Position numbers and translations under genes: made by a program | IMG/VR virus record: IMGVR_UViG_3300025082_000016 | Location: 1 to 42,073 of that record | DNA: 42,073 nucleotides | Source of the DNA: a virus | Taxonomy: Duplodnaviria; Caudoviricetes | Strand: one strand, 5' to 3' | Shown here: positions 1-42,073 of the stretch, piece by piece | How the letters are laid out: each line of letters starts with the position of its first letter | Numbering within the stretch: position 1 is the first letter of the stretch | Notes under the pieces: model-generated | Seen by the model: the letters and a program-made list of their open reading frames with translations, nothing else | The model's database searches: none | What the model was told of the DNA's origin: nothing

Positions 1-141
1 ACTAATCCCATCACCTGGCCTAGACGGTTCATCTTGTCTTGGATCCTACGCTGCCATAATTGAGCAGTAGTCTCTGGATCCAGTTCTATTGCCTGGCCAG
101 ATTCTTCTTTTTTAGAGCGGGGTTTTTTGGGGGGAGGCTGT
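1..141. repeat. Terminal direct repeat (copy 1); circularisation overlap
   Basis: 1-141 matches 41933-42073 except cc/tt at positions 7-8 and c/g at position 118; the reading frame is continuous across the join. Confidence 0.95.
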
Positions 142-3100
142 CTCTTGCTGACAGCAAAAACTATCTTTTTTCGGGTGCGAGGGGCTTTTCCCCAGTCGTT
201 CCTTTTTGCGTAGTCTTGGTAGATTTTGTCGATTTGCGGAGCGGTGTTATTAAGAAGCCCCTTGTAAACAGCGGATGATTCGGAGGAAGAAATGATTTCT
301 TTATAATTTTTGCCATTGTTATCTATTGCATCCTTTTTATTGGAGTATGTTAAACCAGTAATCGCCTTTGCTAAATCATACGAGCAATTTAAGCCTTCAA
401 TATTGTTACGCACAACCTTTTCTACTAGTTCATCGAATTCTATATTTGGAATGTTTTCACTTACATTGATGAAAGCATATCCATCTGGATTAGAGGTTAG
501 AAAAATGCCCTCTCTTTCTGCCTCCCCATATTTTTCTTCAATTGCATCAGCCATACCTACTGTTAAATCACTCATTTGATCTGGTGTTAACCTCACATCC
601 TCACCTGTCTTGGGATTATGAAATTTAAGTTGTCCTAAATTTGCGTCCCTTTTAACAGTTGTGGCTATAGGTTTATGCCACCCTACTCCCCACTGATGGG
701 TTAGAATCCCCCATAATGCACAATATTGATCAACTTGTTCCTGGACTACTTCTGATATTGGATCTGGTTTTACTTTTGGGGATGGTGCTTTAGCCACGGG
801 TGAAATGACGGTCAACTGTCTACCAGGTGAAACCTTTTCCAGCCAAGCACCCGGTTGATTAGCCTCACCTACCACCATAAGACCAACTGCTTGTGCTAAT
901 CTATCATGGCCGCTCTCATCTGTAATTACACGAACAATAGCGTTATGCATATTGTTCAGTTCTACTAAATCTTTTTTAGTGTCTATATTAGGGAAATAGT
1001 CCCCGATGCCTGGCAGTGTTTCCATTGTAATAATTTGCACTTCTTCGGCTATCAGATCTGCAAAGTCTACCGACTCAATCTGTGCATCTTTTAAATTTTT
1101 AACTGCTTTTAATATTTTGTTTCTATATCGGATCCTTGATGATTCATTTTTCCAATGGCCTGGGATCTTCTTTTTATCAACGGTTGCAGATTCAATGTAA
1201 TGTCCCTTTTCTATTGCTTCTGCTTTTATAGGTCCTTCAACTGTATTCCATTTAGATCTGATTGTAGTCCATATGGCTGCCTGAACTTGCCAAGGTTCCC
1301 AACCTAGTCTTTTTGCTGCTCTAGTTATTGCTTTAGAAACCCTATCATATTGTGATATGTTAGGTGCATCATTTTTAAATCCAAATGCTCTCATAATCCA
1401 TAGATCTACTGTAATACCTTGATGCATGCTTGGATCTATGTGTCGCATTAGATTTGTGTAAAAATTATTGGTCTTGATTCCTAGTGGTATTATCCCGTTC
1501 ATAATCATCTTGGCTTTAGGGACCATACTAGATGGAAATCTGCCTTCTGAAGGATCTTGGCCAGCCTTGCTCTGCTGATAATATCTTAATGCCTGGCGAA
1601 TGTTTGGTTTTATTCCTGTACCCTGACTAAACAATCCTATTAGCCCAGCTATCTTTTGAGCCTCATCCTGGTTATTATCGACTGCATCTAGGATAATATC
1701 GCTGCTTCTCTCATACCAATATTTCCCAGCCACACCTTCTCTGGCCATGTTCATCAACCTGGTAATAAGGCCGGTAAATTTCTGCGGTGAATTAATGCCT
1801 GGTGGTAATGCCTGATACTGACCTTTTTTAGTTCTAGGAAAATCCGGCTTCTTCTTCTTTTTCTTCCTGACCTGGAACTGCTTCTGTCCCTTCATCACAC
1901 CCTTCTTCATCTGGCCAGTGATTTGCATACCTGGTGGGTTTCGATGTGGGTAGCTGATGAAACTACCTCTCACAAAATCTATTGGCTTTACACTGGTCCC
2001 CCAGTTATTACGCTTGGCCATCTTATTTAGGATGTTCGGGATCACTTTATCATAAACCTTTTTCTGGAACCGACCACCAATTGAAAGATCACTACCTTTA
2101 ATAACACCGGTCCGGCTACCATCCCTGATCTGCTTGGCCATCGTCCTACCTAAAAGCCTATCCAAAGTAACTTCCACCCCATTAATTGTGGTTGATCCAT
2201 TTAGTGGGATAGACTGATTAAATACACTCTTCTTATCCTTGATTCCATTTATAATAACAGATTGCTTTCCTCTATCCATTTCTTGTACAGCTTTTTCAGC
2301 AGCTATACGACTATCTGGGTCAACATTTCTAGCAGTACTAGATATTATTTTTTCTTCAGGTGTAAGTTCTCTTTTGTCGGCAACAGACTTCTGCCATTGT
2401 ATTGTATCAAGGTTCTGCCTCAAGCTGTCTGACCAGCGTTCTATCTGTTGTGCTCCAGTAGTCCAGGTTATACTATCAAAATTGGCTTCAGCAGCATAGC
2501 GTAACATCCGTTTCATTACAAGTTCAATCCACCCAGTACCTTTGAATGGTGCATCAGGAACACCCAACTGGCCAATGGTAGCATTGGCTACTGCATTTTG
2601 AACATAGTCCTTTGCTTCCGCAAGATTTGGCCTAGTAATAATCCCCCTTCGCTGGCCTGATCTAGTAATTTCATTTGTTATGAACCGCTTTGAGGGGATT
2701 GATGTTTCTGTATCTTCCGTAATCTCATATATAAAGTTGGTGCCAGGGATTCTTGTGGTCCAAATCCCTGCACTAAAACCCTCTTCATCGCCCTCTTCCC
2801 ATACAAGTCTTTTGTTTACGGTGGTTTGGTCATACCCTCTTTCGGCTCCTCTCTGATGCCAATCAGACTGGACCTCTTCTATAAATAAAACTTTATTTCC
2901 CGCTGAATCCCATCTGGTATTAAATCTTACATGAGCCAGGATATTTGGTTCTTCCCAGTGTGGACTTTGATAATCCACCACCCGTTCATCTGCCTTGGCC
3001 CTAGCTAACTTATCCCGAACCTGTTCTTCTTCTTCAGTCAATTGATCATGCCAACCACCTTCCGTCTCACTATACTTTTCATTCATTTCTATTATGAATT

Positions 3101-6100
3101 TACTGTATTCTTCAGCAGCCGTTCCGGGACCAGTCCCCGGACCCGCTGCATTATCCAGTATTAGCAGTAATTCTCTGTAATCATCCCCACCCTCTTCCAC
3201 TTCTGATGTATACGATGGCTCTTGATATTTTATCTTGATATCGCCATATTCGTCCATCTCCTCTTCATTTAGAACGGAAAATCCTTGCTGGGGCTGGAGG
3301 AGATTTCCAGGGGTCCATTTCTCCCCATATTTTTTAGTCATTCTCTTGTCAAATTCTATCCACTCTGGTGTGGTCATGTAGTCATCTACCTTTTCAACAT
3401 CCACTACCTCAATCTTATTTGCCCTGATATGATCTAGTAATTTTTCCCGTGTTACCCTCTCTTTGGATAATAGTTTATCTAATGCCAACCACTTTATTTC
3501 TTCTGGCTTAACTTGATGTTTTTGGAGATAGTTAATTACAGATTGACCCTTCATCGTTGGGGGGAACTGTTCATCTACCACTTTCTCTGCCTGGGAGAAA
3601 AAGACCGGCTTCTTTTTAACCTGGTGCATGATCCTGGGATCTTCTTTTGTAGGCTTCTCATTGAACTGGGATTTTATTTGGTTAGGTTCAAAAACCCCAT
3701 AAGCTGTTTGTGCTTCACCTCCAAGAAAAAACTCAGATGTGATATATCCATCATACCCTAATCCTTTTAAATGTTTTATTAATGGTTTTGCTGCATCTTC
3801 ATTCTCTATCATTCTCCATAAATGATAAGTATCCTCACCGACAGAAATATCGACAGCTGGAAAATCAGGGGAAGCATATTCTTCCTCTAATTCTTTTTTA
3901 AGTTTGCTGGGCATTTTTTCCCCAGTCAAACCTTCAATTATTTTAAAAAAGAATGAGGATGATATCTCTTCATCAGCACTTAAAAGTCCTGAACCATCCA
4001 TGTTCTCTTCCCTCTCCTCTTCAGTTATATTATCAGGTAGGTATTGTAGGTCTAATGGCTTATCCATTCTTATATATGATGGAATAATCCTACTGCCCTC
4101 TGTTACTTCTACTCCTACACCACCCGCAAACTTTTCTGAAAGCATTGGATCCTGGGCAAACCAATTAATTATACCATCACCTTGTGGGGAAAACTCATCA
4201 AAATCTTCTTTAGCACTGGTCCCATGATAAACAACCATAGGTTGCCCCTTCTCATCCACTACCTTACTGTCACCGAACCAAGATTTAAACTCTTTAGACT
4301 TTGGCCTTACCTGTTGATTTAGATTCTTTTTATCAATCTTCCTCTGTGAGGGACTGATGTCCCGCATCCCAGCTGCCTTGTACATGTCCTGGATCTTCTT
4401 GGGGATCTTGGCCCCACGGATTGTCCGGATCCTGGCAATCATTTTCTTCAATGATTCCCTGGCATTATCAAATAATGCTCGGATACCGCCAGCTTCTTCA
4501 TGCAGCTTCTCACTAAAGAAGTAGTCTCTTCCTTCTTGACCAAAGTGTTCTTCTACTGACCTACCGTCATCGGATTTGTCATGGTATTCTTTGAAAGCCT
4601 TCTTGTCTTTTTCAGGCATGTATTCATAAAAATCGTGGTAGAATTCTTCAACCAGGGTATCAGCATCGTGTCCCTTAAATAACTTAATAGCCGTATTAAC
4701 CTGGCCATCGATATGATTCCAGGCTTCTGTATAACCAGTGATAATATAATCACCCTCTTCGCCTTCTTGGACTGTCAATCCTTCGGCTGCAAAGAATTCC
4801 TCTGGAGTTTTGTCTGTATTCTTTTCAATATACTCTTTTGTGACTTCTAGGATTCGGTTACTGATAGCTATGCTTGATCTTGAATCAAAGTCAGGATCCC
4901 GTTCAAGTATCTTCCTGGCTAACTTTGCAACACCAGGGGAAGTATCACCAGCTTCTTCGGCAGCATTGATCTCATCCAGAGCCTTAACTTGATTTACTCT
5001 TTGTTCTTCTGGATCAAGGGGTTCTTCTGCGGGAGCCTCTTCATCTGCTGCCGCTGCTGCGGCTTCTTCAGCTTTTGCATCTTTCTTTTGCTTCTTATAA
5101 TCCATTATCTGACCAGCTGCACCAGGAACAGAAAATGCTACCATTTCTGATGCTAACTGTTTAAAAAATTCTTCACTTGTATAATCAGGCAGATCTTCAC
5201 CGGTCCCGATCCCAGGTGTTGCCCTTCCAAGTTCAGACATACGCTCTTCAAACATTTCATTTAACACACCATGATAACCAGAGCGATCCAAAACCTTTCT
5301 AAATGCTGATGGGTCTGCACCAGGATTCTTCTGTAACCATCTTTTCAACAGGTAACTCCTGGACATAGCTTCCCTTGCTGGTTTCCCAAGTTCTTTAAAC
5401 AAACCACCCATTCTTTCTGATACCATTTCAATCCACTGTCCTTTGGTTGCATCTATAAATGCAGACATTGCCCCTTGACCTGGTCCAGTAATTGCTAACT
5501 TTTCTTCTCTTGTTAAAGTTATCCCCGGCAACATTCTTCTTTTTGTCTCCGCAGCAATTCTAGTTACTCCCGCAGGGAGGGTTTGTAATGTTGCACCTCC
5601 CACCGCTTGTACGCTTTTTGTAAGTATCTTTCCAGTGGCTGTTTTCTTCCCATAATCCCGAATTTTTTTATACCCACCTTTAGTAAGAAGGCCTGCCAGT
5701 ACTCGTTTAGCTACTTTTAATGTGGCATTTTTGCCAGCCGTATAAAAACCACCAGTAAAATATAACTCACCAGCAAATGCTGGTAGGTGCACAACCAGGT
5801 TTAGGGTATTGTACGCCCAGGTTTTATTAGACCTAGAGTATGCAACATATTCTTCTAATATTTTTAACTGTCGGGGTGTAGCTGTTTCGTTTTCCAAAGC
5901 AGCTGCTGCCACTGCCAATTCTGTAAGTTCAGCAACTTCTATTCCACTACTAACAAATGGGATTAATCGCTGCCACCCAGATCCTTCTTCCCATGGCGGT
6001 TTCTTAAAATCGCTGAGTAAATCAAAAACATCTAATGTGGGTGGTGGATGTGCCTTATCCCACTCCTCTTGTTCTTTTTTATCTCTTTTTGATTTTATCT

Positions 6101-7310
6101 TTGCTCTTATAACCTTAACCATGGATTTAACATCCATGTCACCTGCAGCTGCCATTTTTCTCAAGTCAGCATAGTATTCGGGATATGTTTCTATCAGTAG
6201 TTTTATATTGCTCTGGACAATTTCCTGGTTATCTACTCCCTTTTGATAAGTTTCTGCAGCATCCATAATTGTTTGGACTTGGGATTTCTCATCCTTTTGA
6301 TAGTCTGTGAGTTCTGCTTCATTTTTTGCGGCACTATCTGCTATAGCTTGGTCAATGAGGAAGTCGGGGAATATCGAACCAGAAGATGGATCCTGTTCCA
6401 TATAGTTAGGATCAAATGACTCTAACTCCTTGTCCCAACTAGCCCTATACGGGTACTCGTCAAGATCTCCATACTTTTTCAACCATCTTCTTATCCTTGT
6501 TTTTTCCTTTGTATTTCTTCTACCTAATGCTGCCCTTTCCTTTGGCCCAAGATCATCATCAGCTGCAATCTCCTCATCGAATTCTTCGGGGAAGATATGT
6601 TTCTCATTGTCTTGTGGTGGCGGCTGTTTGTCGTGTAAATCTCGGGAGGCTTGCAATGCTGCAGCGGCATTATCAAAAGATGGATATTTACCAAGTCCTT
6701 GCTCCAAGGCCACTCGCCAAGCCTCATCATTAGTAAGCTGCACACCTTCAACCATTGATGGAATAACATAATGTATCCCATCAGCTTCCACAGTTATTGT
6801 TCTTACATTGCTTACTGTGCCATCTTCATTTTGAACCGTAGGATGTTTTGTTGGGAATAGATTCTCATTGGATCGTTCTCCGAACCTATCGTAGCCTTTA
6901 GGTATTAGAACCTTGTCGGTGGCTTTGGGGGGTGGTGGGGTAGTGCCAGCCTTCATAACCTCTGGCCCTTTTCCTGGATTGCCGGCTATTGCATCACCAT
7001 ATGCCTTAACAACTTCGTGATCTTGACCATGGCCGGTATAAATTGAAGCGAACTTATATGGATCCCCACCAGCTTCTTTCCATATTCTATCAATAACATG
7101 TCTACTGGCCTGATCGCCAGATTGCAGATCTTTATATTTCGCAGTATAATATGTTACGCCATCCTGGCCTACGAATGATTCCCCTTTTGTAGCACCAAAG
7201 TTTTTAGATAAATCATCTGTCCAAATATGTAAACCCCACTGATTGTGCCGTTTTCCACGATCACTGTTGGCATTTTCGAATTGAAAGACTGTTTTGTATA
7301 CTGGAGGCAT
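1..7310 (-). CDS. N-terminal ~2,430 aa of a giant (~3,303 aa) polyvalent/internal virion (ejection) protein; continues across the junction into 39331-41932
   Basis: ATG at 7310 (MPPVYKTVFQFEN...) with an in-frame TGA just upstream. No stop-terminated long ORF is reported in this frame, consistent with it being open to base 1. At the window start it reads ...IQDKMNRLGQVM, the start of the 39331-41964 ORF. Motifs: FKSWFGDSKVVDEKGQPMVVYHGT (ART-PolyVal-like), LAHVRF...LFIEEVQSDWHQ, TVDLW...QVQAAIW (HhH-like), TLVEEFYH. Confidence 0.88.
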   Translation of the reverse strand, partial: MPPVYKTVFQFENANSDRGKRHNQWGLHIWTDDLSKNFGATKGESFVGQDGVTYYTAKYKDLQSGDQASRHVIDRIWKEAGGDPYKFASIYTGHGQDHEVVKAYGDAIAGNPGKGPEVMKAGTTPPPPKATDKVLIPKGYDRFGERSNENLFPTKHPTVQNEDGTVSNVRTITVEADGIHYVIPSMVEGVQLTNDEAWRVALEQGLGKYPSFDNAAAALQASRDLHDKQPPPQDNEKHIFPEEFDEEIAADDDLGPKERAALGRRNTKEKTRIRRWLKKYGDLDEYPYRASWDKELESFDPNYMEQDPSSGSIFPDFLIDQAIADSAAKNEAELTDYQKDEKSQVQTIMDAAETYQKGVDNQEIVQSNIKLLIETYPEYYADLRKMAAAGDMDVKSMVKVIRAKIKSKRDKKEQEEWDKAHPPPTLDVFDLLSDFKKPPWEEGSGWQRLIPFVSSGIEVAELTELAVAAAALENETATPRQLKILEEYVAYSRSNKTWAYNTLNLVVHLPAFAGELYFTGGFYTAGKNATLKVAKRVLAGLLTKGGYKKIRDYGKKTATGKILTKSVQAVGGATLQTLPAGVTRIAAETKRRMLPGITLTREEKLAITGPGQGAMSAFIDATKGQWIEMVSERMGGLFKELGKPAREAMSRSYLLKRWLQKNPGADPSAFRKVLDRSGYHGVLNEMFEERMSELGRATPGIGTGEDLPDYTSEEFFKQLASEMVAFSVPGAAGQIMDYKKQKKDAKAEEAAAAAADEEAPAEEPLDPEEQRVNQVKALDEINAAEEAGDTSPGVAKLARKILERDPDFDSRSSIAISNRILEVTKEYIEKNTDKTPEEFFAAEGLTVQEGEEGDYIITGYTEAWNHIDGQVNTAIKLFKGHDADTLVEEFYHDFYEYMPEKDKKAFKEYHDKSDDGRSVEEHFGQEGRDYFFSEKLHEEAGGIRALFDNARESLKKMIARIRTIRGAKIPKKIQDMYKAAGMRDISPSQRKIDKKNLNQQVRPKSKEFKSWFGDSKVVDEKGQPMVVYHGTSAKEDFDEFSPQGDGIINWFAQDPMLSEKFAGGVGVEVTEGSRIIPSYIRMDKPLDLQYLPDNITEEEREENMDGSGLLSADEEISSSFFFKIIEGLTGEKMPSKLKKELEEEYASPDFPAVDISVGEDTYHLWRMIENEDAAKPLIKHLKGLGYDGYITSEFFLGGEAQTAYGVFEPNQIKSQFNEKPTKEDPRIMHQVKKKPVFFSQAEKVVDEQFPPTMKGQSVINYLQKHQVKPEEIKWLALDKLLSKERVTREKLLDHIRANKIEVVDVEKVDDYMTTPEWIEFDKRMTKKYGEKWTPGNLLQPQQGFSVLNEEEMDEYGDIKIKYQEPSYTSEVEEGGDDYRELLLILDNAAGPGTGPGTAAEEYSKFIIEMNEKYSETEGGWHDQLTEEEEQVRDKLARAKADERVVDYQSPHWEEPNILAHVRFNTRWDSAGNKVLFIEEVQSDWHQRGAERGYDQTTVNKRLVWEEGDEEGFSAGIWTTRIPGTNFIYEITEDTETSIPSKRFITNEITRSGQRRGIITRPNLAEAKDYVQNAVANATIGQLGVPDAPFKGTGWIELVMKRMLRYAAEANFDSITWTTGAQQIERWSDSLRQNLDTIQWQKSVADKRELTPEEKIISSTARNVDPDSRIAAEKAVQEMDRGKQSVIINGIKDKKSVFNQSIPLNGSTTINGVEVTLDRLLGRTMAKQIRDGSRTGVIKGSDLSIGGRFQKKVYDKVIPNILNKMAKRNNWGTSVKPIDFVRGSFISYPHRNPPGMQITGQMKKGVMKGQKQFQVRKKKKKKPDFPRTKKGQYQALPPGINSPQKFTGLITRLMNMAREGVAGKYWYERSSDIILDAVDNNQDEAQKIAGLIGLFSQGTGIKPNIRQALRYYQQSKAGQDPSEGRFPSSMVPKAKMIMNGIIPLGIKTNNFYTNLMRHIDPSMHQGITVDLWIMRAFGFKNDAPNISQYDRVSKAITRAAKRLGWEPWQVQAAIWTTIRSKWNTVEGPIKAEAIEKGHYIESATVDKKKIPGHWKNESSRIRYRNKILKAVKNLKDAQIESVDFADLIAEEVQIITMETLPGIGDYFPNIDTKKDLVELNNMHNAIVRVITDESGHDRLAQAVGLMVVGEANQPGAWLEKVSPGRQLTVISPVAKAPSPKVKPDPISEVVQEQVDQYCALWGILTHQWGVGWHKPIATTVKRDANLGQLKFHNPKTGEDVRLTPDQMSDLTVGMADAIEEKYGEAEREGIFLTSNPDGYAFINVSENIPNIEFDELVEKVVRNNIEGLNCSYDLAKAITGLTYSNKKDAIDNNGKNYKEIISSSESSAVYKGLLNNTAPQIDKIYQDYAKRNDWGKAPRTRKKIVFAVSKRQPPPKKPRSKKEESGQAIELDPETTAQLWQRRIQDKMNRLGQVMGL

Positions 7311-7381
7311 TTTTTTTCATTTCTCGAAAATTCGGCTTCGTATTTGGTGCCTAGAAGGCCGTATCTCTATGTCAAGCATAC

Positions 7382-9607
7382 CTAACCCTCATCATCTGCT
7401 CGTCCCGCAGCACCACCCCACTGTACCTTGTCTTGATCAATAAAGGCGGGTACCGGTATTGTACCAGTCGTATCCCTAGCCCATGCACGCAAAGCAGCCC
7501 GCTGCTGTCCTGAAACTTTGTTTTTTCTTCTGTATTCCTGGTACCACCTAGTTCTTTTGTGCTGTCCCCAATTCTTCATAGGTACTCCGGTAGAACTTTC
7601 CGAGTTTGGATCGGCATTGGTATTTTTATTGTATATAGCATCAGTACTGGTTGTATTCCCATCCAACAATTCATTCGCAAGATCCTCCCAAGCCTGCTCC
7701 TCCTCCGGTGTCATCACTCCCCCATCATTCTCTACTTCCACCTTATTAAAGTTTACAGTCGGATCCACATAGTCTCTGGACCATGGAAGGTGTGCGGGTA
7801 TTTTGGAGCCGGTTGGGGAGACGTTGGGATTCAAGTTTGGATCTGTATCTTCTTTCTTTTTTGGTGGTTCAGTTCCAGCCTTTTTAATAGTCTGGTTGTT
7901 GTTGTTGTTGTTGGCTGGTGGTGGCTGGTTGTTGTTGGCTGGTGGTGGCTGGTTGTTGTTGACTGGTGGTGGTGATCCATCTGCATAATATTCTTCCCAA
8001 GAGGCTCCTGTTAATGATTCCATCCCTAATTCGTAACGTATGTCTTGAATCCGTTTAAATGCTCTTTCAGCACTATTTTCACTAGCCTTATTCACATTTA
8101 TATAATATTCTTCCCATTCCGTTGGTGCACCATCTGGCATAACTTTTAATCCACTATGCCGCCTTAAATCATCTTCAAGGGCATACATCTCTTCTTGTAA
8201 TTCTTTCGTTTTTCTGCGACTAGATTTACCGCCACCGTAAATTGCCTCTGCGATTTGCATTTCTTCATCAACCTTACGTTTTAAATAATTTGGCAGTCTA
8301 TCATAAGCTGATAAATTTTTCTTTGGGTTTATTTTTGATTGGGCAAGGTCAGCCACAGGTGTGGGTGAAGGCGGTTCCGGTGGGGGTACCGCATCCGCAT
8401 ACTGTGGAAAATAGTTTTCATTCCCAATCTTTGCTTTTGGTGTTGTGGATAATCCAGTAAATGGATCTATGTCTTCACCTCTACCTCCTATTTTACTTTT
8501 CGCCAACCATTGAGCAAAATTGGATTTACCTTTTGGAACACCAGACATAGTATCAACCACTTTGGCCTTTTGCCTTTGCTCCCAAGTTGGATCAAAGATA
8601 TCAACATTATTACTAACAACTTCTTTCTTTGCTTTCTTTGCTTTCTTTATTCCGGGATCGTTGGCCTGGGCGAATTGAGCAGCATATGGTGTTCCCATAC
8701 CGCCAGAATATTCATCCGGCTTTGTCGCCATAACATCAGAAAGTTTATCATATCCAGGAACGGGTGGGACGGACACCTCACCTGTAATTCCTTGTAATAC
8801 TTTACTATATAGATTTCCTTTACCTTCCTGTTTGGCCCGCATCTGTTTTCGATACGCTTCCTCCCGTCTTTGGCCAGCTTTAATATCTTGTTTTGATTTC
8901 CAATCCGTAACTCCCTTTTTAATACCAGCAAAGAATTTCTTTACCCTTTTTGATTCGGCCTCTGCTGCCTCTATCTTCTTGATATTTTGAGTCAATTGAG
9001 AAGATCCCACCTGGTCCATGGTTGAATCTGCAAATTCATAATCTCTGGCATGTTGATTTATCTTTTCTCTTGGGGTCTGCCCAGATACACCAGACATAGT
9101 GTCAGGGATAGCTGCCTTCCTTTGTGATTTACCAATCAATCTCCTCTTTTCAGCACCGGCTTCACCTCCCCAGCCTGTAGTTCCAGGGACATTAGACATG
9201 ATATCAAGGATAGCTGCCTTCCTTTGTGATTCACCAATCCGTCTCCCCTTTTCAGCACCGGCTTCACCTCCCCAGCCTGTAGTTCCAGGGACATTAGACA
9301 TAGTATCAGCCGGGGTTACCTTGGATACACCCGGTACACCAGCCATAGGGTCTGGCTGGACTCTTTTTATCATTGCTGCTTTTTTTGCTTCCCTCTCTTT
9401 GGCAGTTGCTTCAAGTTTTCTGAACCGTTGCCATACATATCGTGCTTCCTTGGAATCTGATTCACCCTTGTCTTTCAGGTCCTCCAAAATATTAAGATAC
9501 AGTTGCGGGTTTTTATGCTGGGTCGGCACCCCGCCATCAACTGATAACCCCGTTATTACTCCAGAGTCAGAAACTTGAAACTTATATGGTTTTACCACTT
9601 TCTGCAT
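7382..9607 (-). CDS. Putative internal virion/ejection protein, low-complexity, with tandem repeats
   Basis: 741-aa ORF with GGAG RBS, located between the tail genes and the giant protein; 34-aa repeats and PPPANNNQ repeats. Confidence 0.6.
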   Translation of the reverse strand: MQKVVKPYKFQVSDSGVITGLSVDGGVPTQHKNPQLYLNILEDLKDKGESDSKEARYVWQRFRKLEATAKEREAKKAAMIKRVQPDPMAGVPGVSKVTPADTMSNVPGTTGWGGEAGAEKGRRIGESQRKAAILDIMSNVPGTTGWGGEAGAEKRRLIGKSQRKAAIPDTMSGVSGQTPREKINQHARDYEFADSTMDQVGSSQLTQNIKKIEAAEAESKRVKKFFAGIKKGVTDWKSKQDIKAGQRREEAYRKQMRAKQEGKGNLYSKVLQGITGEVSVPPVPGYDKLSDVMATKPDEYSGGMGTPYAAQFAQANDPGIKKAKKAKKEVVSNNVDIFDPTWEQRQKAKVVDTMSGVPKGKSNFAQWLAKSKIGGRGEDIDPFTGLSTTPKAKIGNENYFPQYADAVPPPEPPSPTPVADLAQSKINPKKNLSAYDRLPNYLKRKVDEEMQIAEAIYGGGKSSRRKTKELQEEMYALEDDLRRHSGLKVMPDGAPTEWEEYYINVNKASENSAERAFKRIQDIRYELGMESLTGASWEEYYADGSPPPVNNNQPPPANNNQPPPANNNNNNQTIKKAGTEPPKKKEDTDPNLNPNVSPTGSKIPAHLPWSRDYVDPTVNFNKVEVENDGGVMTPEEEQAWEDLANELLDGNTTSTDAIYNKNTNADPNSESSTGVPMKNWGQHKRTRWYQEYRRKNKVSGQQRAALRAWARDTTGTIPVPAFIDQDKVQWGGAAGRADDEG
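7896..7973 (-). repeat. Coding tandem repeat PPP(A/V)NNNQ x3 plus Asn run
   Basis: 24-bp period ggttgttgttg(g/a)ctggtggtggct. Confidence 0.85.
9092..9305 (-). repeat. 102-bp (34-aa) near-perfect coding duplication
   Basis: MSNVPGTTGWGGEAGAEK.R.IG.SQRKAAI occurs twice, with partial D(T)MSGV copies nearby. Confidence 0.9.
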
Positions 9608-9616
9608 TTTACACTC

Positions 9617-10234
9617 CTAACTGAAACTCTGGATGATTTTTCGTTTCTCCTCCGGATCCAAATCATCCCACCACGGGGCGTTCTCGTATTCTTCCAGTTT
9701 AGATTTGTTGGTCAAACCGGTTAGGTAGTCATTTCCAAGTCCAGAAATTGTACTCAATATATTATCAAGGCCAGAGTAATGGTTTAATGCTTCGCTATAA
9801 TTTTGGTTTGTTTGTTTTATACCATAAGAACCCAATTCTTTTTCTGCTTGCTCTTGTATTCTCAAATTTTCAGCCGCAACATTTCTAGCGGTGGTTGCCA
9901 CCTGGGCTGATCCCGCAAGATCAACATCCTTCAATTGCTCGGCCATCACAGAAGAATCTTCAAGACCTTGGACAGCAGAAGTACCCATAACATTGGCTTT
10001 GGATATATCGGTTTCGACACCAACGGATCGAGTAGTCTGCCCCATCATTAGATTTACCTGGGATGGATCCATTCCACGTTCAGCCCTTAATTTTAGCTGC
10101 TTCAAATAATTCCTTTCCATTTTAGACATAGACCCACTTCTAGATGGTCCACCTCCGGTCAACCAATCCCAGCCTTGCTTTATCATAGGTGCATATTTCA
10201 TTGCCCTTGCTCCTGCAGCTATTAATGGTCCCAT
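9617..10234 (-). CDS. Putative small ejection protein
   Basis: 205 aa with a Gly/Ala-rich N-terminus and Gln/Ala helical body; GGAGG RBS; first of three increasingly large genes after the tail genes, as in podoviruses. Confidence 0.55.
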   Translation of the reverse strand: MGPLIAAGARAMKYAPMIKQGWDWLTGGGPSRSGSMSKMERNYLKQLKLRAERGMDPSQVNLMMGQTTRSVGVETDISKANVMGTSAVQGLEDSSVMAEQLKDVDLAGSAQVATTARNVAAENLRIQEQAEKELGSYGIKQTNQNYSEALNHYSGLDNILSTISGLGNDYLTGLTNKSKLEEYENAPWWDDLDPEEKRKIIQSFS

Positions 10235-10240
10235 TGCTTT

Positions 10241-10501
10241 TTAACCTCCTACCTTAATTCCTGATAATTGATATAATATCCCATCAACCTTAAAATACAT
10301 TCTTCCCTCATCTACTACCGGGGATCCTGGGGATTCGCTATCTTTTGGTACTGACGATAATAGGAATTCTCCCTCACTCACATCTTCCGTTTTTACACTA
10401 CCGGTGATGACACGAACCTTTGATTGCATTCCTGTCATAGTTCTAGAAAGGTTACCTAAAATCTTATCTTGTTTTAGATCTCCAGTTTTCGCATAACTCA
10501 T
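10241..10501 (-). CDS. Small tail-associated protein (needle/plug-like, uncertain)
   Basis: 86 aa; ATGA overlap with the upstream gene; position in the tail module. Confidence 0.45.
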   Translation of the reverse strand: MSYAKTGDLKQDKILGNLSRTMTGMQSKVRVITGSVKTEDVSEGEFLLSSVPKDSESPGSPVVDEGRMYFKVDGILYQLSGIKVGG

Positions 10502-11061
10502 TCGTATTCAATTTCCATTCTGCTTATTTCAACAGGGTTAGTTGATGATGATGTTGATATTTGAACCTGTGCATACTTGGCACGATTCCCAATTTTAATA
10601 CTATCCATTGGATAATTCTTCCATGCTATTGGAGAAGCAGATGAATGGGAAGCTGCTGTAGTACCACGCATACCACGCTGTACGGTATGTGTTGTAGATC
10701 CGGCTGAAATAATCTTCATAATTTCCGAATCTACTTGTATCCAATCACCATTCTTAAATAATGACGTAGATGATGTTATTAATGTTTCGATTGAGTCATC
10801 ACTACCGACTGGAAGTGTTACACCAGTATCGCCAACATTTGCTCTAAATGCACCAGAGAAAGCCTCATTTACATCATCACCATCCACATAAACTTTAAAT
10901 GTTATTTCGTCTGGACTCGAATATGTTGCATTTATACGTCTTACAAAAACCTTTCTAGCTAGATCTGTAAACTGAAACCAGCCAGTTTGTCTATCCGTGG
11001 ACAAGGATTCATTAGGTGTAAAAGGGTTAAATGCTTTTACTTTACTATCCGTAAACGGCAT
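10498..11061 (-). CDS. Tail protein: nozzle C-terminal-like module with an inserted GD.I.VDSE...TVQRG..GT.AA.H domain
   Basis: 187 aa; RQTGW...RRIN.TY.S.D.I..K...DGDDVNE...S.KI..RAK...EIEYE is paralogous to the C-terminus of the 804-aa gene; TAATG coupling. Confidence 0.6.
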   Translation of the reverse strand: MPFTDSKVKAFNPFTPNESLSTDRQTGWFQFTDLARKVFVRRINATYSSPDEITFKVYVDGDDVNEAFSGAFRANVGDTGVTLPVGSDDSIETLITSSTSLFKNGDWIQVDSEIMKIISAGSTTHTVQRGMRGTTAASHSSASPIAWKNYPMDSIKIGNRAKYAQVQISTSSSTNPVEISRMEIEYE

Positions 11062-13475
11062 TACACATCTACCTCCACACTAAAATTCTCAACCATTACA
11101 TCAGGATTTGCTGTACTAGGTGACGATAGTTCCACCATAAAATTCTTTGCTCTCCTACTTATTCGCACACTTTCATTCGCTGTTTCATCAGAAATTGCAG
11201 CGGCTAATGTATGATGATAAACCTCATTTACATCATCGCCATCTGCAAAAATCTTAACATCAATAGGATCCGCAGAATGATATTCAACATTTAATCTCCG
11301 GAGGATTGCAGCACGACTTAAAGATTTTGATGCTTTAATCCAACCAGTTCTTCGTTGAGTTCCATAAAGTTCTGTCGGTGTATCCTGGAATGGCATAATA
11401 GAACAAGGTTCATTATGGGATAGTGAATATAACACCTCTTCAATAAATGCAGTAGTGGATGCGACAGGTTCAGCATATATATCTTGGTTTAGTTCAAATT
11501 CTTCCAAGAACTCAAGGACTTCACCAACTGCAACCAAATGTTTCCAGGTTCTTGTATCGTAACTAAAATTTTGTTGTAATCCTATATTTTCGGGTTCAGC
11601 TATTAAATGTTTCCAGGCTCTTTCGACATAACCAAACTCTTCATCAAGCGAAGTTGAAGAACCACCGAATCCGAATTCAGGGGTAACCAAATGTTTCCAA
11701 ACTCTTGTTTCAGTATCAAACTCTTCTTCAAATGCAATCGCATTCGGTTCAGCTATTAAATGTTTCCAGGCTCTTTCGTCATAACCAAACTCTTCATCAA
11801 ATGCAATTACTTCTGGACTATATTTTAAATGTTTCCAGGTCCTTTCTTCGTAATCAAAACCTTCTTCAAAAAGGGATAAATCGCCATAAATAATGGGGGT
11901 CCTTTTTTCATATGTTGTTGCCGGGGAAACGGCTATATCATCTTGCGGGGTGATAACATGTATAAATGTTCTTACTTCACTTGCAAATACTTCAGCAAAG
12001 AAAGTGGCATCATCTACAGTCTCAAAAATTTGCCATTCATGGACATTCCAATTAAATGTGGAAACACCTATATCTATAGTCTCATCTACAGTCTCATGGG
12101 TTTTCCATTCTCTTTCACTCCAATTAAATGTGGAAACACCTATATCTATAGTCTCATCTACATCTTCAGTATGTTTCCATGCTCTTTTTTCGTAATCAAA
12201 ATCTTCTTCAAAATAACCTGTCTCATATGTTTCTTGTTGTGTTCGTTTTTCCCATGAAACGTTCTGCTCTGCACCATAAACTGTTAAATTATCATCCGGA
12301 AACCAACGGTGTATGAATTTTCTTTTTTCATAATTAACCGTATCGCCAGTTAACTTGATCCAATCTAAAGAATATTTTAGATGTTTCCATTCTCTTGTAT
12401 CTACATCAACATCCTCTTTAAGCAAAGCTATAGAACCACCGAATCCGAATTCAGGGTCAACCAAATATTTCCAGGTTCTTTTATCTACATCAACATCCTC
12501 ATTAAGCCCAGCATCATCGAAATAATTTACTACTTTTCTCCAGATTCGTTCTTCGTAATCAAAATCTTCTTCAATATTTGAAGAATCACCTGGCTGGTTT
12601 TCTTTGAAAAAATAGGATATAATGTTTTCAGTTGAAAACCATGTAGAATCAGAAACAGATACCCATGTCTTAAAAGTACTTTTAACCTTACTTTCATCTT
12701 CATCAACATCAATGGTATCGGATACATTATATACATGTCTCCATATTCTTTTTTCCTTCGCCTGTTTTTCAGTAAGAAGACCTATATCTTCATTTTCTCT
12801 GCCTTCAGTTTCTATATCAATAATGGATTCAGAGAGAAGAGTAGAATCAGAAACAGATCTATTTATCTTCCACTCACTTTTAACCTTACTTTCATCTCCA
12901 TCCAATTCAATTTCATCGGATATTGATATGGTGTATAGTTGATTAGACCAGAAATCTTCATCAAAGTCAGTCTGATCATACAAGACTCTATTTATCTTCC
13001 ACGCACTTTCAACCTTACTTTCATCTTCATCCAATTCAATTTCATCCGATACGTTTTTTACAATTTTCCAGGTCTGTTCTTGTTTACTATGACTTTCATC
13101 AACAGCAACTGCTTCATTAACATCAACAGTGGTAGGTGGGCTGCCTTCAATCTCAAACACACCAGATGTATATATGTCAAATAATGCGGGAAATGAGTTA
13201 TGTTCTATTTTGAGTTCTAAAGTATACACATCTCCAAAGGTTAAACCTGAAGATGGTAGTGTAATATATATTCCATACGGACCAGCTACAAAATGGGATC
13301 CTGTCCATAAAGTACTATGGTATGATCCATTTTCGTACAGCTTTATATAGGTGATCCTCCAAGGGACACAAATTGTAAGATCATTATATGACCATGAAAC
13401 CGTAAAGCCATCCCCAGGATCAAATACAGAACTAGAGGTTGGATTGGTGATGGAGGTTATTTGGCAGAATGGCAT
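11061..13475 (-). CDS. Acidic repeat-rich virion protein (Ig-like N-terminus, ~20 repeats of ~24 aa, nozzle-like C-terminal module)
   Basis: 804 aa; recurring EE(D/E)F(D/G)Y(E/D).R.WKH; exact DNA duplications at 72-bp period (12048/12120). Confidence 0.65.
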   Translation of the reverse strand: MPFCQITSITNPTSSSVFDPGDGFTVSWSYNDLTICVPWRITYIKLYENGSYHSTLWTGSHFVAGPYGIYITLPSSGLTFGDVYTLELKIEHNSFPALFDIYTSGVFEIEGSPPTTVDVNEAVAVDESHSKQEQTWKIVKNVSDEIELDEDESKVESAWKINRVLYDQTDFDEDFWSNQLYTISISDEIELDGDESKVKSEWKINRSVSDSTLLSESIIDIETEGRENEDIGLLTEKQAKEKRIWRHVYNVSDTIDVDEDESKVKSTFKTWVSVSDSTWFSTENIISYFFKENQPGDSSNIEEDFDYEERIWRKVVNYFDDAGLNEDVDVDKRTWKYLVDPEFGFGGSIALLKEDVDVDTREWKHLKYSLDWIKLTGDTVNYEKRKFIHRWFPDDNLTVYGAEQNVSWEKRTQQETYETGYFEEDFDYEKRAWKHTEDVDETIDIGVSTFNWSEREWKTHETVDETIDIGVSTFNWNVHEWQIFETVDDATFFAEVFASEVRTFIHVITPQDDIAVSPATTYEKRTPIIYGDLSLFEEGFDYEERTWKHLKYSPEVIAFDEEFGYDERAWKHLIAEPNAIAFEEEFDTETRVWKHLVTPEFGFGGSSTSLDEEFGYVERAWKHLIAEPENIGLQQNFSYDTRTWKHLVAVGEVLEFLEEFELNQDIYAEPVASTTAFIEEVLYSLSHNEPCSIMPFQDTPTELYGTQRRTGWIKASKSLSRAAILRRLNVEYHSADPIDVKIFADGDDVNEVYHHTLAAAISDETANESVRISRRAKNFMVELSSPSTANPDVMVENFSVEVDV

Positions 13476-13481
13476 TTAAAA

Positions 13482-14150
13482 TTACCCTACTGTAATTGTC
13501 CAAGTTACCCGAAGAATATCTAAAGTCTGAATAGTGAAGTTGGTGTTATCATAATATGCATACTTGAAATTATACGGACCATCAAAGGATGTAGAAAACA
13601 CATTGGTGAAGTTGCCACCAATTTGGGAATCAAAATCTTTACCCATATACATTCTTTCTACCGTAGTGGTGTTAGGATCGTATCCGGACAGCCAAGTTGC
13701 TTCAGCAGCCCAGGTACTTGCATTATTGGTGGTGGAGGTACTTGTGTTGTCATACAAACAAAAGCCATGGCATTGGCTGCAACCACCGTAAACATCATCT
13801 TGAATCCGGCCAGTGTAACCAGTGACCGCAACACTAATGCCATTCTCACCCTCTCGATTTGATGTATTAGTGTAGTTCTGACACAGGTCTGGGGATAAGC
13901 ACATATCACTTGCTGGATGCCAGTTAGTACCTGTGTGTAACTGGTGTGCTGTATTTGCAGACGAAGTTGTATGCATTTCGTCATTCAGCTTTTCTAACAA
14001 ATCGTCTTTTACAATATTTGTATCTAAAATATCGACCTTTGGTTCCATACGTATCAGATCTTCTGGGTCGTATACTTTTATATCAACATCACCATGGACT
14101 TTTAATCTTTTATTTGTCCACAATGTATTTATATTAGGTGCATGTATCAT
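13482..14150 (-). CDS. Putative tail/collar structural protein
   Basis: 222 aa; N-terminal G.V.I...N.V motif and C-terminal D.L.VTW.I motif shared with the neighbouring gene; AGGAG RBS. Confidence 0.5.
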   Translation of the reverse strand: MIHAPNINTLWTNKRLKVHGDVDIKVYDPEDLIRMEPKVDILDTNIVKDDLLEKLNDEMHTTSSANTAHQLHTGTNWHPASDMCLSPDLCQNYTNTSNREGENGISVAVTGYTGRIQDDVYGGCSQCHGFCLYDNTSTSTTNNASTWAAEATWLSGYDPNTTTVERMYMGKDFDSQIGGNFTNVFSTSFDGPYNFKYAYYDNTNFTIQTLDILRVTWTITVG

Positions 14151-14166
14151 TTATTTTCTCCTATTT

Positions 14167-14664
14167 TTATGAATCATCTATTGAGATTTCCCAAGTAACA
14201 TTTAATTGGTCCCCGTCATCCAAGTCCACATCTGGTGTAAATTCATAACTACTGAAATCAACAGAGAAATTTGATACGGCCCAAGAGTGTCCCAGCAATG
14301 CATCAGTTATGGTTATTCCATCTGTCTCACATCGTACCACACCCGAAACTTCAAAATCTTGAGCACCTGTGGAAGATAGGTTGCAATCCATCTCATAATA
14401 GCCTTCCGGTCCATTTCCATCGTCAACCAAAGCGATTCCCGACTTGCCATTGGTTGCTTCTAGCATACCGTCATCTCCAAACATGTTTTCAGCTACACCA
14501 AATCTGCTAGTAGCAGTGGTCAATGTTGCTGCAAGTTTATTTTTTAATTCATCGTTGATTGCGTTAGGTGCGGGGCCTCTTCCTTCTGTACAGTCCCCGC
14601 CACTTCTTCGGATTTCCCAACGCACAGTACCTTTAGGTCCTACCGAGTCATTTAATTTTCCCAT
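14167..14664 (-). CDS. Putative tail/collar structural protein (paralogue of 13482-14150)
   Basis: 165 aa; KGTVRWEI...NAI and GDQLNVTWEISI; GAGG RBS. Confidence 0.5.
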   Translation of the reverse strand: MGKLNDSVGPKGTVRWEIRRSGGDCTEGRGPAPNAINDELKNKLAATLTTATSRFGVAENMFGDDGMLEATNGKSGIALVDDGNGPEGYYEMDCNLSSTGAQDFEVSGVVRCETDGITITDALLGHSWAVSNFSVDFSSYEFTPDVDLDDGDQLNVTWEISIDDS

Positions 14665-14669
14665 GATTA

Positions 14670-16724
14670 TTATACCTCATTAGTTATTGAAAAAACATTT
14701 AGGTTTTCATCTATTGCAAAAATGTCTGCACCGGTGTTAGCACCAAGATCCATCAGGCTCCATATTGCCTGACCTTCTCTAGCCTTGATCATATCAAAGC
14801 TATAAATGTTTTGAGTGTTTGATCCAAATCGACAAAGAATTCTAGCCTTCTTTGGATCGTAAAAAAATCTTGATTCTTCTAAATTTGAAGATCCCTGGTA
14901 AATATCTTTTATAGGTTCAGTAATTGGTTGAATATTAAAACTTGAATCTATCACATAAGCATTGTCCAGGCCCGCAAAAAAGGTCTGGCCAGCTACAGTA
15001 ATAATAGAGTTTGGAGCAATGCAGCCAATATTTTCATCGGATTCAATCAAAGCAAAATGTCTTGGGTCAGAAGATACTGATAAACGATACACACCACGGG
15101 ACATAAACACCGCCAGTTCTCCCATATGTTTTGTTAGACCAGTGATCTGGCCACCTTGAGTATCTTTGATCTGAATATAGTTGACAATTGGCAACACATC
15201 AGGCTGCCCTAACTCTGAATAGATTATCCAATCTGCATGATCCTCTGCTTCACCATCTGGATCCAAACGTACATTCCCCACAAAATTTCTACCTGATGCA
15301 TATACTGAATACTTATAATTAACTGTTGTTTTTGTCTTTGTACCTAATGGATGCAATGATCTATCTGTATTTGCATAATCATAAAACCACAGAGTTACAT
15401 CATCTCCAGCGATTGCATAACGATATCCATCTGATATATCTACATCAAAATCTCCTGTTTGAGTTAAATCATCAGAAAGCTGAATAAACTTTTCAGAACT
15501 ACCGGTTGCTATAGCATCCAAGGATTCTGCATCTGAATAAATAACCCAACCATCCGCTTCACCAGTTCGCCAATCCCAGGAATTATTAAATATTAAATTC
15601 TTTCCATAATACCCTCCATAGTCACCTTCAGCAAGTAATGTATATACTGATGATGAATAACCATCATCGTAGGTTTGATAAAAACTCCACCTACCATTAA
15701 GTCTGTTTTTATCGGCTGGGAAAGGATCCTTCATTTTTAACAGCCCAGGCCCAGGATAATTAGCTACAGAATATGTATCAACTTCGTAACTGGTCCCGGG
15801 ATAAGAATCTCTCATAATCCAGTGCCTATACCCTTCAGAATTTGCATAGCCACCCCATTGAGCGGTTGTTGCTGGTAAATCGTCACTATAAAACCAATTA
15901 TCCATTGGTGTTACTGTTGACGATCCCAGGATATCATCACTATCTGCTTTAGTATTTAACGGGATTGTATGAATATGATAATATACTGCATCAAGATTCC
16001 CAGTGGCTGTATCGGAATAAGATCTATATACCTTTATGGAAGTAATCCTAGGATTGAAATCATTCGCTTGCGTACTTAATTGTATTCCAACTTTTAAAGT
16101 TAGATCATCCTCTGTCGATTCATGGGTTAAACCCGCTCCTTCTGGGAGTGGTGATTCCTGGTTACCATCAAAGACTGGAACAAATTTGTAATTGTAGTAG
16201 CCAGACTGTTTCATCCCACCTTCAATTTCTTCAACCGCAAGGAGATCCCAAGTTGCTGGTAATTCCATCATTCCATTATCATAATACAAGGCATCCCATG
16301 TATGTTCCCCAAAGAAAAACTCTCGATCTATATGCTGATATATTCCAGACTTCTCATCTAATCCGTTAGCAAATCTTAACTTACGGCCATAGTTACTAAA
16401 TTCAACGTCTGTTACTGCTGAAGCAAGCGATGCCACATTTGTAGCACTAGTAAAATTGGCGGCACATTTCCTTAACTTTTTTGTTTGAGGTTCAAAATAG
16501 ATCCATACTGGATCTGCTAGATCTTCATGGGTCCATTTTAATATTTGGCCAACATGATTTCCCGTTAAAGTAACTGCTGCACCACGACCCTGACGTTTGA
16601 CTAACTTTCCTGGGACATCAGTCTCAAAATTGACACTTGTAGTCGCAGCGGTATTAGGGAGATCTTCAGGATCTGCGTATGTTACTAATCCTCCATCAAA
16701 TACTGGTATCTCTATTATTGCCAT
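14670..16724 (-). CDS. Tail nozzle / DNA-stabilisation protein (P22 gp10 / T7 gp12-like)
   Basis: 684 aa; N-terminal F.GGL...P.DLP...NF...G.L.KR.G and C-terminal propeller motifs (IYSE...PD, GG.ITGL, IGCIAPNSI); located after the adaptors. Confidence 0.75.
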   Translation of the reverse strand: MAIIEIPVFDGGLVTYADPEDLPNTAATTSVNFETDVPGKLVKRQGRGAAVTLTGNHVGQILKWTHEDLADPVWIYFEPQTKKLRKCAANFTSATNVASLASAVTDVEFSNYGRKLRFANGLDEKSGIYQHIDREFFFGEHTWDALYYDNGMMELPATWDLLAVEEIEGGMKQSGYYNYKFVPVFDGNQESPLPEGAGLTHESTEDDLTLKVGIQLSTQANDFNPRITSIKVYRSYSDTATGNLDAVYYHIHTIPLNTKADSDDILGSSTVTPMDNWFYSDDLPATTAQWGGYANSEGYRHWIMRDSYPGTSYEVDTYSVANYPGPGLLKMKDPFPADKNRLNGRWSFYQTYDDGYSSSVYTLLAEGDYGGYYGKNLIFNNSWDWRTGEADGWVIYSDAESLDAIATGSSEKFIQLSDDLTQTGDFDVDISDGYRYAIAGDDVTLWFYDYANTDRSLHPLGTKTKTTVNYKYSVYASGRNFVGNVRLDPDGEAEDHADWIIYSELGQPDVLPIVNYIQIKDTQGGQITGLTKHMGELAVFMSRGVYRLSVSSDPRHFALIESDENIGCIAPNSIITVAGQTFFAGLDNAYVIDSSFNIQPITEPIKDIYQGSSNLEESRFFYDPKKARILCRFGSNTQNIYSFDMIKAREGQAIWSLMDLGANTGADIFAIDENLNVFSITNEV

Positions 16725-16727
16725 TAT

Positions 16728-17663
16728 TTACCTAAACATTGTATCAATTATCTGGTTTGGCCCACTATAGCCTTTCATCGGTAACTGAATATCAGCTTCT
16801 TGTTTATTGGTTTCGTATATTGTTTTTGACTGTAGGGATCTTTGATCATCGGCCTGATCTGCGTATAGTGCTGATCTTGCGTAATGAATTAGATCTCCAT
16901 GATACACATCTGGTATTACTGGACTAACACCAGGATCAGAATAATCATATTCAATACCCCTGGCATTTGCAACACCACCAAGACCTAATGATGCCCAGTC
17001 ATCTAGCAAGTCTTCCCAGGAAGTGTATATGTTGCTCCACATCTCTTCCTCTTCACTTGCTTTGTATATTTGCTCACCATCTTGGAAATCTGTCTCGTTC
17101 CAATTTTTTAAGACCAAATATCCATGGTCCTGGTAAACATTAACTACATCAACCACTTCCGCTGTAGCACCAGAGGTAAGACCCTCAATAGAATCGCCAC
17201 TATAAAACTGTTCATAGGTTAGATCCTTGAACCGGAGCCATACATATCCTGGATCCGCTAGATTAGGATCTAGATGTGTTGGCATAGCAGCATAGGAGAA
17301 AGTAACAAGACCAGTACCAGAAACCGGATATATAAACATTTTGTCACCCCTAACATAATAAGTTTGGGGTGTACCGGTTTTTAACTGATTGTTCTTTTTG
17401 AAGCGAGAACTTACTTTAAAATCTCTGCGATAATCTAATATAGCAGTATCGTATTCAACTTGGCCAACGACTTCTACAAAATCATTTGGCAGCGGAATAG
17501 AAATGCTGCCAGCCTTGTGCATGTAGGACCAGTCCTTAACGTAGCATTTTGTTCCTAAAGCAAAATCTACCTCGGCTTCTTCCAGGTACTTTCTGACTTT
17601 AACTCTAGGCGTTCCAGCATCAAAGGACGTTAATGTCCTATCGATAAGGGATTCCCAGACCAC
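16728..17663 (-). CDS. Head-tail adaptor protein with an inserted GD.I.G.TSGATA domain
   Basis: 311 aa, GTG start; LP.DF...GTP..YY....M.IYP...Y.A.P and P.IP..YH..LIHYA motifs. Confidence 0.65.
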   Translation of the reverse strand: MVWESLIDRTLTSFDAGTPRVKVRKYLEEAEVDFALGTKCYVKDWSYMHKAGSISIPLPNDFVEVVGQVEYDTAILDYRRDFKVSSRFKKNNQLKTGTPQTYYVRGDKMFIYPVSGTGLVTFSYAAMPTHLDPNLADPGYVWLRFKDLTYEQFYSGDSIEGLTSGATAEVVDVVNVYQDHGYLVLKNWNETDFQDGEQIYKASEEEEMWSNIYTSWEDLLDDWASLGLGGVANARGIEYDYSDPGVSPVIPDVYHGDLIHYARSALYADQADDQRSLQSKTIYETNKQEADIQLPMKGYSGPNQIIDTMFR

Positions 17664-17666
17664 GGG

Positions 17667-18311
17667 TTAACCCCTTCCTTTAGTACCTATACCTGTTGGG
17701 GCTTCTGTTGGATATCTTGCGTTTAGTGAATCAATTTGTCCCTTGCCATTTGCGTATGCCGCTGTTGCACGATCATTTTTTGCATCCATCTTCCACAGCT
17801 GAGATTCAGCCATATCTACAACAGATTCATGCAGTGCAACATTTAATGAACATTCATTACCATCAGCTTCAATATCTGCTGGGGACCGTAAGAACCACAC
17901 ATCAACATTATCTGTAGGACCAGGGCCATCAACAAATAGTGTATCGGAAAAAACATACGCAACCGGATTAGTCGTGCTACCCGCAAGGTAAGAATTTTCC
18001 AATCGTTTCTGATCGCCTGGATCTATCATTGTACACCATACAGAATCACTTGAATCATAGACCGCAATGATTCCATTACGCATTACTTCTTCTGATAAAT
18101 CACCACCGACAGAAATATCGACAGCGTTGGCCGTCATCGCAACAGTTTCATCGATCACTTGTAATTCGCCCAAGTATGCATTGTGAATTAAGTTCACTAC
18201 ACTTTTTTGTGCAATATTCAAAGCATCTAGCTTTGCAGCTTGCGTGAATGAAGATTCTGAAGGATCTTCTAATCGCAAACCTAGGGTTGATAACATTTCG
18301 TTACCTGTCAT
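17667..18311 (-). CDS. Head-tail adaptor protein
   Basis: 214 aa; MT..EM...L..RLED.....FT......ALN.AQ N-terminus and LHE..VD.A C-terminus; AAGGAG RBS; follows the capsid genes. Confidence 0.65.
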   Translation of the reverse strand: MTGNEMLSTLGLRLEDPSESSFTQAAKLDALNIAQKSVVNLIHNAYLGELQVIDETVAMTANAVDISVGGDLSEEVMRNGIIAVYDSSDSVWCTMIDPGDQKRLENSYLAGSTTNPVAYVFSDTLFVDGPGPTDNVDVWFLRSPADIEADGNECSLNVALHESVVDMAESQLWKMDAKNDRATAAYANGKGQIDSLNARYPTEAPTGIGTKGRG

Positions 18312-18332
18312 TTCTGACTCCTTTTTTTAATT

Positions 18333-18370
18333 GTTGGGCCGACCCGGCTCACAGACCAGGCCAACCCAAC
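18333..18370 (-). terminator. 15-bp G-U-containing hairpin after the capsid genes (terminator/processing/stability element)
   Basis: Minus strand GTTGGGTTGGCCTGG-TCTGTGAG-CCGGGTCGGCCCAAC; no U-tract follows. Confidence 0.55.
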
Positions 18371-18400
18371 GTTAGTTAATAAGATTGTTTGAAGGTCAGT

Positions 18401-18646
18401 TTATGATTGGGATCCAATCACTACCCAATCCCATGCAGTAGAGTTAGGATCATACGCATAGATATACGCAATCCCCGAATCTGCCACATCAATATAGATT
18501 GAGCCAGGTCGTGCTTCATGATCGGGTTCACCTTCTCCTGTATAGAAGTCGATAGATCCAATCGATGTATACACAAAACCCCCCGCATCACGCTCACCGA
18601 GCATCCCAACTTTCTTCTTATCTGCTGCAGTTTGAACAGTAGCCAT
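18401..18646 (-). CDS. Small capsid-associated/decoration protein
   Basis: 81 aa directly after the major capsid gene; GGAGG RBS; G.G.P....RPGSIYID motif typical of virion fibre anchors. Confidence 0.5.
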   Translation of the reverse strand: MATVQTAADKKKVGMLGERDAGGFVYTSIGSIDFYTGEGEPDHEARPGSIYIDVADSGIAYIYAYDPNSTAWDWVVIGSQS

Positions 18647-18657
18647 AATAATACCTC

Positions 18658-19629
18658 CTAGGTATAGTTAGTAGACAGGCCTGTAATAACACCCTGTCTA
18701 GAAGCGTTGGAACAAGTCAGGGCACCGAGCCACATAATTTTGGCTACGGCTGCATCCTGATTGACCGGTTTAACGAATTTCTCAAAAGCGAAATTTCGTT
18801 TACGATGATGACGGAAACCCAGATATTTCTCATTAAGGAAGAACATCAAACCATCCGGACAATGATCATCCACAACCACAGGGGTACCACGATAAAGTAA
18901 GTTCGTGAAACCAGCATCGGCCAATGACTTCGATGAAGCACCAAACCGCTTTTGAGCAGTTAGGGATTCTTCGTAGGCATCAAAGACTACTTGCGTTGTA
19001 ACGATGATGGACGGCTTGTCATTATCAACCGTACAGCCACCATACATTTCACGAAGTTGTCTTTGGATGAAATCACCGTGAGTAGAATCTACCATATTCG
19101 CATATGAAGCAGATCCACTAGCAGCAGATTGTGCATCCCACCAAGTGTATGTGTTTGAATCAATTCCACCAAGTGAACGGTCTTCTGCGATGATATGTTG
19201 TAACCCGATGAACTCATCACCGGAATCATCAGTTGAACCGTACAGGGTGCTACCGAATAGATCCTTTAGAGATTTCTCTGCGTTTTTGACCTTGGCCTCC
19301 AATAAATCGACTACACGCTCCGGGCCATCATTGAGCATTTCCTCTTTACCGGAAATACTAATTGTGGCATAAGCCTGTTTCCATTGATACTCCGCATCCG
19401 TGAATACTTCCGTAGGACTAGTGTCCAGGATATCGTATCCACTGAAAAAGCCTTTAGCTTCTGCCTTACCATATTCAAGAGGTTGTAACACCTTGTTTCC
19501 GGAGGCGGCTGCTTTCGACTTTCTTAACATGCGATGCGTAAGAATATTGGAATCGAAAATATTATCGACCAAAAGGGGAATATACTTATCCTTCGTTAAC
19601 GCACTTAAATTGTCATAATTTAAAGCCAT
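18658..19629 (-). CDS. Major capsid protein (HK97 fold)
   Basis: 323 aa after the scaffold gene; DNIF.SN, Y.WKQ....ISISG.E...N.G, GF..L.YRG.PVV.D..CP...MFFLN.KYL motifs. Confidence 0.9.
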   Translation of the reverse strand: MALNYDNLSALTKDKYIPLLVDNIFDSNILTHRMLRKSKAAASGNKVLQPLEYGKAEAKGFFSGYDILDTSPTEVFTDAEYQWKQAYATISISGKEEMLNDGPERVVDLLEAKVKNAEKSLKDLFGSTLYGSTDDSGDEFIGLQHIIAEDRSLGGIDSNTYTWWDAQSAASGSASYANMVDSTHGDFIQRQLREMYGGCTVDNDKPSIIVTTQVVFDAYEESLTAQKRFGASSKSLADAGFTNLLYRGTPVVVDDHCPDGLMFFLNEKYLGFRHHRKRNFAFEKFVKPVNQDAAVAKIMWLGALTCSNASRQGVITGLSTNYT

Positions 19630-19650
19630 TGTTAACTCCTTTGTTTAAGT

Positions 19651-20520
19651 TTACTCATATAGGTCGTATTTTAAAGCCTGTGCTCTTGCTTCGTCAAAAT
19701 TTTCCGGCTTCACATTAGACAAAGATTTAGAACCTTTGTGTTTAACGGATGCTTCGGGAATTGACTTGCTGGCATCGGCTTTCTTTAACGTCTTAACCGC
19801 CTTTGAGAATGAACTATCTACAGTAGCCTTATGATAAGTGAGCACGAATGCATCTTCAAGATTGCTCATCCCTTTATTGATCGCAGTATTCAAAACTTCT
19901 CTAACAGCATTATCTTTACCATCAAGTTCTGGATGGTTCTTGATTAATACCTGGATGTCTCGTTCTACCGCTTGTTGGGCTTCTTGCATCTCTATCTTAT
20001 CTTCCAACTCCTGGATCCGACTATCTGTTGGATCCTTTGTGTCCTGTTGTGTTTGAGCATTTTCATTAGGCTCATCAGTTTCCTGGAATAGAGCGTGGTC
20101 CTCACCAAGGTAATCCTTGAGAGTCTCCATAAGGTCTTCATCTTTCTTTAGATCATCAAACTTTTTCTGGGTTACAGTCAAAGCCTTCCGATCATCAGAA
20201 AGTTGTTGTGCCTTTTTGGTATTGGATTTCTGCCAATCGCTTCTGTTCCGAGAATCATCTATTGCTAGTTTGATATCATCAAGCGAATAACTTTTTCCAT
20301 CCACTTCTACGCTAGTATCTACTGGTGGGGTTTCAATTTCAGATTCAACCGGTTGCTCAATCTCTTGAGTCTGGCCTTCTACGGTGGCTTCCTCACCGTT
20401 GGGTTCACTAGGGGCTTCTGTAGGCTCTGCTGCTACTTCTACTTCTCCGACCACAAGCGAAGCTGCAACATCTGCTTCAACTTCAGCACCATAGATCCCG
20501 CCTTCAATATTTTCACTCAT
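19651..20520 (-). CDS. Capsid scaffolding protein
   Basis: Acidic N-terminus, VDG, DW.K..T.KAQ.LS coiled coil; between portal and MCP; ATG at 20520 follows GGAGG. Confidence 0.8.
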   Translation of the reverse strand: MSENIEGGIYGAEVEADVAASLVVGEVEVAAEPTEAPSEPNGEEATVEGQTQEIEQPVESEIETPPVDTSVEVDGKSYSLDDIKLAIDDSRNRSDWQKSNTKKAQQLSDDRKALTVTQKKFDDLKKDEDLMETLKDYLGEDHALFQETDEPNENAQTQQDTKDPTDSRIQELEDKIEMQEAQQAVERDIQVLIKNHPELDGKDNAVREVLNTAINKGMSNLEDAFVLTYHKATVDSSFSKAVKTLKKADASKSIPEASVKHKGSKSLSNVKPENFDEARAQALKYDLYE

Positions 20521-20622
20521 GCTGTTTTCCTCCAACAAAAGTTAATTTTTCATTGTTCATTTGGTAAATAAAATCCATCATATTTATATACTATCCAAAT
20601 ATATCTGATCATTTTCTTTTTA

Positions 20623-22437
20623 TTATGTTCTTGATCTCATATTTTCAGGGAGTCTATCTATTAGTGTAGGATCTTGCTCAAACTTTTTCATAATATCATC
20701 CTCATTGGTTCCCAGATTTGCCATTTCTTCGGGAGCCATGGGTTCTGCATTACCAGATTGTGCTTTCTGTGCTTCCATTAAGGATCTTATAAGTCTTTCT
20801 TTTCCTGGTAGTTCTATGTTCTCCAGGATATATAGCGGATCCGTAACAAGACCTAGTTGCATAAGCTGCATGATCTTCTGTTCAATCCACTCTCTATTCT
20901 CCGGCAACATAGAACCGGATCTGGCTCTAACTTCAAAGTTCATCCCTTGGAGCATAGCACCTATATATTTCCGGTCCTGCATTCCCTGATCTGTTTCAAC
21001 ACTTGTTAGATGTTCTTCTGTTCCAAGATTTACAATCATAGCTACCCACATACTGCCAAGAGTTTGAATTGCCTGGTCCACAGACCTTGCCTTGAAATCA
21101 ATCTTGGTAGTGGAAGCCTGGCGATAGATCTGTGCCTGAACACCACTTGTTACATTAGCATCAGCTTTACCCTGGGTTGCCTTGTTAACCCCACTAATAG
21201 TTTCAAACATCTCACCTAGCAATGAATAAAAATTAAATACATAATTTGGCATTCCAGCTGGTTGCAGCATGTTCACTGCACCAGGGCCACGTTTCCGGAT
21301 TACGCTACCAGGTTTATTGTTTATTTGATCTACTACATCTGTAGTCTCATCAGCTACCCACATTGGATTGGCCATTAAGTGGGTATTGTCCATCATTTGA
21401 CTGGCTAAACGATCTAAAGATAGGTTTAGAGACTTTAATCTCTTTGGTTCCGGCTTACCCCAAAAACTATGAGCAGATCCACCATTCTTTAATACAATGA
21501 ATGGGAATGGATGAGCCAAATGGTTTTCTTTAGTTAAGAACGGATATCTGGTTGGACCATCATATAATAAAACACCATTGGCAATAGCTGTCTGCCGAAT
21601 CATGCCAGGATATTTATCTATCTCCCGTGATTCGTCTGAAGGATCATCAGCCTCAATATATTCCTTTGTGTAATCCCTGGCATAGACCTCAATTAATAGT
21701 GCTCTCTCTTCTAGATCCTCCATGGCCCTGGAAGAGTTTTCATAATAGTTTGTTTCTGAACCGGTGGTATCAGTGACCTGGACCACATCATCCCCACCAA
21801 CTTGAGCATCATTAATCTTTAATGCTTCGTACTTATCAAGTTTTGATTCTGACTTTACATATTTACCATTCTCGTACTTTTCCCGGATCTCCCATAATGG
21901 GGTTGGTGCTGCATAAATAACATACTCTGCATTCTCCAACTTCGTTGCTGATGGATTCACAAAGAAAGCATAAGGATCTACAACATCAGCATCTGGCAAA
22001 TCATCGTCCTGGAAATGGACCTTTAAGATTCCATTGCCATATACCAGATAATCTAATAACCAATCCGGGATTAAATTTTGCATATCCCTAATTACCCATA
22101 ACTCATCCATTTGCTTTTGTAATATCTCTGCTGCTTTTGTAGATATGTCATCTCCACCTACAGCAATTATATCAATTCGGGGTGGACGGTTAGAAAGAAT
22201 TGGGATCATTGTATCTATAGCACTAGCAATAAGATCTAGCGTAACCTGGTTCTTAAATGCTGGCATATTCATGTTGGTCCAGTGATCACCCATATATAAC
22301 CGTTCAGCTTCCCGCCAAACAGTGGTTGTATTTTCCCTGGCTCGAAAACACATATCAAACATAGCTTCATTTTTCTTGATTATTTTTTCGTGTTTACGGG
22401 TTGGTTTATAAGCCGCTTCAGTTTTTTTCTTTGCCAT
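20623..22437 (-). CDS. Portal protein (podoviral type)
   Basis: 604 aa; LY.GDHW, VYGNGILKV, VDPY.FFV.P.A, FWGK, ETISGV....QG......SG.A motifs; between terL and scaffold. Confidence 0.9.
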   Translation of the reverse strand: MAKKKTEAAYKPTRKHEKIIKKNEAMFDMCFRARENTTTVWREAERLYMGDHWTNMNMPAFKNQVTLDLIASAIDTMIPILSNRPPRIDIIAVGGDDISTKAAEILQKQMDELWVIRDMQNLIPDWLLDYLVYGNGILKVHFQDDDLPDADVVDPYAFFVNPSATKLENAEYVIYAAPTPLWEIREKYENGKYVKSESKLDKYEALKINDAQVGGDDVVQVTDTTGSETNYYENSSRAMEDLEERALLIEVYARDYTKEYIEADDPSDESREIDKYPGMIRQTAIANGVLLYDGPTRYPFLTKENHLAHPFPFIVLKNGGSAHSFWGKPEPKRLKSLNLSLDRLASQMMDNTHLMANPMWVADETTDVVDQINNKPGSVIRKRGPGAVNMLQPAGMPNYVFNFYSLLGEMFETISGVNKATQGKADANVTSGVQAQIYRQASTTKIDFKARSVDQAIQTLGSMWVAMIVNLGTEEHLTSVETDQGMQDRKYIGAMLQGMNFEVRARSGSMLPENREWIEQKIMQLMQLGLVTDPLYILENIELPGKERLIRSLMEAQKAQSGNAEPMAPEEMANLGTNEDDIMKKFEQDPTLIDRLPENMRSRT

Positions 22438-22649
22438 TAGTTTGCCTCTATCTCAATTCCAGTTAAACTTTGTTGTGTTACCTGATTAACGATAGTAATA
22501 AGTGCCTGTCTATAATCATATGATATAGCACCTATTGATTCTATACGATCTATTTCCATGATCACTTCATTTACTTCTGGGATATCTTTCTCTTCCCATT
22601 CTCCAGTCTCTGGATTAAACCATTGCAGATTTAAAGGTCTGATGATCAT
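22437..22649 (-). CDS. Hypothetical protein
   Basis: 70 aa, translationally coupled on both sides (ATGA, TAATG). Confidence 0.6.
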   Translation of the reverse strand: MIIRPLNLQWFNPETGEWEEKDIPEVNEVIMEIDRIESIGAISYDYRQALITIVNQVTQQSLTGIEIEAN

Positions 22650-24019
22650 GCTCTGATCCCTTGATAATCTGTGTCTTCTGATAATAATTTATCTAATTCT
22701 TTCTGCAACCATGGCTTCTGTATTACCTTGGTTGGTGATCCTACATAATGTAAAAAATACCTCATTTGATCAGCATGGTGGTCCTCACCCTTTGTGTTTA
22801 GATCCTCCGGCCTTTTCTCATCGTGGACTAGGGTTGGGATTGTTCTTATAAAATTTGGACATGTTGAAAATACTTTTAACTTTGGCGGCTGCTCTGCATA
22901 GTGATCTAGGTACTGACGGCATAGGTTCCAACCATTAACTCTTTCATTATTAGCTTTAAATAGATTGACTCCAGCACGATTTAAAATATCAGCAATGCTC
23001 ATATTACTTGGTGCTACTACATCGCTCCTATTTGTGTTCTGTGGATTACGGATCCACATACTAGGATCTCCTACTGACATCATATATTCTTCTTGACCAC
23101 TTAATTCTAATATCCTATCTATGTGGTGACTTAACTCTTGGCCAGCTTCGTAATGCTCACGATATAAGTAAACATTCCCGAAAAAGTCTACAGCCCACCA
23201 ACCACAGGCAAATGGTGCTGCAAAACCATAGTCAATAGATCTATACCGGTACCACTCATATGGTATGTCGAAAGGCTCTACTACATGAATGTCATGCCGC
23301 CACTTTTGAAAGAACTGTCCAGAGAATACATCCCAATCTCCATCTAACCAGGCACGCCTTAATTCATCCGGTAATGCCTTCAAACTCTCAATATACTCCG
23401 GATCTTCACGCATAATAGTAGGGTTATCTGTTACCTTACTGGGTATAAAAATCCGTGATTTTCTGCTTTTCTTGTCAAAGTGTGTTTTGTTCTTGGCACT
23501 ATCTACAAACCTGGCCTTCACCCAACCATGGCCAGGACCCCCGGGGTTTGTTGTCGCAAATACCTGGGACGAGATCCCTGGAATTGTACTTCTTGCTGAT
23601 GAGATTAATCTTAAATAATCTAACTCATTAGGGATTAGAGTTAACTCTTCAATTGCAATTTTCTGGTACTCCTGGCCAAGATACTTTGTCCAGGCATCTT
23701 CATTACTCAAGTGACCGGTCCAGATCTTGGCTCCAGATGGAAATTCAAACTGGGCTGGATTTCCGGTTACCTTTACTCCCATATAACGGTACATATGCTT
23801 GGCACGATCTATCCAGTCCTTCAGATCATCGTAATTACGCCTGATTACTAAACCCCTGTATCTAGGACTCTTTATATAATCCGGCTCTACCATCCAGACT
23901 GTCATTGCTTCAGTCTTTCCTCCACCCCTGGATCCACCAAATAAAATCTCTGATTCCTTACGGGTTAATACTTTAGTCTGGGGACCCGGATGGGGCTGCC
24001 ATATGACTCGCTCTTCCAT
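22646..24019 (-). CDS. terL: Terminase large subunit
   Basis: Walker A GGSRGGGKT, Walker B IAIEE, TTNPGG.GH.WVK, nuclease SIDYG and EDH.AD..RY. Confidence 0.95.
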   Translation of the reverse strand: MEERVIWQPHPGPQTKVLTRKESEILFGGSRGGGKTEAMTVWMVEPDYIKSPRYRGLVIRRNYDDLKDWIDRAKHMYRYMGVKVTGNPAQFEFPSGAKIWTGHLSNEDAWTKYLGQEYQKIAIEELTLIPNELDYLRLISSARSTIPGISSQVFATTNPGGPGHGWVKARFVDSAKNKTHFDKKSRKSRIFIPSKVTDNPTIMREDPEYIESLKALPDELRRAWLDGDWDVFSGQFFQKWRHDIHVVEPFDIPYEWYRYRSIDYGFAAPFACGWWAVDFFGNVYLYREHYEAGQELSHHIDRILELSGQEEYMMSVGDPSMWIRNPQNTNRSDVVAPSNMSIADILNRAGVNLFKANNERVNGWNLCRQYLDHYAEQPPKLKVFSTCPNFIRTIPTLVHDEKRPEDLNTKGEDHHADQMRYFLHYVGSPTKVIQKPWLQKELDKLLSEDTDYQGIRA

Positions 24020-24255
24020 TACCGGTTACTCTTAAAAAACTCTACTAGTAGTTTAATGTCTGATTTAATTTCTGCCATAGACTCCTTCAATTCAGCCATT
24101 GCCCTAGCATTGTCTTCGTGTCTTTTACCAAATTCATTCTTTACCTCATACAAACTAAACACCAAAAATCTGTATAGTGCATAAATGGCTCCGAGTAATA
24201 AAATTAACGGTAAACCATATTGTTCAATCAATGCAAAAATTTTGTTGAGTTCCAT
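24019..24255 (-). CDS. Single-TM holin-like membrane protein
   Basis: 78 aa; QYGLP + hydrophobic helix + coiled coil, as in BhlA/UviB-type holins. Confidence 0.5.
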   Translation of the reverse strand: MELNKIFALIEQYGLPLILLLGAIYALYRFLVFSLYEVKNEFGKRHEDNARAMAELKESMAEIKSDIKLLVEFFKSNR

Positions 24256-24510
24256 TTACTTCTTTTTCTTACCCGCAACACCTTTTGTTTTAAGGGCTTC
24301 TTTTGCTTCCTTTTCATAGCGACCATCTCCCCAGCCTGGGAAAAATTTGTCCCTAAAAGATTTTTCTAACTTTTCACTCCAATCCAATAAACTAATATCT
24401 GGAAAGTGTTCGTTTAACCATTCTTTTCGCTTTTTACATCCAGGACATTCTGGTAGGTTAGTAAAACTCGAAATAATAGTTGCGACAAAATCACCTAGTG
24501 GTTTACTCAT
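24256..24510 (-). CDS. Hypothetical protein with C.GC..RK..LN motif
   Basis: 84 aa, coupled to the upstream gene. Confidence 0.55.
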   Translation of the reverse strand: MSKPLGDFVATIISSFTNLPECPGCKKRKEWLNEHFPDISLLDWSEKLEKSFRDKFFPGWGDGRYEKEAKEALKTKGVAGKKKK

Positions 24511-24758
24511 TTGCTTTCTATCCTTCCGCTTTTATGTATTATTGATACTTCAAATTCCTTGTGTGAATAACAGTAGGCCTCTATTAGTACGGCACCATAA
24601 CCCCAGGGAATTGGATAAAATTCTGCTGGATTATATCTATGATATACTCCCTCTGGATCCTGTATGGTTATTATTTTCTTTAATTCTGAATCATTCAATA
24701 CCTCCATATGAGAACACCCCATTAAAGCAACTAATATAATTACTATTATATATTTCAT
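24507..24758 (-). CDS. Predicted lipoprotein
   Basis: MKYIIVIILVALMG-C signal peptide with lipobox. Confidence 0.6.
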   Translation of the reverse strand: MKYIIVIILVALMGCSHMEVLNDSELKKIITIQDPEGVYHRYNPAEFYPIPWGYGAVLIEAYCYSHKEFEVSIIHKSGRIESK

Positions 24759-24773
24759 CCTGGTACCATAATC

Positions 24774-25259
24774 CTAATCCGGGACTCCTACTTCCGAAGG
24801 TGGGGTAGGGGGGTCTTTTTCCTGGGTGACTTCTTCTGGGGATGAGTAATTTGACTGGCTGTCTCTTACCCCCGGGCCATCATATACGGGAAGTGGGGTG
24901 GGGGGGGTCCTCGCCTGGTCATCATCATCACCTGGCAGCACCTCAAGGTCTATCAGATCTATAGGCACCTTACCAGGCATCATTATCACCCCTATATGGT
25001 TCTGCACGTCAGTCTTTATCTCCTGTGCCTTCAGATCAGGTGCTATCTTGTTGGCCACTATCTTCCAGGCATCCTTCTGCCTGGGATCATTATCATCTAG
25101 TGCAGCAGCCAATATCTTCTCTATCACTAGAGGCACAGATGGGTGCTCCCTCAAGTACTTGCCAAAGTGACTAGGCTTACGACCACCAGGGTTACCGCTT
25201 ACACCTGGTACCCAGTTGGGGTTGCCACCCTTACGCTTCATCTTGCCGTTCTTCTTCAT
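24774..25259 (-). CDS. terS: Terminase small subunit (DUF5681-like)
   Basis: W.PG.SGNP.GR motif; first gene of the late operon; ATG at 25259 preferred over TTG at 25277. Confidence 0.7.
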   Translation of the reverse strand: MKKNGKMKRKGGNPNWVPGVSGNPGGRKPSHFGKYLREHPSVPLVIEKILAAALDDNDPRQKDAWKIVANKIAPDLKAQEIKTDVQNHIGVIMMPGKVPIDLIDLEVLPGDDDDQARTPPTPLPVYDGPGVRDSQSNYSSPEEVTQEKDPPTPPSEVGVPD

Positions 25260-25265
25260 ACTACT

Positions 25266-25282
25266 ACTACGTTCCAACTACA
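25266..25282 (-). promoter_or_regulatory. Putative operator TGTAGTTGGAACGTAGT
   Basis: Near-identical to 35041-35057 and 35241-35257; overlaps the expected transcription start. Confidence 0.55.
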
Positions 25283-25290
25283 TTATACCA
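25282..25290 (-). promoter_or_regulatory. Extended -10 promoter for the late operon
   Basis: Minus strand TG-G-TATAAT ~22 nt upstream of the terS ATG. Confidence 0.55.
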
Positions 25291-25392
25291 ATTGCAATAG
25301 GGTTCTCCCCGGTGGACATACGCCTAATGAGCCAATGATACTGCTTTCCACAATAAGACCCCTTAATTAGTGGTCCTTAATGTTCATTGACA

Positions 25393-25439
25393 ATGATCCA
25401 GGATCCGGCAGCATGATCCAGGATCCGGCAGCATGATCC
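25393..25439. repeat. 20-bp tandem repeat ATGATCCAGGATCCGGCAGC x2 plus a partial copy
   Basis: Exact copies at 25393 and 25413; ATGATCC at 25433. Confidence 0.9.
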
Positions 25440-25563
25440 CGATTCCTGGGGATTGCCAGCGTGGCTGATTAAACTAATTTTTACTTTATTCACATTACAT
25501 TATAATATATAGGGATTCTCTTCCACAAACATAAACGGAGAAAATCATTTATGAAACTTTTCC

Positions 25564-25592
25564 TTGCTTTTAAAGTTATACTTGTATACCTT
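25564..25592 (+). promoter_or_regulatory. Possible sigma70-type promoter for the recombinase operon
   Basis: TTGCTT-N17-TACCTT; an alternative TTTACT-N16-TATAAT lies at 25480-25507. Confidence 0.35.
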
Positions 25593-25637
25593 TATTGTAG
25601 ATTATGAATCAATTAAACAACATAAGGAGACTAAATC

Positions 25638-26780
25638 ATGGCTAGTGTTTATAAAAGGGGAGACATTTACTGGGCTAATTTCAGCACAGCAGATGGATCT
25701 CAAAACGCTGTCAGTACCAAGATTCGGATTTCAGTTTATGGTCCTAGGAAAGCCAGGCAATTAGCTTTAGAACAGGCTATCAAATGGGAGCGTAATGAAG
25801 TTGACAAACGAGTCAGTGGTATTGATTTTGCTAGTTTAGTGGATTCCATTTCTACACTGGATCCATCTGACAAGACCAAACTAGCACTCGTTCTGGTCGA
25901 TCACCTACCAGACAGTTATCAAACAAATGGTGATACTCTCACATCAACAATAACATATAGTGATTGCCGGGACAAATGGCTTTCCAAGGTTAGCAGCCGG
26001 AAATCAGCTGACTGGATCAAAAGAGAAATCGTATGCCATAAATTCTTTATTGAATTCGTTGGTGGTGATACTCTCATAAGTTCAGTTACAACAGAGAATG
26101 TTGATGATTTCATCGTTAGCCGGGAAGGATTAGGCAAGGCAGCAAACACGATTAACAACTACCTCAAGCCGGTATCGCAGCTATTCAATTATGCAGTTGC
26201 GAATGACCTGGTCACGAAGAATCCTGTTAAGTATGCACAGAAGCCTGGTACGGCAACTGTTGTAGAATGGGATTACATTCCTGACGATGCATTTGATATA
26301 GTAATCAACGATGCTAACGATTCAGATAAAATCTTCTGGACCTGGTTGCGGTACACCGCTTTGAACCCTAAAGATGTAAGTGCTTTAACTCCCGCCAGCA
26401 TCGAAGCTGACAACAAGGGTAACGGCAGACACATCAACGGTAAAAGAGCCAAGAACGGCAGACTGGCCAGGATCCCGGTTCATCCCAATATTGAGAAGGC
26501 TATCTCAACTTATGGTGATGATTGTTTTGGGATATATCCTAACAAGAGTGCCAGAGATAAATCCAACAAGAGATTCAAGATAGCACTTGCTGGCCAGGGG
26601 ATCGACAGTGTAATTGCAGCAGTCAGACATACCTGTGCTACCAACCTTCTAGAATCAGGATTAAGTCTAGATGAAGTTGCACTGATCATGGGTCACAGTG
26701 ATACCACAATGCTCAAAAAGATCTATGTCAAGCATGTGGATCAGGTTAAAGCATACGAAGCCATTAAGCGGCTGAAGTAA
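25638..26780 (+). CDS. int: Tyrosine recombinase/integrase homologue with a degenerate active site
   Basis: Arm-binding-like N-terminus (MASVYKRG..YW), core-binding domain (TINNY...V.QLF.YA), RHT.AT.L...G, MGHS, C-terminal Tyr. Box I reads YTALNPKD and box II reads AAVRH. AAGGAG RBS. Confidence 0.85.
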   Translation: MASVYKRGDIYWANFSTADGSQNAVSTKIRISVYGPRKARQLALEQAIKWERNEVDKRVSGIDFASLVDSISTLDPSDKTKLALVLVDHLPDSYQTNGDTLTSTITYSDCRDKWLSKVSSRKSADWIKREIVCHKFFIEFVGGDTLISSVTTENVDDFIVSREGLGKAANTINNYLKPVSQLFNYAVANDLVTKNPVKYAQKPGTATVVEWDYIPDDAFDIVINDANDSDKIFWTWLRYTALNPKDVSALTPASIEADNKGNGRHINGKRAKNGRLARIPVHPNIEKAISTYGDDCFGIYPNKSARDKSNKRFKIALAGQGIDSVIAAVRHTCATNLLESGLSLDEVALIMGHSDTTMLKKIYVKHVDQVKAYEAIKRLK

Positions 26781-26962
26781 TGGCAATCAAAAAACGAAGT
26801 GAAGTTGAAGGCCTGGACGAAGGAATCCAGGCCTTTGATATTATAGAAGATGTCCAGTGGCTAGAAGTAGGCAAGTCGTTGGCAATGTCTTATTTCGCCT
26901 GGGTATATTATCAATGGGCAATACATACATTTAAGATTTTCATTAATTACCTAGCCAAGTAA
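26780..26962 (+). CDS. Hypothetical small protein, possibly membrane-associated
   Basis: 60 aa, TAATG-coupled to int. Confidence 0.5.
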   Translation: MAIKKRSEVEGLDEGIQAFDIIEDVQWLEVGKSLAMSYFAWVYYQWAIHTFKIFINYLAK

Positions 26963-26970
26963 GGAGAAAC

Positions 26971-27159
26971 ATGACAACAGACAAAAACAAGGAACCAGGG
27001 ACATGGACATTGAGCCAGGACGATATAGATCTTATGAGAAGAATGTTTAGCACATCCATTCGTGTAGGTAAGCGGAACGGTGATAAGCTATACGTTCAGA
27101 AGGTCCAGCAGTTCAGGGATCAATTTGATGATCACATAATCGAAACCAAGGAGGATTAA
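26971..27159 (+). CDS. Hypothetical protein
   Basis: 62 aa, AAGGAG RBS. Confidence 0.6.
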   Translation: MTTDKNKEPGTWTLSQDDIDLMRRMFSTSIRVGKRNGDKLYVQKVQQFRDQFDDHIIETKED

Positions 27160-27300
27160 ATGAATCTTATTGACATACTAAATTACCAGCCATTAGGAGA
27201 TCATGGTGTGAATTCCCTATTAAGCATTAGGATGTTTCACATCATTCTCATTACCTTATTTGCCTGGATATACAGGCTGCATAAAAAGGAGACTGAATAG
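27160..27300 (+). CDS. Small hydrophobic peptide (46 aa; not in the ORF track)
   Basis: AAGGAGG RBS; MNLIDILNYQ...FHIILITLFAWIYRLHKKETE; exactly fills the gap between its neighbours. Confidence 0.55.
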   Translation: MNLIDILNYQPLGDHGVNSLLSIRMFHIILITLFAWIYRLHKKETE

Positions 27301-27302
27301 CC

Positions 27303-27509
27303 ATGGCCAAGCCAGTAACAGAATATAAACTTGTGAAGATACAGATCAGCGGATCAGAACATGACCGACTTCACCAGGTGGCCAAGGAACTCAAGGTGAG
27401 TTACCAACACCTGGTAGGAAGTATACTACGACAGTATCTTAATGATGTGGGTCGGCCATTAATCATTCGGTCTCTTCAACGTGAACTAGAAGAGCCAGAA
27501 TCCAGGTGA
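27303..27509 (+). CDS. Ribbon-helix-helix-like DNA-binding protein
   Basis: VKIQIS.SEHDRL..VAKELKVS...LV..IL..YL pattern; AAGGAG RBS. Confidence 0.6.
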   Translation: MAKPVTEYKLVKIQISGSEHDRLHQVAKELKVSYQHLVGSILRQYLNDVGRPLIIRSLQRELEEPESR

Positions 27510-27531
27510 TAGAGGTTCTATAAGTCTTTTA

Positions 27532-27561
27532 CCTACCTCGCAGAAGAGCACGCAAGACAGG
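27532..27561 (-). terminator. 11-bp G-U-rich hairpin between convergent operons
   Basis: Minus strand CCTGTCTTGCG-TGCTCTTC-TGCGAGGTAGG. Confidence 0.45.
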
Positions 27562-27565
27562 AAGG

Positions 27566-27778
27566 TCACTTAATTGTGGCCTTTTTGTTTTTTAAGTATA
27601 TATATTCATCCCTGGACATTTTAATAATCTTATTTAATTCAGATCTGCTGCACTTCCACAAATACTTACGTCCCACAACAGACCGTATATTTAATAGGCT
27701 ACGCTTTTCGCCTATCCCATCCGGATAATCACATTGGGATCTAGCAATAATTTTAATCAGATCATAATCATCTGCCAT
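27566..27778 (-). CDS. Hypothetical protein
   Basis: ORF-track 74-aa frame; ATG (MADDYDL) at 27778 is the likely start. Confidence 0.5.
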   Translation of the reverse strand: MADDYDLIKIIARSQCDYPDGIGEKRSLLNIRSVVGRKYLWKCSRSELNKIIKMSRDEYIYLKNKKATIK

Positions 27779-27947
27779 GGAACTTGTCAAACATATAAGA
27801 TCCCAGCATAAGCAGCGGAACAGCTATAGCCGTACCTACTAGTAGTAACACTAGAGATAAGCCGTATGCAAGGCTTATAGCGATATCTATGAAGGTTTTA
27901 TAGGCACTCTTCGCACTGTCGGAACACCTTCTACTGTATTTCCCCAT
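27768..27947 (-). CDS. Small membrane protein (59 aa; not in the ORF track)
   Basis: MGKYSRR...IAISLAYGLSLVLLLVGTAIAVPLLMLGSYMF...; fills the gap between overlapping neighbours. Confidence 0.45.
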   Translation of the reverse strand: MGKYSRRCSDSAKSAYKTFIDIAISLAYGLSLVLLLVGTAIAVPLLMLGSYMFDKFHGR

Positions 27948-28075
27948 TTGTCTTCTTCCAGTTGATTCAAACGATCCCGTAATTTGCCAGTATCTTTTTT
28001 CTGGGCATGCCGCTCTCTGATTAGATCCCGGTATACAGATCGTATTAAGTAATCATTTCGTGTTGATTTTTTCAT
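27887..28075 (-). CDS. Hypothetical protein
   Basis: ORF-track 66-aa frame; likely start MKKSTRN. Confidence 0.45.
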   Translation of the reverse strand: MKKSTRNDYLIRSVYRDLIRERHAQKKDTGKLRDRLNQLEEDKWGNTVEGVPTVRRVPIKPS

Positions 28076-28217
28076 TAAGTTTATCAATCTTCTTGGTTAT
28101 CTGATCCAGCGTGGCTTCAGCCGAATCCAGCCGCTCAAGAATAAGTTTTCTTGTATCTTTCTTCTCCGTGTACTTAACCCTTACACCTGGTATGGTTGTA
28201 TTTCTACTATTTTTCAT
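28053..28217 (-). CDS. Small coiled-coil protein (54 aa; not in the ORF track)
   Basis: MKNSRN...LILERLDSAEATLDQITKKIDKLNEKINTK; fills the operon gap. Confidence 0.45.
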   Translation of the reverse strand: MKNSRNTTIPGVRVKYTEKKDTRKLILERLDSAEATLDQITKKIDKLNEKINTK

Positions 28218-28228
28218 AGTCAATAAGT

Positions 28229-28642
28229 CTATTCTTTCTTGATATCAAGTAACAATTGTTTCACTCTCTCTCTAGCTTCCATCTCTACCTCCTTGGAGAT
28301 TTTGATAGTGCGTTTCTCATCCTTCTGTTGTTGCAGCCACAGAATTTCCTGGGGTGTTATTTTGTTTATAAGAAGTTCCCATGCCTCGGCTGGAGACTGG
28401 TCCACCTGATTGTGACATCCAATACAGAGAGATACACAATTTATCGGTTCCCATCTGGTGGTCTTGTTGGCTCTTCCAAACCACACATGAGCACAGTGTA
28501 GGCCCCTGGAATCTACACCCTGGGTAAACTTCTTCCCGCATCTTTGACAGGTCCAATCATCCCGGTGACGAACATATTCCGAAAACAATATATCTGTTCG
28601 GGTCCGTTTTATTCTTTCCCCTGCACCTGGCCACATAATCAC
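28229..28642 (-). CDS. NinG/Rap-like HNH-type recombination endonuclease
   Basis: D.LFS.YVR.RD..TC..CG...HCAH...R....TRW...NC..LC..CH. Confidence 0.8.
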   Translation of the reverse strand: MIMWPGAGERIKRTRTDILFSEYVRHRDDWTCQRCGKKFTQGVDSRGLHCAHVWFGRANKTTRWEPINCVSLCIGCHNQVDQSPAEAWELLINKITPQEILWLQQQKDEKRTIKISKEVEMEARERVKQLLLDIKKE

Positions 28643-29139
28643 ACATCCTTTTTTAACAGATCACCAAGTAACTTTGTTTGACCGGATCTCATGCCTACTA
28701 CCTTTTTAGTTTTAGATCCTATCCCCAGTAACTGTTCATTAACAACGTACTTATATTTAAATCTTACTTTCTTTTCTAATATCACATCCGATAAATTACC
28801 CACACTAGTTTTACCCCCCAGTTCATTTAGGATCTGGTAGCTAACAGAATGGATCTGCGATTTATTCCATGACTCCCCAGTGGTTACCTGGATCACTTTT
28901 TTAAGATCCTTCATCACCTGATCAAAAGTAACAACCTTATCTTTTATCAGTTTAGTAATATCAGCTACTTTAGGAAAGAATTCACTCTTGCTCACCCATT
29001 CCCTAACAGCGTTGGTAACAGTAGATAACTCATAGATCCCCAGCTGGTCATAGTACACTCTCATTGTACCATCACTAAATTCTTTATTGTAGGCAGTGTT
29101 TAAGTAATGCATAACCTTTGTAAAGTCCTGTTTATTCAT
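28639..29139 (-). CDS. Replicative helicase loader/inhibitor-like protein
   Basis: M...DF...M..L..AY......VYY..L......V..AV.......FFP.VADI; directly after the initiator gene. Confidence 0.65.
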   Translation of the reverse strand: MNKQDFTKVMHYLNTAYNKEFSDGTMRVYYDQLGIYELSTVTNAVREWVSKSEFFPKVADITKLIKDKVVTFDQVMKDLKKVIQVTTGESWNKSQIHSVSYQILNELGGKTSVGNLSDVILEKKVRFKYKYVVNEQLLGIGSKTKKVVGMRSGQTKLLGDLLKKDV

Positions 29140-29905
29140 TGGCCCAGTCATCGTATTGCTTTTTATTTCTATTCCTTTCACTGGCCATTGCAATCATTCC
29201 ATTCCAGGTATTTCTTAACATACCAACATTAGGATTCTTTTTTGCAAATGTATCTTTCTTAATATATTCCTGGAAGAAGAACCCTATACCAGCAGCTACT
29301 GGATCAAAGCCATACTGTTTCTCCAATTCTTGGAGGATCTTCCCATCCTTCCCAAACGATGCATGATACTCTACGCCAGTATACTCTAGATAAAACTCCC
29401 CAAAGATGGACAGCAATGTTGGAGCGGCAGCTTCAACCACACCATTCTTAACATTCTTTACATTCTTTACATTCTTGTCTTTCTTTACATTCTTTAGTTG
29501 TGTCCGTTGGTTGTACTGTTTGCTGTCCGTTGGTTGTACTGTTTGCTGTCCGTCAGTTGTACTGTCGGTTGGCCGCAGATCCTGGTAAGTCCCGTAGTTG
29601 CAGATAGTTAGGTGTGTCCATAAGTGTGTCGATTTGCGTACCACCATTGTGTCGTTTTCCAGCATGTTGATGTACCGCCTAACCTTACCCCGGGACCAGC
29701 CCCATTGCTTGGCCAACTCTGCCAGGCTAGTGATTAATTCCCCCCGTTTGATCAATACCATTTGATCCTGGACCAGCCATTTTTTGGTCTTATGATTAGC
29801 CATCATAAGCAGCTGGATCCAGGCTTTTAGATACTCTGCATTAGCAAATATCCAGTGGTCCTTCAGATCCCTATGGATCTTAATCCATCCATGCTCTCTC
29901 TTCAT
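29132..29905 (-). CDS. Phage replication initiator protein
   Basis: GWIKIHR....HWI, LLM.ANH, I.RG..ITS...LA..WGWS..KV.R....LE, TICNY..YQ; internal iterons. Confidence 0.85.
   Translation of the reverse strand: MKREHGWIKIHRDLKDHWIFANAEYLKAWIQLLMMANHKTKKWLVQDQMVLIKRGELITSLAELAKQWGWSRGKVRRYINMLENDTMVVRKSTHLWTHLTICNYGTYQDLRPTDSTTDGQQTVQPTDSKQYNQRTQLKNVKKDKNVKNVKNVKNGVVEAAAPTLLSIFGEFYLEYTGVEYHASFGKDGKILQELEKQYGFDPVAAGIGFFFQEYIKKDTFAKKNPNVGMLRNTWNGMIAMASERNRNKKQYDDWANE
29442..29566. repeat. Putative replication origin: 9-bp AT-rich repeats plus 23-bp iterons
   Basis: ACATTCTTT-type unit x6 (29442-29495); TGTCCGTTGGTTGTACTGTTTGC at 29501 and 29524, with a degenerate copy at 29547. Confidence 0.75.
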
Positions 29906-29908
29906 TGA

Positions 29909-30133
29909 TCACTCTTCTGGTTCGGTTGGTTCGAACCGGTTACCATAATCTTCGGGATCTTCCTTGTAACCACAGTCTTCACATTTAATCCCAAGATCAC
30001 TCTCATCAGGTGTTCGGGGTCGTATGTATTCCTCAAAAATGACATTCTTTGAATCGCATTCAGGGCACTCTATTTGGGTGGATTCAGCGGTTGACCGTAT
30101 AACCCCGGTGAAGTGTTTTTTAAATTTTGGCAT
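29909..30133 (-). CDS. Small zinc-ribbon protein
   Basis: CPEC...CEDC; GGAG RBS. Confidence 0.6.
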   Translation of the reverse strand: MPKFKKHFTGVIRSTAESTQIECPECDSKNVIFEEYIRPRTPDESDLGIKCEDCGYKEDPEDYGNRFEPTEPEE

Positions 30134-30389
30134 TGTTTATTCTCCCAGTTATGTTTGTTATACAGGTGCATGGATTCCTATTACAAAGTTCGCACCTACC
30201 AACTTTGTCCTGTTTTCTTGTAATATCAATTGGGTTCATATCGTAGAATTCTTCATAATGGTATTGTATCGGTTCTGAATGTTCTTTACACTCACTACAT
30301 AGATCATTGTCTGGCCAACCTGGTGTAGCATATGATGCACCACAACAGTCTGAAACTTCTTCATCATCATGGAAAAAAATATTAACCAA
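30120..30389 (-). CDS. Small Cys-rich protein
   Basis: SDCCGA...CSECKEH...CELC...C.C; the start codon is uncertain. Confidence 0.55.
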   Translation of the reverse strand: MVNIFFHDDEEVSDCCGASYATPGWPDNDLCSECKEHSEPIQYHYEEFYDMNPIDITRKQDKVGRCELCNRNPCTCITNITGRINNAKI

Positions 30390-31692
30390 TTAAGACCATC
30401 CTAGCTACAGTTGGTTTAAAATTACCATATCTTGCAAATTGATTAGATTGCTCTTGATAATTAATATTAAATCCAATATCCGTAACTTTTGCAGCAAGTT
30501 TATCAAGATCAATAAAACGTCTATAATGATTATTATATATAAATTCATTTTCTGATAATTGAATACCCTTCCCATACAATTCATCTTTTGGTGTACGAAA
30601 CTCAAAAAACAAATAAGTACCTGGGCTGCTATAGCGATATAATTTCTGCATCAATAAGGTTTCATCCAGTTCCGTTAACCCATGTAAAACAAACCTACAA
30701 TAGATAATATGATAGCGGCCTATGCTCTTATTGATGAAATATATAATATCTGATTTAATAACATCAAGAGAAGCACCCTTTTTTAACAGATCACCTGAAC
30801 ATTCACTTACCGCACTATCCACAGCAGTAACATTTAATCCCTGCCTGATAAAATAATAATCATCTCTATTATCGCCACATCCTAGATCCAAGAGATCTAG
30901 TTTTTGTGGCAGTGCATTACCCATAGACTGAATATATTCGACAACATAATCCGCAAATAAACTTTGCCTATAAAGTCCACACCAATAATTCACATCAATA
31001 ACAGAAGGTACATGAGTATTTAAAAAAGCAGAGGACACCTTTTTCAGGTGTATTTTTCCTAAATTATTGTAGCTATGCTCCATGGCTTCCTTTAAACAAT
31101 ATTGACCATATAATCTTTTTAAATAATCTTCGCTTTTATTAAATATGTTAACAGTATAACCACCAAAGTTTCTAGTTTTCAATGGATAAATTTCATTATA
31201 AGAAATTTTATCTTTTTCTTCACAATATTTTTTAAAACCCACTGGACGGTAATATAACTCATCATCACCATCTCTAAATCCACGAAAAATAAAAACATCC
31301 AAATATCCTTCACCCAAAGCCTTTAATTGGTTTACCCCTGGGGATGATCTAGGTTTAGGAATGAGGTCCGATATATTCTTTTCTCTATAAATGCGTAAAC
31401 AAAATTGATCAGGTATATTTTTTGGCTTACCAGATTTTACCAAATTATAACCCCATCTATTTAATGCTCTAATAAATCCTGGCGAATTAACAGTTACATA
31501 ATCCTGCGGAAAAATGCAAACATCCGCATCTTCATCCCAGGGAATGATCCCATCATGTCTAATACATCCAAGCAATGACCCATAAGCTAAACTGGATATT
31601 ATACAAAACTCTTCACACAACTTAAACCAAACATAAATTACTCTATATAATTCGTTATGTCTGATAGAGTCACTCTTACACATCCTTTGCAT
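30382..31692 (-). CDS. LicD-family nucleotidyltransferase fused to a class I SAM-dependent methyltransferase
   Basis: N-terminal YGSLLG.IRH.GIIPWD.DADV, LDVF, YL..LYG; C-terminal LLDLGCG..RD, AVD.A, IYCRF.LH, HYRRF. Confidence 0.85.
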   Translation of the reverse strand: MQRMCKSDSIRHNELYRVIYVWFKLCEEFCIISSLAYGSLLGCIRHDGIIPWDEDADVCIFPQDYVTVNSPGFIRALNRWGYNLVKSGKPKNIPDQFCLRIYREKNISDLIPKPRSSPGVNQLKALGEGYLDVFIFRGFRDGDDELYYRPVGFKKYCEEKDKISYNEIYPLKTRNFGGYTVNIFNKSEDYLKRLYGQYCLKEAMEHSYNNLGKIHLKKVSSAFLNTHVPSVIDVNYWCGLYRQSLFADYVVEYIQSMGNALPQKLDLLDLGCGDNRDDYYFIRQGLNVTAVDSAVSECSGDLLKKGASLDVIKSDIIYFINKSIGRYHIIYCRFVLHGLTELDETLLMQKLYRYSSPGTYLFFEFRTPKDELYGKGIQLSENEFIYNNHYRRFIDLDKLAAKVTDIGFNINYQEQSNQFARYGNFKPTVARMVLIG

Positions 31693-31858
31693 CCTTCTTT
31701 TTCTTCACAGATGTTCCCACCCTTCTAGAGTGCAGGATCCTTGCCATAGCATGGCTACCTATGGGATCCTTTTCTGCATCGGCTGCTGCGATTGGAAACC
31801 ATTCTGAATCCCAGGCCACAGCTTTGCTCTCTGGGAACTTTTTAACTTCTAGTATCAT
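31676..31858 (-). CDS. Hypothetical protein
   Basis: 60 aa overlapping both neighbours. Confidence 0.45.
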   Translation of the reverse strand: MILEVKKFPESKAVAWDSEWFPIAAADAEKDPIGSHAMARILHSRRVGTSVKKKKDAKDV

Positions 31859-32114
31859 CCTTTTTCTCCTTACGTTGTAATTGGATTATCTTACATGCAA
31901 GATAGACACATGAATCAAGTAATTCCTCTAAAGTCTCCTGGATCATATCCCGCTTATCATCAACCAGTATCTCTTCTCCATACTTTTCAGCACCTGCAGC
32001 TAATCTCTTTTTAATTAGATCTATAACGTCTTCGTTAATTCTTTTCGCATCCTTAAACATATAACCTCGCCTATGTATATCATTAACCTTTACTGTATTA
32101 CTCCATGCTGGCAT
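31842..32114 (-). CDS. Small all-alpha NTP-pyrophosphatase (MazG-like) fold protein, putative
   Basis: RL..G.EKYG...D...E..EELLD..VYL acidic helix motif. Confidence 0.45.
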   Translation of the reverse strand: MPAWSNTVKVNDIHRRGYMFKDAKRINEDVIDLIKKRLAAGAEKYGEEILVDDKRDMIQETLEELLDSCVYLACKIIQLQRKEKKDDTRS

Positions 32115-32556
32115 TGTGTTCCTTATTAGGTAAAATAGTCCAAAATTTTATTGGTACATCATAGAAATATTCTCCTTCTGGCATAGAATTGTTTGGAACT
32201 TCAATTAAGCCACACTTTAGAATTGTAGGTGAATCACAAACCATTAAAGTATCCCACTCCGAAGATTTGACGGAATATTCCGAAGATACGATATGATGGA
32301 TCACCACCACATAATAAATATCTTTTGTTAAAAACTTTGTTTTGCGTTCTGGCACATGCACTGTATCATATGGCCAGTTTTCGGAATGTATGGTCCTACG
32401 TTCTACCTCATACCTTGGTGCCATAATATCTACACCATATTTATCAGGGTTTTCGATTGCTGCTACACCATGAGCACGTAGGTAATTTAGAACAACATCC
32501 TTACCGGCTGCATCATTAGCAGCATGGTTACCCGCATTGAATGGTTTGTGTTTCAT
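32098..32556 (-). CDS. Putative PD-(D/E)XK-like nuclease
   Basis: NPD.YG.D......EVE.R...VPERK.K; ATG at 32556 preferred because the upstream extension overlaps an RNA hairpin. Confidence 0.45.
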   Translation of the reverse strand: MKHKPFNAGNHAANDAAGKDVVLNYLRAHGVAAIENPDKYGVDIMAPRYEVERRTIHSENWPYDTVHVPERKTKFLTKDIYYVVVIHHIVSSEYSVKSSEWDTLMVCDSPTILKCGLIEVPNNSMPEGEYFYDVPIKFWTILPNKEHNASME

Positions 32557-32577
32557 ATCCGAGGTACGTGAAAGGGG

Positions 32578-32644
32578 AGCCAGGGCAAACTTATGCCATG
32601 TGGGAGCATGGGGAGACAAGACAACTAGAAAGCCTACCCTGGCT
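32578..32644 (-). ncRNA. Intergenic structured RNA element (cis-regulatory candidate)
   Basis: 15-bp stem AGCCAGGGTAGGCTT/AAGTTTGCCCTGGCT with G-U pairs, enclosing CCATG-CTCCCA-CATGG. Confidence 0.5.
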
Positions 32645-32655
32645 AAATACCCTTA

Positions 32656-32907
32656 TTAAAACGGCAGATCGTCAGCCGGTTGCTGCTGGGATTGTGCTGG
32701 TTTTGGTTCGTAAAATGATGCCCGCATGTACTTCGGCTTTGACGGATCCTTGGGTGCCTTTGGATATAGCCTGGCCCGCCAGATCTTTCCCGCAACATTA
32801 CAGGTCATATTTCCCCAGTAGTTATTTGAATCATCATCGCTTCCATTAGGGTCATATTCTTCATTCTTGAATATGGTACCGGTGTTCAGCTTGTGTTCGA
32901 ATGCCAT
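32656..32907 (-). CDS. Small SSB-like protein
   Basis: G.IFKN...YWG.....G......Y; acidic DDLPF tail typical of SSBs; AAGGAG RBS. Confidence 0.65.
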   Translation of the reverse strand: MAFEHKLNTGTIFKNEEYDPNGSDDDSNNYWGNMTCNVAGKIWRARLYPKAPKDPSKPKYMRASFYEPKPAQSQQQPADDLPF

Positions 32908-32913
32908 GGTTAA

Positions 32914-33870
32914 TTACTCCTTTGTTGTTTGTTTATGATAGAGATTGAATTCTTTCGGTGGTTCCTTCTTTATGGTTGGAAGTACATTTCCAGATTTGGT
33001 CTTGCTTTTCTCATGCCACAAATGACTAGCAGACAAAAACGCATCATAATTGTATGTCTGATACGTTAATGTGTAGGTGGGATCACCCCGGTAACTATCC
33101 TTAACATACAGTCCCGCAATGTAATCAATGGGTAACTCCGGATGTTCTGTCTCCCAGCCAAGTTTATAAGCCGAATTCTGATAAGCATGGGTTGGGTAAG
33201 GTGCTCCAGTTTTTAGATCTACCAGGATAAGGCTTTCCTTCTTTGAATTTTTAGCCTTCTTGAATTTCAGCAGCATATCCAATCTACCAGCAAAGGGTAG
33301 TTCAGGTGAATATATTGGATATTCTACTGCCACCGGTGTGGGTTTTTTATCTTTCCAGAATGCACAAAATGAAGCCAGGTATCGCCTGATTGAATGAGCG
33401 AACTGTTCTTCTTTATCGTAAAAGTACCGCCAGGATTCATCATTGGTCTGGATAATATGATTGAGGATCATATTTGTATTTACTGTGGATCCCGCAACTA
33501 GAGCATGCATCCAATAGTGTACATGAGATCCCCTTGTCGCAGCTGCATCTCTATGCCTTGGTGCCATGTGGCCAAGATTCCTATTCCAGAGATTAAACCC
33601 AGGTCCTTTATCCAAGACACTTAACTGGGTTGTAACACTAGGCCGCCAGTTAAGTAAATTAATATCTCCAACATTGTGATACCAACGCCCATTGGATAGA
33701 TCCTTATGGGTTATTTCCATGGTAGGCTGGATTAGAGTCGGACTCGTATCCAATTCCGGGACCGGCTGTGCTATTTGATAGCCCTGGGATACAAGAAGAT
33801 CCAACGCATCTTGGATACTAGTTCCTCTCTTTATCTCGTTATTACCTGATTTTGTCATTATTGTTGTCAT
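32914..33870 (-). CDS. PD-(D/E)XK exonuclease
   Basis: PSVTT.L, RGS.VH, VE, FAGRLD, LVDLKTG, Q.SAY; AAGGAG RBS before ATG at 33870. Confidence 0.85.
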   Translation of the reverse strand: MTTIMTKSGNNEIKRGTSIQDALDLLVSQGYQIAQPVPELDTSPTLIQPTMEITHKDLSNGRWYHNVGDINLLNWRPSVTTQLSVLDKGPGFNLWNRNLGHMAPRHRDAAATRGSHVHYWMHALVAGSTVNTNMILNHIIQTNDESWRYFYDKEEQFAHSIRRYLASFCAFWKDKKPTPVAVEYPIYSPELPFAGRLDMLLKFKKAKNSKKESLILVDLKTGAPYPTHAYQNSAYKLGWETEHPELPIDYIAGLYVKDSYRGDPTYTLTYQTYNYDAFLSASHLWHEKSKTKSGNVLPTIKKEPPKEFNLYHKQTTKE

Positions 33871-34400
33871 ACTATCTCCTTTTTTATTAAGCAACATCGT
33901 TTATATTTTAATCCACTCCCACAATAACATGCATCATTTCTCCCAGGCCTATTGAAATTATTTACTATTGTTGTAGCCTGGTTAATTGTTATTCCCCGCA
34001 AATGATCCATCTCATGCTGCATAATCACCGCAGCTTTTCCGGTGAATAATTGAGAATCCTTAAATTCATCACATTGTATCAACACTTCAGTGGACCGCCA
34101 TTTGTTTTTATAAGTGCCTGGAAAAGACAGACAACCTTCTCCTTTAAATAAATACATATCGCCTATTAATTTAATACTGGGATTGGTAAACGTCTGGTTA
34201 GTGATACTAACCGATTCATTATTCACATAAAACACTGTTTTGGGGATCCCGATTTGGGGTGCAGCCAAAGCATAGGCACAGCTAGACAAGTTGTGCTCAT
34301 CCCACCAAGTTCTCAATGCTTTATGTAGTTTTCTTTTTTCTGTCCATTTAACCTTCGTGATATTATCAACAACAAGCTGGTCCCGGATATCAAATTTCAT
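33867..34400 (-). CDS. def: Peptide deformylase with a C-terminal SEC-C motif
   Basis: ALAAPQIG, EGCLS, QHEMDHL; C-terminal GRND.C.CGSG.KYK.CC. Confidence 0.9.
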   Translation of the reverse strand: MKFDIRDQLVVDNITKVKWTEKRKLHKALRTWWDEHNLSSCAYALAAPQIGIPKTVFYVNNESVSITNQTFTNPSIKLIGDMYLFKGEGCLSFPGTYKNKWRSTEVLIQCDEFKDSQLFTGKAAVIMQHEMDHLRGITINQATTIVNNFNRPGRNDACYCGSGLKYKRCCLIKKEIV

Positions 34401-34444
34401 AATCTTTATGTGAGCCGCTTCTTGTCTAGTCTGCCTAGTCTGTA

Positions 34445-34609
34445 TCAACCAATGCCTCCCCTGGTTTTTATGAAATGCCTGTAACAATACCTTGGAATAG
34501 TTTCTTTAATGAGAATCAACCTTGCTTTAATCTTTTTACCACAAACCTTACAACCATGTTTACTTAATTTTGTATAAGGATAATGAACACCATTAAATAT
34601 TTTTCTCAT
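34445..34609 (-). CDS. Small basic CxxC protein (54 aa; not in the ORF track)
   Basis: ATGA overlap with the HTH gene; CKVC...CY.H. Confidence 0.55.
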   Translation of the reverse strand: MRKIFNGVHYPYTKLSKHGCKVCGKKIKARLILIKETIPRYCYRHFIKTRGGIG

Positions 34610-34791
34610 ATACTATTGACTGTTCTCTTTTTGGTTTTAAAGTCAGCTAGATCTTTAGAATCTATGCGGTAGGATCTATACCCCAAACGATATGCTGGCA
34701 ACACTTTGTCTTTAATGAGTCTTCGCACTTGGATTACTGACACAGATAGCTGGTCTGCGACCTGTTTGATAGTGAGTAGATTTCCGGACAT
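34606..34791 (-). CDS. Excisionase/HTH_17-family DNA-binding protein
   Basis: LLT...VA..L.VS...V.RLI....LPA.RLG....RI...DL..F; AGGAG RBS; first gene of the early operon. Confidence 0.85.
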   Translation of the reverse strand: MSGNLLTIKQVADQLSVSVIQVRRLIKDKVLPAYRLGYRSYRIDSKDLADFKTKKRTVNSI

Positions 34792-34866
34792 ATTATGCTC
34801 CTAATGTATGTGGATATATAATAAACATTACTGTAATGTATAAAACTTTCACCATATCTTCTACTT

Positions 34867-34969
34867 AAAAAAGGACCCACCAAGATATGCCTGCCTGCCC
34901 TCCGTGGTCAGCCTCTGCACCATGTGGGGAAAACATAGCAGCAGCAGCCAACTCCAACCCTGGTGGATC
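34867..34969 (-). ncRNA. ~100-nt structured leader RNA ending in a U-tract
   Basis: 13-bp closing stem GATCCACCAGGGT/ATCTTGGTGGGTC followed by CTTTTTT; internal long hairpin with a TTTCCCC loop. Confidence 0.55.
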
Positions 34970-34994
34970 TTGATGTCGCAAATTGCGACCTCAA
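34970..34994. promoter_or_regulatory. 25-bp near-perfect palindrome
   Basis: TTGA-T-GTCGCA-AAT-TGCGAC-C-TCAA. Confidence 0.6.
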
Positions 34995-35018
34995 TATACA
35001 GTCAATGAACAATAATAT

Positions 35019-35057
35019 TGTAGTAATAGTGTAGTATAAGTGTAGTTGGATTGTAGT
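35019..35057 (+). promoter_or_regulatory. Array of four TGTAGT hexamers at 11-bp period
   Basis: Copies start at 35019, 35030, 35041 and 35052. Confidence 0.7.
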
Positions 35058-35240
35058 GAAGTATGTATACTTATTGTATAAAACCAATTAAATTAGCATA
35101 CTTTTGATAGGGGAAACAAGCGTGTTACCCTTCGACAAAATATCATCCGAGGGAGAATCTCCGTCACAAGCTTATCAGGCGTGTTGCACGCTTTCCAAGC
35201 CCGTGCATAACCGTCAATAAATTGGTGCTATGTTGGTGAG

Positions 35241-35257
35241 TGTAGTTGGAATGTAGT
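35241..35257 (+). promoter_or_regulatory. Pair of TGTAGT hexamers at 11-bp period
   Basis: TGTAGTTGGAATGTAGT, 200 bp from the matching pair at 35041. Confidence 0.65.
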
Positions 35258-35291
35258 TAAAATGCGGGAGAGGTGAACAGCCCTCCCCCGC
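35257..35291 (-). terminator. Terminator-like hairpin at the end of the late operon
   Basis: GCGGGGGAGG-GCTGTTCA-CCTCTCCCGC followed by ATTTT, just after the endolysin stop. Confidence 0.6.
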
Positions 35292-35302
35292 CTGGGGCCA
35301 GC

Positions 35303-35788
35303 CTATATATATTTAGATACTTTCTCGATATAATCTTCTACTACCCCGGCACCTTCAGCAGTATTGTACCAGTGCTTCCAGTAAGCTGCTTTCCCGGAAG
35401 TGGTTTCCGGCATTGGTGCTGGTGCTCTCCAGTATTTTATCCTGGCATGAACGATCCCGGCAGCAATATTAGTTTCAAGTAAAAATTCCCAATCTTGAAG
35501 ATTAGGCTTAACCCAATATCTTTTTGGTACCTTGGTAGCCTTAACACACTGATCTACCACTGTAGGCCTAAATTTGAGGTAATTACGGCAATTGTCTACA
35601 GCAGTGGCACCTTCAATCTGGAAAAAGCCAGATGCTGGTCCACCCCCGATCTGTTTTAAATATTTAAAGCGTGATTCAATGATGCCAGTTCCCAGGATCA
35701 GATCTACAGCATCTTCACTGGCATACTTTTGACCCAAGCAGTTAAGAACTCTTTTGGTGAGGTCCCTGGCCTGGTCTATGGAAATCAT
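35303..35788 (-). CDS. Putative endolysin (lysozyme-like fold)
   Basis: L..T...ES......Q..GGPA.G.FQ.E..T and YWK..YNT..G.G; follows two membrane-protein genes. Confidence 0.7.
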   Translation of the reverse strand: MISIDQARDLTKRVLNCLGQKYASEDAVDLILGTGIIESRFKYLKQIGGGPASGFFQIEGATAVDNCRNYLKFRPTVVDQCVKATKVPKRYWVKPNLQDWEFLLETNIAAGIVHARIKYWRAPAPMPETTSGKAAYWKHWYNTAEGAGVVEDYIEKVSKYI

Positions 35789-36022
35789 TTAAAATTTCCA
35801 GAAAATCTTTATACCGGCACCAGCAACGTCAAGAACTTCCTTAACAATCTTATCTCTTTCAGCCGCAGTGATTTTACCATCTTTAGCAGCTTCTCTGTAA
35901 GCCTCAAGGGCCTCTTTAATTTCTTTGAGAAGTTTCTTATACTTCGCAGCAGCGAATGTCATTCCCCCGCCAATAATGATTACAGCTAGATAAGCTGCAT
36001 TACTCCATGATAACCATTCCAT
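35789..36022 (-). CDS. Holin-like membrane protein
   Basis: N-terminal TM helix; DGKIT..E motif; adjacent to the endolysin. Confidence 0.55.
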   Translation of the reverse strand: MEWLSWSNAAYLAVIIIGGGMTFAAAKYKKLLKEIKEALEAYREAAKDGKITAAERDKIVKEVLDVAGAGIKIFWKF

Positions 36023-36036
36023 ATTCTATTCCTTTA

Positions 36037-36318
36037 TCATTTTATTTTTATATTAAACAACCAAGCTATAAACGACCCAAACACAACAGCCAAAACAGAT
36101 CCTATTCCATGGATCATTGATATTGCCTGTTCGCCTTTTCTTATTCTCCCATTCTGTTCTTTCAATAAAACAGTGATGTTATCAACCGACTCTTTGATAT
36201 AATAAATATCAGATCCACGTGTCGCAGAATTTATAGTTAACTCTTCCAACCTAGAATTAACAGAATCTTCAAAGTGATTATTCTTTAATTGGTTTCCCGG
36301 TGGCTTTTTCTTTTTCAT
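36037..36318 (-). CDS. Coiled-coil protein with a C-terminal TM (XhlA/holin-like)
   Basis: L.EQNGRI...E followed by a hydrophobic helix. Confidence 0.55.
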   Translation of the reverse strand: MKKKKPPGNQLKNNHFEDSVNSRLEELTINSATRGSDIYYIKESVDNITVLLKEQNGRIRKGEQAISMIHGIGSVLAVVFGSFIAWLFNIKIK

Positions 36319-36451
36319 GTTTCTCTATTATTTCCTCCAACATCAGCACCACACCAGTTACCTGGTGAAAAGCTACTTCCGTATTAATTTTAGTTTGTTT
36401 AAACTTTTTAAGTTCATCCTTTAGATCGTCAATTTTTATTGTATCAGCCAT
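36278..36451 (-). CDS. Small coiled-coil protein (57 aa; not in the ORF track), possible fibre chaperone
   Basis: TAATG-coupled to the fibre gene; MADTIKIDDLKDELKKF...QVTGVVLMLEEII. Confidence 0.55.
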   Translation of the reverse strand: MADTIKIDDLKDELKKFKQTKINTEVAFHQVTGVVLMLEEIIEKHEKEKATGKPIKE

Positions 36452-39252
36452 TAGACGTTACCAGTTGTATATGTACTGTCCAGATCCATTATCCAGTGTG
36501 ATGTTATGAACCAATCTTGGCTGCTACCTGTTGGTGCTACATCTGCTTTGATAGTCAAATAAACCAAATCTCCAGCATCTATATCCGCAGTCATAGCCAA
36601 ATCATCCGCAGAAACAGAAAATGAATAATCGTCCTGGGCATCCGTAACTGCAAATGAATAATATCCTATACCCTGATCGTCCTCATCACCCTGATTGTGA
36701 TGGTAAACCCTCAACTCCATATTGTGACTAGTGGTAATATTCTCATATCGAATATGGAATGATACAAATTCCATATCATATGGAGCCAAGAAGCCCTGCC
36801 TTCCAGTACCAGTCGCAAGTTCCGATGTATCGGCCCAAGGTATTCTATGTTCAGATGAGCCAATAGCATCCACAAAATTATGCGACCAAAAAGAATGAGC
36901 GTAGTTTCCACCAGACTCACCAGAAGTTATAGAACCACTAACTACCAAATCTCCTTCTACTTGTAATCCAGGACCTATTGTAGGTACAGTTGTGGTTAGA
37001 TCTAAATAGTGCTCTGGCTCAAAAAGGGTATGCTGTACTAGCCAATGCTCATTCCACATCCCTCCATTACCGGTTCCATAAAATCTGCCGCCATCAGGAG
37101 ACCAATCAAAACCATATCCATCCATTTTCCATGACCGAGAATCGTAATTAACTGCTTCTAACAGTGTAATAGTAGAAGTCAAATCATATGCTACAGATAA
37201 CGAATATCTTTTCCAACCATAATAGACTCCACCAACCTGACCGTTATTACCATAAATCATCATCTTGGTTCCACTGTCGTACACCCTAACAGCTACTTTG
37301 CCGTTCCCGGCAGCATTAGGTACCGATACCGTTTGCTGTGGGTTACCCGAATCGATTCCATCGCCAGTCATCTCCCATCTTGCTATGGTCCCAGTTATAT
37401 CGTTCTGACCAGCAAATATATATCCATCGTTGCCGTCTACCCTTGTATGAACCGAAAAGCCTGCACTCTGATCATTTTCGGACAGGAGTATGTCGTGGGA
37501 TCCAGAAGCTATAGCGAATGTATTCTGGGCCCCACCAGGACTGGTAAGAATTGTATATGGAGCATCAGTCTCATAACGACTTATGTAAGTTTCCGTGTGC
37601 TCATGTTCTGTCATTAGATAAAACCAAGAACCATCGTCATTCCATTCAACTCCCAGGATGCGACTATTACCAAATGATGCCGGAAACCCATCATCAATTA
37701 ATGCCTCAAGGGTACCAACCACTTTTGTACTCCAATCATATGGTGTGGTACAGGTATAGCTAAACAAACCCATCTTTTCGACAGAGCCACCAGCCACTAG
37801 GGTAGGTATTTTACACGGTATCCAAAATTTCGTCCCATCATCATTCCACAGGAATCCACCATTAAAAGTATCGAGGTTAATGTCATATGTCGCATCAGTT
37901 ACTTCACTACCTATGTCTTCTCTAAAGGTGGCGTTTATATCACTAACATCATAACCAGTAAATCCCGGTGGAGTTTTAATTATTTTATCATCTACCTTAA
38001 CATAACCACCATCAACTTCTAAATCCCCCTCAATTATGACATCATCTTTAAAGGCAGCAAGGCCTGAATCATACATTGTAAATTTATCTGTACCCTCAAT
38101 TCGAAGTTCTATTTCACTTCCATCAATACGAATCGGATGATACGCTGTAATGTTACTTCCATCTCGAGTACCATTGGCAATATAACCAGTTCCATTATTG
38201 ACCATTAATTCCATCCCTTGACCTGAAGTTGGCCAAACGCCAGGTGATGCTGTCAATACTCTAAAATTCCCCGTAGCATCTCCCTTACCAGGAATAGTTA
38301 CTGTATCACTTGCATCCCCTATATTGGCTGCACCGCCAAGAGAGGCATTAAGTGCTGATTTTACATTTGTTGTGTTGCAAGTTACTTTGGCTGTATTGGT
38401 GGCTACATCCGCATGATCACTACCATCTCCACCACTATGAGAAGTGTTAGTAGCTACATCAGCATGGTCAGAACCGTCACCACCAGAATGTGTGGTATTA
38501 GTAGCTACATCAGCATGGTCAGAACCATTGCCACTAGAATGTGTGGTATTAGTAGCTACATCCGCATGATCAGATCCGTCACCACCAGAATGAGAAGTAT
38601 TAGTGGCTACATCAGCATGGTCAGATCCATCTCCACCAGAATGTGCGGTATTTGCTACAATTTCATCCCATTTGGCCGATCCCAATACTCCAGAATTATT
38701 TGTGTCAGCTTCAGCTAAAACAACATCATCGGCTCCACCGTCACTTGTGATCCCATAAGTGGTTGCAGTTATTGTTCCTGTAGATAATGACGTGGCACTA
38801 CCACCAGCATTATCATCAACATATTTCTTATTAGCTATTTCTGCATCTGCTGTAGGAGCAGCATCTGTTTTTAATTTAGAGCCATCACCTAATGTTGCAA
38901 CATTTTCAGCTTCAAATGTTGTGGTTTCTATTCCTCCATGAAAATAAGCACCTTGAGCCTCAAGTTCGCCACCAACAGTTAAGTCACCTTGAGTTTCAAT
39001 CGAATCCGCATCTAGATGATCGTCAACTGTAAGCGAAGATGCCATTATCGAATCCGCATCTAGATGATCGTCAACTGTAAGACTGCCATCAACTTTAGCT
39101 TCAGTTTGAGATAAAGAAAGAGCACTGGCCACACCCTCCCCATCTTGTACTACTTTTAGGCCAGCTTCAATTCCTTCATTGTTATCACCATCGTGAACAT
39201 TTAACAAATCCTTAAATGTTCTTGCGGGTGCTTTTGTCTCTAAATTAGCCAT
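36451..39252 (-). CDS. Tail fibre / receptor-binding protein
   Basis: 933 aa; G.LTV repeats, PT.D..IANKKYVD motif, 17-aa repeats, propeller-like WNDDGT/WSPDG repeats; GGAG RBS. Confidence 0.75.
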   Translation of the reverse strand: MANLETKAPARTFKDLLNVHDGDNNEGIEAGLKVVQDGEGVASALSLSQTEAKVDGSLTVDDHLDADSIMASSLTVDDHLDADSIETQGDLTVGGELEAQGAYFHGGIETTTFEAENVATLGDGSKLKTDAAPTADAEIANKKYVDDNAGGSATSLSTGTITATTYGITSDGGADDVVLAEADTNNSGVLGSAKWDEIVANTAHSGGDGSDHADVATNTSHSGGDGSDHADVATNTTHSSGNGSDHADVATNTTHSGGDGSDHADVATNTSHSGGDGSDHADVATNTAKVTCNTTNVKSALNASLGGAANIGDASDTVTIPGKGDATGNFRVLTASPGVWPTSGQGMELMVNNGTGYIANGTRDGSNITAYHPIRIDGSEIELRIEGTDKFTMYDSGLAAFKDDVIIEGDLEVDGGYVKVDDKIIKTPPGFTGYDVSDINATFREDIGSEVTDATYDINLDTFNGGFLWNDDGTKFWIPCKIPTLVAGGSVEKMGLFSYTCTTPYDWSTKVVGTLEALIDDGFPASFGNSRILGVEWNDDGSWFYLMTEHEHTETYISRYETDAPYTILTSPGGAQNTFAIASGSHDILLSENDQSAGFSVHTRVDGNDGYIFAGQNDITGTIARWEMTGDGIDSGNPQQTVSVPNAAGNGKVAVRVYDSGTKMMIYGNNGQVGGVYYGWKRYSLSVAYDLTSTITLLEAVNYDSRSWKMDGYGFDWSPDGGRFYGTGNGGMWNEHWLVQHTLFEPEHYLDLTTTVPTIGPGLQVEGDLVVSGSITSGESGGNYAHSFWSHNFVDAIGSSEHRIPWADTSELATGTGRQGFLAPYDMEFVSFHIRYENITTSHNMELRVYHHNQGDEDDQGIGYYSFAVTDAQDDYSFSVSADDLAMTADIDAGDLVYLTIKADVAPTGSSQDWFITSHWIMDLDSTYTTGNV
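38393..38652 (-). repeat. 51-bp (17-aa) coding repeat x5: HSGGDGSDHADVATNT(S/T)
   Basis: His codons at 38437, 38488, 38539, 38590 and 38641. Confidence 0.95.
38999..39081 (-). repeat. 35-bp exact duplication at 48-bp period (LTVDDHLDADSI x2)
   Basis: Copies at 38999-39033 and 39047-39081. Confidence 0.9.
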
Positions 39253-39330
39253 TATAATTCTCCATATTGCTAATAATATTATTTAATATTTCCATATATC
39301 CCGAAACTATTAAGGGAATATCTTCTTTTT

Positions 39331-42073
39331 CTATGGTTTTGGTTGACCTGGAAACCATTTCTGTTTTTTCTTTTTTGATTTCTTTCCCAATTTCCTATAG
39401 TCATGTTTTGGTAGACCCTGGGCCAATCTTTGATCATTAAGAAAATCCCTGATTATTTTAGGCATCTCTTTATCATTAACATCAAAAACAAGTTTCGCAT
39501 CATCCTCTTTTAGTCTTCCAAGTTTGATCGCATCGAAAACATATCTCTTAAACCTGGCCACCTCAACATGATTATAAATTTTAATCTGTGAATTCTTTAC
39601 CATTTTCCGAATAAGGGTTGTTTCAGTTATACCTCTTTTATCTGGTTGGCCATAGAATTGCCTTATAACAGGTATTTGCCTGGATGGTGTCTCTTTCCCA
39701 GCATATAAGTCGATACCCAGGTCTACAGATCTCTGGACAAACTTCCCCATTCCACCGGTAAGAAATCCAAATAGGTGGTCCAGGGTGGTTGGGTTAATAT
39801 CAATCCATCCTGGTGTATAATGATTCTTAAATGTAGCGGGTTTTTCAACCACATCTGGTTCTGCTGCTGGTTTTGGTGTGCCAGGGAACCATTTCTGTTT
39901 TTTTGCCTTCTTCTTTACTACTGCCTTCTCATCTGGTATAATCCCAACGTATTCCTTTCCTCCGCTCCACTTTGAAAGTAGTTCTGTAATAGATCTGGAT
40001 AACCAAGATGGGGGATTCACATCCCAGTATTGTGCGTAATCTGGTTTATTCTTTGACCATGTAGGTTGCTCTGGTCTTATAGGTCCACCATGGAACTTTT
40101 TATTTTCAACTATTTGCACAACTGGATCCAATACTGTTGGTGCTACCATCTGGAAAAAACTACCAGCACCAAAAGGACTAAAGGCATCATTGGCTGCCAT
40201 TAGCACCCGGCCTCCAGCTTCGCCATAGTCTACATATTTAAAACCATTCTTCTGGCCTTCATGGATTACATCTGCACTAGCCTGGCCCATGACATGGAAC
40301 ATATTGTATCCATAAGGAACCCTGATCCTAATATCATCACCATTAGGCAACATGAAAATTAAATAGTTATCTTTTTCCCACTTGGTTTTCTTCTCCCATT
40401 CTTCCGGTGCAATCATATAGTTAACCAGAGCCAAAGATGCAGAGGAGGCCACAATGCCACCAACTATTGCCCTGGTCTTTTTACTCTTTGCAAGAGATGC
40501 ACCAATTCTAAAGGATCCCTGGACTGTGGCATTGAAGAATAAATACAAACTGTTGGCCAGTGTACCCCATTCACCCTTCTTATTAAAGTTTACAGTAATA
40601 TTTTTTGCTACCTGTGCTGCTTTTTCTTTGGATACACCCTTGCTTACCAATGCTTCATAAGTCGCTAACCTTACACCGGATTCGATGGCTTCATTAGCAT
40701 GATTTACATATTCACCCAATGCTTTGGCAGCTTGTACTGGGGTACCGGTCCCTTTCTCAACACGCTCCATTTGTTTTTCCACTTTTGCCTGGTAATCTTC
40801 CAGGGTGTCCTGGTCAAACCAGCCAACCTTACCGCCAGTCTTTTTCAAATCCTTGTACTGTTGTGACCAGTATTGTTGCTCTTTTCCCCTGACATCCCGC
40901 CACACACCTCTAATTGCTTTAGGGGTATTCTTTAGTACGGTCCGAGCCACACCCTTGTGTTCACCAGCCAGATGGATCAGGGCTGTCTGTATATCTCTGG
41001 AAAAGTTGGTAATTAAGAACTCCGGATTGTATGTCGTTACAATAGCCCTTAAAAAATTATTTATCTTAACTAAATATTTAGGAGCCTTTTCTGCACCCAG
41101 GTTTTTCAAACCACGGGCCAGAGCCTCATCGTTGATCTCAATTAAGTATAGGCTGCCATCTCTTCGTACAGCAAAAACATTTTCACCCAGTTTAAATTTG
41201 GGTTCCATGAATTCTACTTCACCGTGCTTATTGAAAATTGGTCTGTACCGCTGCTTGGTTACGGTCCAGGCATCGCTCTCAAATTCTTCTGCAATATCAA
41301 GGAATTTTAAACCAACCTTGTTTTTTTCAGACCTTTTAATCACACCCATCATTTCATGCATACCAGAGAAAAACGGATTTATCCTATCTTTTTGGGAACC
41401 TTTTGTTCGTTTTATTTCTGCACCTTGTGGTACAGAAAACCCTTTACCCTCTTTCCCACCTGTATCTCTTCTGTTCTCTACCTCTTTTACTGTAAATAGT
41501 GGGACATAATTTTTATAATAATTAGTTAGATGCTCATAGGTTTTATGATCTATAAGTCCAGCATCCAACCGCTCTCTTAATGCTCGCTTGGTGACCTTTC
41601 TATAGAATTCTTTAGCAAAGGCCTCAATCACTTTGTCACCCTTGTGTTTTGCCAGGATCTCATTAGCTTCTGCATTGGTCATCCCGGACCCACCGTCTGG
41701 CATATCTTCCCGGATCTTTGCCACATGAGCGTTTCGTTCCTTGGCATGCCTGGCATGAAGGTATTCCCCAAAATCATCCATAGTGTACCCAGCTTCCAGG
41801 AGTCGATCAATTAATTGTCCTTTACCTAATATGCTCTCTTCAAATATTTCCATCCTATCTTTGGTTTTACCAATGAATAATTCAGCAGCACGGTAGGCAT
41901 CCTCTTCGTCACTAACTGGACGTTGATCTTCTACTAATTTCATCACCTGGCCTAGACGGTTCATCTTGTCTTGGATCCTACGCTGCCATAATTGAGCAGT
42001 AGTCTCTGGATCCAGTTCTATTGCCTGGCCAGATTCTTCTTTTTTAGAGGGGGGTTTTTTGGGGGGAGGCTGT
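39331..42073 (-). CDS. C-terminal part of the giant polyvalent protein (LPD38-like terminal domain)
   Basis: In frame with 1-7310 across the terminal repeat; YVPL, T.YNP.F...N..RD, NF.KKG, YLFFNA..QG, IR.PYGY, P..L.P......N..F.G.PI motifs. Confidence 0.85.
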   Translation of the reverse strand, partial: QPPPKKPPSKKEESGQAIELDPETTAQLWQRRIQDKMNRLGQVMKLVEDQRPVSDEEDAYRAAELFIGKTKDRMEIFEESILGKGQLIDRLLEAGYTMDDFGEYLHARHAKERNAHVAKIREDMPDGGSGMTNAEANEILAKHKGDKVIEAFAKEFYRKVTKRALRERLDAGLIDHKTYEHLTNYYKNYVPLFTVKEVENRRDTGGKEGKGFSVPQGAEIKRTKGSQKDRINPFFSGMHEMMGVIKRSEKNKVGLKFLDIAEEFESDAWTVTKQRYRPIFNKHGEVEFMEPKFKLGENVFAVRRDGSLYLIEINDEALARGLKNLGAEKAPKYLVKINNFLRAIVTTYNPEFLITNFSRDIQTALIHLAGEHKGVARTVLKNTPKAIRGVWRDVRGKEQQYWSQQYKDLKKTGGKVGWFDQDTLEDYQAKVEKQMERVEKGTGTPVQAAKALGEYVNHANEAIESGVRLATYEALVSKGVSKEKAAQVAKNITVNFNKKGEWGTLANSLYLFFNATVQGSFRIGASLAKSKKTRAIVGGIVASSASLALVNYMIAPEEWEKKTKWEKDNYLIFMLPNGDDIRIRVPYGYNMFHVMGQASADVIHEGQKNGFKYVDYGEAGGRVLMAANDAFSPFGAGSFFQMVAPTVLDPVVQIVENKKFHGGPIRPEQPTWSKNKPDYAQYWDVNPPSWLSRSITELLSKWSGGKEYVGIIPDEKAVVKKKAKKQKWFPGTPKPAAEPDVVEKPATFKNHYTPGWIDINPTTLDHLFGFLTGGMGKFVQRSVDLGIDLYAGKETPSRQIPVIRQFYGQPDKRGITETTLIRKMVKNSQIKIYNHVEVARFKRYVFDAIKLGRLKEDDAKLVFDVNDKEMPKIIRDFLNDQRLAQGLPKHDYRKLGKKSKKKKQKWFPGQPKP
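41933..42073. repeat. Terminal direct repeat (copy 2)
   Basis: Matches 1-141 with 3 mismatches. Confidence 0.95.

Follow-up and report, generated by a model that had tools for sequence, protein, structure and literature searches.

A phage integrase family without the box I arginine and box II histidine is probably an active recombinase with a rewired catalytic site

The box I arginine (Arg-I) and the box II histidine (His-II) are conserved in about 91% and 87% of tyrosine recombinases, respectively, so exceptions to both are known (PMC2943603). The Cre variants H289A and H289G are still active (PMC2943603), while Arg173 can be replaced by lysine or histidine only, and Arg-I is nearly essential in Cre. 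These data suggest that the loss of His-II can be tolerated and that the loss of Arg-I needs a replacement. About 9% of tyrosine recombinases have no Arg-I, and Gibb et al. 2010 did not decide between dead and rewired enzymes for this group, naming inactivity as one possible explanation (PMC2943603). IntDOT is described as using, in place of Arg-I, an arginine that lies downstream of it where the first strand ends (PMC8138268; 10.1101/542381). In the Int_CTnDOT profile published in PMC8138268, as read by eye, arginine has only 0.33 and asparagine 0.08 at Arg-I, aspartate has 0.82 three residues on, and the top residue two positions before the catalytic lysine (Lys-2) is arginine at 0.27. In lambda Int, the box I aspartate contacts both Arg212 and the loop carrying the Lys-2 position (PMC2943603). 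A regulatory precedent is found in KplE1 IntS, an integrase that autoregulates by binding att sequences over its promoter (PMC2951348). The literature drawn on also includes PMC2034462, PMC2817482 and PMC5812530.

The stretch of DNA analysed here (the window) is one virus record of 42,073 bases carrying terminase, portal, capsid, podovirus-like adaptor and polyvalent-protein genes, and the sequencing runs that contain this phage are marine. An integrase gene and four small ORFs, all on the plus strand, occupy the space from the small terminase gene to where the early operon ends. Of 30 loci obtained in a terminase search, 17 have the integrase at the same place, the other 13 ending too soon to show it. 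No second recombinase was detected among the 38 ORFs of the record scanned with Pfam and PHROG. The small gene that closes the integrase operon (Table 1) is, by its pattern, presumably ribbon-helix-helix-like. Elsewhere in the record, the giant polyvalent protein gene, with ART-PolyVal, DUF7178 and LPD38 domains, is split across the two ends (1-7310 and 39331-42073, minus strand), and relatives carry it as single ORFs of 2178 and 3351 aa; since the record is cut inside this gene, the phage genome is probably circularly permuted. The minus strand also encodes a LicD-methyltransferase fusion (30382-31692) that is confined to the closest records, as well as a peptide deformylase (33867-34487) that carries a SEC-C motif. 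Just past the endolysin-like gene, a conserved element GGAGAACAGC is followed by a G+C hairpin (35262-35300 in the window) in all records read, including L013, L014, L023, L076 and L077; it is possibly a terminator or an antitermination site.

Table 1. Features of the integrase region and the attP-like interval, in window coordinates
Feature	Position	Strand	Basis
Site A: inverted arm repeat pair copy (25266-25285) and core-like ACGC-N7-GCC (25320-25333), just upstream of small terminase gene	25263..25336		Sequence match, putative
Palindrome upstream of integrase operon, likely operator	25575..25589		Related 14-mers in up to 10/13 intergenic regions; single copy in window
Tyrosine integrase gene, 380 aa; arm-binding-like, core-binding and catalytic domains	25638..26780	+	PF00589, PF13102, phrog_1 (E 2.5e-34), AlphaFold model, fold match to lambda Int
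Asn243 at Arg-I position	26364..26366	+	Asn in 15/16 family rows, Ser in 1
Asp246, box I acidic residue	26373..26375	+	Invariant (16/16); Asp in 33/34 proteins without Arg-I vs 39/132 with Arg-I
Arg270-x-Lys272, predicted substitute arginine and catalytic lysine	26445..26453	+	R-x-K in 16/16; covariation; Int_CTnDOT profile positions 280, 282
Ala327 at His-II position	26616..26618	+	Ala or Gly in 15/16, Tyr in 1, His in none
Arg330, His353, Tyr363 nucleophile	26625..26726	+	Each kept in 16/16
Small conserved gene closing integrase operon	27303..27509	+	Homologues in relatives; no convincing Pfam match
Excisionase-like winged-helix gene, first of early operon	34606..34791	-	PF12728 HTH_17, E 5e-11; putative excisionase by family and position
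attP-like site: TGTAGT repeats (35019-35057, 35241-35257) around cores	35019..35257		Arm-type role suggested by position and phage specificity
Second core-like element matching tRNA-Ile(GAT) anticodon arm over 14 nt	35170..35183	-	8/8 genomic loci fetched with the 14-mer are tRNA-Ile(GAT); putative role
13-nt core matching tRNA-Ser(GGA) anticodon arm, without T arm or acceptor half	35188..35200	-	Identical in 7/7 aligned records

An earlier note, made from the letters of this DNA alone, had read the gene as an integrase with two replaced catalytic residues and proposed a non-catalytic, exapted protein or, as a second option, a rewired active site. Domain matches (PF00589, PF13102) and a Foldseek search with the AlphaFold model, whose best PDB match was lambda Int (E 2e-10), place the core-binding and catalytic fold of the lambda Int family in the protein. 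In the model, residues 3-59 form three strands and a helix (pLDDT 86-91 over residues 1-50), and an N-terminal arm-binding domain of the temperate-phage integrase type is predicted, in keeping with the arm-binding-like N-terminus of the note. A profile alignment to lambda Int, weak overall (probability 33.5%, E 4e-4), sets TALNPKD on TGQRVGD, RAK on QSK and AAVR on HELR, and box II falls in the same register when the protein is aligned to Tn1549 Int. The canonical arginine of box I and histidine of box II are absent: the codons read N243 (AAC, 26364) and A327 (GCA, 26616), just as the note had reported for its boxes YTALNPKD and AAVRH. It was equally right about what remains, R330 (AGA, 26625), H353 (CAC, 26694) and Y363 (TAT, 26724), and about the integrity of the ORF, which has no internal stop. 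A single contig from an independent run, X16, covers 26114-26884, both substituted codons included, with four differences, all at other positions, and N, RxK, A, RH and GH..Y recur in all 13 further proteins read from the 90% cluster to which the window's belongs; an assembly error is thereby rejected. RNA run X20 yielded one 210-nt contig inside the integrase gene and no evidence of expression. The cultured phages searched contain no close relative (159 records, all below 60% identity). The ribosome-binding site (AAGGAG) is present, and the gene overlaps the following ORF at TAATG, both of which the note had counted as signs of retention; the downstream ORF varies between relatives, so coupling to the integrase is not a conserved feature.

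The 16 rows of the family alignment share 30-86% identity with the window's protein. Four residues that characterize the lambda Int family, Lys, Arg-II, His-III and Tyr, are kept in every row, while only 16 of the 175 catalytic-domain columns are invariant. Comparison with relative L006 gave a dN/dS of 0.10-0.11 at a dS of 0.9-1.0, and values among closer pairs ranged from 0.09 to 0.26, with one pair reaching 0.40; among close relatives, 12 of the 15 variable amino-acid sites fall in the catalytic domain. Read from these comparisons, the substitutions are old and under purifying selection. Recent decay is rejected because dN/dS is about 0.1 and the substitutions are conserved across the family, as the note had surmised when it saw no sign of decay, and its proposal to examine homologues is answered by asparagine in 15 of 16 rows (serine in the other) and by a His-II position that is never histidine. 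The gene also lacks the signature of an inactive pseudo-recombinase, namely a lost or relaxed nucleophile and remaining catalytic residues. The harm that the note attributed to the loss of His-II appears overstated, since Cre H289A and H289G stay active (PMC2943603); His-II would be dispensable. That the whole family is nonetheless non-catalytic and kept as a DNA-binding or architectural protein, the headline reading of the note, draws on the replacement of two pentad residues, on the near-essential Arg-I of Cre and on the inactivity that Gibb et al. name for such recombinases. The invariance of Tyr363, Lys272, Arg330 and His353 at 30% identity speaks against it, as does the active precedent of IntDOT, and we regard this reading as very improbable.

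We consider it probable that the integrase is instead an active enzyme with a rewired site, in which the box I arginine would be replaced by Arg270, at Lys-2 relative to the catalytic Lys272. Two links lead to this view of a likely working enzyme: a stand-in arginine is predicted on a neighbouring loop, and the attachment sites of relatives are of the ordinary tRNA type. The R-x-K motif occurs in all 16 family rows, down to 30% identity. Outside the family, arginine at Lys-2 was found in 18 of 21 proteins without Arg-I vs 13 of 132 with Arg-I (Fisher p 2e-12, kinship uncorrected). This set consisted of 169 proteins from homologue searches, of which 3 fragments were dropped and 166 scored, 13 family rows being set aside; it was drawn with a family-built profile, and its rows are related to one another. 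Two of the three proteins that lack both Arg-I and an arginine at Lys-2 have R-x-K a few residues upstream, and the third lacks the tyrosine. Five matches bearing PF17293 show the same pattern, with Arg-I lost and arginine at Lys-2. The loss of Arg-I corresponds to 8 changes on a FastTree tree, and an independent-pairs test of this loss against arginine at Lys-2, with only 3 pairs on supported branches, was not significant. Among other candidates for a compensating arginine, Arg238, Arg278 and Arg306 were rejected as variable in the family and Arg312 for want of covariation (5/21 vs 42/132). The covariation of Arg270 with Arg-I loss argues against a non-catalytic family. It also bears on the earlier note directly: of its two options the rewired site is supported, by the invariant Arg270 and its covariation, and the exapted protein is not, the note itself having named a nearby arginine in place of Arg-I as evidence against the latter, which at the level of sequence Arg270 provides. 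By analogy with lambda Int, whose box I aspartate touches both this loop and Arg212, the position of Arg270 is plausibly within reach; Arg270 would approach the scissile phosphate from the beta2-beta3 loop, and Asp246 would position it. The study of IntDOT by Kim et al. 2010 reportedly concerns R285, beside K287. The arginine two positions before the lysine in the Int_CTnDOT profile is, we assume, the residue tested in IntDOT.

About 9 kb separate the integrase gene from the attP-like interval of the window, which is bounded by the excisionase-like (HTH_17) gene and the endolysin-like gene. This interval was read in eight records from outside the window's clade, and in all of them a tRNA half lies between paired direct repeats, forming a tRNA-matching core with flanking arm repeats, whereas the window has anticodon-arm cores only. 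The halves derive from tRNA-Ser(GGA) in L013, L014, L023 and G017, from tRNA-Asp in L010 and L024, from a CAT tRNA in L012 and from tRNA-Val in G018. At the Rfam gathering score only the L012 half was recovered (one match in nine loci); the others score below it and rest on a pattern test and on reading of the anticodon loops. The Ser(GGA) pattern retrieved whole tRNA-Ser(GGA) genes at 60 of 66 loci; three of the remainder are the phages themselves and three end at a contig edge. Seven of these eight records encode an enzyme of the N/R/G type (Arg-I, Lys-2 and His-II positions) and G018 one of the S/R/Y type, and six, all but L013 and G017, have an XRE gene (cI-like) in the interval. The diversity of tRNA targets and the phage-specific repeats suggest continued use of the sites, and halves of four different tRNAs would imply retargeting by recombination; this, with the lack of a second recombinase among the 38 ORFs of the window's record, weighs further against a non-catalytic family. 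The earlier note had also set attachment sites used by the same variant against its exaptation proposal, and the attP-like tRNA halves in N/R/G-A relatives appear to be such sites. The integrase would recombine attP with the anticodon loop of a host tRNA gene, the HTH_17 protein would act as directionality factor, and the phages of the window's family are probably temperate. The T stems of the G017 and G018 halves are mismatched (L076 1295-1315; L077 1330-1350), so some attP halves may be drifting.

An attP adjoining the integrase gene was considered and rejected: ARAGORN detected no tRNA in the window, and both the 20-nt tandem repeat (25393-25432) and the 81-nt insertion (25340-25420) found there are absent from close relatives and therefore not needed. 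This insertion, which has a hairpin and a 20-nt tandem repeat, is missing from L002, L005 and L006; 51 of its nucleotides recur with other flanks in a deeper contig from three runs, and a viral scan returned only 4 close relatives. The gap between the small terminase gene and the integrase holds variable cargo ORFs, on the integrase strand, in L008, L010, L012, L023, L024 and L026, and the five that were scanned had no Pfam match. In the sister clade, a tRNA-Gly(CCC)-like 3' half with weak Rfam support lies between paired repeats directly after the integrase of L028 (9430-9478), a classical int-attP layout; that integrase has Ser at Arg-I, Lys at His-II and Trp at His-III.

Immediately upstream of the small terminase gene, every phage carries its own repeat pair a third time, together with a core-like element (site A). 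The site A match exceeded all 132-154 random windows in 8 of 10 records and was non-significant in L010 and L024, where 4 of 152 and 27 of 154 random windows scored as high. In a 7 x 7 cross-test, every site A scored best on its own attP (31-40 vs 24-30). The 7-nt spacers of site A and attP differ, and the orientation is inverted in most phages and direct in L010 and L024, so site A is more likely a binding site than a crossover site. The same features make an internal switch hardly credible, in which the integrase would join site A to attP within the phage genome and so invert or excise the 10-kb early region. The copying of each phage's own arm repeat and core-like halves would fit such a switch, as would the ligation of mismatched overlaps by IntDOT; all loci nevertheless share one gene order, and no joint between site A and attP was present among those listed for the four runs mapped on 19000-38900. 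Site A may instead give the integrase an added regulatory role at the start of the late operon, where it would probably also bind. A conserved binding-type site at the late operon and a gene distant from its attP could be cited for the non-catalytic reading as well; of the architectural role proposed in the earlier note, this putative second binding site is the trace that survives.

The window's own lineage departs from the eight outside records. In the window, L018, L004 and L007, the repeats, the 13-nt Ser core and the second Ile core are retained, but T arm, acceptor half and cI are all missing, and with an attP of this form integration would not rebuild the tRNA. Searches for integrated copies were negative within their scope: no attL or attR junction was present among the joints listed in 4 + 4 sequencing runs (contigs), no host junction was found among the 66 tRNA-Ser loci or in viral contigs with the window's own core, and a GTDB scan for members of the integrase family returned only one weak, unrelated match. 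The longest contig in the family clusters is phage-sized (42,983 bases). One junction candidate, L165, was rejected as a chance match in an unrelated phage, and 22-nt matches in run contigs are probably chance too. Ca. Marinimicrobia bins contain sister proteins that have Asp at Arg-I together with R-K-K (cluster P0031), a host hint, and one member of the window's cluster lies in a Flammeovirgaceae bin. A family that is active in general could accordingly include a window lineage that no longer integrates classically and keeps the protein mainly to bind site A and an att remnant, for regulation or genome-dimer resolution. The missing cI and tRNA 3' half, the lack of host junctions in runs, tRNA-Ser loci and viral contigs, the clustering of variable sites in the catalytic domain and the one pair with a dN/dS of 0.40 would agree with this. 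Still, L013 and G017 likewise lack cI there yet have a full tRNA half, the window and L004/L007 have the same core region despite diverged neighbouring intergenic DNA, and neither the catalytic residues nor the arm repeats nor the excisionase-like gene have been lost; a non-integrating lineage is unlikely.

A further, speculative extension of the rewired-site reading, which we find rather doubtful, is that the integrase is an active minimal R-K-R-H-Y enzyme that would also repress the virion genes through the att-derived copy at the late-operon start, the tandem Ser/Ile double core offering a choice of two host tRNA genes that would be left unrestored. If true, such a repressor role could let lineages drop cI. 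In the literature outside subscription papers, we found no description of the window's phage family or of the Asn/Arg/Ala-Gly combination, and no tested case of Arg-I loss together with Ala or Gly at His-II. The basic trick is already known from IntDOT, and our comparisons point to rewiring having arisen more than once, which bears on the question Gibb et al. left open. Naming Arg270 and candidate DNA sites provides the means to test the rewiring, and the additional att-like site offers a lead towards integrase control of late genes. Genes with such substitutions should not be annotated as inactive.

Comparison with described systems places the window's integrase among several of them. With the lambda-type integrases that use a tRNA attP it shares three domains, arm repeats flanking a core with a 7-nt centre and an excisionase-like gene, and several relatives of the window phage have a cI-like gene; it differs in its rewired site, its attP about 9 kb away and its third arm-and-core copy at the late-operon start. 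The predicted binding at site A is analogous to that of KplE1 IntS, which binds att sequences over a promoter and regulates transcription (PMC2951348), but in KplE1 the true attL overlaps the integrase promoter, while the att-like copy of the window is a separate one, flanked by the divergent late and integrase operons. IntDes (PMC8138268; 10.1101/542381) likewise has both the first Arg and the first His altered; by description, however, it carries Gly (or a shift) and Tyr and is confined to Desulfovibrio, unlike the Asn and Ala/Gly seen here. The integrase resembles IntDOT/IntCTnDOT, as presented in these two sources, in the absence of Arg-I, the Asp as box I acid, the Arg at Lys-2 and an arm-binding domain, and the alternative arginine near the catalytic lysine is found here as Arg270-x-Lys272, which corresponds to positions 280 and 282 of the profile. 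Activity is established for IntDOT, the integrase of a conjugative transposon, whereas the activity of the window enzyme, from a phage with a tRNA-type attP, is predicted. The PF17293 arm domain has no match in the window integrase, and His-II is kept in 6 of 7 IntCTnDOT-like matches but is Ala/Gly in the window's family. A common clade with the PF17293 group was rejected by an AU test (p-AU 9.6e-7) on 39 rows with a quick tree, LG+G4 and the trait columns dropped, which included six IntCTnDOT-like matches, five of them with PF17293. The integrase of the window is thus likely to work in the manner of IntDOT while standing outside the IntCTnDOT subgroup, and its sequence is best read as a convergent variant of the known IntDOT trick.
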